Origin: a virus
Lineage: Duplodnaviria; Heunggongvirae; Uroviricota; Caudoviricetes
IMG/VR virus record: IMGVR_UViG_2751185836_000001
Length of the DNA stretch: 64,000 nt
Direction: 5' to 3' (one strand)
Position 1 is the first letter of the stretch; each line of letters starts with the position of its first letter. Position numbers and translations under genes: made by a program. Positions 1 through 64,000 of the stretch are shown here, one piece after another. The notes under the pieces were generated by a model. It did not search any database. It had not been told where the DNA came from and saw only the letters and a list, made by a program, of their open reading frames with translations.

Positions 1-468
1 AAGGTGATGAGAAGATAAGAGAAGCCCTTGCAAAGCAGGAGAGGTCCTGCGGCGCAGGGGCTTATTAATAAAACATGTGGATGCGATGATGAGAATGATC
101 GCTTGACTCCATATATGGAAAGGTAGGGCCGGGACGGCCCGAACCAATACGCTTGCGGAGATCCGGGGAAAACTACTCCATGTGAGTGTGATAATAACCG
201 GGATCGTTGAAACAAGAAGCCACGACCTCTAAGCATTGCGTAGGGCGTGGTAGTTCACCAAGCAGAAGCATCCGCTACAAATAAATCCGCGTTTCGTAAA
301 TGGATGCAGGAGCATGTGGAAAAATAAAAACCAGGACGCACACATTGGTTGTCGGGTGTGCGATCCTGGAAAAAACGATGGGAGTTTACCTCCTAATTCC
401 GTATTTTATATTAAATAATGTTTCTTGTCAACTTTATGTTCGGAAACAAAATGGCCGGGAGAGGTAGT

Positions 469-663
469 TCATATCTTCCGGCCATTTTCATCCTGTATCT
501 CCATATTATCTAAAGCAAATTCCAGCGCCTCGTTGATCAACTGATTTCGTGAAATATTAGCTTTTCCGGCAATTGAGGTATATTGTTCCTGCAATACTTT
601 TTTGATCCGTATTGTCATATACACATATGCGTCATCATTTGCTTTAACGATGAATTTTTCCAT
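469..663 (-). CDS. ribbon-helix-helix (CopG/Arc-like) small DNA-binding protein, possible antitoxin/regulator
   Basis: 64-aa ORF with strong RBS (AAGGAGGA). The beta-strand plus two-helix pattern YMTIRIKKVL...SRNQLINEALEFAL is typical of RHH proteins. The longer 119-aa track ORF has an implausible N-terminal extension. Confidence 0.45.
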   Translation of the reverse strand: MEKFIVKANDDAYVYMTIRIKKVLQEQYTSIAGKANISRNQLINEALEFALDNMEIQDENGRKI

Positions 664-1001
664 ATAATTTATCCTCCTTAGATTTATTTTATAATTACAG
701 TAATCATAATTCAAAAACATATAGACTATTAAAATTAAATACGATAGTATATTATTTTTTAATTTGTCATTTAATTCTCTAACGATTAGTGATATGATAG
801 AATAAGCGAACATATCATGGATCAGCATATGCTTCTCCAGGCGGGATACAGGTGGCGGCTCATGTTCGTCTGAGAAAATTTGCTTGCAGCCTGTTGTGTT
901 ATCATTATCTCAGACGGGATGAAAATACGACAACCAAGGCAAGCCGCCCGTTCAGCGGAGGATCCGTTCGCGCTTGTCAATATAATTGGAGGGAACGAGT
1001 T

Positions 1002-4000
1002 ATGAAGAAACAGGCTATCAAAGCAACGACAGCCGTTGCCATGGCGGCAGTGGCGGCCTCTTCTGTAGCGGCCCCTGTGGCACAGGTTGTCCAGGCGGCG
1101 GATGAGGCAGCGAATTATGATGAGGCAAAAGCTAACCTGGAAAAAGCCCAGGCCGAGAACGCTAAAGCAGATCAAGCTGAGAAAGACGCGAAGGCGAAGT
1201 ATGACGCAGCAAAGAAAGAGGCGGATGATGCCATGCAGGCGGCGATCGATGCGGTAAACGCAAGCACGAATGCCGTTGACGAGGCAAAATCACAGTTTGA
1301 GAAAGCAAAATCGGATGCGGATCAGTTATTTGTAAATGCCGGCCTTCTGCAGGACGCGAGCCAGGAGAACCTTCTGGCGGCACAGGCTGCTGTAAAGGCT
1401 AAACAGGAGGCGTATGATAAAGCCGTGGCTGCTCTGGATGAGGCCACAGCGAAGCTGGAGCAGCTCCAGCAGGAGATAACAGTAAAAGAGGAAGATGTAA
1501 CAGCCAAGAAAGGCGAGCTTGACGCAGCCACCGCAGATCTGGCGGAGAAACAGAAGGCTGTTGACGATGCTCAGGCTAAGATTGATGAGTTAGAGGCGCT
1601 CCAGCAGACATCCACGGAGGAGTATGCCCAGGCGGAGCAGGCCCTGAAGGATGCCCAGGAGGCAAAAGAGACTGCCGAGAAGAACGTGATAACCACGCAG
1701 GCGGCTTATGACGAGGCCAAGCGTGTATATGACGAGGCGGTAGCCGCAGCGGCGGCAGGTTCCCCTGAGTACAATGCAGCATTACAGGCCGTGGAGAGCG
1801 CCCAGGCGGAACTGGACTCCGCAACAGCCACCGTTAATCAGAAAAAGCAGGTTCTTGATCAGGCGCAGATGAATGTTTCGATCGCTCAGAACGCTTATGA
1901 TACTGCCGAGGACATGGAGACACTTGCCCAGGCGGAAAAGGAACTGGCGGACATGGAAGTGGCAGCCGCCCAGGCCCAGGCGGACTATGACGCCGCCCTT
2001 GCCGTACAGAGCGAGAAGCAGGGGGCGTATGACACGGCTTATGGGACACTGCAGAGTGCCCAGGCAGTAAAGGATCAGAAAGATCAGGCCGTTGCGGATG
2101 CCAATGCGAAGCTGACAGAGGCGCAGAACAATTATACCGCGGCACAGCAGGCGGTAACGGATGCACAGACAGCGGCCGATACAGCAAAGCAGACAATGGA
2201 AACCGCCAATGCGACCTACGATCAGGCGGTAAAAGACACTGCTGCGGCCCTTGAGGCAAAGAATGATGCGGATGCTGCAGTGACAACGGCGCAGGAGAAC
2301 GTTAATGCCAAGCAGACAGTATATGACGCAGCGGTGAAGGCATATGAAGATGCCCAGAGTAAAGTTAGTACAGCGGCAGATCAGATTGCGAAAGGTTCCC
2401 TTGGCTTTTTTGAAGAGATGGGTTCACAGGACGCAATTAATGTTTTGAATGATGTCCGTGCCCAGGCTCATACAAATATTGGTGCAACAGGCGACGCTAC
2501 CTCGCTGGAGAACATGAAAGCTGCTCTGGAGCAGTTGAAGACATATTATGAAATCCTTGAAAGCGAGGAGCAATGGGATGCGATCGATGGGGCAAACCCT
2601 GTATATGTTTCCGACAGAATGATGGCGATTGCGCAGATACAATCCAATGAAAGTTCTTTTATATTAAATCATACGGGATGGTATCTTAACCAGGGCGTTG
2701 GAGAAAATCTTGCATTTACCAGTTCAAATAGAAACTACGACCCTTATGATGGATGGTATTACGATGAAAAAAATAATTTCATAACGGGGAATGGTGGGCA
2801 GACTGGTCATTATTTTAATATCATTGATAGGGGTACAACATCAACAGGGTTCGCTATCAATCAGTATGGTTCAACTTATGGCCACACATATGGTCAGGTT
2901 TTTGGCATTACGGGAATAGGTAGCAATCCAGAGGAAAATGGCTATTATACATTTGACGAGTATTATTCTAGGTTCATGGACTATTACAATAGTCTGACGA
3001 ACGCTCCTACAATTGCAGAGCAGGCTAAAGCGGCTATGGACGCTGCCAAAGGTGAGCTTGACGCTGCCAAGGAAGACCTCACAAAAGCGGAGCAGGCAGC
3101 ACAGGCCGCAGCTCAGACTTATACAGATAAGCAGGCGGCTGAGTCAACCGCGCAGAAGAACGCGCAGCAGGCCGCTTCTGATTATCAGGCCGCTCTTGGC
3201 ACTTTAGAGGAGAAGAACGGGGCTCTCGCGACAGCTCAGACAGCTGTTGATAATGCTGAAAGCGCTGTGTCCGACGCCCAGGGAGAGGCATCCGCGGCTC
3301 AGACTGACGTGGACAACGCCCAGAAGGCTGTTGATGACGCCCAGGCTGACCTCGATGACGCCAAGGAAGATGCCGACGCTAAGAAAGCGGATGCTGACGG
3401 CAAGGTGAAAGCCTTTGAGGATAAGCTCGAAGAGCTTGAATTTGCCGGGCTTCGGATCTATCAGCAGGGCCACAAGGTAGGAACTGTTTCTGAGGCACAG
3501 GGTCGGCAGACACAGGCCGGGACCAATCTCACCAACGCACAGGCTGACAAGGCAGAGAAATCCGATGCCCTGGATGCCGCCAAAGAGGCAATGACAGGAC
3601 CGCAGACAGAGTATGACGAGGCATTAGAAGTCGAGGCGGAGAAGCAGGCTGCTCTGGAAGCTGCTGAGAATAGAAGAGATGAAATCGAGGATGCGATCGC
3701 GGCAGATATCGCAGAGAAGCGTGCTGACATGGAAAGCAAGGAAGCAGCACTTAACGATGCCAAGAATGCTCTAACAAACGCAACAGGGGATGTGACAAGC
3801 GCTGAAGCCACCCTGACTCAGGCTGACAACAAGCTCACGGAAGTAAACAGACAGCTTGCGGATGCTCAGACAGTATATAACGATGCGGCAGATGCCAGAG
3901 ACGACTCACAGGATACAGTGAATACTCTTCAGGACGAGTATGATGACCTGGTAGAGGCGATCACTCCGCTCAGGGAGGCTCAGGCTGCCGAGAGGGAGGC

Positions 4001-4559
4001 TTCTGACGCTAAGGATACAGCGGCAACAGAACTCGGCAACGCAGAGGCAGATGAACTCCAGGCGCAGGCGGATCTTGAAGCAGCAATCAAGGCATATGAG
4101 GAAGCAAAAGACCTCAAAGACCGTGCAGCTCTCCTTTCCTATGAGGATGCACTGGAGAACCCGGTTACAGATCCCGATTTTGCATATCTGAACGATTACA
4201 TCAATGCCATTGCTGATGCAGATGCTGCTGTTGTTGAAGCACAGAAACTGGCTGAAGAGAAATCAGCAGCCCTGGCTGATGCGGAGAAAGTATACGAAGA
4301 TGCAAAAGCAGCGCATAAGATCACACTGGCCAACCTTGCGGCTGCACAGGCAGACTATGACAGATTTGCCCAGGAAGAAGCTGACAGGCAGGCGGCAGAG
4401 AATGCCAAAGCGACTGCCGTTACACTGGATGCAACTGCTACGAAAGCAGCCCGGACAGGCGATAACGCGCCGATCATTGGCTATGTGGCTGCCGGAACTC
4501 TGGCACTTGCTGCAGTTGCAGTAGCCAGACCAAAAGTTCGGTACAGAAAACAGAAATAA
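1002..4559 (+). CDS. large cell-surface protein: signal peptide, Ala-rich coiled-coil repeats, central Gly/Tyr/Asn-rich domain, C-terminal hydrophobic anchor plus basic tail (no LPXTG)
   Basis: ATG at 1002 preceded by GGAGGG. N-terminus MKKQAIKATTAVAMAAVAASSVAAPVAQVVQAADEA is a signal peptide. Hundreds of residues follow an A/E/K/D/Q heptad-like composition. C-terminus GYVAAGTLALAAVAVARPKVRYRKQK is a TM anchor. The track ORF start at 852 is upstream of the SD. Confidence 0.8.
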   Translation: MKKQAIKATTAVAMAAVAASSVAAPVAQVVQAADEAANYDEAKANLEKAQAENAKADQAEKDAKAKYDAAKKEADDAMQAAIDAVNASTNAVDEAKSQFEKAKSDADQLFVNAGLLQDASQENLLAAQAAVKAKQEAYDKAVAALDEATAKLEQLQQEITVKEEDVTAKKGELDAATADLAEKQKAVDDAQAKIDELEALQQTSTEEYAQAEQALKDAQEAKETAEKNVITTQAAYDEAKRVYDEAVAAAAAGSPEYNAALQAVESAQAELDSATATVNQKKQVLDQAQMNVSIAQNAYDTAEDMETLAQAEKELADMEVAAAQAQADYDAALAVQSEKQGAYDTAYGTLQSAQAVKDQKDQAVADANAKLTEAQNNYTAAQQAVTDAQTAADTAKQTMETANATYDQAVKDTAAALEAKNDADAAVTTAQENVNAKQTVYDAAVKAYEDAQSKVSTAADQIAKGSLGFFEEMGSQDAINVLNDVRAQAHTNIGATGDATSLENMKAALEQLKTYYEILESEEQWDAIDGANPVYVSDRMMAIAQIQSNESSFILNHTGWYLNQGVGENLAFTSSNRNYDPYDGWYYDEKNNFITGNGGQTGHYFNIIDRGTTSTGFAINQYGSTYGHTYGQVFGITGIGSNPEENGYYTFDEYYSRFMDYYNSLTNAPTIAEQAKAAMDAAKGELDAAKEDLTKAEQAAQAAAQTYTDKQAAESTAQKNAQQAASDYQAALGTLEEKNGALATAQTAVDNAESAVSDAQGEASAAQTDVDNAQKAVDDAQADLDDAKEDADAKKADADGKVKAFEDKLEELEFAGLRIYQQGHKVGTVSEAQGRQTQAGTNLTNAQADKAEKSDALDAAKEAMTGPQTEYDEALEVEAEKQAALEAAENRRDEIEDAIAADIAEKRADMESKEAALNDAKNALTNATGDVTSAEATLTQADNKLTEVNRQLADAQTVYNDAADARDDSQDTVNTLQDEYDDLVEAITPLREAQAAEREASDAKDTAATELGNAEADELQAQADLEAAIKAYEEAKDLKDRAALLSYEDALENPVTDPDFAYLNDYINAIADADAAVVEAQKLAEEKSAALADAEKVYEDAKAAHKITLANLAAAQADYDRFAQEEADRQAAENAKATAVTLDATATKAARTGDNAPIIGYVAAGTLALAAVAVARPKVRYRKQK

Positions 4560-4671
4560 GATATGAACTAAAAGATCCCCCGGCATTGACACTACCGGGG
4601 GATTTATGATGTATTTATAAATGTCGATGGATAGTATAATAAATGATGATTAACCGCTTACAAAATGGCCA

Positions 4672-5085
4672 TTACTTTGAAATGTTTATATACAATTCTT
4701 TTTCTGATATTTTTTGATATTCAGCAATACTTCCATCGGATAGAAGCATTACATTTGAGTGGGTATTGAGCAAATATTCCACAGGTTTATTTACTCTTTC
4801 TAAAGTGTATATATTATCTGATATGCTTTTCCATCTGCCTTCTGCAATTACAGAAAATTGATTATATTGTATATAATTGCCATTTTCCTTAAGTACAATA
4901 TACTTTCTAATCGAGTGTTCATTTTCCTCTTTAATACTATATGTACCTTCTATTCGTTGGTTTTTATCGGCTTTATAAATTGTATTTATTACTAAAATAC
5001 AATTTATAGCGATAGAGATAAGCAATATGTAAAAGAGGTACTTTTTACCTAGAGCTTTCAAATTAAGCATTAAACCCTTCATCAA
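4672..5085 (-). CDS. hypothetical membrane-anchored protein
   Basis: 137-aa ORF with an N-terminal hydrophobic segment (LFYILLISIAINCILVI). Low GC and AT-rich codons, as in neighbouring genes. Confidence 0.45.
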   Translation of the reverse strand: MMKGLMLNLKALGKKYLFYILLISIAINCILVINTIYKADKNQRIEGTYSIKEENEHSIRKYIVLKENGNYIQYNQFSVIAEGRWKSISDNIYTLERVNKPVEYLLNTHSNVMLLSDGSIAEYQKISEKELYINISK

Positions 5086-5370
5086 TTGATCAAATATCTA
5101 ATTCCATTTAAAAATAACTATTCTGAGTAGAATAATGGTCTATTTTGCCATTGGACCCACCTCCTTTATAAGAATATATTACCGGATATAATTTTTATCC
5201 AAAAGCAAACGACATGTTACATGGGGGAAACATATAATTGCGAAACGATATTGTTTCTACAAAAAAATGATATTTTGTGGTCTTACTGTAAATGATGTAA
5301 TTCCATTGACAATTGATATTCAATAATATACGATTTTATTAAGTTTCTTATTGTACGAGGGGGATGTAAT

Positions 5371-5904
5371 ATGAAACTGGGAAAGAATTTTAAATATTAC
5401 AGAGAGTTAAACGGATACTCTCAAGAAGATGTTGCCCAAAAGTTAAATATTTCACGGCAAGCTATTTCGCGCTGGGAAAATGATTGGAATATTCCTGATA
5501 TTGAAAATCTTAAGGAACTTTCCAGATTATATAATGTTAGTTTAGACGAATTATTAAATGAATATTCACCTGCCAATGAAACTGACAAAAATAATAATAA
5601 AAATAGTGAGAACAACATTGACTCAAATGAAAAAACACATCAGAAAATAATCAATACGCAAACAATCTTGATATTATCGATTTTGATTATGGGATGTTTT
5701 CTCAATATTTTTGGGATTATAATATCTTGTTTTATACTATATTATCTAAGAAAAGAGGAAAACAAATCAATAGCAATCTACATATGTTGTATGATTGCAC
5801 TCTGTATAAGTATTTGGAATACTTGGTGCTTTATAAATACTTTTTTTCTTGGATATGGAACTGCCACATTTGAAAAAGTGGCAAATATGATTTCCAACAT
5901 GTAA
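5371..5904 (+). CDS. XRE-family HTH transcriptional regulator with C-terminal transmembrane segments
   Basis: N-terminus YSQEDVAQKLNISRQAISRWENDWNIPDIENLKELSRLYNVSLDELL is a canonical Cro/C1-type HTH. The C-terminal 70 aa are hydrophobic. RBS GAGGGGGA. Confidence 0.75.
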   Translation: MKLGKNFKYYRELNGYSQEDVAQKLNISRQAISRWENDWNIPDIENLKELSRLYNVSLDELLNEYSPANETDKNNNKNSENNIDSNEKTHQKIINTQTILILSILIMGCFLNIFGIIISCFILYYLRKEENKSIAIYICCMIALCISIWNTWCFINTFFLGYGTATFEKVANMISNM

Positions 5905-5964
5905 TATTAATAAATATGCCTCCACATTATGCGGAGGCATCATAATAATATAATTATCTGGGGA

Positions 5965-6438
5965 CTATATCATTTTTATGCTCATTTTAGTTCCTTGAAT
6001 AGTGGAACGAACACCAGTTGATTTGCCCACAACACCAGCATAATAAGTCAAATACAGACTAGCCTGTTTGTTACTTTCCACCTTTAATCTCCCTATATCA
6101 ATCTTTCCTATAAAGGGAGTAGCATACGGGGAATATGCCGATATTATATTGTTTCCATTGATTTTGACTTTATATCCTGCCGTCCAGCAACCAGTAGATG
6201 TATATTTCACATTATACACTCCATTCGCCACTCGCGAAATGGGAGACTCTTCAGAAATAGTAACAATTCCCATGTTACCATCAGGTTCTTCGACATAAAA
6301 TGTCTGTTGCCCACCAATACTGAGATCGTAATATTCTACCTTGTATGGTTCTGATTGTTCTGCTGCAAAACATGTGCTTCCTAAAGATAAGATAAAACTA
6401 AATAGTAATGTAATTATTATTGATTTACTTGCTTTCAT
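5965..6438 (-). CDS. secreted hypothetical protein (signal peptide)
   Basis: MKASKSIIITLLFSFILSLGSTCFAAEQ gives a cleavable signal peptide. RBS GAGGAGGAT upstream on the minus strand. Confidence 0.55.
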   Translation of the reverse strand: MKASKSIIITLLFSFILSLGSTCFAAEQSEPYKVEYYDLSIGGQQTFYVEEPDGNMGIVTISEESPISRVANGVYNVKYTSTGCWTAGYKVKINGNNIISAYSPYATPFIGKIDIGRLKVESNKQASLYLTYYAGVVGKSTGVRSTIQGTKMSIKMI

Positions 6439-6798
6439 ATATCATCCTCCTCATTAGCATTTATCTGTATTATATAATTAGAATAATTAATGAATAAGTA
6501 ATAGGAACTTAACAAAGAGTAAGAAAAGATTACTGTGGTGATAATTGACTAATTTAGAATTCTATAGGATTAATCTATTGTTGAGAAAAAGCAGATTGCA
6601 AATGCCATAATATTCAAAGAAAACACCTCCACAGAATGCAACTATGCCTGCGGGGGGGGCTGTCACCGATAAAGTATATCCCAAGAGATAATATACTTTA
6701 TGCAGAAAGGGGTTTGGTGACCTTTTATAGTGTACCACATCCATTATTATTTTTATAGCCTGTTCTTCTTAAAGCGGAACCTGGTTCCGTTTATGCAA

Positions 6799-6905
6799 AA
6801 ATATAGACGCATTACCGCCGCACGCTCGTGACAATTGTGAGCATATGGCTACAACGCATGTTATGACATGATTGCAGTCACGGAAAACCAAGTGAAAGGA
6901 GTCGT
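6799..6905 (+). mobile_element. solo left-end fragment of IS200/IS605-family element A (TnpB-only IS)
   Basis: GCATTACCGCCGCACGCTCGTGAC followed by AATTGTGAGCATATGGCTACAACGCATGTTATGACATGATTGCAGTCACGGAAAACCAAGTGAAAGGAGTCGTCTAT matches the LE at 41141..41208 and 59084..59151. Similarity ends at the tnpB start codon position. Confidence 0.5.
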
Positions 6906-7760
6906 CTATCACATATGGATGTATCCTCACAGAGAGTACATATATTCTTTTAACCCCGGACGCAAAGGCTTCCGGGGGTTTTTATATGCGAGAAAACAAG
7001 AGATGAAGCTATCAATGTATAATATAACCATACCTAAGAGGCCATATATCTGCTATAATGAGGTGAGTATAATATATTAAGAAGAAAAGGAAATGTATAA
7101 AATGCATACGATCAACCATTATACCCTCAATACCGGAAATCTGCGTGTATCCTATCCGGAAGAGGTAAATAAGGATTTATTTTTTTTCCTTAAGAAGTAT
7201 ATCAATAGGGCTAAAAGAGGAAAGACACAACTGTTAGACGGAACATATGCACATCTTCCAGGTGGGAGACGATAAGCTCGTATTTACAGAGAGAAATGTG
7301 TTCGATTTTGTGTCGTCATTAATCCGGCTTACCAGGTAGCGGAAGACGTGGAAGCTGGTGGCATCGCCCTGGAAATAGATGGTGTTCTGCAATGGCATAC
7401 ATTCGGGAAAGATATGGGATGGATACCTGTCAGACCCCTCACGGAAAACGAAAAGATCTGCCATGAGATCATTGCAAAATACGGCAAATACGCCGGATGG
7501 AATACAAGAATGTAAAACTAATAGTCCCTGGAGGCAAACGCTTCCAGGGATTTATCTTTTACTTAGATAGTAAACATACACGTCCATGATATTCTTACCG
7601 CCATGGCCGGTGAACTTTCTGTTAGTTCTATTATACCCTCTTACAAAATTAATCGCAACTCTCAGATGGGAAAACGCATGGTCACGTGAGAAAATAAGGC
7701 TTCTCCCATATTCTGTATAATAGTAGTAAAGAGTAAACTGCGGTATGGGAGGAGTCTATC

Positions 7761-7997
7761 GTGAACAGGAAAAAGGATTATCGTGATCTGAAAAGGCACA
7801 GAGAGACCTGCCGTAAGCAGCATAAGAGGTACTACGGCAAGACCGCTTTTCTGTATGAAGGACGGGAGTGGACTTCAGCTGAAGACGACATGGTCGTGGC
7901 GCATACAGTCCCGGATACCGTCCTATCGGAACAGATCCAGCGGTCCGTGGGGGCGATACAGAGGCGGAGATGGTTCTTAAAAAAAATTCGGAGGTAA
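7761..7997 (+). CDS. hypothetical small basic protein
   Basis: GTG start with GGGAGGAG RBS. 78 aa, Arg/Lys-rich. No recognisable domain. Confidence 0.3.
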   Translation: MNRKKDYRDLKRHRETCRKQHKRYYGKTAFLYEGREWTSAEDDMVVAHTVPDTVLSEQIQRSVGAIQRRRWFLKKIRR

Positions 7998-8047
7998 ATT
8001 TTGATACTGAGCCGTCGCACACTCGTGACTTTAGTCGTGAGTAAGAA

Positions 8048-8584
8048 ATGCCCCGCTTATGGACACGGGCGAACGGCATCAATGACGATATCGCGGTCAA
8101 AACAGCAAGGTTTATCATTGAGGTGGCCGTCCTTTATAACGCGGATGTGATCGTGTTCGAGCATCTGGATCTGAAGGGGCGGAAACGAGGCTCTAAAAAA
8201 CAGCGGCTCCACTTATGGAAGGCCCGCCGTGTCCAGTCCATTGTAACGGACCAAGCCAATCGCCTTGGTATGCGCGTCAGCCATGTCAACGCCTGGAACA
8301 CCAGCCGCCTTGCCTTCGATGGCAGCGGACGCGTCCTCCGGGGCCGGCAGTCTGAAAAGACGGGTGGCTCCTACAGCGTATGCGAGTTCCAGAACGGAAA
8401 GGTCTATAACTGCGACCTGAACGCCACCTATAACATAGGGGCGAGATACTTTATCCGGACACTCTTAAAATCCTTGCCGGCAACGGAGAGGTTGGCCGTG
8501 GAGGCAAAAGTTCCTTCATGCGCTAAGAGAAGCACCTGCACCTTATCCACCCTCGTTAGCCTGTACGCGGTCCTGGCGGCTTAA
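8048..8584 (+). pseudogene. tnpB: TnpB C-terminal fragment (RuvC-II/III region) of IS element A
   Basis: 178-aa ORF about 97% identical to residues 264-441 of the 441-aa TnpB at 41209..42534. It lacks the N-terminal two thirds. Confidence 0.6.
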
Positions 8585-8702
8585 CAGCTGTCAGATGGCT
8601 GAGTTCAGGCCCTATGGTGGAAAGACTGTCCGATCCCCCTAAAGGGGAACCGCCGCCAGGCGGCACTAGGAAGCACGTGAATTTATTCATGTGAGGCTTC
8701 AC
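8585..8702 (+). ncRNA. predicted omega-RNA (reRNA) scaffold region of IS element A
   Basis: Conserved about 118 nt downstream of the tnpB stop in all three A copies. It contains the hairpins GGGGAACCGCCGCCAGGCGGCA and GTGAATTTATTCATGTGAGGCTTCAC. Sequence diverges exactly after ...GGCTTCAC. Confidence 0.35.
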
Positions 8703-8763
8703 GAGAGAATACAGTAAACCAGAAGCAACCTTTATTGATCTTGGCGCTCTTGGGGATAAGAAG

Positions 8764-8976
8764 ATGCAGGTCATAAGATACATCCTGGAGCATGTTAATG
8801 AGGAAACACGATTGCTTTTTATCACCAACAAAGAGCTGGCCGAAAAAGCGGGGGTCAGCACTGTAACTGTGAGCAAGACTCTCAAGATGCTGCAGGAAAA
8901 AGGGCTGGTCGAGAGAAAACCCGGGGTGATCAAGCTCACGCTACGAGGAGAGGAGGCGGATCATGGCGGAGAGTAA
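8764..8976 (+). CDS. small winged-helix/HTH DNA-binding protein
   Basis: 70 aa. NKELAEKAGVSTVTVSKTLKMLQEKGLV is an HTH plus wing pattern. It overlaps the start of the downstream HNH gene (operon-like). Confidence 0.5.
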   Translation: MQVIRYILEHVNEETRLLFITNKELAEKAGVSTVTVSKTLKMLQEKGLVERKPGVIKLTLRGEEADHGGE

Positions 8977-9325
8977 AAGGAAACGCTTATCAAAAGCGGA
9001 CCGGGAAGCTATTCATGCCATGTATGCCGGCCACTGCGCTTACTGTGGCGAGAAACTTCGGCTGGAGGACATGCAGGTAGACCATATGCAGCCATTACGG
9101 AAAGGTGGAGCAGACGAACTCTCTAACATGGTCCCCGCCTGCAGGAGCTGCAACCACTACAAATCGACGCTTACTGTGGATCAATTCCGAGAGTATCTGT
9201 CCCGGATACATAGCAGGCTTTTGAGGGACAGCGTAGCTTACAGGGTGGCCGAGCGTTTCGGGATTGTGAAGTATCATCCGGATCCGATCGTGTTTTATTT
9301 CGAGAAAGGAGGCAAACGTGGATAA
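8963..9325 (+). CDS. HNH endonuclease
   Basis: Motif CAYCGEKL...DHMQPLRKGGADELSNMVPACRSCNHYK (Cys4 zinc, His-Asn-His). Confidence 0.75.
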   Translation: MAESKRKRLSKADREAIHAMYAGHCAYCGEKLRLEDMQVDHMQPLRKGGADELSNMVPACRSCNHYKSTLTVDQFREYLSRIHSRLLRDSVAYRVAERFGIVKYHPDPIVFYFEKGGKRG

Positions 9326-10073
9326 TCTAAACTGCGTGAATATCATACTTAAGGGGCTCAGCATGGTGACAGGGGTCTGGGTAAAGGGGGATCTGCTGCG
9401 TGAATTCGATGCAAACGGAAAACTCCACTATTTTATCCACCAGGCGTGGAGTCCCGCGGTCACCACAAAGCATGAGATTGACCCAAATACAATCTGCAGA
9501 TGGACCGGCTTTACCAATTTCAAAAAAGAAGATATTTGGGAATATGACATCCTGGAGTATGTAGGGCCAGCGAAAAGCGACAAAAAGCTTCGGGGCCTGG
9601 TCTATATGCGGAACGGACAGTGGGTCTGCAGGATTGGAGATCAGGAGCCTATGGAGCTTGCCGAGTGCATGGAAGATATGATAAGGGTCGGTACGTATTT
9701 CGACAAAGGGAAAGGAAACAACTCCGATGACCTGTCAAAAGAAGAAAGTCCAGCGGATGTCGGCGAGCGTGAGCCAGGCAGTAGCCTCTTGGACATGATC
9801 AGCCGCAAGACGGTTTTGGCTGCTCTGGAGGTTTTTAGTGACGCGGAGCACGGGCACTCGCAATTCCTGGAAGGTGTACAGGCGGCCCGGAACCTGCTTA
9901 AGAAAATGCCGGCTTTCATTCCCCGAAAGATCATCTTAGGAGATCTGGCAGCGTTTTGTACAAACTGTAGGTGCTATGGAGTCCCGATCAACAGATTAGA
10001 TCCAGATGCCGGCATTGCTGCCCATGTTGGAATAATTAAGAAAATAGTGTTTATTTGGTGTAAGTGGAACTAA
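9318..10073 (+). CDS. hypothetical protein (phage-like)
   Basis: 251-aa ORF overlapping the HNH stop. No confident domain assignment. Confidence 0.45.
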   Translation: MDNLNCVNIILKGLSMVTGVWVKGDLLREFDANGKLHYFIHQAWSPAVTTKHEIDPNTICRWTGFTNFKKEDIWEYDILEYVGPAKSDKKLRGLVYMRNGQWVCRIGDQEPMELAECMEDMIRVGTYFDKGKGNNSDDLSKEESPADVGEREPGSSLLDMISRKTVLAALEVFSDAEHGHSQFLEGVQAARNLLKKMPAFIPRKIILGDLAAFCTNCRCYGVPINRLDPDAGIAAHVGIIKKIVFIWCKWN

Positions 10074-10150
10074 GTTCCACTTTTTTTCAATAACATACCG
10101 CTTGACAATACAATCTAAAAGTTGTAAATTTGATTTAGAGGAGAAAAGAT

Positions 10151-10489
10151 ATGAATATTCACACGTATACTTCTTCTTCTGGCAGAGATTTGATCATGGA
10201 GTATATCGATGGCCTTCCAGAAGATGAGAAAATCGATGGATTGTCAGTTTTAGGATGTCTTCAAAAGGGAGAGTTCGAAAAAATATTTTTTAAAAGATGG
10301 GAAAAGAAAATATATGAGGTATATTTTCGGAAACACAATAGAATATTCTATATAACAGTGGATCAAGATAATATTTATTTGCTGCACGCATGTCGTAAAC
10401 AGAAGAACAGCACAGAAAAAAGAGATAAAAAGCTTGTTATCAAGCGTGCCAAAGAGTTGGAAAAAGCTTTTGGAAAGAGATTTGTTTAG
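10151..10489 (+). CDS. type II toxin, RelE/ParE-superfamily (HigB/Gp49-like) candidate
   Basis: 112-aa basic protein immediately upstream of a small XRE-HTH protein. Toxin-first order is typical of HigBA. RBS GGAGGAGAAAAG. Confidence 0.5.
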   Translation: MNIHTYTSSSGRDLIMEYIDGLPEDEKIDGLSVLGCLQKGEFEKIFFKRWEKKIYEVYFRKHNRIFYITVDQDNIYLLHACRKQKNSTEKRDKKLVIKRAKELEKAFGKRFV

Positions 10490-10500
10490 GAGGTTATGTT

Positions 10501-10794
10501 ATGCCATTTACTAAAATTAATGTTCAAGATGAAATTGAAAAAAGAAAAGCAGGCTCCAAATCTTTTGCGAAGGCATGGGATGAAAGTCGCAATGAGTACG
10601 AATTGATTGGGGAAATGATTAAATTGCGGAAAAGCGAGAAAATTACACAGAGCCAGTTAGCCGCAATAACAGGAACAAAACAGCAAGTCATCTCAAGAGT
10701 AGAAAAAAAAGAGACAAATCCCTCTTTAAGGTTGGTTTGCCGTATGTTAAATGCCCTTGGTTATGAATTGAAGATTGTGAAAAAGGCAAGGTAA
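10501..10794 (+). CDS. XRE-family HTH antitoxin (HigA-like) candidate
   Basis: ITQSQLAAITGTKQQVISRVEKKETNPSLRLVCRMLNALGYEL is a canonical HTH_3. 12-bp spacing from the upstream toxin-like ORF. Confidence 0.6.
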   Translation: MPFTKINVQDEIEKRKAGSKSFAKAWDESRNEYELIGEMIKLRKSEKITQSQLAAITGTKQQVISRVEKKETNPSLRLVCRMLNALGYELKIVKKAR

Positions 10795-10795
10795 A

Positions 10796-11212
10796 ATGAT
10801 TGCAATATTCATGCTTGATGATAGAAAAGGAATGACGTTCAATCACAGAAGGCAGAGCCGGGACAGCAAGGTCATAGACAAAATCCTGGAACTGGCCGGG
10901 CATGGAACGATCCGGATGTCGCCCTATACAGCGCCGTTGTTTGAAGGGGCACAGGCTGATGCCCGTATTCAAGTGTCGGACCATTTTCTCGAAGAGGCCC
11001 AGGACAATGATTTCTGTGTTATTGAACGAGAACCTTCCTTCAATATAAATAAGGTAAAGAAATTGATCATATTCTGGTGGAACCGGAAGTATCCGGGAGA
11101 CGTTTTCTTCTCCGTGGATTTGGAAAACGGAACCTGGTTCCGCGAGTGTGTGGAAGAGTTTGCGGGATCCTCGCATGAGAAGATTACTATGGAGATTTAT
11201 AAAAGAAATTAA
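10796..11212 (+). CDS. hypothetical protein
   Basis: 138-aa ORF starting 2 nt after the antitoxin stop. It contains one copy of the GGAACCTGGTTCC palindrome in its coding sequence. Confidence 0.4.
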   Translation: MIAIFMLDDRKGMTFNHRRQSRDSKVIDKILELAGHGTIRMSPYTAPLFEGAQADARIQVSDHFLEEAQDNDFCVIEREPSFNINKVKKLIIFWWNRKYPGDVFFSVDLENGTWFRECVEEFAGSSHEKITMEIYKRN

Positions 11213-11237
11213 ACGAGGATGCCACAAAGGCACCCTC

Positions 11238-11906
11238 TTATTTTATGCTTTTGAAGCCGTCCAGGCACTCGTTGTATAGAAATTTTTTTAACTCTTCAGC
11301 TTTGGTATCATCCTCATAATAGCAGACGAGCAGGGTGAAGAACTCCTCTAGCCGCTCCTGGGAGACGGACAATACACCACAGCCATGCTGGATAAGAAGC
11401 TTGTTGGCTGCAAGCATGGCAATCCGCTTGTTTCCGTCATAGAAAAGCTGGCTTTTTGTCAGATACAGCATAAGGTCCAGCGCCCTCTCAGTCCACTCTC
11501 TGTTAGAAGAGAGGATGCTGCTGATAGCTTCTTCCACCTTATTCTGGACAGGGACGGGGGGAATGTAAATGCTGCCAGCAATCCGCACTTCATCCATCCG
11601 AAGAGAGCCGGAGTTTATGACTGTCATCCTTCCAATGATCAGGTGAAGCTTCTTTATATAGGTCAGATCCAGTGGGGTGTCTATGGTGTCGAACACCATC
11701 TGCCACCCATGCTTGAGCTGGACAATGCTGTTGATATCATCTATGCTTTTCCCCTGAACGCTGATGCCCTCGACAATTGTCTGTGTCTCAGGAAACGTCA
11801 CGCCGATACCTTCCAGGTTGGCGGACTTCCAAATGTAATCAACAAGATTTCTTTTAGCCCAGAAGATATTCTCTTCCCGGCTCATAGAATATTTTTTTTC
11901 GTACAT
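11238..11906 (-). CDS. Fic/Fido-like domain protein (degenerate Fic motif FYDGNKRIAM)
   Basis: Start at the internal ATG with GGAGGAAATA RBS (not the 238-aa track start). The motif LFYDGNKRIAMLAANKLL resembles HPFxDGNGRxxR with substitutions. Confidence 0.45.
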   Translation of the reverse strand: MYEKKYSMSREENIFWAKRNLVDYIWKSANLEGIGVTFPETQTIVEGISVQGKSIDDINSIVQLKHGWQMVFDTIDTPLDLTYIKKLHLIIGRMTVINSGSLRMDEVRIAGSIYIPPVPVQNKVEEAISSILSSNREWTERALDLMLYLTKSQLFYDGNKRIAMLAANKLLIQHGCGVLSVSQERLEEFFTLLVCYYEDDTKAEELKKFLYNECLDGFKSIK

Positions 11907-12131
11907 ATTATTTCCTCCATAAAAAAATATACCGAATACCAGAAGAGAAAGCAAGAGCTCAAAAGCAAACTCTCCTGTTATTTTGTTTTCTGCACATTAA
12001 ATTGAGCAAACCTGCGCAATAAAATACTCCAGGCATTTAAGATTGTCCCGGTATAAGTTGTGGAGGTTCACCGCAGAAAATGCCTCTTCACCGGGATTTG
12101 ATACTATATAAAAGAGCCAAGGAGGAATAGT

Positions 12132-12515
12132 ATGTTATTACCTGTAAGAGGAACCTATGAGAATAAAGTATTTTATGTAAGTGCTATGACCTACCAGCAG
12201 ATTGCAGACCATGTAGAGATTTGCAATGTATCACAGGAAGCTAATGCGAGCAAAGATGCGGACAGTGATCATCCAGAGCCTTTGCTGCTAAGTGTAAATA
12301 GTGGAAATCCAGACTGGTATGAGATGCGATATGCACCGACCGAAGGAGAGAAATACGATGGATTTGGCCTGCTAGAGATATCTGATAAGGAAAAATTCCG
12401 GCCTGTAAATGATCCTGAGCGAGTGATCGGGATCAGGGAAGCGCTCTGTCAGGATAAGAGCCTCGCAGGGCAGCAAATCCCCGTTATGCTAGTGGCCGGC
12501 AAGCTAGAAAAGTAA
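12132..12515 (+). CDS. hypothetical protein (partner of downstream AAA ATPase)
   Basis: RBS AAGGAGGAATAG. 127 aa. Followed 20 bp later by the AAA gene. Confidence 0.5.
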   Translation: MLLPVRGTYENKVFYVSAMTYQQIADHVEICNVSQEANASKDADSDHPEPLLLSVNSGNPDWYEMRYAPTEGEKYDGFGLLEISDKEKFRPVNDPERVIGIREALCQDKSLAGQQIPVMLVAGKLEK

Positions 12516-12534
12516 TAAGAGAGGAGTAAATTAC

Positions 12535-13416
12535 GTGAACGATTTTGAGAAAACACTTATCGACGCAGTATGCAGGAACGACCTGCGCAAGGCAAAGGAA
12601 ATAGCGAAGACCATATTGGAGCGGGACAAGACCCAGAAGAACCGGGCGTTTGTGAACTCCCGTCTGGCTCTTCTTAACAATTCTGCCATGAACCTGATGG
12701 AGTTACCAGCTAATCTTCAGAATATCCTTATCATGGAAGACGTTTCATTGTCTTTTAATGAAGAACGGTATTTTCTGAGCTTTAGGGAAGAGGACGTGGC
12801 CGCAAAGATATCCCTTATCAATAAGGCGTCACAGAAGCTGGCAGAGCTTGGGATCCGGTATCTCAATACAGTCCTTCTATATGGAGAGAGCGGAACCGGC
12901 AAGACCACTTTTGGTCGTTATATTGCCTACAAGATGGGCGTCCCCTTTGCTTATCTTAATTTCGGCCATGCGATCGACAGTTATTTGGGTGGCACACAGA
13001 AGAATATCTCACGGGCCTTCTCCTATGTGGCCCAGCAGAAATGCGTGTTCATGTTAGATGAGATTGACGCCATCGGGATGCGCCGTGGCGGCAGGGAAGA
13101 GGTTGGTGAGATGTCCCGGATCGTGATCACCCTCATGCAGTGCCTGGACACGCTGCCTAATGACGTCATCGTTCTGGGTGCCACGAACCGGCCGGATGTC
13201 ATAGACGAAGCACTTATGCGGCGCTTCTCAACCAAGCACGAGATCAAACGGCTGGATTACTATGAGAGAAAAGCCATGGTCAGCCGGTTCCTTCGGGATG
13301 TTGGGTATGACTATGACGGGGATTTCCTGGAGGAACTGTGTCAGCCAGACCGTACCCAGGCGGAGTTAATGAGTGAGCTCATTGAGGCGCTGGTCAGGAA
13401 ATACATTGCCGAGTAA
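12535..13416 (+). CDS. AAA+ family ATPase
   Basis: Walker A LYGESGTGKTT, Walker B VFMLDEIDAIG, sensor/arginine finger region VLGATNRPDVIDEALMRRF. GTG start with GAGAGGAG RBS. Confidence 0.75.
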   Translation: MNDFEKTLIDAVCRNDLRKAKEIAKTILERDKTQKNRAFVNSRLALLNNSAMNLMELPANLQNILIMEDVSLSFNEERYFLSFREEDVAAKISLINKASQKLAELGIRYLNTVLLYGESGTGKTTFGRYIAYKMGVPFAYLNFGHAIDSYLGGTQKNISRAFSYVAQQKCVFMLDEIDAIGMRRGGREEVGEMSRIVITLMQCLDTLPNDVIVLGATNRPDVIDEALMRRFSTKHEIKRLDYYERKAMVSRFLRDVGYDYDGDFLEELCQPDRTQAELMSELIEALVRKYIAE

Positions 13417-13742
13417 GAAGCTGGATATATTTGCCTTTTACTCAGCAAAAAGGTAAGATATAAGCAGTAGAATTATCGTAAGAACGGAGGAAAATCCTAT
13501 GAGAAACCCAAAATATATTATCCTGTATCCTGGCTGCGACGCTTTCATTTGCCGGGTGCGGGCAGGAAACCGACACAACAGAACCGATACAGCAGACCCA
13601 GGAGCAAGCGGATCCTTCACAGACAGACATTCCAGACTCTGGAGACCAGAGCTCTTCCATATCCCTTACAGACATCCCGGCGTATGATGGAGAGCCGTAT
13701 GTAGCGATCAATGACAATCAGCCGGATTTCTCGGAGGAGGAC

Positions 13743-14483
13743 ATGGCGACCAACTCCTTTGAGACCTACAGTGACTTGGACTCTTTGGGCAGGTGCGGCG
13801 TGGCTTACGCCAATATCGGGCAGGATCTGATGCCTTCGGAAGACAGGGGCAATATCAGTGATGTGAAGCCCTCTGGCTGGCAGTCCGTTGAATATGAGGG
13901 GATTGATGGCGGGTATCTCTATAACCGTTGTCATCTGATCGGTTTTCAGCTTACCGCCGAAAATGCCAATGAAAAAAATCTCATCACAGGGACCAGATAT
14001 CTGAATGTGGAGGGGATGCTACCTTTTGAGAATATGGTGGCTGACTATATCCAGGAGACAGGGAACCATGTTCTTTACAGGGTAACACCAATATTCAATG
14101 GAGACGATCTGGTGGCCAGCGGAGTCCAGATGGAAGCGAAATCCGTGGAGGACGACGGGGCTGGTATCCTGTTCAATGTCTTCTGCTATAACGTGCAGCC
14201 CGGGATCACGATCGACTACGCCACCGGAAACAGCCAGCTTACTGGGGATACCAGCGTGGGCGGCGCAGAGTCACAGACAGGAACCACCGGATCAGAGGCT
14301 TCTGATAACACGCAGCAGGCAAGCGAGAGTACATATATCCTGAACACGAATACAATGAAATTCCATCGCCCGGACTGCTCCAGCGTGAGCCAGATGAGTG
14401 AGAGCAATAAGGGAGAATTCACCGGGACGAGAGATGAACTGATCGCTCAGGGGTATGAGCCTTGCAAGAACTGCAATCCGTAA
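13743..14483 (+). CDS. DNA/RNA non-specific endonuclease (Endonuclease_NS_2 / DNA-entry nuclease family), likely a lipoprotein with a frameshifted 5' end
   Basis: Motif YNRCHLIGFQLTAENANEKNLITGTRYLN matches the DRGHLIA..NLxPQ..N nuclease signature. C-terminal KFHRPDC...CKNC metal-binding motif. Upstream in another frame (13499-13560) lies MRNPKYII / LSCILAATLSFAGC, a lipoprotein signal with lipobox FAGC. Confidence 0.6.
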   Translation: MATNSFETYSDLDSLGRCGVAYANIGQDLMPSEDRGNISDVKPSGWQSVEYEGIDGGYLYNRCHLIGFQLTAENANEKNLITGTRYLNVEGMLPFENMVADYIQETGNHVLYRVTPIFNGDDLVASGVQMEAKSVEDDGAGILFNVFCYNVQPGITIDYATGNSQLTGDTSVGGAESQTGTTGSEASDNTQQASESTYILNTNTMKFHRPDCSSVSQMSESNKGEFTGTRDELIAQGYEPCKNCNP

Positions 14484-14504
14484 CACGTAACAGGAGGAAA
14501 TGGT

Positions 14505-14792
14505 GTGGATGTCAAAGAAAAGCTACTGAGGAAGTGTGGTTTTCTCCAGAACACTTATGAGGAAGGCCAGTTCTGGGAGTTGGTCGTGGAAGATGACGAT
14601 GAAAGGAAGCGGCGCATCTGTGAGGCTTTTGGTGCCGATAAAGACCTGGGGCTGTCCGTGGATGACATTGACACTTTGATCCTTCAGTGCGACTCCTCTC
14701 TGGATAATTGCATATTTTATTACGACCTCAATCTATTTCATCTGAGTCCATACGAGTTTTTCCAGTGTCTGGAAACCTTCCAGAGATCATAA
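14505..14792 (+). CDS. hypothetical protein
   Basis: GTG start 7 nt after AGGAGG. 95 aa, acidic. Confidence 0.45.
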   Translation: MDVKEKLLRKCGFLQNTYEEGQFWELVVEDDDERKRRICEAFGADKDLGLSVDDIDTLILQCDSSLDNCIFYYDLNLFHLSPYEFFQCLETFQRS

Positions 14793-14819
14793 GGAACTAA
14801 AAGTAAGGAGGAATACTAT

Positions 14820-15044
14820 ATGGTTGCAAGAGGGCCTTTATATCTACAGAAAATGAGTGATGCACAACTCATCGAACACATGGAAATGGTTGAGGGTGTC
14901 AGGATATCTGGAAAGATATCAGAGCAGTTAAGAAATATCTGGGATGCCTGGTATGCTACCTCCGATCAGGCAGAGCTGGCAACGCTTTTCCGGGATACAT
15001 ATTTAGAGGCTGCATATCGGTTTTATCAAATAGTGCAAAAATAA
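14820..15044 (+). CDS. hypothetical protein
   Basis: RBS AAGGAGGAATAC. 74 aa. Confidence 0.45.
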   Translation: MVARGPLYLQKMSDAQLIEHMEMVEGVRISGKISEQLRNIWDAWYATSDQAELATLFRDTYLEAAYRFYQIVQK

Positions 15045-15084
15045 TAATATATCGATTATCATATAAGTAAAATGAAGGAGTATT

Positions 15085-15735
15085 ATGTTTTCAAAACGAG
15101 ATTTGGAAAATGTCATAGCTATCTGTGAGCAGGACGAGGATGCCCCGGCTCAGGCGGGCCGACTTAAGGAGCGTTGTGAGAGAGCGCTTGCATATCGGGA
15201 CTGTGAAATCCATATTACTGAGGAAGACAAGAGGTTTTTGTCTCAGTATTACGATGAGGATATGGATCCGGAGGCAAAGGAGACCCTTGACAAGGTTTTG
15301 GGCGGCGGAAAAAGCGATGTCCTAGGGAAAAGGGTCTGGATCTCGAAGCTGGCCCTCTCAAAAGGCGTGTACGAGATGGAGGTCGTCCGTGTATCTGAGG
15401 ACGGTAAAACCGTGTACGGACATGTCTGGAACGAGGCATATCGAGGCGAAGGCAGGGAGTGGCACCGGACAAAAGCGGAGGCTATGAAGAGGGCAAAAGT
15501 CCTCAAGGAAAAGAAGATTGCATCACTGAGAAAGCAGATCGATAAGATTTCAGCGCTGGACTTTGGCAACTTTGGCAATGTACCGGACAAGACAAACGAG
15601 GAGAGGATCAAAGAGATGTCAACGGAAGAACTGGCTGAGTATCTTTGCGCGGAAGGCTGGAAGATGAGTGATTACCAGGAGTGCCTTGCGTGGCTGCGTC
15701 ACAATCAAGAACAGGGAAAAGGAGATCTCATATGA
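15085..15735 (+). CDS. hypothetical protein
   Basis: RBS GAAGGAG. 216 aa. Confidence 0.5.
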   Translation: MFSKRDLENVIAICEQDEDAPAQAGRLKERCERALAYRDCEIHITEEDKRFLSQYYDEDMDPEAKETLDKVLGGGKSDVLGKRVWISKLALSKGVYEMEVVRVSEDGKTVYGHVWNEAYRGEGREWHRTKAEAMKRAKVLKEKKIASLRKQIDKISALDFGNFGNVPDKTNEERIKEMSTEELAEYLCAEGWKMSDYQECLAWLRHNQEQGKGDLI

Positions 15736-16652
15736 TTTATGCATTGACAATGACGCAAAATCAGGCTTCTGTCTTTCAAAAAGCCTGCTCTGAATACGAA
15801 GAACTGAGGTGGAACAAATGGAAAGCATTTGTGGAAGATGTGGGAAGCTCTGTCGGACAAAGTACCAGAGAACAGGCCTTAGAGGCGTTTGAAGGGGCTA
15901 TGCGGACTGCGTTTGGAAACATACCGACAAGGCCCACGGATGAAATGGAACATGCATTTTCCTTATCTTTCTATATGATGCCCCAGCTTCTGGAGATGGA
16001 CGAAGATGATTATATTACACTGGAGATGGACCAGGATCAAACTGAATTCGTACAAATGGTTTTGGAGGAATACTTTCGTCTGCGTCTCAATCAGTGGTTC
16101 GACTTTGCTACAGAAGTAGCTTGTAATGGCTATGTCTACGACAAGGAAGACCCGGACAATGGCAAGAAGTTTTCCGCTTATATAAAACGGAGGGATGCCT
16201 CCAAAGATAAATTTGAAAAAGCCATGCAGATGCTCGTGCCAAGATACGGGCGGCAGACAGAAGACATGCTGATCGCTCAGGACATCTGGCAGGTCATCCG
16301 GTACAGGCTGTATCTGGACAAGGGAGGGGACCCAAACGGGGCTGTCGTGGACGCTCGTCCGCCTATGCAGATTTCGCAGGAGCCTCTCCCGGAGTTTATA
16401 CGCAAAAAAAAGGAGTATAGGATGGCAGATAAGGATGGTAATCGACAGCTCACGCTGGCAGAGAAATGGGCAATCGATGCCATGGCATATGAGTCCGGCG
16501 CAAAGGTAAAGACTGGAAAACAACCCTGCAATGGGTGTATGTACCAAATAAAGGGAGATGCGCTGCATTGCGGGATTTATACTAAAGAACGGAAACCAAA
16601 ACCTGTCCTGTTCGGGCATGAGAAGTGTCCTAAATACAGGGAGGAAAAATAA
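15733..16652 (+). CDS. hypothetical protein
   Basis: ATG overlaps the upstream stop (ATGA). 306 aa. The track start at 15681 lacks an RBS. Confidence 0.5.
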
Positions 16653-16653
16653 T

Positions 16654-17097
16654 ATGAGTAAACGTGGACTATCCGCCTTGAGAAAAGGTGTTATAATATT
16701 TCTCCTATTTGCCAGTATATTATCCGACGTGGGATGCAGAGTAGAAAGAGACTCCGTAGAGGAGCCTGACCATTTAACGCAAAGACAGGAGGAGCTACTG
16801 GAAGAAATGGGCCTCCCGACAGAGTATGACAGTCTCACGGACTCGCAGAAGAACGCGATCACATCCATTGAGGATTGCCTTACATATCTGGAGGACAAAT
16901 ATCACGAGGAATTCCGCTATCTGTCTTATGCGAAAGCAGGTCCGCTAGAAGAGGAGCATCTGGAGGCATATCCGGCGTCAGAAACACCATCAGATGTGGT
17001 AACAGTGTACCGGACGTATGAGGACGGAGAGTATCATTACGAAGATGATTACAATAACCAAGCGGGAAAGCTGCCACTGGTAACAGTGTGCAGATGA
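16654..17097 (+). CDS. putative lipoprotein with C-terminus supplied by IS-B left end
   Basis: RBS GGGAGGAAAAATAAT. N-terminus MSKRGLSALRKGVIIFLLFASILSDVGC is a signal peptide plus Cys. The last about 15 codons (DYNNQAGKLPLVTVCR*) lie inside the IS-B LE that starts after TTAC at 17049..17052. Confidence 0.5.
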   Translation: MSKRGLSALRKGVIIFLLFASILSDVGCRVERDSVEEPDHLTQRQEELLEEMGLPTEYDSLTDSQKNAITSIEDCLTYLEDKYHEEFRYLSYAKAGPLEEEHLEAYPASETPSDVVTVYRTYEDGEYHYEDDYNNQAGKLPLVTVCR

Positions 17098-17147
17098 TAG
17101 CGCAACTATTAGTAAAAGCATCATTGACTCACAAGAGGAACAGTAAC

Positions 17148-18623
17148 ATGGCGCGTACCCGAACAGACAGCTTTATACTCGAACTGAAATTGAAGACTTC
17201 CCCGGCTGATGTCGCATACCTGGAAAAGTGCTTCTCCGCGGGCCACAGTATCTACAATATACTGGTCAGGCACTGCCGTGGGCGGATCGCTTCCCTCCGG
17301 CAGGACCAGACCTACCGGGAACTGCTGGCTGAATACCGCACCCTGCAAGAAGGAAATGAACGCAAGGCCGTAGCAGAACGGTTAAAAGTCCTCGTCGCTG
17401 CCTATGGGCTGACAGAATACAGCCTCCATTCCTTTGTAAAAGGACAGCAGAAAAAGCATAAAAATTACATCAACAGCCTGGTGGCACAAAAGATCGCCTC
17501 GTCCGTCTGGAAAGGCGTGGAAAAAGTCCTATACGGGAACGGAAAGTTTTTGCACTTCCGGAAATATACAGAGTTTGTTTCCCTGGAAGGAAAGAACAAC
17601 AGCACCGGGTTTATTTTCCAGGACGGCATTTTAAAAGTGAACAGTAGGCCCATTTATGTGTCACGTCATAAGAGAGACGGGTCCACCTCCCGCTTGTATG
17701 AAGATGAAGCTTTAAAGCAACGCGTAAAATACTGCCGGCTGGTGCGCAGGCCGATCGGCTCCTCCTGGCATTATTATGTCCAATTAGTCCTGGAAGGGAC
17801 GGCACCCGTCAAACACAGACTTGGGAGTGGCCGGGCCGGCCTGGATATCGGGACTTCCACGGCGGCGGTGGCTACAAGGCAAGAATGTATCCTCACGGTG
17901 CTGGGGGAAAGTGTTGAGGACATCGAAAAAGAACAGCGCCGCCTGCTCCGGAAAATGGACCGGTCCCGCCGGGCCATGAACCCGTGGAACTATAACCCTG
18001 ACGGCACGGTCAGGAAGGGGCGGAAGAAATGGATCAACAGCGCCCATTACCGCAGGATGCGCATGGAATACGCCTCCCTTCGCCGGAAACGGGCGGCTGC
18101 CCTGAAGCAGTGGCAGGAAGCTATGGCAAACCGGATCGTAAGCCAATGCGACACCTTGTATGTGGAGAAGATGAACTTCAAAAGCCTGCAGAGGAGGGCA
18201 AAAACATCAAAAGTTAAGGAAAACGGGAAACACACCAGGAGGAAGCGGTTCGGGAAGAGCCTGCAGGCCCGTGCACCCGCCCAGTTCTGCCGAACGCTGA
18301 AACGGAAGCTGGAAGCCCTGGGCGGCCAATATCTGGAAGTGGATACCAGAGCCTTCCGGGCCAGCCAGTATGACCATGTAACTGATACCTATACAAAGAA
18401 AAAACTCTCCAGACGCCACAATATCATCGATGGACGGTGGGTCCAGAGAGACCTGTATTCCGCTTTCCTTTTGAGCAACAGCGCTGAAGACCTGGCCCAC
18501 GCGGACAGGGATCGCTGTAACGAAACATTTGACCTTTTCCTTAAGAACCACGACGCCTGCGTTGCCAAGATCCGTAACACGAAAACAAAGATACCACGCA
18601 GCTTTGGGTTCCAAGCTGCATGA
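17148..18623 (+). CDS. tnpB: TnpB-like RNA-guided endonuclease (OrfB) of IS element B; RuvC-I/II/III residues present, zinc-finger degenerate
   Basis: N-terminus MARTRTDSFILELKLKTS..LEKCFSAGHSIYNILV matches the TnpB N-terminal pattern. GLDIGTST is RuvC-I, LYVEKMNF is RuvC-II, QRDLYSAFLL is RuvC-III. The expected CxxC..CxxC is replaced by RAFRASQYDH. Confidence 0.75.
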   Translation: MARTRTDSFILELKLKTSPADVAYLEKCFSAGHSIYNILVRHCRGRIASLRQDQTYRELLAEYRTLQEGNERKAVAERLKVLVAAYGLTEYSLHSFVKGQQKKHKNYINSLVAQKIASSVWKGVEKVLYGNGKFLHFRKYTEFVSLEGKNNSTGFIFQDGILKVNSRPIYVSRHKRDGSTSRLYEDEALKQRVKYCRLVRRPIGSSWHYYVQLVLEGTAPVKHRLGSGRAGLDIGTSTAAVATRQECILTVLGESVEDIEKEQRRLLRKMDRSRRAMNPWNYNPDGTVRKGRKKWINSAHYRRMRMEYASLRRKRAAALKQWQEAMANRIVSQCDTLYVEKMNFKSLQRRAKTSKVKENGKHTRRKRFGKSLQARAPAQFCRTLKRKLEALGGQYLEVDTRAFRASQYDHVTDTYTKKKLSRRHNIIDGRWVQRDLYSAFLLSNSAEDLAHADRDRCNETFDLFLKNHDACVAKIRNTKTKIPRSFGFQAA

Positions 18624-18850
18624 TAAAACGGGACCCCGGGCCCGACTGAGTCCGATGCCGCGAATGGTGCCACCAGGTGCCTTGGCATGAAATTCCATGA
18701 TAGAACGGATAACTATAACAAACGGAGTGTCTTTCCCAAAAGGAAATGACAGCTTCCAGAGGAAGCCGCCATTTTCCGAGAGGACATTGCCCAAGTGATG
18801 TTATTTTGTTTTTGGAACCTCCCGCTGGTAACAGCGTGGAGAGCAGTCAG
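18624..18850 (+). ncRNA. predicted omega-RNA scaffold region of IS element B
   Basis: The 227-bp segment between the tnpB stop and the RE terminus is conserved in all B copies and in the MITE. It contains multiple hairpins (CCCGGGCCCG..., GAGGAAGCCGCC...). Flanks diverge exactly after CAGTCAG. Confidence 0.35.
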
Positions 18851-19264
18851 GGAAAGATAGGAGCAAAACCACTGTATGAGAGTAGGGTAAGAGAATATGC
18901 CACTCAATCTTTCCCAGATAGTGGAGTAAAGGTCTTCAGTGATATCAGAAATTCTGGGCAGGGTACAGATAGGCAAAGTGTGACGGAGGAAAATGTGCTC
19001 CAAAAAGTCTCGGCAGTCACATACATCTTTATCTCCGATACTGTATGCACCAAGGAGCAGTTCCAGGATTTTATTGAGGACTGCGCGAAGTGGATGGAAG
19101 GTCAGTGCCAGGGCGTGGCCGCACAGTTCTGTCTGAGGCTCACGGATGTGGCACAGTGGGAGACGATTTACATGTTCAATTATGAAGACAAGCTCAGGGA
19201 AGATATATTTTCGGCTGAGGCCGAGTGTGGGATAACCGCTGCCGGAGAAGTCACGATTTATTAA
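18851..19264 (+). pseudogene. hypothetical gene whose 5' end is replaced by the IS-B right end
   Basis: The reading frame is open from inside the RE through 19264. It has no in-frame ATG for about 80 codons after the IS boundary. The only candidate start is GTG at 18980 with a weak RBS. Confidence 0.25.
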
Positions 19265-19407
19265 CAGGGAAAGCAAATTTAATCAGAGGAGGAAGATTAA
19301 AAAGGCAATTAAATACATTAGCGATGCGGGTCCACAAGGAGCGTTCAGGAAGCGCTCAGTGGAAAGGCGTATCTAACGATGCCCCCTCATTCGCAAAGCA
19401 GGAATAA

Positions 19408-19653
19408 TTGCAGGAATTCCGTGAAGTAGCACTGGAGCGGGATGCCGCCAACACCTCTGAGGAAGAAGATGCGTATGAGTCGGCCGCATATGTGACAGTA
19501 TTTGTTTGCGAGAAGTGTGGAAGCACTTTAACTAATACGGAGCGGGTGGCAACGCATAAGGCCGAAACCGGGCATGAGATTTATCGTGTGGTAACTAAAA
19601 AGGTGGTCACGCAGGAAGAAGCGGCTTCAGGAGTGGATTATAATGCAAAGTGA
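19408..19653 (+). CDS. hypothetical small zinc-finger-like protein
   Basis: 81 aa with CEKCGSTL...HKAETGHEIY (C2H2-like). The only start is TTG just after the upstream stop; RBS weak. Confidence 0.3.
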   Translation: MQEFREVALERDAANTSEEEDAYESAAYVTVFVCEKCGSTLTNTERVATHKAETGHEIYRVVTKKVVTQEEAASGVDYNAK

Positions 19654-20161
19654 AAAAATCGTTTTTCTCGATATCGATGGGGTTCTTAATTATTGCGGTT
19701 GGTACGATGAGGTGAGAGGTTTATCCGGCTACCATGAGCTCTGTCCCCGGAAGCTGGCTCTGCTGAAGGAACTGATCGACCAGACGGGCGCGAAGATCGT
19801 GCTCTCGTCTTCCTGGCGGGACCTGGCAAAAGAAGGGAAGGGAGAACCTCACCCCATGTACAGATATCTGGTGGAGACACTGGGTGATTGCGGCCTAGAG
19901 ATCGTAGACCACACGCCGCATATTAACGATGACCGGCCCCGGGAGATACTGGAATGGATTAAAAGGAACGCAGGTAATCAGGCCAGGTTCATAAGTCTGG
20001 ATGACGACTTTTCGCTCCTGGACTATGAGCGGTACGGGATAGGCGACTGCCTGGTACGCACCTCCTTTTATGAGCCGGACGGGGGCCTGCGGCAGGAGCA
20101 TATCGAGAAAGCTGTCGGGATATTAAGCGGGAATATGCAGCAAGGAGGAAGCTTATCATGA
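19643..20161 (+). CDS. HAD-superfamily phosphatase-like protein
   Basis: IVFLDIDGVLN (HAD motif I DxDG), SSSWR (motif II), SLDDD (motif IV-like). Overlaps the upstream stop. Confidence 0.55.
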   Translation: MQSEKIVFLDIDGVLNYCGWYDEVRGLSGYHELCPRKLALLKELIDQTGAKIVLSSSWRDLAKEGKGEPHPMYRYLVETLGDCGLEIVDHTPHINDDRPREILEWIKRNAGNQARFISLDDDFSLLDYERYGIGDCLVRTSFYEPDGGLRQEHIEKAVGILSGNMQQGGSLS

Positions 20162-20409
20162 CAAAATTAAGTAGTGTGCGCTCTCTGGGAAAGAAACGGG
20201 TTGCGGTGCGGGTGCGACGGATTGGTGGGTCTAACAAGTACGAAGTCGTTCCAGGCAGCATCACGATGCTTTCGGGAGAGGTGAAAGTTGGCGAGAGGGA
20301 TGGAGCCCTAATTGTGGACGAGAACGGGGAGGCCATGCAGCCAACTGGGAAATTCCTGTGGACCGCTGAGACCATCGATCCATTTCATCTGGTCACAGAT
20401 TTTTTCTAA
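20158..20409 (+). CDS. hypothetical protein
   Basis: 83 aa. ATGA overlap with the HAD gene. Confidence 0.4.
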   Translation: MTKLSSVRSLGKKRVAVRVRRIGGSNKYEVVPGSITMLSGEVKVGERDGALIVDENGEAMQPTGKFLWTAETIDPFHLVTDFF

Positions 20410-20465
20410 GAGAATTCAAATTTACAGATAAAAGAGCTGCCATTTGGGCAGCTCTTTCTTTCAAT

Positions 20466-21890
20466 CTAATGAAGTTTAATAACATCGAATGGTCCGTCCC
20501 TCCATTTCTCATAAGGAGGAAGAGGCCTGGAAGATGTTCTTACTTTCTCCCTATAATACTGTCGAAGATCGTACTCCGATAACAATTCATCCCATCCAGG
20601 GAGTATCCCCCATGCTTTGGGAAGAGAATACTTGATGCGGCACTTCTCAAACTCCTGCGGAGTTAGGAGCAGGTCTATCAGATAATCGCCTTTGGTATTT
20701 TTAAGAAGTAATCTGACCTTATCTCCTTCCTCTTCGATGATCTTGGCCCATGTAATCTTTCGGAACCACTTCTCTGGATCCTCTTCTTCAGCAAGATATT
20801 TGAAAGAATATTGGTTAGAAGTCTTATCATGGACAAAGAACCCTCCGTATGTGAGGGTAAGTTGAGCCAGTGTCCGCATGGACACTTTTTCCTCTGGGGG
20901 CATTGAAGGCATCAAAGATAGTATCCTTCTGGGATCGATAGTCCGCTTTGACTGATAAACCTCCGACTTTGCACTCTCGATATCCTCTCTTGTGATAGGA
21001 TTAGGAGCTTCTCTCTCTTCCATCCATTCCTCATAGGAAAGATTAATCCCCAGATAAAGTCTTTCTTTTTCATAGGATTTTCTGAGGTGGTAATTGGCGT
21101 ATAACCTCAAACCCTTGTATCTAATGACTGCATCCTCAAACTCTTTCTGTGTGAGCATAAAGGTGTATCCGGTTTCGTTCGGGATATCTACTGCGATGAA
21201 CGAACCAGCCTCAGCAAGGATCTTGGCCCTTACTATCCTTGGACTATAAAAGACAGCTCCTCCGGGCTTTACGATGCCACAATAGAGGTCCCCTTCATAA
21301 TCCTTGATTACCTTCAACCCGCAAAGCAGTTTGTGGTGGGACAACGCCTCCATGGATAGGAGAACTTCCTTGCATTGGTACTGATTGTCTATGCCAGACT
21401 CTTCAGGCTCATCCAGCGGAATGGGCTCCCATTCTGACGGCATCCCATCCTCCAAGTTGCCGAGTTTGATCGACACATTGTCCGGTTTCACACACAGTAA
21501 CCCGTACAGGATCGTGTCCTCGCCATCATCTACACAAATCGGGTGGATCCCTTCTGTTTTAGACAGATCATTGCCCAGGGCCTTATAGAAACCAGTGATG
21601 GCGACTTTTACATTTTCCGTGATAGTTCCATCAGAAGCTACTGAAAGCTTGGTGGGCGCTTCTCTTGGAAAGCCAACTGTGAGGGTCATATACTGGTGTA
21701 CTGTGACCAAGTCCGCCAGTGACTCATACTGAGTACCGCATTTTTGACAGGTGTAAGGACCTGTTGTGTGGTCTTCATAAAAACCAATATGATTGATTGG
21801 TTTGCCCGCCCCATCACATATCACATCAGCCTGAAAGATCCGGGTCGCTTTAAACTCCGTTCCCCCACAGGGGCACATTCTTTTTTTCAT
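20466..21890 (-). CDS. hypothetical protein with N-terminal zinc-ribbon (CPCGG...CQKCG)
   Basis: 474-aa ORF on the minus strand with a terminator-like hairpin downstream (GAGCTGCCATTTGGGCAGCTC, rc, at ~20434..20460). Confidence 0.55.
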   Translation of the reverse strand: MKKRMCPCGGTEFKATRIFQADVICDGAGKPINHIGFYEDHTTGPYTCQKCGTQYESLADLVTVHQYMTLTVGFPREAPTKLSVASDGTITENVKVAITGFYKALGNDLSKTEGIHPICVDDGEDTILYGLLCVKPDNVSIKLGNLEDGMPSEWEPIPLDEPEESGIDNQYQCKEVLLSMEALSHHKLLCGLKVIKDYEGDLYCGIVKPGGAVFYSPRIVRAKILAEAGSFIAVDIPNETGYTFMLTQKEFEDAVIRYKGLRLYANYHLRKSYEKERLYLGINLSYEEWMEEREAPNPITREDIESAKSEVYQSKRTIDPRRILSLMPSMPPEEKVSMRTLAQLTLTYGGFFVHDKTSNQYSFKYLAEEEDPEKWFRKITWAKIIEEEGDKVRLLLKNTKGDYLIDLLLTPQEFEKCRIKYSLPKAWGILPGWDELLSEYDLRQYYREKVRTSSRPLPPYEKWRDGPFDVIKLH

Positions 21891-22086
21891 TGATTATTCC
21901 TCCTCTTATATAAATATTTCGCTGGAATATGACAAGAAAACCGATAACAAATACGTAGGTATGGGACGGGAAGTGTGGGAGGGCGGAACCAGGTTCCGCA
22001 AATATTTTTTTGCCTGCCTGAGAAAATAGGGGTTCTATAGTATCATGCTACAATACTGGTAAAGAAACAAAACGGAGGAGAAAACT

Positions 22087-22332
22087 ATGAGAGGCGCTAT
22101 GATCGTGCTTGTACTGGTTGCATTGGCTACCACGGTAAATCCCTACAACCAATTCATTAGTCCTGTATCTTCCGATGTATTGGAAAGTTCCGAGGCTTCC
22201 ACGGCGTATGCAGGGGAGATGGATAACCTTTATATGTGCGTGGAGTGTGGAGAAGTTGTCAATGCTCGCTTTTATGGTATGGAGATCCATTCAGAGCAGT
22301 CAGGACATTATGGCTTTGCGAAATATGTATAG
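22087..22332 (+). CDS. small secreted hypothetical protein
   Basis: RBS GGAGGAGAAAAC. N-terminus MRGAMIVLVLVALATTV is a signal-like segment. It lies downstream of a CTGAGAAAAT-N21-TACAAT promoter-like module. Confidence 0.4.
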   Translation: MRGAMIVLVLVALATTVNPYNQFISPVSSDVLESSEASTAYAGEMDNLYMCVECGEVVNARFYGMEIHSEQSGHYGFAKYV

Positions 22333-22380
22333 TAATAAGGAAAAGCTGCCCGTAAAACAAAAAATCTTCCATATTTTTAT

Positions 22381-22836
22381 ATGAGAGTACAAAATATATT
22401 GAGTTATGTCATTGCGCACCCTACAAAAGCCATCTTTGTATTGGTAATAGTCGGGATCCTGGTCCCGGTGGGAGAGACTGTAACAAGTGCGGTTACCCGC
22501 CGCCGTGTTCTCCGTGGGCAATGGCATAGTCCCAACTGGCTTGGAGAATTTCAGAGAAGACCAGGGTGCTATGTGATCGTCATATACAACGATAACGGAG
22601 TCATGGAAAATTTGTATGTGGGACAGTCTGTCGATGTAAGGCGGCGCATCAAAGAGCACATAACAGGTCATGGAAACAAGAGAGTGTATCAGGATGTGCT
22701 ACAGAAGAAACAGATCCGGATCTTTCCTGTGTACTGCAAAGAGAAACAGCTCAACCGGCTGGAGAAAAAGCTGATCCGGGTGTTCCGGGCCAGAAAATCA
22801 TACAACATACAGAGAGGCGGAGCAAAGAAACGGTAG
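22381..22836 (+). CDS. GIY-YIG nuclease-domain protein with N-terminal TM helix
   Basis: GCYVIVIYNDNG...NLYVGQSVDVRRRIKEH carries the GIY...YVG and Arg/His/Glu hallmarks. N-terminus KAIFVLVIVGILVPV is hydrophobic. Confidence 0.6.
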   Translation: MRVQNILSYVIAHPTKAIFVLVIVGILVPVGETVTSAVTRRRVLRGQWHSPNWLGEFQRRPGCYVIVIYNDNGVMENLYVGQSVDVRRRIKEHITGHGNKRVYQDVLQKKQIRIFPVYCKEKQLNRLEKKLIRVFRARKSYNIQRGGAKKR

Positions 22837-22845
22837 CGGCTCCAT

Positions 22846-22914
22846 GCGGCTGACTTGACGGCCGGAGCGTGAGGGTGGTAGCCACTCACGAAAGCCTGCA
22901 TTAAGTAATTTGAG
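22846..22914 (+). promoter_or_regulatory. conserved 69-bp dual-hairpin leader-like element preceding repeat array 1
   Basis: GCGGCTGACTTGACGGCCGGAGCGTGAGGG...CCACTCACGAAAGCCTG. About 85% identical to 24206..24274. Hairpins CGGCTG/CAGCCG and CGTGAG/CTCACG. Confidence 0.4.
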
Positions 22915-23083
22915 GTTTGAGACCTGTGACAAATTACACAGGTGTCAAGGGGTTGCAAGCATGTGTAAGGGCGTTCTGAGCGTTTGAGACCTGTGACAAA
23001 TTACACAGGTGTCAAGGTTTACGGTCTTTTAGTTCAACAACAGGAGAATTTTAGACCTGCTCTATTTTGCATAGGTGTCAAGG
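22915..23083 (+). repeat. CRISPR-like mini-array 1: two identical 35-bp repeats plus a degenerate third, with 32-bp unique spacers, period 67 bp
   Basis: GTTTGAGACCTGTGACAAATTACACAGGTGTCAAG occurs at 22915 and 22982 with internal palindrome CCTGTG..CACAGG. The degenerate copy is at ~23049. Spacers are unique. No cas genes in the window. Confidence 0.5.
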
Positions 23084-23167
23084 TAACCTATGGCAAATGG
23101 CATCAAGATAAGGCTTCGCCACCACAAAAGCGGAGTTTTATAACTGTTTATATAAGGAGGGATTTAT

Positions 23168-24130
23168 TTGTTCTTGTCAACAGAAGAAAAAGATGAGCGC
23201 AGGCTGTTTGCCTATGAGGAGCGGAGCGCGGCCTTAAAGCGTTCCCGTGGACGTTGCGCTTGCTGCGGCAAGAAACTGACTACAAAAACCATGACAATGG
23301 ATCACATCATTCCCCTGTCGCGCGGCGGGAAGAACGAGGCGGAAAACCTGGTCGCTCTATGCGAGGACTGCAATAAGAAAAAAGGCAATATGCTGTATCT
23401 TCCGTATGGATATTATAATGCGCTTAACGGAATTAGCGATAGTGAACTGATCAAAATGGAAAAATACGTGGAAGCCTGGTTCCAACAGATCAAGGATCAG
23501 TTTGACATACAGCGGTTTCCCCTTATAGCTCCCGTTACGAATGTTCAGGTCATCCCATTCCACACGCGGGCTGTCAAGAAAGTGCAATACAATCCACAGC
23601 TTACCTACCGATGGAGTCTCATCGGCAAGGACTACTATGATGAGATAGAAGCAGTAACGGGTCTCGACCTCAGAAAAGTCCGGAGCACTATTTCGAAATA
23701 CCGAAGAGTCGAAAAAGAAGATCCTGAAGCGGGGGAACTGCCGGTAGCGCTTTATTCTTTCCGGAAACTTACGAACGATAAGATCATTGCCGTGACAGCT
23801 GTCCGCATCGAACCAGACTCTCATCATATGACAATCTATTTTCCATGGTGCATCTCTACAAAAAAGTATGCGCCGGAAATATTACGCTCTCTCGCCGAGG
23901 TTTTGATCCGCACCGTAGACAGGATAGCCAAGTTAGACCTTCTGGCATATACAATGATCAGCGATATCCCTGATGTACTTGTAAATATCCGAACAGAAGG
24001 AAGGCTGTATGATCCCAAGGCGGTATATACGGATGGCGGGTCATATATCAATATGGACACCGGAGAATGGGGATCAGATATATTGACAGTGTGTCGGCAC
24101 GAACCGCTGCAGGAGTATTACAATACGTAA
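23168..24130 (+). CDS. HNH-nuclease domain protein (N-terminal HNH, about 250-aa uncharacterised C-terminal domain)
   Basis: TTG start 7 nt after AAGGAGGG. CACCGKKL...DHIIPLSRGGKNEAENLVALCEDCNKKKG is an HNH with Cys4. Flanked on both sides by repeat arrays. Confidence 0.6.
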   Translation: MFLSTEEKDERRLFAYEERSAALKRSRGRCACCGKKLTTKTMTMDHIIPLSRGGKNEAENLVALCEDCNKKKGNMLYLPYGYYNALNGISDSELIKMEKYVEAWFQQIKDQFDIQRFPLIAPVTNVQVIPFHTRAVKKVQYNPQLTYRWSLIGKDYYDEIEAVTGLDLRKVRSTISKYRRVEKEDPEAGELPVALYSFRKLTNDKIIAVTAVRIEPDSHHMTIYFPWCISTKKYAPEILRSLAEVLIRTVDRIAKLDLLAYTMISDIPDVLVNIRTEGRLYDPKAVYTDGGSYINMDTGEWGSDILTVCRHEPLQEYYNT

Positions 24131-24205
24131 GCGAGAAAGCTATAGCAGTAAGCAAGTTTACCTGAGGAATGAGGAAAAACATAGATACGTTATACTATAG
24201 TTACA

Positions 24206-24274
24206 GCGGCTGACTTGACAGCCGGAGCGTGAGGGCATAGTCCACTCACGAAAGCCTGTGTTATATAGCTTGAG
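24206..24274 (+). promoter_or_regulatory. second copy of dual-hairpin leader-like element preceding array 2
   Basis: GCGGCTGACTTGACAGCCGGAGCGTGAGGGCATAGTCCACTCACGAAAGCCTG..., same orientation and same position relative to the repeats as at 22846. Confidence 0.4.
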
Positions 24275-24506
24275 GTTTGAGACCTATGAAGATTTACACG
24301 GGTGTCAAGTGCATTAGCCGCACTCCAAGGCATCATTACCGTTTGAGACCTATGAAGATTTACACGGGTGTCAAGTGTTTGCGCTGCCGACAGACACAGG
24401 GGATGCGTTTGAGACCCGTGATGATTTACACAGGTGTCAAGTATTGATCATTTTGCATTGTTGTCTGTTTTTGTTGAGACCTTTGCATTTATACACGGGT
24501 GTCAGG
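24275..24506 (+). repeat. CRISPR-like mini-array 2: four 35-bp repeats (two identical, one variant, one degenerate) with 30-31-bp unique spacers, period 65-66 bp
   Basis: GTTTGAGACCTATGAAGATTTACACGGGTGTCAAG at 24275 and 24341. The variant GTTTGAGACCCGTGATGATTTACACAGGTGTCAAG is at 24407 and a degenerate copy at 24472. Repeat ends GTTTGAGACC / GGTGTCAAG are conserved with array 1. Confidence 0.5.
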
Positions 24507-24643
24507 GAAAAAGCAGGGCGGCAACCGCCACTCACGGGTGTTAAGAAAGAAAAGAACGATATCTCGAAGAACGTAAAACAATTCCGCCAGCAATCGTGCG
24601 GCGGGCTGTCACGTATAACTATATTTTCAAAGGAGGTTATGCT

Positions 24644-25090
24644 ATGGCTAAAGTAACAATGGAAAATGGCTGCATCGCAAGAGGAAAGTATAGGTACAGA
24701 GAAGGGGAAAATGTCTTTGTAAAATACATTTCCGGTGGCAGGACATACTGGTGCTACGGAGAGATAGCAGCTGCCAGCGGACCGGTATTCGATGAAGACA
24801 AGCATAGTTTCAGGGCATTTCCGGTGTGCATGATCGAGAACAACGGAAGTGTATATCTCACAGACCGAAACATCATCTACATCATGCATCGAACACCAGA
24901 AGGGTACACTGAGGAAGAGATTGGCAATCTTAAGGCCGGGCGGATCATTGTGGCCGATGATCGGAACGATTTCCAGCATACAGACTACGCCGGGGCAAAG
25001 GCTGCGGAGCACGAGCGGGAGCGTTGCGGAGAGACTACTGAAGATTTAGAGGAAGACCGCGATTTTTCCGACGAGGATACTGAAAACTAA
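24644..25090 (+). CDS. hypothetical acidic protein
   Basis: RBS AAAGGAGG 6 nt before the ATG. 148 aa with an acidic C-terminal tail. Confidence 0.5.
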   Translation: MAKVTMENGCIARGKYRYREGENVFVKYISGGRTYWCYGEIAAASGPVFDEDKHSFRAFPVCMIENNGSVYLTDRNIIYIMHRTPEGYTEEEIGNLKAGRIIVADDRNDFQHTDYAGAKAAEHERERCGETTEDLEEDRDFSDEDTEN

Positions 25091-25122
25091 AAAGAATAGT
25101 TGATAAGCAAACAGGAGGACGT

Positions 25123-25323
25123 ATGAACAAATACAATAATCAGCGAAATTTTAGCCACAAATTATTCCTTGTAGGCATACATAGCGTATTGGTTTACATT
25201 TTCATGATGGTTTATTGTCATTTTACAAACCAAAATGTAAATCTTGCTGTTCTTTTTGTGGCCACGTTTTTTATTGCTATACCTCTGTATTTTTTCAGAA
25301 AAGAAGAATACACAGAAAAATAA
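25123..25323 (+). CDS. small hydrophobic membrane protein
   Basis: 66 aa with two hydrophobic stretches. RBS CAGGAGGACG. Confidence 0.35.
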   Translation: MNKYNNQRNFSHKLFLVGIHSVLVYIFMMVYCHFTNQNVNLAVLFVATFFIAIPLYFFRKEEYTEK

Positions 25324-25460
25324 GAAATATCTGAAAGAGAGGGGATGGAGCACAAAAGTGCTCCTCTTTTTTTGTTCATCTGAGAAAATAGCCCTGTCTC
25401 AGGTTTCGATATAATATAAGTACAGCAAAGAGGAAAATGTAAGCCAGGAGGAAGTAGGAT

Positions 25461-25958
25461 ATGTGGTACAGCGACGATCTTATTGTAAAAAGGGTCAGCA
25501 GGCAGGTCCGAGAACGAACAAGGGAAAACATGGAAATCTATAACATGTCTTTGTCAGACGCTTTCGAGGAAGCAGCCAGGAACTATGCAAAGCGAGGGTC
25601 AGATCTGTATCTGGCATTTTATACATCCGACTTTCGCGAGTATATCCCGAGCGCTTATCAGGAAGAGTATCTCGATTTTGAGAAATATCCTCTATCTTAT
25701 ACTCCGTCCGGGAAAGTACAGTTGGACCTGCAGACAGTACATAGCATTGACAACCCGCCTTTTATCCGGTGCCCGTATTGTGGCTCGGAGGAGTTTTTTG
25801 TAAAAGAGCATGTTTCCGGGCCGGTTCATATGAAGTTCCGCTTCGATGGTGAAGAAGCAGATAACGGAGACATGTATGAGGGAACGACAACAACGGAGAC
25901 AGGAGTCTTTGCTTATTGCTCCGGGTGCAGGAAACGGATATTCAGATACAGGAGATAA
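25461..25958 (+). CDS. hypothetical zinc-ribbon protein
   Basis: RBS CAGGAGGAAG. CPYCGSEE...CSGC near the C-terminus. It is downstream of a TTGTTCATCTGAGAAAAT-N20-TATAAT module at 25368..25420. Confidence 0.5.
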   Translation: MWYSDDLIVKRVSRQVRERTRENMEIYNMSLSDAFEEAARNYAKRGSDLYLAFYTSDFREYIPSAYQEEYLDFEKYPLSYTPSGKVQLDLQTVHSIDNPPFIRCPYCGSEEFFVKEHVSGPVHMKFRFDGEEADNGDMYEGTTTTETGVFAYCSGCRKRIFRYRR

Positions 25959-26003
25959 GTTAAGTAAATGAAATGTATGTTTCTTAGGGAGAGGAGTAAA
26001 AAA

Positions 26004-26234
26004 ATGAGTAAAAATAAAATGGATCAAGTTTGTAAAATTTTAGGATTAGATTTTTTTGAAAAATTCAATATTATTTCTCGATATCCAAATGCATTACACA
26101 TTAAAATATATGGGAAAATTCGTAATCCATATTATTTTACCGATGAAGGGTTGCAAAATAGAGACGGTGTTTTAGATAACCATAAATTGGCGGACTTGAT
26201 TACCGGATATTATGACTATGAAAAAGTAAAATAA
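26004..26234 (+). CDS. hypothetical protein
   Basis: Start at the internal ATG with GGAGAGGAG RBS. 76 aa. Confidence 0.4.
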   Translation: MSKNKMDQVCKILGLDFFEKFNIISRYPNALHIKIYGKIRNPYYFTDEGLQNRDGVLDNHKLADLITGYYDYEKVK

Positions 26235-26261
26235 AATGATTATTTAGTAGAGGTGTGCGCA

Positions 26262-26453
26262 ATGGTTAAAATACAAAAATGCAAGCGTCATGGTGTTTGC
26301 AATGACTGTGGGAAACAACAGTCGGAAGAGATAGATATCTGGGAAATAAGAGCATCGGTGACAGGACAGGGATGGAATACTTTGATGTTATGCAATGAAT
26401 GTATGCTGTCATTGCATACCGCTATAGCGATCACCGTAACGCAACAAAGCTGA
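26262..26453 (+). CDS. small Cys-rich hypothetical protein
   Basis: CKRHGVCNDCGK...CNEC zinc-ribbon-like. RBS AGAGG. Confidence 0.4.
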   Translation: MVKIQKCKRHGVCNDCGKQQSEEIDIWEIRASVTGQGWNTLMLCNECMLSLHTAIAITVTQQS

Positions 26454-26478
26454 CATTTTCGTAATTTGGAGGTGGATT

Positions 26479-26955
26479 ATGGCAAAAGGAATTATTGTGG
26501 TGGATATGCCAGAAATTTGCGAAAACTGTTTGTTTTCTAGGACACATGCGGCTCCGCTTCAAGATTGCCTGTATTGCACGGTTTTAACAAGGGGCGTTAT
26601 TCGTAAGAACCAAATCAAGAGACCAAATTGGTGTCCGATAAAACCCATGCCCGAAATAGCATATCGACATGAAAAAGGCGAACCAGGGCAGAGAAATTAT
26701 CGGATTGTCGACGATTTAATTGGCCGGAAAGCGGCGTATAAAGCATTTTCTGATTATCTCAATAGAAATTATATTGGAGAAATATCTTCTCAGACAGAAT
26801 TAAGTATTGGAGAGATAGCGAGCGTTATTAAGAGCATTCCGACAGCCTACGACCAGGAAAAGGTAATTGAGCAGTTGAAAGAAGAAGGCTGCATTGTTGA
26901 CGACGAGGCAGGACATAGAGTGGTTGAGATTATCGAGAAAGGCGGACTAAACTGA
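26479..26955 (+). CDS. hypothetical protein with N-terminal Cys cluster
   Basis: RBS GGAGGTGGATT. 158 aa. Confidence 0.5.
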   Translation: MAKGIIVVDMPEICENCLFSRTHAAPLQDCLYCTVLTRGVIRKNQIKRPNWCPIKPMPEIAYRHEKGEPGQRNYRIVDDLIGRKAAYKAFSDYLNRNYIGEISSQTELSIGEIASVIKSIPTAYDQEKVIEQLKEEGCIVDDEAGHRVVEIIEKGGLN

Positions 26956-26977
26956 CATTTTAGTGGAGGTTTGATGA

Positions 26978-27241
26978 ATGAAAATACCCAAGGAAATCAG
27001 AGAAAAGATTGAGCAGAAGATAAAGCTCGATGAAGAAATTAAGGACTGGATGAAAGAGAGTATTGATGTAGATGATATGTATTTCCCAAGTATGGAAATA
27101 ACCGAAAAGCCAAAAGGGGAATTCCAGGGAGAAGGAGAATGGTGCGATCAATCCGTAGGATACTGTGGAGATGATTTTTACGGGCACTACTATTGGGAGA
27201 TGGACAACGGAAAATATCTCTGTATGTATTATGAGTGTTAA
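26978..27241 (+). CDS. hypothetical protein
   Basis: RBS GGAGGTTTGATGA. 87 aa. Confidence 0.5.
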   Translation: MKIPKEIREKIEQKIKLDEEIKDWMKESIDVDDMYFPSMEITEKPKGEFQGEGEWCDQSVGYCGDDFYGHYYWEMDNGKYLCMYYEC

Positions 27242-27560
27242 GCGAACTAAACCGTGATTTATGGGCGGCGGCCGTCCAGCCAGGTGCAAAGTGGTTAGAG
27301 TCCATGAGCTTACAGGTTCGACTCTTGTAAGCGCAAGGTGCAAAACCTGGCATTTTCAAAATAGATTGTGATTTAAGGAGAAGTAGTGAGAATATTAGTC
27401 AGAAAGGAGTAACACCTATCCCGGTGAAACCGGGTTGTGCAGCGGAGAATGGGGATGGCTGTATATAAAATTTTCTCATCGTGGCTATAAGGCATAGGTC
27501 GGAAACGGTTTATGATATGTAGAGCAATCTAAATAATTAACCACATCACCGGCAAGGTGA

Positions 27561-28301
27561 GTGGTTGGTGTGAAAGAAAAACTTAAGGTGTGCTGGTTAT
27601 CAGCGGGAGTATCATCGTTTGTGGCAGGGTATCTGTCGGAAGGAGTGGATAAATATATCTATATTGATATTGAAAATCAGCATCCGGACAGTATGAGGTT
27701 TGTTAGAGACTGCGAAGCTGCTTTGAAGAGACCAGTTGAAATACTCAGGTCTCCATATCGTAATGTGGAGAATGTGATTAAACAATTTCAGTATATCAAT
27801 GGGGCCTATGGTGCGAAATGTACGCAGATACTCAAAAAGCGTGTTAGAAAAGAGTGGGAGGATAGGCATAAGGATTATGATATTACTTATGTGTGGGGGT
27901 TCGACATTGATGAAAAAAGCAGAGCCGAAAGGCTGAATGAGTCAATGGTAGAAATTAACCAAGAATATCCTTTAATAGATCGATGCCTGACAAAGCAAGA
28001 TGCACATGCTATCTTGGACAGGCTAGGGATTAAAAGGCCAGTCATGTATGACCTTGGGTATCAGAATAACAATTGCATTGGTTGTGTCAAGGGTGGCATG
28101 GGTTACTGGAACAAAATTAGGAAAGATTTTCCCGATGTATTCGAAAGAAGAGCAAAGCTGGAGCGTGAAATTGGACATTCATGCATAAAGGGTGTTTTTC
28201 TGGATGAATTGGAACCGGATAGAGGTCGGATGGAAGATGAGATCATGCAAGATTGTGGGATAATGTGCTATCTGGAAACTATAGACAAAATAGACCTTTA
28301 G
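27561..28301 (+). CDS. phosphoadenosine phosphosulfate (PAPS) reductase-family PP-loop protein (phage-type)
   Basis: VCWLSAGVSSFVAGY resembles the SGGKDS PP-loop. The size and C-terminal Cys pair (CIGCVKGG) fit the phage PAPS-reductase-like family. GTG start. Confidence 0.6.
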   Translation: MVGVKEKLKVCWLSAGVSSFVAGYLSEGVDKYIYIDIENQHPDSMRFVRDCEAALKRPVEILRSPYRNVENVIKQFQYINGAYGAKCTQILKKRVRKEWEDRHKDYDITYVWGFDIDEKSRAERLNESMVEINQEYPLIDRCLTKQDAHAILDRLGIKRPVMYDLGYQNNNCIGCVKGGMGYWNKIRKDFPDVFERRAKLEREIGHSCIKGVFLDELEPDRGRMEDEIMQDCGIMCYLETIDKIDL

Positions 28302-28325
28302 TTGAGAATATAAGGAGGGGGAAAG

Positions 28326-28487
28326 ATGTTCGAGAGCTCCGTTATATGTAATAAATGCGGCACTAAATTAACTTATCATAGCAACATCCACAAAAACATT
28401 TTAATTATGCTTGCTCGTGACTGTGGATGGACAATGGGGAAACGTCACTTATGCCCAAAATGTCGGACTCGGAATACTCGTCAATAA
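28326..28487 (+). CDS. unannotated 53-aa zinc-ribbon protein
   Basis: MFESSVICNKCGTKL...HLCPKCRTRNTRQ has two CxxC pairs. Below the 60-aa ORF-track cut-off. RBS AAGGAGGGGGAAAG. Confidence 0.35.
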   Translation: MFESSVICNKCGTKLTYHSNIHKNILIMLARDCGWTMGKRHLCPKCRTRNTRQ

Positions 28488-28569
28488 CCCGCCACTTGCG
28501 ACGACCTGACGCATTTCCGAGGGGCCCACTGCGGGTATTGCGGGCAGAAATTAGGATGGAGGCTTTAAG

Positions 28570-28725
28570 GTGAGAAAAATCATATATACTGCGGACGACG
28601 AGGAGCCAAAATGCGGTCAGTGTGACAATTTTGCTGATGGCGACGCCATATGCGAGCACTGCGGCCCTGCTTTTGGATGGGCCGGGTACACTCGGGAGGA
28701 ATTTATCGATGAGCGATCTTTGTAA
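28570..28725 (+). CDS. unannotated 51-aa zinc-ribbon protein (GTG start)
   Basis: VRKIIYTADDEEPKCGQCDNFADGDAICEHCGP. RBS AGGATGGAGG 9 nt upstream. Overlaps the next gene start by 17 nt. Confidence 0.25.
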   Translation: MRKIIYTADDEEPKCGQCDNFADGDAICEHCGPAFGWAGYTREEFIDERSL

Positions 28726-29152
28726 CCCACAAAAATATCATATTCACTACACTATCGGAGGACATACATATATGCGGACAGTTTCAAAGAAAAAAGACGG
28801 TAATCTTCCAGGGCAGATTTCATTCACAATGCTGACATCGGAGACTCCTGCCGAGGATAAGCCGAAGGAGAAACCACGGAAAACGGAGTCAGCGCCGGTC
28901 AAGAAGGATACGGTAGCTGAGAAAAAGCGGAACCAGGTTCCGCTCCTGGCCAAAGAGGTCCCTGTGGAGATGTACCAGGCGGCAAAGGAGCTTTTGGAAG
29001 GGTATTACCGGATCACGGCAGGGATCCTGGTCAACCATTTAAGGATCAGCGCTAATAAGGCCCTGGCTATCATGGACCGGCTACAAAAAGACGGTCTGAT
29101 CATGGAGGACGGGAAGCGTGTTAGCCAAAAAGGAAAGAAGTGGGGGAAATAG
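28709..29152 (+). CDS. DNA-binding protein with C-terminal FtsK-gamma-like winged helix
   Basis: ITAGILVNHLRISANKALAIMDRLQKDGLIMED resembles the FtsK gamma wHTH (LQRRLRIGYNRAARIIEQME..GIV). It contains the GCGGAACCAGGTTCCGC palindrome within its coding sequence. Confidence 0.4.
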   Translation: MSDLCNPQKYHIHYTIGGHTYMRTVSKKKDGNLPGQISFTMLTSETPAEDKPKEKPRKTESAPVKKDTVAEKKRNQVPLLAKEVPVEMYQAAKELLEGYYRITAGILVNHLRISANKALAIMDRLQKDGLIMEDGKRVSQKGKKWGK

Positions 29153-29246
29153 AAATGTTAGTCTGAAGTCAAAGAAAATCTTTTATGATTAGACCTTGTG
29201 CGCCTGGAATATTTACAGTGTTAGTCTGTTAGGAGGAATTACATAT

Positions 29247-29648
29247 ATGTCAGAAAATATTATTAAGGTACTAGATGAACTGGGAAAAAGATTTGGCATT
29301 GCAATTGACTGGTCATCTGAAAATGTAACACCTTATCTACAATCCCTTATGTCAAGATTTATAACTAATGAAATTATTACTTCCGCAATATTGATTGTAG
29401 TATCCATTGTTATAATTTTAGGACTTGTGATTGCAATAAAACAAATCAACAAATATGAGACAAAAGTCCTCAAAGAAAACAAATATTATCCAGATTGGCT
29501 TGATTATAAATATTTAATAATAATCATTTTCATCGTGATAATTGTAGTTGTGTTGTTATTTTTAGTTTCCATGGTGTTAAACATCGTCACTTGCTGCACG
29601 GTCCCGGAGAAAATCATTATAGACTACATAAATACATCGATTTCATAA
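29247..29648 (+). CDS. membrane protein, two TM helices (holin-like size)
   Basis: RBS TAGGAGGAATTACATAT. 133 aa with two long hydrophobic stretches. Confidence 0.45.
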   Translation: MSENIIKVLDELGKRFGIAIDWSSENVTPYLQSLMSRFITNEIITSAILIVVSIVIILGLVIAIKQINKYETKVLKENKYYPDWLDYKYLIIIIFIVIIVVVLLFLVSMVLNIVTCCTVPEKIIIDYINTSIS

Positions 29649-29737
29649 ATTAGTAGTATAAAATCAAATACTCAAAGGAGGTGATCTTATTTATGCAGCC
29701 GATGTATTGGGTCCTGCTCTTTGTCTTGCTGACCCTT

Positions 29738-29851
29738 CGCTAGAGCACCGGATCCCCAGCATCTGGACCAGAAGCGCTTTTATTGCCACGGTCGGGTCCG
29801 TCTCCCTGGAAACAGTTAAAGCATACATTGACTCACAGAAGGAACAGTAAA
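29738..29851 (+). pseudogene. tnpA: 3' remnant of IS200-type tnpA (last ~37 codons)
   Basis: Encodes ...PSLEHRIPSIWTRSAFIATVGSVSLETVKAYIDSQKEQ*, identical to the C-terminus of the intact TnpA at 53971..54366. Confidence 0.5.
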
Positions 29852-31327
29852 ATGGCACGTACCCGAACAGACAGCTTTATACTTGAACTGAAATTGAAGA
29901 CTTCCCCGGAGGATGCCGCGTACCTGGCAAAGTGCTTCTTCGCGGGCCACGGTATCTACAATATACTGGTCAGGCACTGCCGCAGGCGGATCGCTTCCCT
30001 CCGGCAGGACCAAGCCTACCGGGAACTGCTGGCTGAATACCGCACCCTGAAAGACGAAAACGAACGCAAGGCCGTATCAGAGCAGTTAAAGGCCATCGTC
30101 GCGTCCTATGGGCTGACGGAATACAGCCTCCATTCCTTTGTGAAAGTACAGCAGAAAAAGCACAAAAAATATATCAACAGCCTGGTGGCACAAAAGATCG
30201 CCTCTTCCGTCTGGAAAGGTGTAGAAAAAGTCCTATACGGGAATGGAAAGCTTTTGCATTTTCGAAAATATACGGAGTTTGTTTCCCTGGAAGGAAAGAA
30301 CAACAGCACAGGGCTCATTTTCCAGGACGGCATTTTAAAAGTAAACGGGCGGCCTGTTTATGTGTCACGTCATAAGAGAGACGGGTCCACTTCCCGCTGG
30401 TATGAAGATGAAGCTTTAAAGCACCGCGTAAAATACTGCCGGCTGGTGCGCAAGCCTGTCGGCTCCTCTTGGCATTATTATGTTCAATTAGTCCTGGAGG
30501 GGACAGCACCCGTCAAACACAGCCTTGGGAGTGGTCGGGCCGGCTTGGATATCGGGACTTCCACGGCGGCGATGGCTACAAGGCAAGAATGTATCCTCAC
30601 GGTGCTGGGGGAAAGTGTTGAGGACATCGAAAAAGAACAGCGCCGCCTGCTCCGGAAAATGGACCGGTCCCGCCGGGCCATGAACCCGTGGAACTATAAC
30701 CCTGACGGCACGGTCAGGAAGGGACGGAAGAAATGGATCAACAGCGCCCATTACCGCAGGATGCGCATGGAATACGCCTCCCTTCGCCGGAAACGGGCGG
30801 CTGCCCTGAAGCAGTGGCAGGAAGCTATGGCAAACCGGATCGTAAGCCAATGCGACACCCTGTATGTGGAGAAAATGAACTTCAAAGCCCTGCAGAGGCG
30901 GGCAAAACCATCATCGGTCAAGGAAAACGGAAAACACACCAGGAGGAAACGGTTTGGGAAGAGCCTGCAGACCCGGGCCCCAGCCCAGTTCTGCCGGACA
31001 CTGAAACGGAAACTGGAAGCCCTGGGCGGCCAATACCTGGAAGTGGATACCAGAGCCTTCCGGGCCAGCCAGTATGACCATGTAACTGATACCTATACAA
31101 AGAAAAAACTCTCCAGACGCCACAATATCATAGATGGACGGTGGGTCCAGAGAGACCTGTATTCCGCTTTCCTTTTGAGCAACAGCGCTGAAGACCTGGC
31201 CCACGCGGACCGGGATCGCTGTAATGAAACATTCAACCTTTTCCTTAAGAACCACGACGCCTGCGTTGCCAAGATCCGTAACACGAAAACAAAGATACCA
31301 CGCAGCTTTGGGTTCCAGGCTGCATGA
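29852..31327 (+). CDS. tnpB: TnpB-like RNA-guided endonuclease of IS element B
   Basis: About 93% identical to the 17148..18623 and 54368..55843 proteins. ATG immediately after the tnpA remnant stop. Confidence 0.75.
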   Translation: MARTRTDSFILELKLKTSPEDAAYLAKCFFAGHGIYNILVRHCRRRIASLRQDQAYRELLAEYRTLKDENERKAVSEQLKAIVASYGLTEYSLHSFVKVQQKKHKKYINSLVAQKIASSVWKGVEKVLYGNGKLLHFRKYTEFVSLEGKNNSTGLIFQDGILKVNGRPVYVSRHKRDGSTSRWYEDEALKHRVKYCRLVRKPVGSSWHYYVQLVLEGTAPVKHSLGSGRAGLDIGTSTAAMATRQECILTVLGESVEDIEKEQRRLLRKMDRSRRAMNPWNYNPDGTVRKGRKKWINSAHYRRMRMEYASLRRKRAAALKQWQEAMANRIVSQCDTLYVEKMNFKALQRRAKPSSVKENGKHTRRKRFGKSLQTRAPAQFCRTLKRKLEALGGQYLEVDTRAFRASQYDHVTDTYTKKKLSRRHNIIDGRWVQRDLYSAFLLSNSAEDLAHADRDRCNETFNLFLKNHDACVAKIRNTKTKIPRSFGFQAA

Positions 31328-31554
31328 TAAAACGGGACCCCGGGCCCGACTGAGTCCGATGCCGCGAATGGTGCCAACAGGTGCCTTGGCATGAAATTCC
31401 ATGATAGAACGGATAACTATAACAAACGGAGTGTCTTTTCAAACAGAAAATGACAGCTTCCAGAGGAAGCCGCCATTTTCCGAGAGGACATTGCCTAAGT
31501 GATGTTATCTTGTTCCCGGAACCTCCCGCTGGTAACAGCGTGGAGAGCAGTCAG
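31328..31554 (+). ncRNA. predicted omega-RNA scaffold region of IS element B
   Basis: Same conserved 227-bp RE as 18624..18850. Confidence 0.35.
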
Positions 31555-32468
31555 TGTTAATATTCGTGATCATGGTGCTCATCTCCTGTGTACAGGTAGT
31601 GCAGCAGTCCAGGGCGATCGTCATTGAACGGCTGGGGGCCTACCAGGCTACCTGGGGCGTGGGCATCCACTTCAAGATCCCGTTCATCGAGCGGGTGGCT
31701 AGGCGGGTGGACTTAAAGGAGCAGGTAGTGGATTTCGCGCCGCAGCCCGTGATCACTAAGGATAATGTTACCATGCGGATCGACACGGTTGTGTTCTACC
31801 AAATCACAGACCCAAAGTTGTTCTGCTATGGCGTGGCCAACCCAATCATGGCCATCGAGAACCTGACAGCTACCACGCTGCGGAATATCATCGGTGACCT
31901 GGAGCTTGACCAGACGCTGACCTCCAGGGAGACCATCAACACAAAGATGCGGGCTACCCTGGACGTGGCCACGGATCCCTGGGGTATCAAGGTGAAGCGG
32001 GTGGAGCTTAAGAACATCATCCCGCCGGCAGCCATCCAGGACGCCATGGAGAAGCAGATGAAGGCAGAGCGTGAGCGCCGGGAGGCTATCCTCCGGGCAG
32101 AGGGTGAGAAGAAGTCCTCCATCCTCGTGGCGGAAGGTAAGAAGGAGTCCGTTATCCTGGACGCAGAAGCTGCGAAACAGGCTGCCATCCTCAAAGCGGA
32201 GGCTGAGAAAGAGGCTACTATCCGTGAGGCGGAAGGCCAGGCCGAGGCCATTCTCAAGGTACAGCAGGCCAACGCTGACGGTATCCGGTTCCTGAAGGAG
32301 GCCGGCGCTGACCAGTCTGTCCTCACCATCAAGAGCCTGGAGGCCTTTGAGAAGGCGGCGGACGGGAAGGCTACCAAGATCATCATCCCTTCTGAGATAC
32401 AGGGGATTGCCGGTCTGGTGAAATCCCTGACCGAAGTCGCGGAGACAGATGGAGCGGGAAAGGCATAA
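31554..32468 (+). CDS. SPFH/band-7 (stomatin/prohibitin-like) membrane protein
   Basis: N-terminal TM, then RAIVIERLGAYQATWGVGIHFKIPFIERV...VELKNIIPPAAIQDAMEKQMKAERERR, a canonical SPFH. GTG start directly abuts the IS-B RE terminus. Confidence 0.7.
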   Translation: MLIFVIMVLISCVQVVQQSRAIVIERLGAYQATWGVGIHFKIPFIERVARRVDLKEQVVDFAPQPVITKDNVTMRIDTVVFYQITDPKLFCYGVANPIMAIENLTATTLRNIIGDLELDQTLTSRETINTKMRATLDVATDPWGIKVKRVELKNIIPPAAIQDAMEKQMKAERERREAILRAEGEKKSSILVAEGKKESVILDAEAAKQAAILKAEAEKEATIREAEGQAEAILKVQQANADGIRFLKEAGADQSVLTIKSLEAFEKAADGKATKIIIPSEIQGIAGLVKSLTEVAETDGAGKA

Positions 32469-32574
32469 GAAAAAAGAGTGTACAGGCCCCTTGGCATAAT
32501 GCCAGGGGGCTATTTATCTCCAACGAGTTATGGTACAATTAATATAATTTTCAAACGAATTGGAGGGGGATATT

Positions 32575-33087
32575 ATGGATTACTCATACTTAAAAAAGGA
32601 AGTTGAAAATCAGCAAGAAAAGGCAAAGAGGGAATTTTATGAGGCCTATGAACGTGAAAAAGAAAAAATAGCGGACTATATTTGCGTAGCTGTTGTAAAA
32701 CAAGTCGAAGGCGATGTCACAGAATATTATAAATTTCCTCAAGGTACTTTCTCTTATTTAAAAAGGCCCAACATTTTTAGAAGCTACTGGCTTTACTCTA
32801 ACACGTTAAAGGCAATAGCAATCAGAGGTAGAGATGACAATGATATAAAAGATATAAATAGGTATGGGACTATTAATTCTAAGTTCAATACAGTAATATT
32901 TAGAGATCATGATTATTATGATTTTATTACTGAAACGGCACATGTTCCGGTTTCTAAATTATCCGAATTTTGTGGAATGCTTAATAATAAGCTAAAAGAG
33001 AAGGACATACGTATCGAGCTAATAACCAACAAAGAAGGAAAACGGACAGGGGACGTCAAAATAATAGCAAATCTGGGAAAATTATAA
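32575..33087 (+). CDS. hypothetical protein
   Basis: Start at the ATG 4 nt after GGAGGGGGA. 170 aa. Confidence 0.45.
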   Translation: MDYSYLKKEVENQQEKAKREFYEAYEREKEKIADYICVAVVKQVEGDVTEYYKFPQGTFSYLKRPNIFRSYWLYSNTLKAIAIRGRDDNDIKDINRYGTINSKFNTVIFRDHDYYDFITETAHVPVSKLSEFCGMLNNKLKEKDIRIELITNKEGKRTGDVKIIANLGKL

Positions 33088-33222
33088 TTAATATCGTTTA
33101 AGAGACTCAACTTGAGTCTCTTTTTTATTCCTTTGTCTGAGAAAAATCGCTTATTGTAATACATGGTATTATTATATGTAGCAAAGATCGTAAAACACGA
33201 AAAACAGGAAGGGGGATTTCCG

Positions 33223-35391
33223 GTGGAAACCTTAAAAGGAACTGTAAAAAGGATCATATACAAAAACGAAGACACGGGCTTCCATATCATTTCGCTTCAG
33301 AACAATGACTTTGATGGCTGGGACAGCAGGGTGGTGGTCAAGGGAACCTTCTTCCCCATCGCGGAGGATGACGAGCTGACGATCTACGGAGAATATGCCG
33401 ATGATCCGAAATACGGACGGCAGTTCAACTGTGAAACCTATGAGGTCAACCTCCCCACAGACGCGAAGTCCATAGAAAAGTATCTGGCCGCCGGCATGAT
33501 CAAGGGGATCGGGCCGGCCAGGGCAAAGAAGATCGTAAAGCAGTTCAAGGATGATACCATGCGGGTCATCGAAGAGGAGCCGGAGCTGCTCACCCTCATT
33601 CCCGGCATCACGGACAAGACCGTGGCCCGCATCCGGGAGTCCATGACCGAGCGCCTGGGCCAGCAGCGGGTGATGATCCAGCTCTGCGGTCTTGGCGTGA
33701 CCCTTGGATTGGCCCAGAAGTTGTGGAAGAACTACAAAGAGAAGACCCTCCATATCATCCAAAGCGACCCGTATAAGTTAATCGATGACGTATGGGGCGT
33801 TGGCTTCTCAAAAACGGACGATATCGCCTTGAAACAGGGAATGAGCCGGACCGCCCCCAAGCGGATCCAGGCGGGTATCGTGTACACCCTGAAGACCAAC
33901 CGGAGCAGCGGAAGCCTTTACATGATGCTCCCGGACGTGAACCGGAAGTCAGCGGAGGTACTGCAGATAGATGAGACGAAGGTAGCCCAGGAAGTCCAGA
34001 ACATGGACGGCCACAGGCTCACCATCATGGGCAGGGACAATGACTATGTCTATCTTGACAAGGATTACCGTATAGAGAAGGAAACAGAAGAGGATATCAT
34101 CCGTATCAGCAAGGCGAAGATTGCTCCTAAGAAGCTGGACAAAACCTTATCCAAACTGGACAACACATTGGACGAGGTGCAGATGGGAGCGGTACGGACG
34201 GCTGCCGGCAGTGCCCTCATGGTCCTGACCGGAGGCCCTGGTACAGGAAAGACAACCACGGTCAATACGATCATCCGGTATTTTGAGCTTTCCGGTAAAT
34301 CAGTCGCATTGGCGGCCCCCACCGGGCGAGCGGCCAAAAGGATGATGGAGGCGACAGGTCGGGAGGCCAGGACACTGCACCGGCTCCTGGAGCTTGGACG
34401 GAGTGAGGACGGGGATATGGGCTACGGGAAAAACGACAGTGACCCGATCGACGCGGATGTGGTGATCGTGGACGAGACATCCATGATGGACATCTATATC
34501 GCCCATGCCCTGTTCGACGCGATCGAGACCGGAACACAGGTCATCCTGGTGGGTGATAAGAACCAGCTCCCCTCCGTGGGCCCAGGTAACGTGCTGGATG
34601 ATATCATCATGTCCGGTATTTGCCCGGTGGTGGAGCTCAAAAAGATCTACCGGCAGGCGGAAGGCAGTTTCATTATCGAAAACGCCCATCGTATCCTGTC
34701 CGGCCACGCCCTGAACCTGACAAACAAGACCTCTGATTTCTTTTTCAAGGAGTGCGATGATCCGCAAAAGCTGCAGGAGCTCCTGGTACACTATGTTGCT
34801 GACTCCCTGCCCGGCTTTACCGGCGAGTCCGAGATCCAGGTGCTTTCCCCTGTACGGAAGAGGCAGCTTGGCGTTGACAACCTCAACAAAGTGCTCCAGG
34901 ACCGGCTGAACCCAAGAAGAGACGGGGAGCCTGTTGCCAAGAATGGCTTCCGCATTGGTGACCGGGTGATCCAGACAGTCAATGACTACAACCGGGAGAA
35001 GGTGTTCACCAGGGATCTCCGGAAGAAAGAACTTGGCGTGTTCAACGGTGATCTGGGGACAGTGACCGCTATCGACCAGGAGGATGAAAAGGTCACGATC
35101 GAATTCGAGGACGGCTGGGCGGCTACCTATGAGTATTCCGAACTGGAGGCCCTGAGCCTTTCCTATGCACTGACGATCCATAAATCTCAGGGAAGTGAGT
35201 TCCCTGTGGTGGTCATCCCGGTGTATGACTATATCCCCATGCTCACCAGCATGAACCTGCTCTATACCGGCGTGACCCGCGCGAAAAAGGCCATCCTGCT
35301 GATTGGAAGCAAAAAGGTCCTTTACAACATGATCCGTAACGTAAAACCGACAAAAAGATACAGCGGGCTACTAAAGCACGTTGGGCAATAG
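33223..35391 (+). CDS. RecD2-like ATP-dependent SF1 DNA helicase
   Basis: GTG start 6 nt after GGAAGGGGG. N-terminus ETLKGTVKRIIYKNEDTGFHII is RecD2-type. HhH region present. Walker A LTGGPGTGKTTTV and Walker B VIVDETSMMD. C-terminal YALTIHKSQGSEFPVVV. Confidence 0.75.
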   Translation: METLKGTVKRIIYKNEDTGFHIISLQNNDFDGWDSRVVVKGTFFPIAEDDELTIYGEYADDPKYGRQFNCETYEVNLPTDAKSIEKYLAAGMIKGIGPARAKKIVKQFKDDTMRVIEEEPELLTLIPGITDKTVARIRESMTERLGQQRVMIQLCGLGVTLGLAQKLWKNYKEKTLHIIQSDPYKLIDDVWGVGFSKTDDIALKQGMSRTAPKRIQAGIVYTLKTNRSSGSLYMMLPDVNRKSAEVLQIDETKVAQEVQNMDGHRLTIMGRDNDYVYLDKDYRIEKETEEDIIRISKAKIAPKKLDKTLSKLDNTLDEVQMGAVRTAAGSALMVLTGGPGTGKTTTVNTIIRYFELSGKSVALAAPTGRAAKRMMEATGREARTLHRLLELGRSEDGDMGYGKNDSDPIDADVVIVDETSMMDIYIAHALFDAIETGTQVILVGDKNQLPSVGPGNVLDDIIMSGICPVVELKKIYRQAEGSFIIENAHRILSGHALNLTNKTSDFFFKECDDPQKLQELLVHYVADSLPGFTGESEIQVLSPVRKRQLGVDNLNKVLQDRLNPRRDGEPVAKNGFRIGDRVIQTVNDYNREKVFTRDLRKKELGVFNGDLGTVTAIDQEDEKVTIEFEDGWAATYEYSELEALSLSYALTIHKSQGSEFPVVVIPVYDYIPMLTSMNLLYTGVTRAKKAILLIGSKKVLYNMIRNVKPTKRYSGLLKHVGQ

Positions 35392-35544
35392 GCGGGGAAG
35401 GAGATATTATAAAGATGAGTAACGATACTTGGGTCTTGATTGAACATAACCTAAGCACGTAATCCCCTTCCTCGACAGGGGGGGAGTGCTTCGCTACCTG
35501 CCAAAGCTATCATGGCAATGTTGTCCATTGTCTACCAGTTTACT

Positions 35545-35595
35545 GTTGTTATCTTGTTTCAGGAACCTCCCGCTGGCAGCGTGGAGAGCAGTCAG
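35545..35595 (+). mobile_element. solo fragment of IS-B right end
   Basis: GTTGTTATCTTGTTTCAGGAACCTCCCGCTGGCAGCGTGGAGAGCAGTCAG matches the terminal about 50 bp of the B RE (one indel in the hairpin). Confidence 0.4.
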
Positions 35596-35756
35596 GCTGC
35601 TTCGGATTTTGCATATGGAAGAAATGGTATTTTCTGTTCTGCTGGCATATTATTTGTTTTGCCCGGGATGGGCTTGCATAAAATAAGCGGAAGGAACTAA
35701 TTTCCTTCCGTTTTTCCATGTTCCTTCGAAAGAAAAAGAAGAGGAGGAACACAAAA

Positions 35757-36374
35757 ATGGCAGAAAAAATGACAAGCCTCGATACGGCCAAACGCCTGAT
35801 CGAGGAGTACAGTATCAGGGAATTTGGGGAGATGGAGATCGACTTCTCTGACCTGTCAAAGATCCCTGTTGCAGCCACGACCTTCGATGAGGGCCAGCCT
35901 GGCGAGTATGAAGTCTCGGTTTTTCTGGACCTGGTGAACTACCAGCTCTTACAGTATATCAATGGTGAGTTGTATCACAAAGAAGAATATAACTCTCTGG
36001 AGGAGATGGTTGAACTGGTACTTAAAAGGCTGGAATTTGACCACCTTGTCTCCGTGGACAGGCCGGATGACGAAGAGGAAGAGGCAGTAAACATGGCTAT
36101 GGCCATCCGGCTGATCGAGGAGTACAGTATCAGAGAATTCGGGGATAAGGACATCGACTTTTCCGACATGGCGAAAATCCCTGTCGCCTCCACGATCATT
36201 GGCGAGGGGGATGACGATGAACGGGAAGTCCAGGTTTACCTGGATCTGGAAAACTATCGGCTCCTTCAGTATGTCGATGACGAGTTATATTATAAAGAAG
36301 AATACGACTCGTTAGGAAAAATGGTCGAATTGGCTATCAGGCCTTTGGACTTCGATCTCATTGTCTCAGTCTGA
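35757..36374 (+). CDS. hypothetical acidic protein with internal tandem duplication
   Basis: RBS AAGAGGAGGAACAC. Two about 100-aa repeats (RLIEEYSIREFGE..IDFSD..KIPVA..LQY..ELY.KEEY.SL..MVEL), related to the 43176/46621/47644 family. Confidence 0.5.
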   Translation: MAEKMTSLDTAKRLIEEYSIREFGEMEIDFSDLSKIPVAATTFDEGQPGEYEVSVFLDLVNYQLLQYINGELYHKEEYNSLEEMVELVLKRLEFDHLVSVDRPDDEEEEAVNMAMAIRLIEEYSIREFGDKDIDFSDMAKIPVASTIIGEGDDDEREVQVYLDLENYRLLQYVDDELYYKEEYDSLGKMVELAIRPLDFDLIVSV

Positions 36375-36699
36375 ACTTATTCTGCCAAGAAGGCTCCGAT
36401 AAGGGGCCTTTTTCTTTGGTGCAAATGTGTATTTATAGAAAATCGTGCGTTTCTTTCATATTCCTGCGAAATATTTTAAAGAGGAGGAAAAACTTCGTTA
36501 AAATGTATTAATGCGAGAACGTACAAGGAAACCTCAATCTTTACGGCACAAAACTACAGAAGTGTCAAACAATCGAGCCTTGATCTTAACAATCTTGAAT
36601 TTTTAGAATTTTATAGAGCTTATTGTAAAATTATTGAAAAATACAACGGAATAGTATATAATTATAATAACAAAAACAATTATGTGAATATAGCTGATT

Positions 36700-36834
36700 A
36701 TGAAAAAACTGTCTAAAAAAGAAGCCAAAAAAGTAATGGGTGGAAAGAAGTATCACTGTGATTATTGCAGTTTTTCCACAGACAGTCATGATGTAATGGT
36801 TATGCATTATAAGGGACTGCATAATATTACATGA
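36700..36834 (+). CDS. candidate bacteriocin precursor with double-glycine leader (44 aa; not in ORF track)
   Basis: MKKLSKKEAKKVMGG then KKYHCDYCSFSTDSHDVMVMHYKGLHNIT. Leader L-12, S-11, E-8, V-4, G-2G-1 fits the LSxxELxxIxGG consensus. Followed by a perfect-stem terminator and then ABC transporter genes, including a C39 peptidase exporter. The RBS is weak. Confidence 0.5.
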   Translation: MKKLSKKEAKKVMGGKKYHCDYCSFSTDSHDVMVMHYKGLHNIT

Positions 36835-36851
36835 CAGTAACTGGAGAACTG

Positions 36852-36883
36852 AAGAACCATGGCTAAAGGCCATGGTTCTTTTA
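36852..36883 (+). terminator. rho-independent terminator/attenuator after peptide gene
   Basis: GAACCATGGC-TAAAG-GCCATGGTTC (10-bp perfect stem) followed by TTTT. Confidence 0.5.
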
Positions 36884-36898
36884 CATAGGGGGGAAAAT

Positions 36899-39475
36899 AT
36901 GAATATCATTTATAAACTGACATGGCAGTATATGAAAAAAAATAGGAAACGCACAAAGGCGACGATTTTGGGAATTGTCTGTACTCTGGCCGTCCTGAGC
37001 GCCATCTATTTTTTCTCCCAGACTCTGTTAGGCGCAATCAGAAGCAGTATTATAGACGAGCAGGGCGGCTATCATGCCGTTTTCCACGAACTGGATCAAG
37101 AGCAATATTTGAAGTTAAGCCAGGACAAAAAGATCAAGCATGTTCAATTGGAGAACTGCAGTAGCCATGATGGGAAAAGTGCTTTGTGCGCCAGAGTGGA
37201 ACTGAAGAAGGTGAACTGGCTTATTTTTTCGACTACACAGAAGATAGCAGAACAGCTTGGAATGCGACAGCTTCCGGAAAATGAAAGGACAGAATTGCCA
37301 TACCGGGTGTCCGGGAAATACGATATTACATATCATATGGAGCTTTTGCAATATTATGGCATTAACCAGGTGGGGAAATTTGGCGTGGGGGTATTAATCA
37401 ATTTAATTCTCTTTCTCGTAATGCTTATGGGAAGCGTTTTAATTTATAATGCCTATGCCATCTCGACATTTGAAAAACTAAAGTATTTGGGAACGCTTGG
37501 CAGTATTGGGGCCACCGACTTCCAAAAGGCAAGCGTGGTCTATTGTGAAGGCATCCTGGAGGGGATAGCAGGCATACCTGTAGGGATTAGTGCAGGGGTG
37601 CTGCTGGTAAAAGGCATCGTTTTTGGCCTTCGGAAGCTTTTCTTTTATGAAGATACGCTCCTAGTGACCGTGACGGTAAAGGAGATACTCCTGCTTGTTC
37701 TTCTCGGATTTATCATGATCTTTTTCGCCTGTCTGTTTCCGGCGTGGAAAGCTGTCCAGGCGTCAGGATTAGACCTGGCTGTGCGCCCTTATACCATAGG
37801 GATAAAAATCCGCCAGAGGACGAATTTACTCGGAAAACACCGTATATTGGGGACGGTAGGGATGCTGGCGGCAAAAAACATCTGGATACGCCGGAAAAAT
37901 TATATATCCAATGGAATACTGATCATCCTTAGCTTTTGTGTAATCCTGGATGGGGCGGCTGCCATGCGGGGGATCAACGGGGACTACTACCCAAGGGATG
38001 ACCGGAGGCGTGAGAAATTACAGCTATGGGCAGAATTATATACAATGGATCAGGATAAAATCGAAAAATTCTATCAGGAAGTAAAAGATCTCCCGGAAGT
38101 CACTTCCGTTTCACTGGAACGAAATCTGGATTGGGGCGGGATATTATTACAGCCCGGACAGATCCAAAAGGACTTGCAGGAATTTGAGATATCGGGTGTA
38201 ACTGGCTTTGGTGGGCTTTCACGGGAAGAAGAAATGTCACAGATTAAGGGTGTGAAGGATATGCACTCAGGAAAATGGATAGAGGGATATTATCTGCGTA
38301 CGGTGATTGTTGGGTTAGATGACAATACGTTCCAGAATTATGTGGAAGCGGCGGGCTGTCAGATCCCGCGTCAGACGGGAGGGGCTTACTCCGTGCTGGT
38401 AGAAGATTATGAAGAGGTCCTGACTCCCCAGGGCGTGGATCAGCGGAGCATCCTGGATTTGCGTCCGGGAGATAGCTTATCCTTTTATTACAGCAGATAT
38501 GGGGATATGGAAGCCTATACGATAGGAAAATGGTATAGCGAACTTGATGAAATAAGACAGGGAAATTTTACGGTAATAGGGACCACGCAGGCCCCCCCGC
38601 CGTATCCTTATTTCTCTGGTATGCAAGATAATATAGATGGCTATCAGGAAAGAACGCTGGGTATTTGTCACATTTATATGTCTATGAGTGATTTTAAAAA
38701 GCTGCTGAAGGACCCTGCTTATCATGAGACTTATGGAGAACATCCAACGGATACGTATGCTTCTAATTATGAAAGCAAAAGCATTGCAACTTATGTAAAA
38801 TTCGAAATAAAAGGGTCGAGAAAAAACGATGAGAGCGGCTTATTAAGCCAACTACTGTACGGAGCAGAGTCATCTTCTCAAATGGAAAAGGAGAAGCGGA
38901 TAGGAGAAAAAATCAAAAAAATTGCCGAGGATGTAGGGCTTACGCAGGGAGAAGCGGCGGATTATAATTACATGCTTGCGGACGGAAGGGTATTGCCGGA
39001 AAATGACACCTTTGTTTTTAACAGCCGGCTGCTTTGGCAGAGGAACCAGTACTTCCATTCGGAAAAATTCTTCCAGCTGATCCTGGGATATGGGCTGGTA
39101 TTGTTGATCACAATACTGTCTTTAACCAATATTTTCCAGAATATTTCTACATCTATGAGGATGCGAAGGAAGGAGTTTTCGGCTTATCAGTCCATAGGAA
39201 TGTCTCCGGCTTCTTTAAGAAATATGCTGCTTTTCGAGGCCGCCATATATGGGGTGAGCGGTTGCCTAGCAGGCATACCACTAAGCTTTCTTCTCCTGTA
39301 TCAGGTATACCTTAGTTTTAAAGTAAATTATGCGATCCGCTGGGAAATGCCGTGGGATATGGTTCCTGTACAGATCGTGTTTGCAATCCTGATCATTGTC
39401 GTACCTGTTGTTTGTGCCATGTCCCAGCTGAAAAATTTAAATATTATAGACTCCATCCGGGATGAAAATATGTAA
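36899..39475 (+). CDS. FtsX-family (MacB-like) ABC transporter permease
   Basis: 858 aa. ATG 5 nt after AGGGGGG. N-terminal TM, large extracellular domains, and two clusters of 3-4 TM helices typical of double FtsX permeases. Directly followed by the ATPase gene. Confidence 0.65.
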   Translation: MNIIYKLTWQYMKKNRKRTKATILGIVCTLAVLSAIYFFSQTLLGAIRSSIIDEQGGYHAVFHELDQEQYLKLSQDKKIKHVQLENCSSHDGKSALCARVELKKVNWLIFSTTQKIAEQLGMRQLPENERTELPYRVSGKYDITYHMELLQYYGINQVGKFGVGVLINLILFLVMLMGSVLIYNAYAISTFEKLKYLGTLGSIGATDFQKASVVYCEGILEGIAGIPVGISAGVLLVKGIVFGLRKLFFYEDTLLVTVTVKEILLLVLLGFIMIFFACLFPAWKAVQASGLDLAVRPYTIGIKIRQRTNLLGKHRILGTVGMLAAKNIWIRRKNYISNGILIILSFCVILDGAAAMRGINGDYYPRDDRRREKLQLWAELYTMDQDKIEKFYQEVKDLPEVTSVSLERNLDWGGILLQPGQIQKDLQEFEISGVTGFGGLSREEEMSQIKGVKDMHSGKWIEGYYLRTVIVGLDDNTFQNYVEAAGCQIPRQTGGAYSVLVEDYEEVLTPQGVDQRSILDLRPGDSLSFYYSRYGDMEAYTIGKWYSELDEIRQGNFTVIGTTQAPPPYPYFSGMQDNIDGYQERTLGICHIYMSMSDFKKLLKDPAYHETYGEHPTDTYASNYESKSIATYVKFEIKGSRKNDESGLLSQLLYGAESSSQMEKEKRIGEKIKKIAEDVGLTQGEAADYNYMLADGRVLPENDTFVFNSRLLWQRNQYFHSEKFFQLILGYGLVLLITILSLTNIFQNISTSMRMRRKEFSAYQSIGMSPASLRNMLLFEAAIYGVSGCLAGIPLSFLLLYQVYLSFKVNYAIRWEMPWDMVPVQIVFAILIIVVPVVCAMSQLKNLNIIDSIRDENM

Positions 39476-39488
39476 GGGGGCAGATAAG

Positions 39489-40166
39489 ATGGAAGTGTTA
39501 AGGACAGAAGAGCTGACAAAAGAATATGGCTTTGGAGAAAATAAAGTCATCGCATTAGACCATGTATCCTTTTCCGTGGAAAAGGGAGAATTTGTTACGA
39601 TCCTGGGCCCATCCGGATCCGGGAAGTCCACGCTGCTCCATCTGGTCGGCGGCGTGGACAGACCGACACACGGGCAGGTCTTTATAGGCGGGCAATCCAT
39701 TTACAAAATGAAAAACCGGGATCTGACCGTATTCCGCAGACGGGAGATTGGACAGATTTATCAATTTTATAATCTCATTCCCGTGCTGGATGTAAAAGAA
39801 AACATCAGCCTTCCCGTGCTTTTGGATCATAAGAAGGTGGATCAGGAGGAGCTCCAGAAGCTGTTGGAGATACTTGGACTGGAAAAGAGGGCCGACCATC
39901 TGCCAAACGAACTGTCGGGAGGCCAGCAGCAGAGGGTGGCGATCGGGCGGGCGCTGATCAGCCAGCCCCAGTTGCTTCTGGCTGACGAACCGACCGGAAA
40001 TTTGGACCAGAAAAACAGTCTGGAAATTATCAATCTTTTCAAAGAGTTAAATGAGGTCTACAAACAAACCATTTTACTGATTACCCATGACGAGAAGATT
40101 GCCGGGAACAGCAGCCGGATTATCCGAATTGAAGACGGGAAGATCATAGAAGATATAAGGCGGTGA
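39489..40166 (+). CDS. ABC transporter ATP-binding protein
   Basis: Walker [11 protein letters not shown]-loop, signature [15 protein letters not shown], Walker [14 protein letters not shown]-loop ITHD. Confidence 0.8.
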
Positions 40167-40170
40167 GAAA

Positions 40171-40950
40171 ATGCGGTTTCGTGGAGTCTATCAACATGAT
40201 ACAAGGGATTGTGGAGTCGCATGCTTGGCTACAATCTGCAATTTTTATGGATTAAACGTTCCATTATCTTACATTCGAGAGTTAGAAAAGGTGAATATGA
40301 ATGGATCTAGTATCTATGGAATTTGCAAAGCTGCCGAGGTACTTGGAATGACAGCGGACGCTTATCAAGGAGAAATCGAAGATTTACTTTCTAATGTAAA
40401 CGAGACAAAGGAAATAGCAGTTCCATTTATAGTGCATACCATAAAAGATGATCTTTATCATTTTATGGTCGTAAAAAAGATAAGCACAAAATCAGTATGG
40501 CTTTTTGATCCAGATGAAGGAAACAGAAAAATAAAATTGGACGAATTTGCAAAGATCTGGACAGGCTATTTTATTGCTTTTCAATTGACGCCTCTTTTCA
40601 AAAAAGAAAATTTAAAAAAAGGAGCTTATCAAAATTATTCCTTATTATTTAAAAAATATAGAAAAGAATTTTTTACTATTCTGGGAACCTCTTTGTTAAT
40701 TGCGGGAATTACAATAGTAAGTACCCTCATTTTCCAACACATTATTGATCATTTTATGATGCACCCGAATTATGAATTAATGAGGGAAGTGAATACGATT
40801 TTCGCTATCATAATAGGTCTTTATATCTTAAGGTTGGGGATTTACCTTTTCAGGAGTATTATCGTAGCCATGCTTTTTCGCAATATAGAAAAGGATTTCC
40901 TTGAAAATTTTCAGGAAAACCTACTCAAAGTACCGTTGTCCTATTTTGAC
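40171..40950 (+). pseudogene. N-terminal part (C39 peptidase domain + first TM helices) of a bacteriocin-processing ABC exporter, cut by IS element A
   Basis: QHDTRDCGVACLATICNFYG is the C39 Cys-active-site motif. The ORF runs into the IS LE at 40951 (LPPHARDFSRE* is encoded by the IS). No TMD or NBD continuation is found after the IS. Confidence 0.65.
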
Positions 40951-41208
40951 GCATTACCGCCGCACGCTCGTGACTTTAGTCGTGAGTAAGGCGGTCTTAT
41001 ATTTTATTCTATTAATAGTTATTTTTTGTTATTGTTAAGATATGTATAAACAACATTTTTTCTAAGTTTTTTTGTTCATCTGATAAAAATGATCTTATTT
41101 GCATATTTGTTATAATGGATAAAAATGTATCTTAATTGTGAGCATATGGCTACAACGCATGTTATGACATGATTGCAGTCACGGAAAACCAAATGAAAGG
41201 AGTCGTCT

Positions 41209-42534
41209 ATGAAACTCATCTCCACATATAGTGTGAAACTAAAAGAATACAGACATATCTTCAAAGACACCATCCGAGTGTACCGTGCAGCGGTAGACTT
41301 CTTTCTCATGGTCTGTGACCAGGAATGGGAGAAAGTCTCTGACATCAGTACATCAAAATTTCAGATGACGTTTATAGAACAGCTCACACATAAAACAGCA
41401 AAAAATCCGGCCACAAAATATGATTTTGATGCAGTCTTTTATAAGTTTCCCTCTTACCTACGTCGAGCAGCCATTTATGAGACTTTAGGTAAATACTTTT
41501 CCTATCGATCCAACCTGGCAAACTGGGAAAGGGATCCGCAGGGGCGGAAACCTTCCTTCCCTAAAGCGGGATACGTGTATCCCTGTCTGTACCGGGATGG
41601 CATGTACGAGCGGACAGATATATACACAGCTCGGATCAAGGTCTATATCCGCAATACCTGGGACTGGATCGATATTAAACTTCGTAAAAGTGATGTGGAT
41701 TACATCCAACGTCACTGCTCCCACAGAAAGGAGTGTGCCCCCACTCTCCAGAAAAGGGGAAAAGAATGGTTCCTGGACTTTCCTTTTGAGGAACAGGTTA
41801 CATTGAACAACACACCTTCCAAAGAGCAGGTGATCGCTGCCGTGGACCTTGGCATCAACAGCGCCGCCACGGTTTCCGTTATGCGCGCGGATGGCACTGT
41901 CCTGGGCCGGCATTTCTGTCGGCTTCCCAGAGAAAAAGACTCTCTTGCGCATGCGGTGAACCGGGTCAAAAAAGCACAGCAGCACGGAGCCAGGAAAATG
42001 CCCCGCTTATGGGCACGGGCGAACGGCATCAATGACGATATCGCGGTCAAAACAGCAAGGTTTATCATTGAGGTGGCCGTCCTTTATAACGCGGATGTGA
42101 TCGTGTTCGAGCACCTGGACCTGAAGGGTCGGAAGCGCGGCTCCAAAAAGCAGCGTCTCCACTTATGGAAAGCCCGCCGTGTCCAGTCCATCGTAACGGA
42201 CCAAGCCCACCGTCTTGGTATGCGCGTCAGCCATGTCAACGCCTGGAACACCAGCCGCCTTGCCTTCGATGGCAGCGGGCGCGTCCTCCGGGGCCGGCAG
42301 TCTGAAAAGACGGGTGGCTCCTACAGCGTATGCGAGTTCCAGAACGGAAAGGTCTATAACTGCGACCTGAACGCCACCTATAACATAGGGGCGAGATACT
42401 TTATCCGGACACTCTTAAAATCCTTGCCGGCAACGGAGAGGTTGGCCGTGGAGGCAAAAGTCCCTTCATGCGCTAAGAGAAGCACCTGCACCTTATCCAC
42501 GCTTACTAGCCTGTACGCGGTCCTGGCGGCTTAA
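41209..42534 (+). CDS. tnpB: TnpB (OrfB) RNA-guided endonuclease of IS element A
   Basis: 441 aa. C-terminal NAWNTSRLAFDGSG...CDLNATYNIGARYF carries the TnpB RuvC-III D.NAA.NI signature. Confidence 0.8.
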   Translation: MKLISTYSVKLKEYRHIFKDTIRVYRAAVDFFLMVCDQEWEKVSDISTSKFQMTFIEQLTHKTAKNPATKYDFDAVFYKFPSYLRRAAIYETLGKYFSYRSNLANWERDPQGRKPSFPKAGYVYPCLYRDGMYERTDIYTARIKVYIRNTWDWIDIKLRKSDVDYIQRHCSHRKECAPTLQKRGKEWFLDFPFEEQVTLNNTPSKEQVIAAVDLGINSAATVSVMRADGTVLGRHFCRLPREKDSLAHAVNRVKKAQQHGARKMPRLWARANGINDDIAVKTARFIIEVAVLYNADVIVFEHLDLKGRKRGSKKQRLHLWKARRVQSIVTDQAHRLGMRVSHVNAWNTSRLAFDGSGRVLRGRQSEKTGGSYSVCEFQNGKVYNCDLNATYNIGARYFIRTLLKSLPATERLAVEAKVPSCAKRSTCTLSTLTSLYAVLAA

Positions 42535-42652
42535 CAGTTGTCAGATGGCTGAGTTCAGGCCCTATGGTGGAAAGGCTGTCCGATCCCCCTAAAGGGGAAC
42601 CGCCGCCAGGCGGCAGTAGGAAGCACGTGAATTTATTCATGTGAGGCTTCAC
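42535..42652 (+). ncRNA. predicted omega-RNA scaffold region of IS element A
   Basis: Same conserved 118-bp RE as 8585..8702. Confidence 0.35.
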
Positions 42653-42977
42653 TGTCCCTGTCGAAAAGCAGCCGGAGTTCTTTACACATCTGGTACGCTG
42701 CTACGAGACCGGCAGGACGGAAGACATCAAGACATTTTTGTACGAGACATCCATCGACGGATTTAACAAAGAAATGACCGTCCAGCCGCCTATTAATAAG
42801 GCGCAGTTTTCAGACATGATCGATATTATTAATTCCGACGGTAAGCCAGAGACGATTACGCGTGAAGCCCTGGCCATGAGGATCTTAGACGGGGACACTG
42901 TTCAGATCGTCAACGAAGCCGAGCCCAAAATCCCTCCCCGGTCATACGAAGAAGAGCAAATTGAGCCGGGAGATTAA
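42653..42977 (+). pseudogene. 3' fragment of an unrelated gene joined to the IS-A right end
   Basis: The frame is open from the IS boundary through 42977 (VPVEKQPEFF...QIEPGD*) with no plausible start. Confidence 0.3.
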
Positions 42978-43175
42978 TCCGGAGAACTAAATGTTCAGGA
43001 CTTAAAGCGGAACCAAGTTCCGCTTTTTATATTTCTCGGTTCCGCAATCGCCGGCATCTCTGCATATGCGTATCACTCATGCGAGGCTTCGCTCATATTG
43101 TCTTCATCCTCTCATTTTTAAATCCAGCCGTTTTTCCACTTTCCACTGTAATTAAAAGAAGAGGAGGAAACCATT

Positions 43176-43808
43176 ATGTACGATATTAACAAAACGCTGG
43201 AAAAGGTGGAAAAATTTGAATGCCAATTTCCCGGAGCCGCCGGGCTTGAGCTTTTCAAGGAGATACGGTGGCATCTCAATGAGCCTTTGTTGTCTTACTG
43301 TCGGCAGGAGGCTGTGTACCGGCTGAGTGAAGCGGGATATCATTCCCCGTCCGAGGTTCTGATCGAAGAAGCAACCATGGCGCTCTACACTAATGATCAA
43401 TTTATAAACTCAGAAGTGGCAGAGAGCACCATAGAGGCAGTTATCGCCGACCATGGTATTCATCTTTCGGATATGCTCGAAGAGGATGAGACCCTCGTGG
43501 ACTATACAATCTCTTCCTGTTACGCGACATACCATTGTATCATGCAGCGGAACGGGACGGATCTGGGAGGCGCGCTTGAGGATACACTTCACCGCATCAT
43601 TGATATGGATGGCGACGCGGAGGATATCCAGAGAATTATGGGCGCTGTCATCCCGGAAATCCCTAAAAAGGCTGAAGAAGATGCGGGTGAGGCTTGGCTG
43701 AAAGAAACATATCCTGACGGGTATCTTGACCTGGATCTGGGATACATCATCCCCGGATGCATCCTTACTATGGAAAAGAGGGTTGAGGAGGAAGCAAGAT
43801 GTGTGTAA
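43176..43808 (+). CDS. hypothetical protein, paralog family P (member 1)
   Basis: RBS AAGAAGAGGAGGAAACC. N-terminus LEKVEKFECQFPGAAGLELFKEIRWHLNEP. C-terminal GYLDLDLGYIIPGC, as in the 46621 and 47644 proteins. Confidence 0.5.
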   Translation: MYDINKTLEKVEKFECQFPGAAGLELFKEIRWHLNEPLLSYCRQEAVYRLSEAGYHSPSEVLIEEATMALYTNDQFINSEVAESTIEAVIADHGIHLSDMLEEDETLVDYTISSCYATYHCIMQRNGTDLGGALEDTLHRIIDMDGDAEDIQRIMGAVIPEIPKKAEEDAGEAWLKETYPDGYLDLDLGYIIPGCILTMEKRVEEEARCV

Positions 43809-44239
43809 TGAATGAAAAATATCCTCTTCCAACTGTGGAGCGCCGGATATGCAACAGCAATCCCACTCGGATAGCGAAAAGGATGATACAAGAAGGGGAA
43901 GAAGCGTGGTATAGGCTGGCAGGTGAATTGTATGATGCTCAGGCAGAGGATCTTCTTCGTCAGTTGGAAGAAGGTCCGGGCGAGTCAGGCTATGGAGAGC
44001 CGCAGGCGTATCTGGATCTTCCAAACAGCCGAACACTGGAAGTCACCCACGAGGAGTATGGACTTCCTAAAGAACAGCAGTTTTACTCCTGGCGCGTGAA
44101 CTGTTCAGATAAGGAATATGAACATGATGCCTATCATTGCACATGCGGGGTGATAGACCAGTCGTATTCTGATGATATTGATCTGGACACTTGTTCCCTG
44201 ATGCTGCAATGGGCCTATCGAGTGGCGAGGCTCTCGTAA
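43799..44239 (+). CDS. hypothetical protein
   Basis: Overlaps the upstream stop by 10 nt. 146 aa. Confidence 0.45.
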   Translation: MCVMNEKYPLPTVERRICNSNPTRIAKRMIQEGEEAWYRLAGELYDAQAEDLLRQLEEGPGESGYGEPQAYLDLPNSRTLEVTHEEYGLPKEQQFYSWRVNCSDKEYEHDAYHCTCGVIDQSYSDDIDLDTCSLMLQWAYRVARLS

Positions 44240-44515
44240 AAAATAGTAAATACCGTATGGCAAGAACGTCCTGAAGAGGGCGTTCTTTTTGTAATTCTGT
44301 TTTCTTCTATATACCAGTGATATTTTAAAGTTCCCTCAAACTCCATGCTGATCCGACAAATATTGTCTGCTGTTTTCCGAGCTATTGTTATTTCTTCCTC
44401 TTTTATAAATGATCTCGGAAAAATATGCGCAAACCCGGAAGTTGAGTTTCCGTTTTTTCCTTTCGAGATTATTACCATATTTTAATGATCATTTTTAAGA
44501 AGAGGAGGACGAACT

Positions 44516-44983
44516 ATGTACATAATTATGTTTGGGAACGATGAAAACCTTTACCACGAGGGCCCTTTTAAGACCTGGGAGGATGCCAGAAAAGTTTTTG
44601 AAAAACGATACGAGGAGCAGACAGCCAGCGTTGAGGAAGAATGGCTGGATATGTGCTGCCTGGGCAATGGCACCTATACGGTGTACATGAATGGGGAGTA
44701 CGTGATCAATGCGGAGATCTACAGTTATGAAGAGTTGTTCGGGATTTCCGCTGACGGACCTAACCCGGTTGAGGGAGTGCCGGACAAAGTGGAGCCCTCG
44801 GAACCTTCTAGTGAAGGCATCACCGGCCGGTATTACCTGGATGGGCAGGCACAAAAAGAAGGATCTTTTCTGTGTGTTCCCCGAAAGGGTGAAAATGTCA
44901 TGCTGGACAGCGGTGTGTATGAGGTACAGCAGGTTTGCCACTATGCGGACGATCCGCATCTCGTGGACATCTTCTTGGGATAA
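44516..44983 (+). CDS. hypothetical protein
   Basis: RBS AAGAAGAGGAGGACGAAC. 155 aa. Confidence 0.45.
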   Translation: MYIIMFGNDENLYHEGPFKTWEDARKVFEKRYEEQTASVEEEWLDMCCLGNGTYTVYMNGEYVINAEIYSYEELFGISADGPNPVEGVPDKVEPSEPSSEGITGRYYLDGQAQKEGSFLCVPRKGENVMLDSGVYEVQQVCHYADDPHLVDIFLG

Positions 44984-45087
44984 CGTACATGCAAAGAAGG
45001 ACAGGGACAGCAATGCCCCTGTTTTTCTTTTGCCATGCCATCTTTCATATTCCTTAGAAATGTTCGAGAAAAAAGGAGGAATACGAT

Positions 45088-45768
45088 ATGGTAAAAGAAA
45101 TAAAGGGTGACCTGTTAAAGGCGGGCACATATTACATCGCACATCAGGTGAACTGCCGCGGCAAGATGGGGGCCGGCGTGGCCTACCAGATCAGGCGGCA
45201 TGTATTGGGAGAGAGAGGGTACAACGACTACCGTGCCGTGTGCCGGAACAAGTCTCCCGAGAAGCTGCTCGGGACCAATCAGTATTACCCGGTCAAGGGT
45301 GGCCAGGTGGTCGTGAACATGTTCGGGGAGGATATCCCCACTGGCACGGAGAACGACACGGATTATGAAGCTCTCCAGAAGTGTCTGGAGAACCTGAAGC
45401 ACTCCATGGAAAGAGGGCACAGGGACGCTTCCATTCCCGGATACTTAGGCTGTGGCCTTGCCGGCGGATGCTGGGACTATGTTTACACGTCCATCATACT
45501 GCCGATCTTCAAGGATAGCAACCAGACCCTGTATATCATTTACAGGGATGACAGCATTCTCAAGCTCTGGAACGAGTTCCAGGATGTCCCCTGTACCAGG
45601 GGAGGGGCAATCTCGGAAAGCTGGCACGGCTTTGAAATCTTCACCGATACCTTTCTTATCTGGAAATGGTTCGAGGAGACGTTTGACCTGAGCGTCCGGA
45701 GGGATCTACTGAAAGAGAGGGACGACCTCACGCCGCTCTTTACACATCCTTTATCATCCGTTTCCTGA
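45088..45768 (+). CDS. macro-domain (ADP-ribose-binding/processing) protein; stop codon lies in MITE terminus
   Basis: GDLLKAGTYYIAHQVNCRGKMGAGVAYQI and GCGLAGGCW match macro-domain motifs (VNAAN..GGGV, TG.YG). RBS AAAGGAGGAATACGAT. Confidence 0.55.
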   Translation: MVKEIKGDLLKAGTYYIAHQVNCRGKMGAGVAYQIRRHVLGERGYNDYRAVCRNKSPEKLLGTNQYYPVKGGQVVVNMFGEDIPTGTENDTDYEALQKCLENLKHSMERGHRDASIPGYLGCGLAGGCWDYVYTSIILPIFKDSNQTLYIIYRDDSILKLWNEFQDVPCTRGGAISESWHGFEIFTDTFLIWKWFEETFDLSVRRDLLKERDDLTPLFTHPLSSVS

Positions 45769-46162
45769 CTGCTCTCCACGCTGTTACCAGCGGGAGGTTC
45801 CATAAACAAGATAACATCACTTAGGCAGTTCTCTCTCGGAAAATGGCGGGGTCCTCTGGAAGCCGCCGTTTCCTTTTTATGAAGACACTCCGTTTGTTAT
45901 AGTTATCTGTTCTATCATGGAATTTCATGCCAAGGCACCTGTTGGCACCATTCGCGGCATCGGACTCAGTCGGGCCCGGGGTCCCATTTTATTATACAGT
46001 CTGGAACCCAAAACTGCGGGTATCATAATGTAGTTCTATTATAATATAAAACGAAGAAAAATGCAAACGTATGTTCTTATTTCCGCTTTTCTTACAAGCC
46101 ATGCGAGAGTTTCGCTTTCATCTGCACACTGTTACCAGTGGCAGCTTTCCCGCTTGGTTATT
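45765..46162 (-). mobile_element. MITE/PATE derived from IS element B (LE joined to RE, no ORFs)
   Basis: The rc of 46118..46162 equals the B left end (AATAACCAAGCGGGAAAGCTGCCACTGGTAACAGTGTGCAG), with flanking GTAA as the rc of target TTAC. 45765..45990 is the rc of the 227-bp B right end. The ~130-bp interior matches the tnpA promoter region of copy 3. Confidence 0.6.
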
Positions 46163-46247
46163 GTAAAGACATCCCCGGCAGTCCCGGGGGTGTTTTTTTC
46201 ATAGACTTTTACAAGCGAAAAAGGAGCGGGAGACCGCTCCTTCCTCT

Positions 46248-46505
46248 TTACAGTGGCTTAAAGATGTACGTGCTTGTCGCCGTGCTCATGACCCACATGC
46301 CATCGTGAATGGCTTGTTCTTTCGGACGGACCACGAAGAATTCCTTCTGTCCGTTTTCGAAGGCCCATCCGCCCTCGTTCCTTTCATGTGCCTCCAGCGC
46401 GTGCTCGATCGGTATGGGCGTGTTGTCCGGCAGGGATTTTGCCCATTCCGGGCCAAACTTGGCCATCACCTGCTCGTTAGTCGTAAAACACAGTGTCACT
46501 TTCAT
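46248..46505 (-). CDS. hypothetical protein
   Basis: 85 aa. RBS GAGGAGGAACAAG on the minus strand. Confidence 0.45.
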   Translation of the reverse strand: MKVTLCFTTNEQVMAKFGPEWAKSLPDNTPIPIEHALEAHERNEGGWAFENGQKEFFVVRPKEQAIHDGMWVMSTATSTYIFKPL

Positions 46506-46620
46506 TTCTTGTTCCTCCTCTGGTTTTGCAATTTCGGATGAATATGGTTAAGACCAGGTTTTTATTTTCCGAGGCTTTTTCATATTCCAGAGAAATCATT
46601 TATAAGAGGAGGAATGACAT

Positions 46621-47226
46621 ATGCTGAAGAATGTCAACGAAACACTTGAAAAACTGGATCGTTTCGAGAAGACTGCGGATCCCGACCTGAAGGCTTTCCT
46701 TATGGAAGTTGGCTGGCACTTGGAGAACCTGCATCTCTCTAAATGTGTGCAGGACGCCATATTTCACTTGGGCGACAAGGGATATTACAACCCAAGTGAA
46801 GAGCTGTTAGAAAGGACAACCAAAGCCTTGTTTTATAACAAGGACATGCAGGAGCACCAAGATGAACATGCTGGAAGGATTGTAGGAAATGTCCTGTCGG
46901 ATATTCGTCCGCAGATTTCCTATTTCCTTGTACCGCCGAGAGATGTGATCGTGGATTACACGCTGAACACAGGAGACACGTTCCAGTGCATCATGAGGAT
47001 TTGGGACGCAGATTTTGAGAAAGCGCTGAAAAATACACGGGATTTGCTGCTCCGGCATGGCACAGACGAAGACGTAAAACGGATTATGGGGGCCTATGTT
47101 CCCGAAAGGGAGGAAGACAGAAAACTCAAAACATCCGGGAAGTACACCGACCTGGGGGATGGCTATATCCTTCCTGGTTACGTGATCAGTGTAGTGAAGA
47201 GGATGCCTGGAGAGGAGGAAGCCTGA
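46621..47226 (+). CDS. hypothetical protein, paralog family P (member 2)
   Basis: RBS ATAAGAGGAGGAATGAC. LEKLDRFEKTADPDLKAFLMEVGWHLENLHLSKCVQDA parallels members 1 and 3. Confidence 0.5.
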   Translation: MLKNVNETLEKLDRFEKTADPDLKAFLMEVGWHLENLHLSKCVQDAIFHLGDKGYYNPSEELLERTTKALFYNKDMQEHQDEHAGRIVGNVLSDIRPQISYFLVPPRDVIVDYTLNTGDTFQCIMRIWDADFEKALKNTRDLLLRHGTDEDVKRIMGAYVPEREEDRKLKTSGKYTDLGDGYILPGYVISVVKRMPGEEEA

Positions 47227-47537
47227 TGACAAATATCTACGAACTCAAAGAAGGCGTTGGTTTTGTCCGGTTGGTCGCGGTGTATTCCCTGGAACCGAAG
47301 GCTGCTCTGGTCGCCTATATCCGGCAGAGCATCCATAAGGATTTCAACACATGGACTTACCCAGAAGAAATCCCGGGGATGCGGGAGTCGGATACGGTAA
47401 AGGATCACTGGTACTATGATGACCATGCAGGTCGGAGAGTGATCAGTGCGTATCCGGAAAAAACTTGCCTATTTTCTACTCCTCGAAGAATGTGCCTCTT
47501 TGCCAATCCCGACGAGGTGGCGTACAAACGAGAATAA
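47226..47537 (+). CDS. hypothetical protein
   Basis: ATGA overlap with the upstream gene. 103 aa. Followed by a GCGTGC..GCACG hairpin plus T-run terminator. Confidence 0.4.
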   Translation: MTNIYELKEGVGFVRLVAVYSLEPKAALVAYIRQSIHKDFNTWTYPEEIPGMRESDTVKDHWYYDDHAGRRVISAYPEKTCLFSTPRRMCLFANPDEVAYKRE

Positions 47538-47643
47538 GAAAGATGATCCGTGAGTTAAAAGGCGTGCTTTGTGCACGTCTTTTTTTCTTGGTCTTCTTTT
47601 GGCATATTCCTGTGAAAATTTTAGATAAGAGGAGGACAAAAAT

Positions 47644-48552
47644 ATGTTAATTCACGTAGCAGACACGATTGAGAGGCTCAACGCCTTTGAGGAGACCGCG
47701 GATCCGGAGGTTCTTGCCCAGGTAAGGGATCTTTTGCGGGAGGTCCGCTGGCATCTGGAGAACCCGTCCCTTTCCATGTGCGTCCAGGAAGCGGCATTTG
47801 AACTGGGAGAAGAGGGATATGACCATCCGTCCCAGGAACTGCTGGAGGAAGCCACGAAAGCACTGTACTTCAGTGAGACCTTCATCGATGGCGAAACAGC
47901 GTATGACCTTGTAGAGAAGGTCATAGAGGAGAGAGGGCTGCGGCTGGAAGACATCATCGAAGACGGTGAAGTCCTGGTGGAATACGGGACAACAGTCATC
48001 CCGCAGGCCCACTGCATCATGGCCAAGGAAAGTGATGATCTCATGAGCGCACTGGAAGACACGCTCCACAGGATCCTCTTGATCGGCGATGAAGGAGATG
48101 TCAATGAGATCATGGGAGCACGCCGCGCGAACGATGCTGAGATGGACGCGCTTGCCGAGAATGACGAGGAGTTCATCGAAATCGATGACGGCTACATCCT
48201 GCCGGGATACATAGCCGGCATGAAAAAGCTGGAAGCTCGGCGGATCAAAAGCCTTGCGGACCTGCTCTTCCTGGATGACAGGATCGTGGAGTTCCGTACA
48301 ACCGCCTATCCGTTTCCCTTACACTGTATCATGGGGGAGAAGAAAGCGGTGACCGTGGAGAACATCAAGGCAGCTCTGAGTGTCACACTTGGGCGTATGC
48401 TCGGCAGCGGCGCGACGGAAGCGGATGTCAGGCATTTCCTTGGAGCGTTCATCCCAACGGATGAAAAGCACAAGTTTATGCTGACGCATGACCATTACTT
48501 TGATATCGGGCTTGGCTACATCCTGCTGGGCGAAATCCTGCTCAGTGAATGA
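47644..48552 (+). CDS. hypothetical protein, paralog family P (member 3, two tandem domains)
   Basis: RBS ATAAGAGGAGGACAAAAAT. Contains two repeats of the family domain (IMGA..P....GYILPGYI and FLGAFIP....GLGYILLG). Confidence 0.5.
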   Translation: MLIHVADTIERLNAFEETADPEVLAQVRDLLREVRWHLENPSLSMCVQEAAFELGEEGYDHPSQELLEEATKALYFSETFIDGETAYDLVEKVIEERGLRLEDIIEDGEVLVEYGTTVIPQAHCIMAKESDDLMSALEDTLHRILLIGDEGDVNEIMGARRANDAEMDALAENDEEFIEIDDGYILPGYIAGMKKLEARRIKSLADLLFLDDRIVEFRTTAYPFPLHCIMGEKKAVTVENIKAALSVTLGRMLGSGATEADVRHFLGAFIPTDEKHKFMLTHDHYFDIGLGYILLGEILLSE

Positions 48553-48647
48553 TCAACAGGAGAGAAGGCGTACCCATTGGTGCGTCTTTTCTTTTTGTAT
48601 TTTTTCATATTACAGAGAATTTTTTAATAAGAGGAGGAACAGAAAAA

Positions 48648-49616
48648 ATGAAAACAGCAGAAAACAAACAGAAGGTCTTTGAGGAATTGTCCCTGTATGA
48701 TCCGTTCATGTTCGCCAAGGTACTGAACGACCCGGAAAAGTGCAGAGGACTGTTTGAGCGTGTGATCGGGGAACCCGTCAAAAGCGTGACCGGGGTTCAG
48801 TCCCGCTATGATGGGACTACGGAGGCTGTCCTGGCGTTCCAGGCAGAAAGCGAGACGGATCTGTATTCCGTCTGTGTCCGCCATATTAAGCATGGCAACG
48901 TAGGAGCGGCCGGCGCTCATGCCATGGCAATGGCAGAGAACCTTTGTCGTGGGAAGAAGGTGCAGCCGCAGATCGTGGGCATCGTGATCACGCCCTTCGA
49001 CCCGTTCGGTAAGATGAGGGGAAAATATACCTTATCCTACTATGACAGGGAAGCGGATTGCGGCCTGAGCGGAGGCCCGCGCCAGATCATCCTGAGTACG
49101 GTGGGGAGAGGAGAAGACAAGAGTCTTCAGAATTTCCTCGACTATATGGCAGGACGGGCTTTGGTTTATCATGATGACTACATTGTTAGCCTCATGAACG
49201 CCGTAAAAGCAGTACGGGATAATCCGTTTTGGGCGGCCGAGTATCATGACCTTGCCCGATTAAGGGATACCGCTCTGCGGGATGGCCGCGTGGAAATGTT
49301 GAAAAGCGCACTGAAAAAAGGCGCAAAGGCAGAGTACATCAAGAATTTCCTTGGTGCTACAGACGAGGAGCTTGAAATGGCTACAACGGAGCAGCCGGGA
49401 GATTGTGAGAGGCCCAAGGCCAAACGCTTATTCAACCTGCATAATACCAACAAACCGGTGTATGCGGTCGCATACGGAGAAAACCTCCAGGATGCGGTGA
49501 AACGTACCTGCGATGAAATTAACCTGCATAAGCGTGGAGAAAGCACCGTCCCGGACGAATGGGATGGTGAAGAGTTTAATATCGATACGCACCATGGCGT
49601 GTTGATATTTGACTAA
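48648..49616 (+). CDS. hypothetical protein (weak resemblance to Rpn/YhgA-like PD-(D/E)XK N-terminus)
   Basis: RBS ATAAGAGGAGGAACAG. N-terminus LSLYDPFMFAKVLNDPEKCRGLFERVIG resembles the L.DP.D.VFK..F motif of Rpn-family proteins. Unverified. Confidence 0.35.
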   Translation: MKTAENKQKVFEELSLYDPFMFAKVLNDPEKCRGLFERVIGEPVKSVTGVQSRYDGTTEAVLAFQAESETDLYSVCVRHIKHGNVGAAGAHAMAMAENLCRGKKVQPQIVGIVITPFDPFGKMRGKYTLSYYDREADCGLSGGPRQIILSTVGRGEDKSLQNFLDYMAGRALVYHDDYIVSLMNAVKAVRDNPFWAAEYHDLARLRDTALRDGRVEMLKSALKKGAKAEYIKNFLGATDEELEMATTEQPGDCERPKAKRLFNLHNTNKPVYAVAYGENLQDAVKRTCDEINLHKRGESTVPDEWDGEEFNIDTHHGVLIFD

Positions 49617-49703
49617 TGTTCTGTTAGTTTGCTACATAAGAAAGCGCCCCATGTCGGGCGCTTTTTTTTATCAAAATTACGGCAAGGATACTCCATCTTC
49701 TTA

Positions 49704-50009
49704 TTACTCTGGCGTTTTAATCATCCCATATGACCGCAGCAGCAGGTACATGTCCCGCATACCTGTCATATACATGAGGTCATTCATATCCGTGTTATTC
49801 CGGTCGGTGGCCTCCAGGAGATCCTCCACAACTTCCCGCTGCCGCTCTGTGAGCGTGCTTTTGATTTCTATATATTGTTTTTCAGCTTTCCCGTGAGCCT
49901 CGGACGACTCCTGATATGCCTGGTCATTCTTGATAAAATCCATCATAGACTGCTCTTTGAGAAAAGCCAAGCCTTCTTTTAGCAGATCCTGCACCATGCG
50001 TTCATCCAT
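49704..50009 (-). CDS. hypothetical protein (YolD-like position next to Y-family polymerase)
   Basis: Start at MDERM with GGAGGTAATGAG RBS (the longer track ORF has a GC-rich implausible N-terminus). Divergent from the polymerase gene. Confidence 0.35.
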   Translation of the reverse strand: MDERMVQDLLKEGLAFLKEQSMMDFIKNDQAYQESSEAHGKAEKQYIEIKSTLTERQREVVEDLLEATDRNNTDMNDLMYMTGMRDMYLLLRSYGMIKTPE

Positions 50010-50215
50010 CTCATTACCTCCATCCTGTCTTATAAGCGGATTATACATTATATTTAGAAAAGATACGCCTTTCTCACATGAAGAAAAATATTTATGAATG
50101 AAAAAACGGAACCAGGTTCCGCCTTTTGCCAAAATAGCCCAGAACATATATTCGATTTTAATGTTGTCAGAACGTATGTTCTGTGTTATAGTTTTCTCAG
50201 AAAGGGGGTGGAAGC

Positions 50216-51688
50216 GTGAAAACCGAAAGAAGCTATATCTGCATTGACCTAAAGTCCTTTTACGCTTCCGTGGAGTGCCGGGAGCGGGGACTCGACCCAC
50301 TGACCACGAACCTGGTGGTGGCAGATGAAAGCCGGACAGACAAGACCATCTGCCTGGCCGTGACGCCGGCACTGAAAGAGCGGGGTGTGCCCGGGCGGCC
50401 CCGGCTGTTTGAAGTCAAGCGGAAGGTGCGGGAACTAAACTGTGGCCGGAACGGACCGGCTACGTCATGCGATAAGACGGTCCTGGATCGGCACCGGAAC
50501 ATCCGGATCGACTTTATCATCGCGCCGCCCAGGATGGCCCTCTACATGAACTACAGCGTCCGGATCTATCAGGTATATCTGCGGTATATTGCTCCAGAGG
50601 ATATCCATGTATACAGTATTGACGAGGTGTTCATGGATGTGACGGACTATCTGCGGACCTACAGGATGACCGCCCATGAACTGGCCTTAAAGATCATAAA
50701 GGACGTACTGAAGGAAACGGGGATCACGGCTACAGTTGGCCTGGGGACCAACATGTACCTGGCAAAGGTGGCCATGGACATCCTAGCCAAGAAGGCGGCT
50801 CCAGATCGGGACGGAGCCAGGATTGCCGCGCTGACGGAGAGTTCCTACCGGGAAAAGCTGTGGGGGCACCGTCCGATCACGGATTTCTGGAGAGTGGGCC
50901 ACGGCTATGAAAGGAAGCTGAAGAGTGTGGGCATCACCACGATGGGGGAGATTGCGAGATGCTCCATAGGAAAGTCTGGGGACTATTATAACGAGGATCT
51001 GCTATACAAGCTATTTGGTGTGAACGCGGAACTGCTCATCGACCATGCCTGGGGCTGGGAGCCGTGCACGATCCAGGATGTAAAGTCCTATAAACCATCC
51101 TCCAATAGTCTCAGTTCGGGGCAGGTCCTGCACGAGCCATATTCGCCTGATAAGGCCCGGGTCATCGTGATCGAGATGGCCGACAGCCTGGCCATGGATC
51201 TGACCCGCAAGGGTGTTGCTACAGACCAGATTGTGATGACCATCGGGTACGATGTCTCCAGTATCAAACCGGGGTTTAAGGGTTCGATCCACGTATATCT
51301 TGACTGGTATGGGCGGCCCGTGCCCGTGCATGCCCATGGAACGTACAATCTGCAGTATTTTACCGCTTCTAGTGCAGAGATCACCAGGGCGGCCGCCACA
51401 TTGTATGACCGGATCATCAACCCGGAGTTTATGATACGCAGGGTCAATATCTGTGCCACGCACGTGAAGGAAGCCCCGGAGGAAAATTTCGTGCAGCTGG
51501 ACCTGTTTACCGACTATGTAGGCCTGGAGCGGGAAAAGAAGAGGAAGGAACGGGAACTGAGGCTCCAGGAAGCGGTCCTGGATATCAAGGCCAGGTACGG
51601 GAAAAACGCCGTTCTCAAAGGCACTAACCTGCTAGAGGGAGCGACCATGCGGGAGAGGAACGAACAGATAGGAGGGCACAAGGCATGA
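50216..51688 (+). CDS. Y-family (UmuC/DinB-like) translesion DNA polymerase
   Basis: GTG start after AAAGGGGGTGGAAGC. N-terminus SYICIDLKSFYASVECRERGLDP. Palm/finger motifs SIDEVFMDVT. 490 aa. Confidence 0.8.
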   Translation: MKTERSYICIDLKSFYASVECRERGLDPLTTNLVVADESRTDKTICLAVTPALKERGVPGRPRLFEVKRKVRELNCGRNGPATSCDKTVLDRHRNIRIDFIIAPPRMALYMNYSVRIYQVYLRYIAPEDIHVYSIDEVFMDVTDYLRTYRMTAHELALKIIKDVLKETGITATVGLGTNMYLAKVAMDILAKKAAPDRDGARIAALTESSYREKLWGHRPITDFWRVGHGYERKLKSVGITTMGEIARCSIGKSGDYYNEDLLYKLFGVNAELLIDHAWGWEPCTIQDVKSYKPSSNSLSSGQVLHEPYSPDKARVIVIEMADSLAMDLTRKGVATDQIVMTIGYDVSSIKPGFKGSIHVYLDWYGRPVPVHAHGTYNLQYFTASSAEITRAAATLYDRIINPEFMIRRVNICATHVKEAPEENFVQLDLFTDYVGLEREKKRKERELRLQEAVLDIKARYGKNAVLKGTNLLEGATMRERNEQIGGHKA

Positions 51689-52086
51689 CAGAATACCAAG
51701 ATATGGTCACCAGGCCCCATCCGGACCCGAAATACCACACCCGGATGCCGATGGAGAACCGCGCGGCCCAGTTCGCGCCCTTTTCCGCACTGACAGGGTA
51801 CGAGGAAGCAGTAGAAGAGGCCCACAGGCTGACGGACCACAGGCCTGAGTTGTCCGAGGAGGAGAAGGATGCGCTCGACCGGGCCCTGCAGCAGGCCCTG
51901 GAAGAAATAGAGAGGCCTGTCACGATCACCAGGTTCATCCCGGACGCCCGGAAGGAAGGCGGCCGCATCGTGACCAAGAAGGGCCAGATCCGCCGGCTGG
52001 ACGCTTACCGCCGCCGGCTGGTACTGGAAGACGGGGACAGGATCCCCCTGGACGAGATACTGGACCTACAGAGCGGGAAGGAATAG
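51685..52086 (+). CDS. hypothetical protein (translationally coupled to polymerase gene)
   Basis: ATGA overlap. 133 aa. Confidence 0.45.
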   Translation: MTEYQDMVTRPHPDPKYHTRMPMENRAAQFAPFSALTGYEEAVEEAHRLTDHRPELSEEEKDALDRALQQALEEIERPVTITRFIPDARKEGGRIVTKKGQIRRLDAYRRRLVLEDGDRIPLDEILDLQSGKE

Positions 52087-52142
52087 TTGAAAAGCAACAC
52101 CGGCTCCTTTCTCCCATATTCAGGGGAAAGGAGTTCGTGTTT

Positions 52143-52577
52143 ATGGTAAGTATCACACACAGCATAGAAAGCCTCATGGCGCTCATACGGGAGGCGATGG
52201 ATGACGTCTTTGGCGAGGACGTCTATCTGAAGAAAGAGGAAGATTATAAAGGGGAAGGACTGGCCCCGATGCAGGGCGATGGTTACTTTCGTATGGAATA
52301 CCTGTACCGGCCTTTACGATACAGTATCATCTGGAAAGGAACCGTCGCTGATTTCAAGATCAAGCTCCGGGACGAGTCTGGAGCGTTCTGTCATATAGCC
52401 TCCGAAGAGCCAAGAGATATCATGGTCACTGACCGGGATATCCGGAAGCTGGCAAAAAGGGTCAAGCGCGCGATCGAGGATGGCCCCAGGTTTTACGCCT
52501 TCCGGATGGGCCGGCTGTACCGCCGGGTGGACGGGCGCTGGAAAAAGGTCCGGGCTGGAGGTGGCGGCGATGCGTGA
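52143..52577 (+). CDS. hypothetical protein
   Basis: ATG 9 nt after AAGGAG (the track GTG at 52137 is too close to the SD). 144 aa. Confidence 0.4.
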   Translation: MVSITHSIESLMALIREAMDDVFGEDVYLKKEEDYKGEGLAPMQGDGYFRMEYLYRPLRYSIIWKGTVADFKIKLRDESGAFCHIASEEPRDIMVTDRDIRKLAKRVKRAIEDGPRFYAFRMGRLYRRVDGRWKKVRAGGGGDA

Positions 52578-53109
52578 CCAGAGAAACAAAGGAATACATC
52601 CGCAAGGGATCACGCTCACTAACACGATCGCCTGGGTCGTCCTGGCGGCTGCCGGACTCTTATCCGTCTATCTGCCCAGGTCCGGTTACCTGTCCCTGGC
52701 CGGCGCGTTACTGGGAGCGGTGTTCTTCTGGGGAGCCCTGGCTATGCTCCTTCATGAGACGCGGGAGCATCCGCCAACATCAAAAGGGCAGAGCCGGCTG
52801 CGTATGATCGTGGCGGTCATTGCCGTCATCGCCTGTCTGTGGGTCACGAAGGACCCACTCCTTGATCTGGCCACGGGCCCGAGGGAAACAGTTCTGACGA
52901 ACGTGAGGGTATATAAGACGCTAAATGTCGGGATCATGCCGGACAGATACTACCTGGCCGGGGACAGCGCGGGCGGCCGGCACATTTCCCTGACCATTTC
53001 TTTGTCGGATTATGAGCGCATAGGGCAGGGCCAGCCCCTAAGTGTTACATACTATCGTTATACGGAACGGCTCATCCGATACGGCAGCACTGGCGAACAA
53101 TACTTGTGA
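52570..53109 (+). CDS. membrane protein (about 4 TM helices)
   Basis: ATG overlaps the upstream stop. Hydrophobic helices IAWVVLAAAGLLSVYL, LSLAGALLGAVFFWGALAMLL, MIVAVIAVIACLWV. Confidence 0.45.
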   Translation: MRDQRNKGIHPQGITLTNTIAWVVLAAAGLLSVYLPRSGYLSLAGALLGAVFFWGALAMLLHETREHPPTSKGQSRLRMIVAVIAVIACLWVTKDPLLDLATGPRETVLTNVRVYKTLNVGIMPDRYYLAGDSAGGRHISLTISLSDYERIGQGQPLSVTYYRYTERLIRYGSTGEQYL

Positions 53110-53123
53110 AAGGAATTACCAAT

Positions 53124-53312
53124 ATGGAAGAAAAAATCTTATGCTTTATCAGAGATTATATAGAGAGGTCCGGGTTCTCCCCGTCCTACAGAGAGATATC
53201 CAAGGGTGTGGGACTCAGCTCCACGTCCTCCATCCACCATCACATCATGAAACTGAAAAAGGAAGGAAAGCTGATCGGCGGGGAACTGCCCCGGACGCTG
53301 CGGCTTCCGTAA
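53124..53312 (+). CDS. LexA N-terminal (winged-helix) domain-only protein, no S24 peptidase domain
   Basis: MEEKILCFIRDYIERSGFSPSYREISKGVGLSSTSSIHHHIMKLKKEGKL matches the LexA DNA-binding domain pattern. 62 aa, then stop. Confidence 0.5.
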   Translation: MEEKILCFIRDYIERSGFSPSYREISKGVGLSSTSSIHHHIMKLKKEGKLIGGELPRTLRLP

Positions 53313-53463
53313 AAGAGCGATAGAACGTATCGCTCTTTTTTATGAATTTTATATAAGAAATGCGATTTTTCTCTTCTTAATATACATGCTGATTTGCTGT
53401 GAACCGAAACGGGTGCAGTTTTCCATGTTTTAAGGAATTTACAGATAAGAGGAGGAAAATATA

Positions 53464-53766
53464 ATGAAGGAATACAGAGTAAAACAAGAGATGGCTCCCC
53501 ACCTGATTTTTGTATTAGACCGGGATCATGTCCGGTATCGGTACTATACACCGAAAGGAGAGGACTATTTTCTTTTCTATGTGGACGCAAACAGCCACCA
53601 TTTTAAAATCCTCATGGAGGATGCTCACTGTGAAAAGCAGCGGCATCAGCATATCAGCAACATCCCGGTCTACTCGGAGCGTACGATCGCAAACCGGGAG
53701 AAGCTGGAACGGCTGCAGAAGCTTAACGGAAGAAGAGGATTTATACGGCTGCGAAAAAGAAAATGA
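53464..53766 (+). CDS. hypothetical protein
   Basis: RBS ATAAGAGGAGGAAAATATA. 100 aa. Confidence 0.45.
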   Translation: MKEYRVKQEMAPHLIFVLDRDHVRYRYYTPKGEDYFLFYVDANSHHFKILMEDAHCEKQRHQHISNIPVYSERTIANREKLERLQKLNGRRGFIRLRKRK

Positions 53767-53970
53767 CAAGGAAAGGAGAATAGCTATGACGGCTTTCGAG
53801 GTATATTACAATAACTAAGTGGGAAAGCTGCCACTGGTAACAGTGTGCAGATGAAAGAGCAACTCTCGCAAGGCTTGTAAGAAAAAAAAGAAGGTACCAA
53901 ACATATGTTTGTATTTTTCTTCGTTTCATATTATAATAGAACTATATTATAAATCTAGTGGAGTTATCCT

Positions 53971-54366
53971 ATGACAAAATACTACCGTACCCCTCATTTG
54001 GTTTATGACTGTAAATACCATGTCATATTCTGTCCCAAGTACCGGCGCGGTATTCTGATAAACGGGCTGGATGAACTGGTGAAATCAGTATTCCTTAAGA
54101 TCGCGGAACAGAAGAACTTTCAAATCGTCGAGATGGAAGTTATGCCGGATCATGTCCATTTGCTGATATCCTGTAACCCGCGTTTTGGCATCATGAATTG
54201 CGTCCGAGCCTTAAAGCGGTATTCCGCCGCACCCATGCGGGAGTTTGACCCTTCGCTAGAGCACCGGATCCCCAGCATCTGGACCAGAAGCGCTTTTATT
54301 GCCACGGTCGGGTCCGTCTCCCTGGAAACAGTTAAAGCATACATTGACTCACAGAAGGAACAGTAA
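53971..54366 (+). CDS. tnpA: IS200/IS605-family Y1 (HUH) transposase TnpA
   Basis: YHVIFCPKYRRGIL, HVHLLIS (HuH), and catalytic Tyr region RALKRYSAA. 131 aa. Confidence 0.8.
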   Translation: MTKYYRTPHLVYDCKYHVIFCPKYRRGILINGLDELVKSVFLKIAEQKNFQIVEMEVMPDHVHLLISCNPRFGIMNCVRALKRYSAAPMREFDPSLEHRIPSIWTRSAFIATVGSVSLETVKAYIDSQKEQ

Positions 54367-54367
54367 A

Positions 54368-55843
54368 ATGGCACGTACCCAAACAGACACCTTTATACTC
54401 GAACTAAAATTGAAGACTTCCCTGGCGGATGCCGCGTACCTGGCAAAGTGCTTCTCCGCGGGCCAGGGTATCTACAATATACTGGTCAGGCACTGCCGCA
54501 GGCGGATCGCTTCCCTCTGGCAGGACCAGACCTACCGGGAACTGCTGGCTGAATATCGCACCCTGAAAGACGGAAACGAGCGCAAGGCCGTATCAGAGCG
54601 GTTAAAAGTCCTCGTAGCGGCCTATGGGCTGACGGAATACAGCCTCCATTCCTTTGTGAAAATCCAGCAGAAAAAGCATAAAAAATACATCAACAGCCTG
54701 GTGGCGCAAAAGATTGCCTCTTCCGTCTGGAAAGGTGTAGAAAAAGTCCTATACGGGAATGGAAAGCTTTTGCGTTTCCGAAAATATACAGAGTTTGTTT
54801 CCCTGGAAGGAAAGAATAACAGCACAGGGCTCATTTTCCAGGACGGCATTTTAAAAGTAAACGGGCGACCTATTTATGTGTCACGTCATAAGAGAGACGG
54901 GTCCACTTCCCGCTGGTATGAAGATGAAGCTTTAAAGCACCGCATAAAATACTGCCGGCTGGTGCGCAAGCCTGTCGGCTCCTCTTGGCATTATTATGTT
55001 CAATTAGTCCTGGAGGGGACAGCACCCGTCAAACACAGGCTTGGGAGTGGCCGGGCCGGCCTGGATATCGGGACTTCCACGGCGGCGGTTGCTACAAAGC
55101 AAGAGTGTATCCTCACGGTGCTGGGGGAAAGCGTTGAGGATATCGAAAAAGAACAGCGCCGGCTGCTCCGGAAAATGGACCGGTCCCGCCGGGCTATGAA
55201 CCCGCAGAACTATAACCCCGACGGCACGGTCATGAAGGGGCGGAAGAAATGGATCAGCAGTGCCCATTACCGCAGGATGCGCATGGAATACGCCTCCCTC
55301 TGCCGGAAACGGGCGGCGACCCTGAAGCAATGGCAGGAGGCTATGGCAAACCAGATCGTAAGCCAATGTGACACCTTGTATGTGGAGAGGATGAACTTCA
55401 AAGCTCTGCAGAGGCGGGCAAAAACATCACCTGTCAAGGAAAATGGGAAACACACCAGGAGGAAACGGTTTGGGAAGAGCCTGCAGACCCGAGCCCCAGC
55501 CCAGTTCTGCCGGACCCTGAAACGGAAACTGGAAGCCCTGGGCGGCCAATATCTGGAAGTGGATACCAGAGCCTTCCGGGCCAGCCAGTATGACCATGTG
55601 ACTGATACCTACACAAAGAAAAAGCTCTCCAGACGCCACAACATCATAGATGGTCGGTGGGTCCAGAGAGACCTGTATTCCGCTTTCCTTTTGAGCAACA
55701 GCGCAAAAGACCTGGCCCACGCGGACCGGGATCGCTGTAATGAAACATTCAACCTTTTCCTTAAGAACCACGACGCCTGCGTCGCCAAGATCCGTAACAC
55801 AAAAATTAAGATACCCCGCAGCTTTGGGTTCCAGGCTGCATAA
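54368..55843 (+). CDS. tnpB: TnpB-like RNA-guided endonuclease of IS element B
   Basis: ATG 1 nt after the tnpA stop. 491 aa. Same motifs as 17148..18623. Confidence 0.75.
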   Translation: MARTQTDTFILELKLKTSLADAAYLAKCFSAGQGIYNILVRHCRRRIASLWQDQTYRELLAEYRTLKDGNERKAVSERLKVLVAAYGLTEYSLHSFVKIQQKKHKKYINSLVAQKIASSVWKGVEKVLYGNGKLLRFRKYTEFVSLEGKNNSTGLIFQDGILKVNGRPIYVSRHKRDGSTSRWYEDEALKHRIKYCRLVRKPVGSSWHYYVQLVLEGTAPVKHRLGSGRAGLDIGTSTAAVATKQECILTVLGESVEDIEKEQRRLLRKMDRSRRAMNPQNYNPDGTVMKGRKKWISSAHYRRMRMEYASLCRKRAATLKQWQEAMANQIVSQCDTLYVERMNFKALQRRAKTSPVKENGKHTRRKRFGKSLQTRAPAQFCRTLKRKLEALGGQYLEVDTRAFRASQYDHVTDTYTKKKLSRRHNIIDGRWVQRDLYSAFLLSNSAKDLAHADRDRCNETFNLFLKNHDACVAKIRNTKIKIPRSFGFQAA

Positions 55844-56069
55844 AAAATAGGACCCCGGGCCCGACTGAGTCCGATGCCGCGAATGGTGCCAACAGGTGCC
55901 TTGGCATGAAATTCCATGATAGAACAGATAACTATAACAAACGGAATGTCTTCTTAAAAAAGAAAAGACGGCTTCCAGAGGAACCCGTCATTTCCTGAGA
56001 AGACATTGCCTAAGTGATGTTATCTTGTTCTCGGAACCTCCCGCTGGTAACAGCGTGGAGAGCAGTCAG
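55844..56069 (+). ncRNA. predicted omega-RNA scaffold region of IS element B
   Basis: Conserved RE, as 18624..18850. Confidence 0.35.
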
Positions 56070-56087
56070 GAAAAATACAACAACATC

Positions 56088-56501
56088 ATGAAGTGGCTCC
56101 CGGAGGTGCTGGAGAAGGAGTTCAGGACCATAGACAAATATGGTCACCTTCTTGAGAACCATATCAACAAGAGTGATGAGTTCCTGATGCGAAGGAGCGC
56201 CAGGAAAAAGATCAATGCCTCTACCTTTGTGGGAAATGAGCATGAAATCGTGGCCCACATCCATAAGGAACTCATAGCCAAAGCTGAAATGATCGCGGAG
56301 TACCTGGCGGACGATGGGTACGGAAGCGACGATTATGAGTTAGAGTGTGATCTGGGACTTCTACAGGGGAAGACCTATCTGTATGACGCCAATCAACACG
56401 ATTGGAAGGATGGCCCAAAGTCATGCAGCAAGTTCTTTATCATCATAAAGAAAGGGAGGAGTACCAACCATTTCTTTATAAAATCAGTATATCCTTGCTA
56501 G
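56088..56501 (+). CDS. hypothetical protein
   Basis: First ATG after the IS-B RE end. 137 aa. Confidence 0.4.
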   Translation: MKWLPEVLEKEFRTIDKYGHLLENHINKSDEFLMRRSARKKINASTFVGNEHEIVAHIHKELIAKAEMIAEYLADDGYGSDDYELECDLGLLQGKTYLYDANQHDWKDGPKSCSKFFIIIKKGRSTNHFFIKSVYPC

Positions 56502-56547
56502 AAAAAAGACTGTCATGGAAGATCCATGGCAGCCTTTTTTGTCATAA

Positions 56548-56877
56548 TTAATATCCATACGGTTCCGCGAAGGTTTTGTGGCCGTGCTCTTTCATCCAGA
56601 GATGGATGCCGTGGTTTAGGATGAAATCCTTGTCTTCCAGGACGTCATAGCCCATACCTTCCAAAGCGTCCCTGTTATTGCCGGAAGCGTAGCAGACTAC
56701 CCGTCCGGAAAGCTTTGCGCCATGATATCTCCCGGTCATGACCTCCGGGTCGAAGGCGGGGATGATCTCATATCCCAGTTCAGAAAGCGCTTCTTCCGTT
56801 TCAGAAAGGGCGAAGAACCTGATATCATTTTCTGTATAAGTGCCATATTTGTTTAATATCGAAATAGTATTTTTCAT
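56548..56877 (-). CDS. hypothetical protein
   Basis: Start at MKNTIS with GGGAGGAATTC RBS. 109 aa. A GCGGAACATGGTTCCGC palindrome terminator follows at 56994..57010. Confidence 0.4.
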   Translation of the reverse strand: MKNTISILNKYGTYTENDIRFFALSETEEALSELGYEIIPAFDPEVMTGRYHGAKLSGRVVCYASGNNRDALEGMGYDVLEDKDFILNHGIHLWMKEHGHKTFAEPYGY

Positions 56878-57018
56878 AAAGAATTCCTCCCTGACGAGAT
56901 AGTCGTTTCTTGCATTAATCATATTGTAACATACCAGCTCGGTAAAGAAAATTGTCAGGTAAGATGTATATTTTTGTTCATAGTACAGAAAAGGCGGAAC
57001 ATGGTTCCGCCTTTAATT

Positions 57019-57252
57019 TTAGTTAGCACGATAATAAGCAAATAAACCGGAAATTGTGGAAGTAATTCTCGTTGCCGTGTTATAACTATCGCCGCCACCT
57101 CTGTGTATCCCTATTGCATATGCATCACCGCCGGTGCCGTTTCCCTTAAATACAGGAGAGCCGCTCATTCCACCTAAAGTATCTGCATTGTGAGAAATTA
57201 AATAGGAAGTTGTAGAAGATAAAACAGTACCAAAGGCAATAGCAAGCTTCAT
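57019..57252 (-). CDS. small secreted protein carrying only the C-terminal catalytic-Ser segment of an S1B (V8/glutamyl-endopeptidase-like) serine protease
   Basis: RBS GAGGAGG. MKLAIAFGTVLSSTT is signal-like. GGMSGSPVF...AIGIHRGG matches the GNSGSPVF...GIHWGG block of V8-type proteases. The His/Asp catalytic part is absent. Confidence 0.35.
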   Translation of the reverse strand: MKLAIAFGTVLSSTTSYLISHNADTLGGMSGSPVFKGNGTGGDAYAIGIHRGGGDSYNTATRITSTISGLFAYYRAN

Positions 57253-57256
57253 GGAT

Positions 57257-57604
57257 TTAGTCCTCCTCATAATGTTCAACGGAAATAATATTTGCAATCG
57301 TCGCAGGTGAGGTCTCTTCAATTTCTCCGCTATATTCAACAACTATCCTGTCGCCCTCATGCCATACCTCATGAGAAGAAAAGTAAGAATTGTCTATTCG
57401 AACCAACCCGATATTCTCTAATCTGCATATGCTATATGAGGCTTCTCTTTCTGAAATAGTCCCTTTTTCTATTGCATTGGTTCCAATTTGTGCTGAACAA
57501 GCAGAATTTCCTAAAATGCATAGAATTATGATACCGATCAAACAAAATGTTATCGCTTTTTTCATAGCAAAATACCGGAGAACAAATCCCCCAATTCCTT
57601 TCAA
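57257..57604 (-). CDS. putative secreted lipoprotein
   Basis: MKKAITFCLIGIIILCILGNSAC is a signal peptide plus Cys. 115 aa. Confidence 0.35.
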   Translation of the reverse strand: MKGIGGFVLRYFAMKKAITFCLIGIIILCILGNSACSAQIGTNAIEKGTISEREASYSICRLENIGLVRIDNSYFSSHEVWHEGDRIVVEYSGEIEETSPATIANIISVEHYEED

Positions 57605-57845
57605 CCTTTTTCCTGCGGGTTACAATAATATTCAGTTTCATAAACCAAGAGAACAAAATGAAAAAACCAACAATCACATCCTTTCGATATAGATTTTGGA
57701 AAGAAAAGAGTTATTTGATAATAGAATATCATATATCTCCTTACTTTCAAGATAATATAGCGAATAAAGAAAAATTTTAAAAAAATTAGTGTGATAAATT
57801 GTTCCCTGCCCTGTGAAGCAGGCAGAAATGCCTGTTGTCGATGCA

Positions 57846-58142
57846 TCAAGTATTATTTTTTCGTTTCAGATACTCTTTCCGCCTGGAGATCATACACCCA
57901 GGAATATACTTCTCTTTGCGGGGGAAATGCTCCCAGAGGCACTCCTCCAGATAGAGAGCCCGTGGAGTATCCAACTCCTCCAGAGACATCTTCTGAAACT
58001 CATTTCTATGCTTCAGATACAGAAGCGTCTCCCCTTTTGACAGGGCAGCCTCCTTCGTACCACAAATTTCCATGTTTTTCAGATCTTTTTCAGTCCCTTT
58101 TCTGGTGATGATCTCATCACCCGTGATTTTTACACCGTACAT
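57846..58142 (-). CDS. hypothetical protein
   Basis: 98-aa ORF, basic C-terminus. Confidence 0.35.
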   Translation of the reverse strand: MYGVKITGDEIITRKGTEKDLKNMEICGTKEAALSKGETLLYLKHRNEFQKMSLEELDTPRALYLEECLWEHFPRKEKYIPGCMISRRKEYLKRKNNT

Positions 58143-58251
58143 AAATAAGTGCTCCTTTCATATGTAAGAATATGGAAGATTTTAACAGGAAAACTCAACA
58201 CAGAAAAAAATACATATTTCAGCGATTATAAAAAAAGAGGAGGAATGGAAC

Positions 58252-58892
58252 ATGAAAAAGGATAAACTACTAACCTTCGCCAAAGGGGCTCTAAAGGAGA
58301 TGGAAACGTGTAACTCCCTGGAGAAACAACTCTCAATGTATCAGGCAATACGTGAATGCGCACAGCAAGATGGCTATTTCTGTGGGCCAGAGGACGAGGA
58401 TCTGATCCGATTGATCCGGGAATGGGATCAGCACAGAGACTATCCTTATTTTAAGGACAGGGATCATGTGCAGAGATATCTGGAAGAGCGGCCCGTAAAG
58501 CCAACGGAAAGATGGAAAGACGCGTTTGAGCGTGAAATCCGTTTCCTTCAGCGCAACAACAAATCCATCGTGGACGAAGGAGTCCTGCGCGACGAGGCAA
58601 CGCTTGCCGTAATCGAGCGGAAGTACGAGCAGGCACTAAACCTCGTAAGCGCACTTGCCACGGGTGAACAGTGGTTCTTGTATAGCAAGGACACCGCGAC
58701 TCCGATCAGAGGCCAGGATGACCTGTTAAAACTGATCCGGAGGGGTGCGGTGAAATTACCTTGGGTGAACATGAACCCAGATGGTTTTGAGGAGTATCTG
58801 GCAGCTTTAAAAGGCGGGCTTTTCGATACCACCGGAAACGCATGGGGATACATTACTGTATTTCGCTGCGGAGAAGTGGCTTTTCAGTTGAC
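58252..58892 (+). pseudogene. 5' part of a hypothetical gene interrupted by IS element A (continues in frame at 60597..60843)
   Basis: RBS AAGAGGAGGAATGGAAC. The frame ...CGEVAFQLT runs into the IS at TTGAC|GCATTACC. Deleting 58893..60596 restores an uninterrupted 296-aa ORF. Confidence 0.55.
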
Positions 58893-59151
58893 GCATTACC
58901 GCCGCACGCTCGTGACTTTAGTCGTGAGTAAGGCGGTCTTATATTTTATTCTATTAATAGTTATTTTTTTGTTATTGTTAAGATATGTATAAACAACATT
59001 TTTTCTAAGTTTTTTTGTTCATCTGATAAAAATGATCTTATTTGCATATTTGTTATAATGGATAAAAATGTATCTTAATTGTGAGCATATGGCTACAACG
59101 CATGTTATGACATGATTGCAGTCACGGAAAACCAAGTGAAAGGAGTCGTCT

Positions 59152-60478
59152 ATGAAACTCATCTCCACATATAGTGTGAAACTAAAAGAATACAGACATA
59201 TCTTCAAAGACACCATCCGAGTGTACCGTGCAGCGGTAGACTTCTTTCTCATGGTCTGTGACCAGGAATGGGAGAAAGTCTCTGACATCAGTACATCAAA
59301 ATTTCAGATGACGTTTATAGAACAGCTCACACATAAAACAGCAAAAAATCCGGACACAAAATATGATTTTGATGCAGTCTTTTATAAGTTTCCCTCTTAC
59401 CTACGTCGAGCAGCCATTTATGAGACTTTAGGTAAATACTTTTCCTATCGATCCAACCTGGCAAACTGGGAAAGGGGATCCGCAGGGGCGGAAACCTTCC
59501 TTCCCTAAAGCGGGATACGTGTATCCCTGTCTGTACCGGGATGGCATGTACGAGCGGACAGATATATACACAGCTCGGATCAAGGTCTATATCCGCAATA
59601 CCTGGGACTGGATCGATATTAAACTTCGTAAAAGTGATGTGGATTACATCCAACGTCACTGCTCCCACAGGAAGGAGTGTGCCCCCACTCTCCAGAAAAG
59701 GGGAAAAGAATGGTTCCTGGACTTTCCTTTTGAGGAACAGGTTACATTGAACAACACACCTTCCAAAGAGCAGGTGATCGCTGCCGTGGACCTTGGCATC
59801 AACAGCGCCGCCACGGTTTCCGTCATGCGAGCGGATGGCACTGTCCTGGGACGGCATTTCTGCCGGTTTCCCAGAGAAAAAGACTCTCTTACGCACGCGG
59901 TGAACCGGATCAAAAAGGCACAGCAGCACGGAGCCAGGAAAATGCCCCGCTTATGGGCCAGGGCGAACGGCATCAATGACGAAATCGCGGTAAAGACAGC
60001 TAGGTTTATCATTGAGGTGGCCGTCCTTTATAACGCGGATGTGATCGTGTTCGAGCACCTGGACCTGAAGGGTCGGAAGCGCGGCTCCAAAAAGCAGCGT
60101 CTCCACTTATGGAAAGCCCGCCGTGTCCAGTCCATCGTAACGGACCAAGCCCACCGTCTTGGTATGCGCGTCAGCCATGTCAACGCCTGGAACACCAGCC
60201 GCCTTGCCTTCGATGGCAGCGGGCGCGTCCTCCGGGGCCGGCAGTCTGAAAAGACGGGTGGCTCCTACAGCGTATGCGAGTTTCAGAACGGAAAGGTCTA
60301 TAACTGCGACCTGAACGCCACCTATAACATAGGGGCGAGATACTTTATCCGGACACTCTTAAAATCCTTGCCGGCAACGGAGAGGTTGGCCGTGGAGGCA
60401 AAAGTTCCTTCATGCGCTAAGAGAAGCACCTGCACCTTATCCACGCTTACTAGCCTGTACGCGGTCCTGGCGGCTTAA
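59152..60478 (+). pseudogene. tnpB: tnpB of IS-A copy 2 with +1 frameshift (extra G in GAAAGGGGATCC at ~59468)
   Basis: Split into 59152..59508 and 59519..60478 track ORFs. Copy 1 has GGAAAGGGATCC at the equivalent site. Confidence 0.6.
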
Positions 60479-60596
60479 CAGTTGTCAGATGGCTGAGTTC
60501 AGGCCCTATGGTGGAAAGACTGTCCGATCCCCCTAAAGGGGAACCGCCGCCAGGCGGCACTAGGAAGCACGTGAATTTATTCATGTGAGGCTTCAC
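60479..60596 (+). ncRNA. predicted omega-RNA scaffold region of IS element A
   Basis: Conserved RE, as 42535..42652. Confidence 0.35.
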
Positions 60597-60843
60597 TGAA
60601 AGATGTTGGGATGGCAAGAAGGTCATTGAAGCCGAGTTTTCTTGCTTTTCGGCTCCGTCTGAACTGACCGATCCTAAAATGCTGAACTTCACATGGCAAA
60701 GGACCGCATTCCTAAACGGTAACTTTGCCAGAGTGGAAGAGGGAGTGACAGCCCAGCTTTCTTCTCAGATTGCCAGGATAGAAGAAGCGCATGTCCCAGA
60801 AGAGCTTTTGCGCCGCGCCCTTCGGGAAGTGTATGTTTGGTAG
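60597..60843 (+). pseudogene. 3' part of the gene interrupted at 58892
   Basis: In frame with 58252..58892 after removal of the IS (...QLT|ERCWDGKKVIEAEF...EVYVW*). Confidence 0.5.
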
Positions 60844-60950
60844 CAACAGTTAGTGAAAAGTCCGGGGATTACTTCCCGGGCTTTTTGCTGTTCACCTGAG
60901 AAAATGAAGCGGATCCGTATTTTGCTACAATCGGAGAGAAGGAGGAAATC

Positions 60951-61382
60951 ATGCGACAGGAATTTAGAAACAGCCGGCCCCGGTATTGCCCGTTCTGCGG
61001 GCACCTGCTACAGGATCAGGGAAAAGAAGAAATCTGTTCCTGCCATATATGCGGAAACACTTATCTGGTGCATCCGTTCCAGGATAATCAGTATAGTGGA
61101 CAGGAGGAGTGGTATGACATCGCGGGATTTCTGGGGATATACCAGGTCAGTAGTCATCTCAGAGTCCGAAGCCTGGACCGGATAAGCGCCAGCGGCAGGA
61201 GACTGTCCGGCCGGCTCATGTCCACATACCCTAAGAAAAATGAACTGTATGTGGCGCTTTGCAAAAACGGGCGGCAGAAAGAGTACAATGTCCAGTCCCT
61301 CCTCTCAAAAGCGAAGCAGGAGAAGAGGCGTGTGGGCGGCCAGGAGGGTGTTGTCAATGAGCTGCGATTGAGCGTGGATTGA
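60951..61382 (+). CDS. NUMOD4-motif / HNH-homing-endonuclease-like protein with N-terminal zinc ribbon
   Basis: RBS GAGAAGGAGGAAATC. CPFCGH..CSCHICG. EWYDIAGFLGIYQVSSHLRVRSLDR is NUMOD4-like. GRLMSTYPKKNELYVALCKNGRQKEYNVQSLL is typical of the HNH_3 homing endonuclease N-terminal region. Confidence 0.5.
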   Translation: MRQEFRNSRPRYCPFCGHLLQDQGKEEICSCHICGNTYLVHPFQDNQYSGQEEWYDIAGFLGIYQVSSHLRVRSLDRISASGRRLSGRLMSTYPKKNELYVALCKNGRQKEYNVQSLLSKAKQEKRRVGGQEGVVNELRLSVD

Positions 61383-61474
61383 CAGTTTAGAAGGAGCGTC
61401 CGCTTATTTTGGAAAACGACCATATTAAAGAAAGTACATAACTGACAAGCGATATAAGAAGGGAGGGGAAAAGA

Positions 61475-61783
61475 TTGTCACAGAAAAGATCAGCTAAAGA
61501 CATGGCTTTCGAGAGAGAGCGTGCAAAATATCGGAAACAGATCCGGGAGCTTCAGTCGGAGCTCAGGGCGAAGGAAGCCCGGATCGCGGACCTTAAGGAG
61601 GAGTTGAGCGAAAAAGAAACAGAGATTGCCGAAAAGGAGGACTGGATCCGCCGCCTTCTGGAGTACACGGAGCTGTCACCGGAAGAACTTAAAAACCTGC
61701 TGGAAAAGGAGAAGGCGACCGCTGATATTATGGATGAGCTTTCTAAGATACAGGATGTTTTCCGCCGCTTCGGCATTTTTTAA
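61475..61783 (+). CDS. hypothetical coiled-coil protein
   Basis: TTG start 6 nt after GGGAGGGG. 102 aa rich in E/K/R/L heptads. Confidence 0.4.
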   Translation: MSQKRSAKDMAFERERAKYRKQIRELQSELRAKEARIADLKEELSEKETEIAEKEDWIRRLLEYTELSPEELKNLLEKEKATADIMDELSKIQDVFRRFGIF

Positions 61784-61853
61784 CGGTTCATCTGAGAAAA
61801 ATCCGAAACAACTATGGTCGGTATAATAATAGTAAGGGAAGGGAGAAAACGGT

Positions 61854-62297
61854 ATGAGCAAGACAAATCCAGGAACAGGATCAGATCTTATTAAGGCCCT
61901 GCGGTGTCTGGCCAGCCAGGACGCAGATGGGGATTGCCATATGGACAAGTATAACCGCTACTTAGACAACTGTAATTTCAGCAAAAAGAAAGAGTCACAG
62001 ATGTCTTGCAGCGGCACCAGCGAGGGCACGATACAGTGTCCATATCATCAGAAAACCTATGGCGTGTGCTTAGAGGACGGGGATTGCATGGACTGGCTCA
62101 GAACAGTGGCAGATATCCTGGAACGCACATTAGAAAAGAGTTCCGATAATCCCGCATTGGACGCATCCCAAAGAGAGATTGAGCTTCGCATGGTCTCTTC
62201 TTATGGGAAAAAGCGAGAAGGCCTCATAGAAGCATACGACATTATCAGCAGTTACATCGGAATAGAAAAAAAGCAGGGAAACACTGTAGGAGACTAA
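61854..62297 (+). CDS. hypothetical Cys-rich protein
   Basis: RBS GGGAAGGGAG. Downstream of a GGTTCATCTGAGAAAAAT-N19-TATAAT module. Confidence 0.45.
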   Translation: MSKTNPGTGSDLIKALRCLASQDADGDCHMDKYNRYLDNCNFSKKKESQMSCSGTSEGTIQCPYHQKTYGVCLEDGDCMDWLRTVADILERTLEKSSDNPALDASQREIELRMVSSYGKKREGLIEAYDIISSYIGIEKKQGNTVGD

Positions 62298-62552
62298 ACC
62301 AGGAGGGAAAGATCATGATCAGCACAGCGATGGGACTTTTTTCATTTCAGTACCCGATCAGCACCGCATTGTGCGCCTTTTGTGTCAATGAAACCGGAAA
62401 AGGCTGGCGAAACACATAAAAAATAATCGGTATCGCGTTGTTTGGCTACATTATGGCCATATTCGGATATTTGCTGGGATTTGCACATTCGCTATAAGCA
62501 ACAATATTGTCACCTAAACACAGTGATATTAAAAAGGAAAGGAGTATGTGTA

Positions 62553-63206
62553 ATGGGAACTAAGGAAGTGACCTATAAGCACCTGACAGTCGGACAGGAG
62601 GTCAAAGGAGTAAGAGGTGAAGGCAGATATCAAGGCTTTACGGGATACGTAGACGAAATCAATCCTGCATTTGTCACGGTCGCCATGTGGCGGATCGACG
62701 GGCGAAAGGAACAGTACAGTACGGACTATATGTTTATCGTAGAAATGACAAATGAAGAATACCGTGATAGATGGAACAAAAAGGCGGGGGAGGTTGTAAA
62801 GGCTCTACAGAGCCGGATGAACCCGAATGACATTGGCGGACATTCAATGTACAATGTCTGGATTTCTACAAATCCTTGGGAAATGGCAGAAGCTTGTGAA
62901 AAGCGGAAGCTGCATCTGCTTGGCTATTGCCCGGACATACCGGCAAGACATTCCGCATCCGGAGATCTTTTAGATATCGGCTTTTGCGTGGAGACGGAAG
63001 ACGGAAACCGCTTCTGGTGCCACGCCAGGTCTTCTTATCTGGAAGTCCTTGCGAGAAGATATCAGCGCTACCAGGAATGGCGGAAGGATCGCACATGTAA
63101 TATAGAGCTTGAGCTTGATGTAATCCCATACCAGATAGAGGAAGAGCGGGCGCTCAGGGAAGAGGCCCAAAAAAAGGCAGCCGAGAAGGAAAAAGATCAT
63201 GAATAA
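62553..63206 (+). CDS. hypothetical protein
   Basis: Start at MGTKEV with AAGGAGT RBS. 217 aa. Confidence 0.45.
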   Translation: MGTKEVTYKHLTVGQEVKGVRGEGRYQGFTGYVDEINPAFVTVAMWRIDGRKEQYSTDYMFIVEMTNEEYRDRWNKKAGEVVKALQSRMNPNDIGGHSMYNVWISTNPWEMAEACEKRKLHLLGYCPDIPARHSASGDLLDIGFCVETEDGNRFWCHARSSYLEVLARRYQRYQEWRKDRTCNIELELDVIPYQIEEERALREEAQKKAAEKEKDHE

Positions 63207-63241
63207 TGGAACTGCTTGAGTAATACTGGAGAGGAGACAAA

Positions 63242-63442
63242 ATGGACAAAGAAAAATTGGTGATAGGAAAAACATACCTTCACCACAGGAAGGTAGACAT
63301 TGGTGACAGGGAATTGGAGGGGGAACGCTGGGTCAAGTGTGTAGAGACAACCAAGACGGGAGCCTTATTCCAGCACGAGTTCGAGGTATTCGAGCTTAAC
63401 AACGAAAAGATCCAGGAAGAGATCATCCGGGCGTTTCCGTAG
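63242..63442 (+). CDS. hypothetical small protein
   Basis: RBS GGAGAGGAGAC. 66 aa. Confidence 0.4.
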   Translation: MDKEKLVIGKTYLHHRKVDIGDRELEGERWVKCVETTKTGALFQHEFEVFELNNEKIQEEIIRAFP

Positions 63443-63458
63443 GGAGGAGAGAGATTAA

Positions 63459-64000
63459 GTGGAAGCAGTTCTCAAATTTCCGGGAGCTAAGAACCGGCTG
63501 GCTCCATGGATCTTAAGCTTCATCCCGGAACACAAGGTATATCTGGAGCCGTTTGCGGGCAGCCTGGCCGTCCTCCTTAACAAGAAACGGAGCCATATTG
63601 AGACAGTAAATGACCTGGACGAGGAGATCGTAAACTTCTTCCGGGTCATGCGTGACACGCCAGGCACACTGAACTGGCTCCTTAAAGAGACTCCGTATTC
63701 CCGGGAAGAGTATAGCCACGCTTTTGAGCATTGTCTGGATCCCCTGGAACGGGCCAGACGCTTCGTTGTCCGCTGCTGGATGGGATTTGGTGCCGGGAAC
63801 CACTATAAGAACGGTTTTAGAAGCGGACAACAGAGTAATTCGCCCAACCCGGCAAAAGCATGGGCCGGACTGCCACAGACGATCACACTGGCATCCGAGC
63901 GTTTGCAGGGTGTCCAGATCGAGCATATGGACGCCGTGGAACTGATCCGCCGGTACGACACAGAGGATGTATTTATTTACGCGGATCCACCGTATCTACC
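63459..64000 (+). CDS. Dam-type (D12 class) N6-adenine DNA methyltransferase, 3' end beyond window
   Basis: GTG start after GGGAGGAGAG. LKFPGAKNRLAPWILSFIP...YLEPFAGSLAVLL (AdoMet-binding region). The last codons in the window read IYADPPYL (catalytic DPPY). Not in the ORF track because there is no stop inside the window. Confidence 0.7.
   Translation, partial: MEAVLKFPGAKNRLAPWILSFIPEHKVYLEPFAGSLAVLLNKKRSHIETVNDLDEEIVNFFRVMRDTPGTLNWLLKETPYSREEYSHAFEHCLDPLERARRFVVRCWMGFGAGNHYKNGFRSGQQSNSPNPAKAWAGLPQTITLASERLQGVQIEHMDAVELIRRYDTEDVFIYADPPYL

What the first reader, a model, noticed from the sequence alone, without database searches (positions are those of the whole stretch)
53810..56069. IS200/IS605 element B: one complete tnpA+tnpB copy, two tnpA-less copies, a MITE and an RE fragment; its TnpB-like protein is large (491 aa) with a degenerate zinc finger
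Copy 53810..56069 carries a Y1 transposase (HVHLL HuH motif) and a 491-aa TnpB-like protein in a translationally coupled pair (TAA-A-ATG). Copies 17053..18850 (LE fused directly upstream of tnpB) and 29738..31554 (LE and about 70% of tnpA deleted) are non-autonomous. The LE and RE both carry the GTAA-loop hairpin (CACTGGTAACAGTG / CGCTGGTAACAGCG). All LE junctions follow TTAC (17049, 53806, and the rc at 46163), an IS608-like target/TAM. All RE copies end ...GAGAGCAGTCAG with flanks diverging at that exact base, defining a 227-bp conserved 3' region that should encode the omega-RNA scaffold. Guide sequences would be the 16-20 nt after each RE. The nuclease keeps the RuvC D/E/D positions (GLDIG, VEKMN, RDLYSA) but the usual CxxC..CxxC zinc finger is replaced (RAFRASQYDH). 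The insertions also rewrite host genes: the lipoprotein 16654..17097 ends inside the LE, the SPFH gene 31554 starts at the RE terminus with GTG, and the macro-domain gene ends inside the MITE terminus.
Basis: partly seen in the sequence, partly recalled or inferred. Interest (0 to 1): 0.6.

Follow-up and report, generated by a model that had tools for sequence, protein, structure and literature searches.

The report
IS608-like transposon with zinc-finger-less TnpB
This is an ordinary IS200/IS605-type jumping gene, present as one complete copy, two defective copies, one miniature copy and one remnant; its one unusual trait is that its predicted RNA-guided nuclease (TnpB) belongs to a large, little-studied branch that has lost the usual zinc finger.

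Summary
Window 53810..56069 is a complete IS200/IS605 element. It has a Y1/HUH transposase (131 aa) and a 491-aa TnpB-like gene, with subterminal bulged-T hairpins at both ends. The left end abuts TTAC and the right end stops at ...GGAGAGCAGTCAG. Four derivatives are present: 17053..18850, about 29730..31554, a 398-bp miniature copy at 45765..46162 (-) and a 52-nt right-end remnant at 35544..35595.

Gut-metagenome contigs carry the uninterrupted 270-aa host gene with the empty site GATGATTAC|GGAAAGATAGG. This shows precise insertion 3' of TTAC with no duplication.

The TnpB-like protein has a confident TnpB/Cas12f fold. D233 and E340 are invariant and D435 nearly so. None of 63 diverse relatives has a CxxC..CxxC zinc finger. 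The three copies evolve under dN/dS of about 0.15.

The roughly 260 nt from the end of tnpB to the right end fold into a structure with strong covariation, which is also found in relatives with only 35-48% identical TnpB. This fits an omega-RNA scaffold.

The family is large and spread across Bacillota. It includes ISCbt1 of C. botulinum phage c-st and a gene on B. anthracis pXO1. Loss of the zinc finger in some TnpB branches is already published.

Verdict: a new member of a known kind. Nuclease activity and RNA expression are untested.

The parts
53806..53809 (+). TTAC target tetranucleotide next to the left end; predicted TAM of the nuclease
   Evidence: TTAC precedes the left end in 3 window copies and in relatives across the family. 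It is retained in the empty allele.
53810..53970 (+). Left end (LE). 18 nt, ending in AAAG (53824-53827), lead to hairpin 53828-53850 (CTGC-CACTG-GTAA-CAGTG-T-GCAG). An AT-rich, probable tnpA promoter region follows.
   Evidence: Alignment A2; DNA fold. The geometry matches IS608 LE (TTAC 19 nt from the hairpin foot, guide AAAG; PMC3201880). No consensus promoter was scored.
53971..54366 (+). tnpA, a Y1/HUH transposase of 131 aa
   Evidence: PF01797 E=9e-35 and NF033573 133 bits; HVH at residues 61-63 and Tyr124.
54368..55843 (+). tnpB-like gene, 491 aa. RuvC residues D233, E340, D435. The TNB region (about 400-433) has no Zn-binding cysteines.
   Evidence: NF040570 scores 61.7 bits, below its cutoff of 100. 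AF2 pLDDT 94. Foldseek matches TnpB, Cas12f and Cas12p. Family alignment. dN/dS 0.14-0.18.
55810..56069 (+). Predicted omega-RNA scaffold of about 260 nt (last ~33 nt of tnpB plus the 226-nt right end). The right-end tip holds GAAC 56034-56037, hairpin 56038-56060 and tail AGCAGTCAG 56061-56069.
   Evidence: Fold z-score -5.8. 55 pairs, 16 of them with compensatory changes. A covariance model of the 5' 105 nt finds distant relatives; 22 of 26 pairs covary. The miniature copy keeps exactly this stretch.
56070..56089 (+). Predicted guide of the complete copy (flanking host DNA, GAAAAATACAACAACATCAT)
   Evidence: Flanks diverge at this base in all copies. That this stretch acts as a guide is inferred from the TnpB/omega-RNA paradigm.
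17053..18850 (+). tnpA-less copy. The left end (17053-17107) is fused about 40 nt upstream of an intact tnpB (17148-18623), and the right end is complete. It interrupts a 270-aa host gene (16654-17052 and 18851-19264).
   Evidence: Uninterrupted 270-aa homologues and the empty-site DNA.
29730..31554 (+). Copy lacking the left end and about 70% of tnpA, so it cannot move. tnpB (29852-31327) is intact and the right end is complete.
45765..46162 (-). 398-bp miniature element: the first ~141 nt of the left end joined to the last ~265 nt (omega-RNA region and right end). It is flanked by TTAC (46166-46163, - strand).
   Evidence: A compensatory C>T/G>A change in helix 2 keeps the pairing.
35544..35595 (+). 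Solo right-end remnant (GAAC, hairpin with a shortened loop, then AGCAGTCAG), preceded by TTAC at 35540-35543

Best explanation
Element B is an IS608-like member of the IS200/IS605 family, carried by a gut Lachnospiraceae-type genome.

Transposition (inferred mechanism): the Y1 transposase TnpA recognises the bulged-T hairpins near both ends on the top strand. It cuts 3' of TTAC at the left end and 3' of TCAG at the right end, using the tetranucleotides AAAG and GAAC just 5' of the hairpins as internal guides. It then reinserts the single-stranded circle 3' of another TTAC without duplicating the target. The precise insertion is shown here; the rest follows from established IS608 biochemistry.

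Nuclease (inferred mechanism): the 491-aa second gene is a TnpB-type RuvC nuclease of a large Bacillota clade that has lost the four zinc-binding cysteines but keeps the fold and the D-E-D triad. The last ~33 nt of tnpB plus the right end are transcribed into a structured omega-RNA of about 260 nt. Its 3' extension into flanking DNA (16-20 nt) would serve as the guide. The RNA-protein complex should cut the empty site, TTAC followed by the flank sequence, after excision, so that the element is restored by recombination (the transposon-retention or homing model).

Status of each copy: copy c17 and the 398-bp miniature copy can be mobilised in trans. Copy c29 is immobile but still encodes a TnpB under selection. 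The miniature copy would supply an extra guide RNA.
For: Identity and ends:
- Y1 transposase hits.
- TTAC|left end and right end|flank boundaries in 5 window copies and 9 close relatives.
- Hairpins with an extrahelical T, at 18 and 9 nt from the cleavage points, against 19 and 10 in IS608 (PMC3201880).
- Empty allele GATGATTAC|GGAAAGATAGG in contigs L103 and L104, and uninterrupted 270-aa homologues at 79-91% identity.
- The TTAC/AAAG and GAAC/TCAG pairs recur in relatives from Trichococcus, Lysinibacillus, Anoxybacillus, Clostridia and phage c-st ISCbt1.

Nuclease:
- AF2 pLDDT 94.2.
- Foldseek finds ISDra2 TnpB, ISFba1 TnpB (TM-score 0.70 normalised by target length), Cas12f, Cas12p and Cas12m at E of 1e-10 to 1e-14.
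- A profile alignment places QRDLYSAF on DRDLNAA of RdCas12n.
- D233 and E340 are present in 63/63 and D435 in 62/63.
- tnpA lies directly upstream in 52 of 80 related genomic loci.
- dN/dS is 0.14-0.18 among the three paralogues.

RNA:
- MFE z-score -5.8.
- 97.4% of cells are paired against about 40% in slid controls, with 16 compensatory pairs and G-U pairs that only work on the + strand.
- The covariance model hits sit right at the tnpB stop codon in relatives with 35-48% identical TnpB; 22 of 26 pairs covary.
- The right end diverges 4-10% against 11-19% at fourfold-degenerate sites.
Against: - There are no expression or cleavage data.
- The protein scores below the curated thresholds of the TnpB models: NF040570 61.7 against 100 bits, and PF01385 20.5 against 30.5 bits.
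- It lacks the zinc finger that pipelines use to define canonical TnpB (PMC12781874).
- No consensus sigma-70 promoter was scored in the element.
- The covariation alignment A9 was fitted to the model, which inflates pairing somewhat.
- A5 holds essentially two lineages, so it records few independent events.
Confidence: 0.8

Rival explanations
1. The TnpB-like protein is no longer an RNA-guided nuclease. After losing the zinc finger it would be a nuclease-dead or binding-only factor (like TldR or Cas12m), or only a transposition regulator.
For: No zinc-finger cysteines in any of 63 relatives. HMM scores are below threshold. No biochemical study of this clade was found in the held library.
Against: The RuvC D-E-D triad is essentially invariant. 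The gene sits in mobile, multi-copy elements next to tnpA, unlike the immobilised nuclease-dead relatives described in PMC10691335. Selection is strongly purifying. The TNB region is still modelled confidently as a beta-hairpin.
Confidence: 0.12
2. The conserved 226-260 nt at the 3' end is kept only as DNA for TnpA (right-end recognition), or as a stabilising or terminating mRNA 3' UTR. It would not be a guide-RNA scaffold.
For: The terminal hairpin and its covariation (helix 8) are explained equally well by TnpA binding to single-stranded DNA. Rfam has no matching family.
Against: IS608 TnpA needs only about 45-56 nt of the right end (PMC3201880). Here four further helices, up to 260 nt from the tip, covary and contain G-U pairs specific to the sense strand. 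The miniature copy retains exactly this block. Conservation stops at the exact transposon boundary, as in known omega-RNAs.
Confidence: 0.06
3. The copies are decaying relics of an extinct element with no current function.
For: The copies differ by 5-9%. One has lost its left end and two have lost tnpA. A short remnant exists.
Against: All three tnpB ORFs are intact with dN/dS of about 0.15. The complete copy has intact tnpA and both ends. Elements whose TnpB is at least 94% identical (where the gene lies on the contig) and whose right end is at least 90% identical sit at four further, different sites in other gut metagenomes. Alleles of the host gene without the insertion coexist in the population.
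Confidence: 0.05

Closest known systems
IS608 (Helicobacter pylori), the IS200/IS605 paradigm
   Same: Y1/HUH TnpA followed by tnpB. TTAC target on the left flank. AAAG guide tetranucleotide 5' of the left hairpin. Imperfect hairpins with an extrahelical T. Cleavage sites about 19 and 10 nt from the hairpin feet (18 and 9 here). No target duplication (PMC3201880).
   Different: The right cleavage site and its guide are TCAG/GAAC instead of TCAA/GAAT; the GAAT guide is recalled from memory and was not seen in the text read. The last position changes on both sides. The TnpB is about 90 aa longer, has no zinc finger and is hardly alignable by sequence.
ISCbt1 of Clostridium botulinum phage c-st (OrfA and OrfB; OrfB annotated as similar to pXO1-20)
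   Same: Same TnpB clade (37.5% identity over 98% of the protein). Same OrfA-OrfB order. Same TTAC...AAAG-hairpin left end and GAAC-hairpin-AGTGTCAG right end.
   Different: A distant member with a different host and replicon (phage). This is the only named IS of the clade that I could find.
ISDra2 TnpB with its omega/reRNA (Deinococcus radiodurans; PDB 8H1J, 8EXA)
   Same: Same fold (Foldseek E=7e-14) and the same RuvC D-E-D triad. The guide RNA is encoded across the 3' end of tnpB and the right end, with the guide lying in flanking DNA. The TAM equals the transposon's target motif.
   Different: 408 aa with a C4 zinc finger and TAM TTGAT. Here the protein is 491 aa and the four cysteine positions appear to be replaced by D409, T412, N424 and D427; this mapping is my own reading of the alignment. 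Extra conserved loops lie at about residues 277-299 and 348-368. The predicted TAM is TTAC.
TnpB branches lacking the C4 zinc finger in the Altae-Tran et al. 2023 census (PMC10691335), for example RIIIr-4
   Same: Family-wide loss of the zinc finger. The clade also occurs on phages and plasmids.
   Different: RIIIr-4 is described as having the RuvC-III Asp replaced by His, whereas here the Asp is kept (62/63). The exact branch name could not be determined because the supplement is not held.
PATE/MITE derivatives of IS200/IS605 elements
   Same: The 398-bp copy keeps only the left end plus the right-end/omega-RNA block and is flanked by TTAC.
   Different: Nothing notable. It would act as a free-standing guide-RNA gene only if transcribed.

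Membership tests
IS200/IS605 family (IS608-like) | Y1 HUH single-strand transposase | tested here: met
   PF01797 E=9e-35 and NF033573 133 bits against a cutoff of 55; HVH 61-63 and Tyr124.
IS200/IS605 family (IS608-like) | No terminal inverted repeats; subterminal imperfect hairpins at both ends on the same strand | tested here: met
   Both ends carry 23-nt hairpins with a GTAA loop and a bulged T. They are conserved and covary in relatives.
IS200/IS605 family (IS608-like) | Insertion 3' of a specific tetranucleotide without target-site duplication | tested here: met
   The empty allele GATGATTAC|GGAAAGATAGG equals the left flank plus the right flank of copy 17053..18850. TTAC is found at all left ends.
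IS200/IS605 family (IS608-like) | Cleavage sites recognised through guide tetranucleotides 5' of the hairpin feet | tested here: inconclusive
   The sequence pattern is present and conserved (AAAG with TTAC; GAAC with TCAG). The base-pairing function was not tested.
IS200/IS605 family (IS608-like) | Strand-specific single-stranded DNA excision and integration | not testable with these tools
   Needs in vitro or in vivo transposition assays.
TnpB (OMEGA RNA-guided nuclease) | RuvC-like D-E-D catalytic triad | tested here: met
   D233 and E340 are invariant and D435 is present in 62/63. They align to the RuvC motifs of solved TnpB/Cas12n chains.
TnpB (OMEGA RNA-guided nuclease) | TnpB/Cas12f-type overall fold (a WED-REC-RuvC-TNB domain layout is expected but was not mapped here) | tested here: met
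   AF2 pLDDT 94.2 and pTM 0.85. Foldseek top hits are Cas12p, ISDra2 TnpB, ISFba1 TnpB and Cas12f.
TnpB (OMEGA RNA-guided nuclease) | C4 zinc finger (CxxC..CxxC) between RuvC-II and RuvC-III | tested here: not met
   No Zn-ribbon/TNB Pfam hit. None of 63 relatives has the cysteine pairs; the motif is [KR]ASQY[ND]H...QRDLYSAF.
TnpB (OMEGA RNA-guided nuclease) | Passes the curated family HMM thresholds | tested here: not met
   NF040570 61.7 bits against 100; NF038281 23.5 against 425; PF01385 20.5 against 30.5.
TnpB (OMEGA RNA-guided nuclease) | Structured guide-RNA scaffold spanning the tnpB 3' end and the right end, stopping at the transposon boundary | tested here: met
   Covariation in A5 and A9; sharp boundary. 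Expression was not tested.
TnpB (OMEGA RNA-guided nuclease) | RNA-guided, TAM-dependent DNA cleavage | not testable with these tools
   Needs biochemical or interference assays.
Nuclease-dead TnpB derivatives (TldR-type regulators) | Loss of RuvC catalytic residues and loss of mobility, with a fixed genomic partner | tested here: not met
   The triad is conserved. The gene is multi-copy, linked to tnpA and found at variable sites.
TnpB clade RIIIr-4 (Altae-Tran 2023) | No C4 zinc finger AND the RuvC-III Asp replaced by His | tested here: not met
   The zinc finger is absent, but D435 is retained in 62/63. The definition comes from PMC10691335.
IStron (group I intron fused to an IS605/IS607 element) | Group I intron at the 5' end | tested here: not met
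   No Rfam family reaches its gathering score anywhere in the window. The left end is only about 160 nt.

The most novel reading that the evidence does not exclude
The zinc-finger-less, roughly 490-aa clade may be more than a sequence variant and could be a mechanistically distinct class of OMEGA nuclease. In TnpB and Cas12f the zinc-bound TNB domain helps feed the target strand into the RuvC site. Here it is replaced by a cysteine-free module with its own invariant residues (A405, S406, Q407, Y408, H410, K417, R423) and two clade-specific loops. The enzyme might therefore cut differently, for example by nicking, by acting on single-stranded DNA only, or by a different metal dependence. It would have a 4-nt TTAC TAM and has been systematically missed by mining pipelines that require the zinc ribbon.
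Probability: 0.12. Interest if true: 0.6.

Novelty: new member of a known kind. Interest (0 to 1): 0.3.

Why it matters
As transposon biology this is routine: one more IS608-like element that disrupts genes in a gut bacterium.

Its value is as a clean, well-delimited natural example of a large TnpB clade. The clade forms more than 600 clusters at 50% identity (at E<=1e-30), is spread across Bacillota, and is also found on pXO1 and on clostridial and Geobacillus phages. It has no zinc finger. RefSeq often labels it 'hypothetical protein' or plain 'transposase'. TnpB-mining pipelines that demand the four cysteines filter it out.

The window supplies what a direct test would need: the exact RNA scaffold limits, a predicted TAM (TTAC), four natural guide sequences, and a verified empty target site. 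Showing activity would establish that the zinc finger is dispensable for TnpB function, and it would open a new pool of editors that use a 4-nt TAM.

Tried and rejected
- phmmer of the single protein against PDB sequences gave nothing. Only the family profile reached TnpB/Cas12 chains.
- Rfam at gathering thresholds gave no hit in the window, so there is no curated omega-RNA or group I intron match.
- The sigma-70 consensus scan found no promoter in the element.
- The supplement of Altae-Tran 2023 is not held, so the clade's branch label could not be fixed. RIIIr-4 was considered and rejected because Asp435 is kept.
- Literature searches for experiments on zinc-finger-less TnpB, for ISCbt1, and for a TTAC-TAM TnpB of this type returned nothing relevant.
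- My first regular-expression scan for right-end termini failed for a technical reason, greedy matching. It was redone.
- A search for self-targets of the five predicted guides in the window (up to 3 mismatches) found only the native flanks.
- Comparison with the window's other TnpB (41209..42534) showed no useful similarity (BLASTP E=0.003 over 47 aa; hhalign probability 2.5%). The two elements are therefore unrelated lineages.
- The nuclease-dead and relic readings were considered and scored low. See the rival explanations.
Full report
1. What is in the sequence

The stretch 53810..56069 holds two tightly packed genes on the + strand. The first is 53971..54366 (131 aa) and the second is 54368..55843 (491 aa). 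They are separated by TAA-A-ATG. The first is an unambiguous IS200-type Y1/HUH transposase (Pfam PF01797, E=9e-35; NCBIfam NF033573, 133 bits against a cutoff of 55). Its HVH motif is at residues 61-63 and a C-terminal Tyr lies at 124.

- 29730..31554, 94.5% identical to 54246..56069.
- 17048..17107 plus 17111..18855, where the left end is fused just upstream of tnpB.
- An inverted miniature copy made of a left-end piece (46166..46025) and a right-end piece (46029..45761).
- A short right-end fragment near 35544..35596.

All three tnpB reading frames are intact at 491 aa.

2. The ends

In the three places where a left end exists, homology starts immediately after TTAC (alignment A2). In five window copies, and in nine relatives fetched from gut metagenomes, homology stops at ...GGAGAGCAGTCAG. 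The next bases are unrelated (A1 and A4).

Both ends carry a 23-nt hairpin with a GTAA loop and one bulged T:
- Left: CTGC-CACTG-GTAA-CAGTG-T-GCAG.
- Right: CTCC-CGCTG-GTAA-CAGCG-T-GGAG.

The left hairpin foot is 18 nt from the TTAC cut and is preceded by AAAG. The right hairpin is preceded by GAAC and followed by 9 nt ending in TCAG.

This is the IS608 layout. [quoted passage not shown] IS608's right pair is TCAA with GAAT; the GAAT guide is from my own recollection and was not seen in the text read. Against that pair, TCAG with GAAC here changes the last position on both sides. That is what the guide-cleavage pairing rule predicts.

3. Proof of precise insertion

The ORF that runs into the left end of copy 17053..18850 (16654..17052) and the ORF that emerges from its right end (18851..19264) are in the same frame. 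Joined, they give a 270-aa protein.

A database search finds uninterrupted 270-aa homologues at 91, 90, 84 (Lachnoclostridium phocaeense) and 79% identity, colinear across the junction. The DNA of two such contigs reads GAAGATGATTAC|GGAAAGATAGGTGCAAAACC. This is exactly the left flank plus the right flank, with TTAC kept once and nothing duplicated.

The 'rewritten lipoprotein' is therefore an interrupted gene. The complete copy likewise splits an ORF after its eighth codon (53786..53809 | 56070..56501).

The miniature copy (45765..46162, - strand) landed on the stop codon of the 226-aa gene 45088..45768. The old TCG TAA became TCC TGA, so the protein is unchanged.

4. The second protein

It scores below the curated thresholds of the TnpB models (NF040570 61.7 against 100 bits; PF01385 20.5 against 30.5 bits). 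It has no Zn-ribbon/TNB hit and no PDB hit by single-sequence search.

It nevertheless heads a large family:
- More than 3,500 clusters at 90% identity.
- 2,451 clusters at 50% identity with E<=1e-3, and 661 with E<=1e-30.
- At least 569 loci in species-representative genomes, nearly all Bacillota: Lachnospiraceae, Trichococcus, Anoxybacillus, Bacillus, Lysinibacillus, Clostridium and others.

In a 63-sequence alignment spanning 33-79% identity to the window protein, D233 and E340 are invariant and D435 is present in 62/63. No sequence has CxxC..CxxC. Instead the family shares [KR]ASQY[ND]H...Y.KK.LS.R...[VI]QRDLYSAFL.

A profile search of PDB sequences aligns these motifs to the RuvC-I, -II and -III motifs of a designed TnpB-like nuclease (9YYG) and of RdCas12n (9J09, DRDLNAA). 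Reading that alignment, the four cysteine positions appear to correspond to D409, T412, N424 and D427.

AlphaFold2 with this alignment gives pLDDT 94.2 and pTM 0.85. Foldseek against the PDB returns Cas12p, ISDra2 TnpB, ISFba1 TnpB (TM-score 0.70 normalised by target length), Cas12f, Cas12m, LaTranC and Fanzor2 at E of 1e-9 to 1e-14.

The three paralogues differ at dS 0.17-0.27 but dN 0.03, giving dN/dS of 0.14-0.18. In 52 of 80 related genomic loci a Y1 tnpA lies directly upstream on the same strand. The protein is thus a transposon-borne TnpB with an intact catalytic triad. It is not a nuclease-dead derivative.

5. The 3' non-coding block

The 270 nt ending at CAGTCAG fold far better than shuffled sequence (z = -5.8). 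In 13 sequences (window copies plus relatives whose TnpB, where on the contig, is 76-97% identical) RNAalifold predicts 55 pairs. Of all cells, 97.4% are paired, against 38-44% when the partners are slid. Sixteen pairs carry compensatory changes, and several G-C/G-U alternations only make sense for an RNA of the + strand.

The first helix lies in the last codons of tnpB. It is kept in the miniature copy through a double change (C>U with G>A).

A covariance model of the 5'-most 105 nt, which avoids the TnpA hairpin, finds matches placed exactly at the tnpB stop codon. They occur in relatives with only 35-48% protein identity: Eubacterium oxidoreducens, Trichococcus, Desulfosporosinus, Jeotgalibaca, Lysinibacillus and Metalysinibacillus, with E of 1e-5 to 5e-4. 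On that alignment 22 of 26 pairs covary and 97.8% of cells pair. The alignment was fitted to the model, so this is somewhat inflated, but the slid controls stay near 40%.

The right end also diverges about half as fast as fourfold-degenerate sites (4-10% against 11-19%). Together with the razor-sharp boundary, this is what an omega-RNA scaffold of about 260 nt (55810..56069) looks like. Rfam has no model for it.

6. Family-wide rules

Comparing multi-copy relatives defines their ends. Each time, the left end follows TTAC with AAAG before the hairpin, and the right end reads GAAC-hairpin-AG(N3-4)TCAG.

Strict pattern scans find this right end 160-266 nt (one outlier at 422 nt) after the stop codon in 38 of 102 loci, and the left-end pattern in 25 of 97 loci. 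Both sets include ISCbt1 of C. botulinum phage c-st. The predicted TAM, TTAC, is therefore a clade property.

Members also occur on B. anthracis pXO1 (annotated 'hypothetical protein'), B. cereus and B. thuringiensis plasmids, Geobacillus virus E3 and C. difficile phages.

7. Mechanism

Shown here:
- The element's anatomy.
- Precise TTAC-targeted insertion.
- Selection on tnpB.
- A conserved structured 3' block.

Inferred from IS608 biochemistry and the ISDra2/TnpB paradigm:
- TnpA excises and inserts the top strand.
- TnpB loaded with the right-end-derived RNA cuts the TTAC-flanked empty site to restore the element.
- Copy c17 and the miniature copy can be mobilised in trans.
- Copy c29 (no left end) is fixed in place but may still supply nuclease and a guide.

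8. Comparison with what is known, and novelty

The element is IS608-like at its ends, and ISCbt1-like in its TnpB. Loss of the C4 zinc finger 'in some large TnpB branches' was already reported in the 2023 TnpB/Cas12 census (PMC10691335). The one zinc-finger-less clade described in that text, RIIIr-4, has His in place of the RuvC-III Asp. That is not the case here, so I cannot name the branch.

TnpB-mining pipelines define canonical TnpB by the Zn ribbon and four cysteines (PMC12781874), which would exclude this clade. I found no biochemical study of it in the held library.

Verdict: a correct and careful first-stage reading of a new member of a known kind. It is modestly interesting as a ready-made test case for whether TnpB works without its zinc finger.

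Noticed in passing
window 35540..35595 (+): A solo right-end remnant. TTAC is followed directly by only the last ~52 nt of the right end (GAAC, hairpin, AGCAGTCAG). The hairpin loop is shortened from GTAA to G. It looks like an old insertion that lost everything but the tip.
   Followed up: partly
window 45761..45768 and 46163..46166: The miniature copy inserted into the TTAC that overlaps, on the other strand, the TAA stop of the 226-aa gene 45088..45768. The element's terminus supplies a new TGA, so the protein sequence is unchanged. The gene's likely terminator hairpin is now 400 bp away.
   Followed up: yes
L085 915..940 (gut metagenome contig OGPH01000341.1); also the hairpin loops at window 53837..53840 and 56047..56050: The GTAA loops of both hairpins read TTAC on the bottom strand, which is the element's own target. 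In relative L085 the left flank is the reverse complement of a right-end tail up to that loop (CTGACTGCTCTCCACACCT-TTAC). This suggests insertion into the loop of another, inverted copy. The rest of that older copy is not present after the right end.
   Followed up: partly
window 41209..42534 (+): A second, unrelated TnpB gene (441 aa) with weak OrfB_IS605 and Cas12f1-like TNB (zinc-ribbon) Pfam hits. It has no useful sequence similarity to the 491-aa protein.
   Followed up: partly
Because this copy has lost its left end, the original 5' end of the gene cannot be reconstructed from the window.
   Followed up: no
window 15000..22000 versus L103..L105: The window is syntenic with gut-metagenome contigs that lack the insertion. 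Their neighbours include an Endonuclease_NS_2 protein, an AAA ATPase and the same 474-aa ORF as window 20466..21890 (-). The window also encodes a RecD2-like helicase, an ImpB/UmuC polymerase, an HNH endonuclease and a 1235-aa CAP-domain protein, which hints at a mobile island.
   Followed up: no
L048, L049, L067, L070, L072, L079 (Bacillota genomes): In several distant relatives the TTAC-AAAG-hairpin left end lies only 110-200 nt upstream of tnpB. These are tnpA-less copies built like window copy 17053..18850, so this deletion form recurs across the clade.
   Followed up: no
L101 (B. anthracis Sterne pXO1, 147238..148734): The pXO1 homologue (37% identical, full length) is annotated only as 'hypothetical protein' in RefSeq. 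It lies next to a site-specific integrase gene, and no annotated tnpA appears in the 1.5-kb flanks.
   Followed up: no
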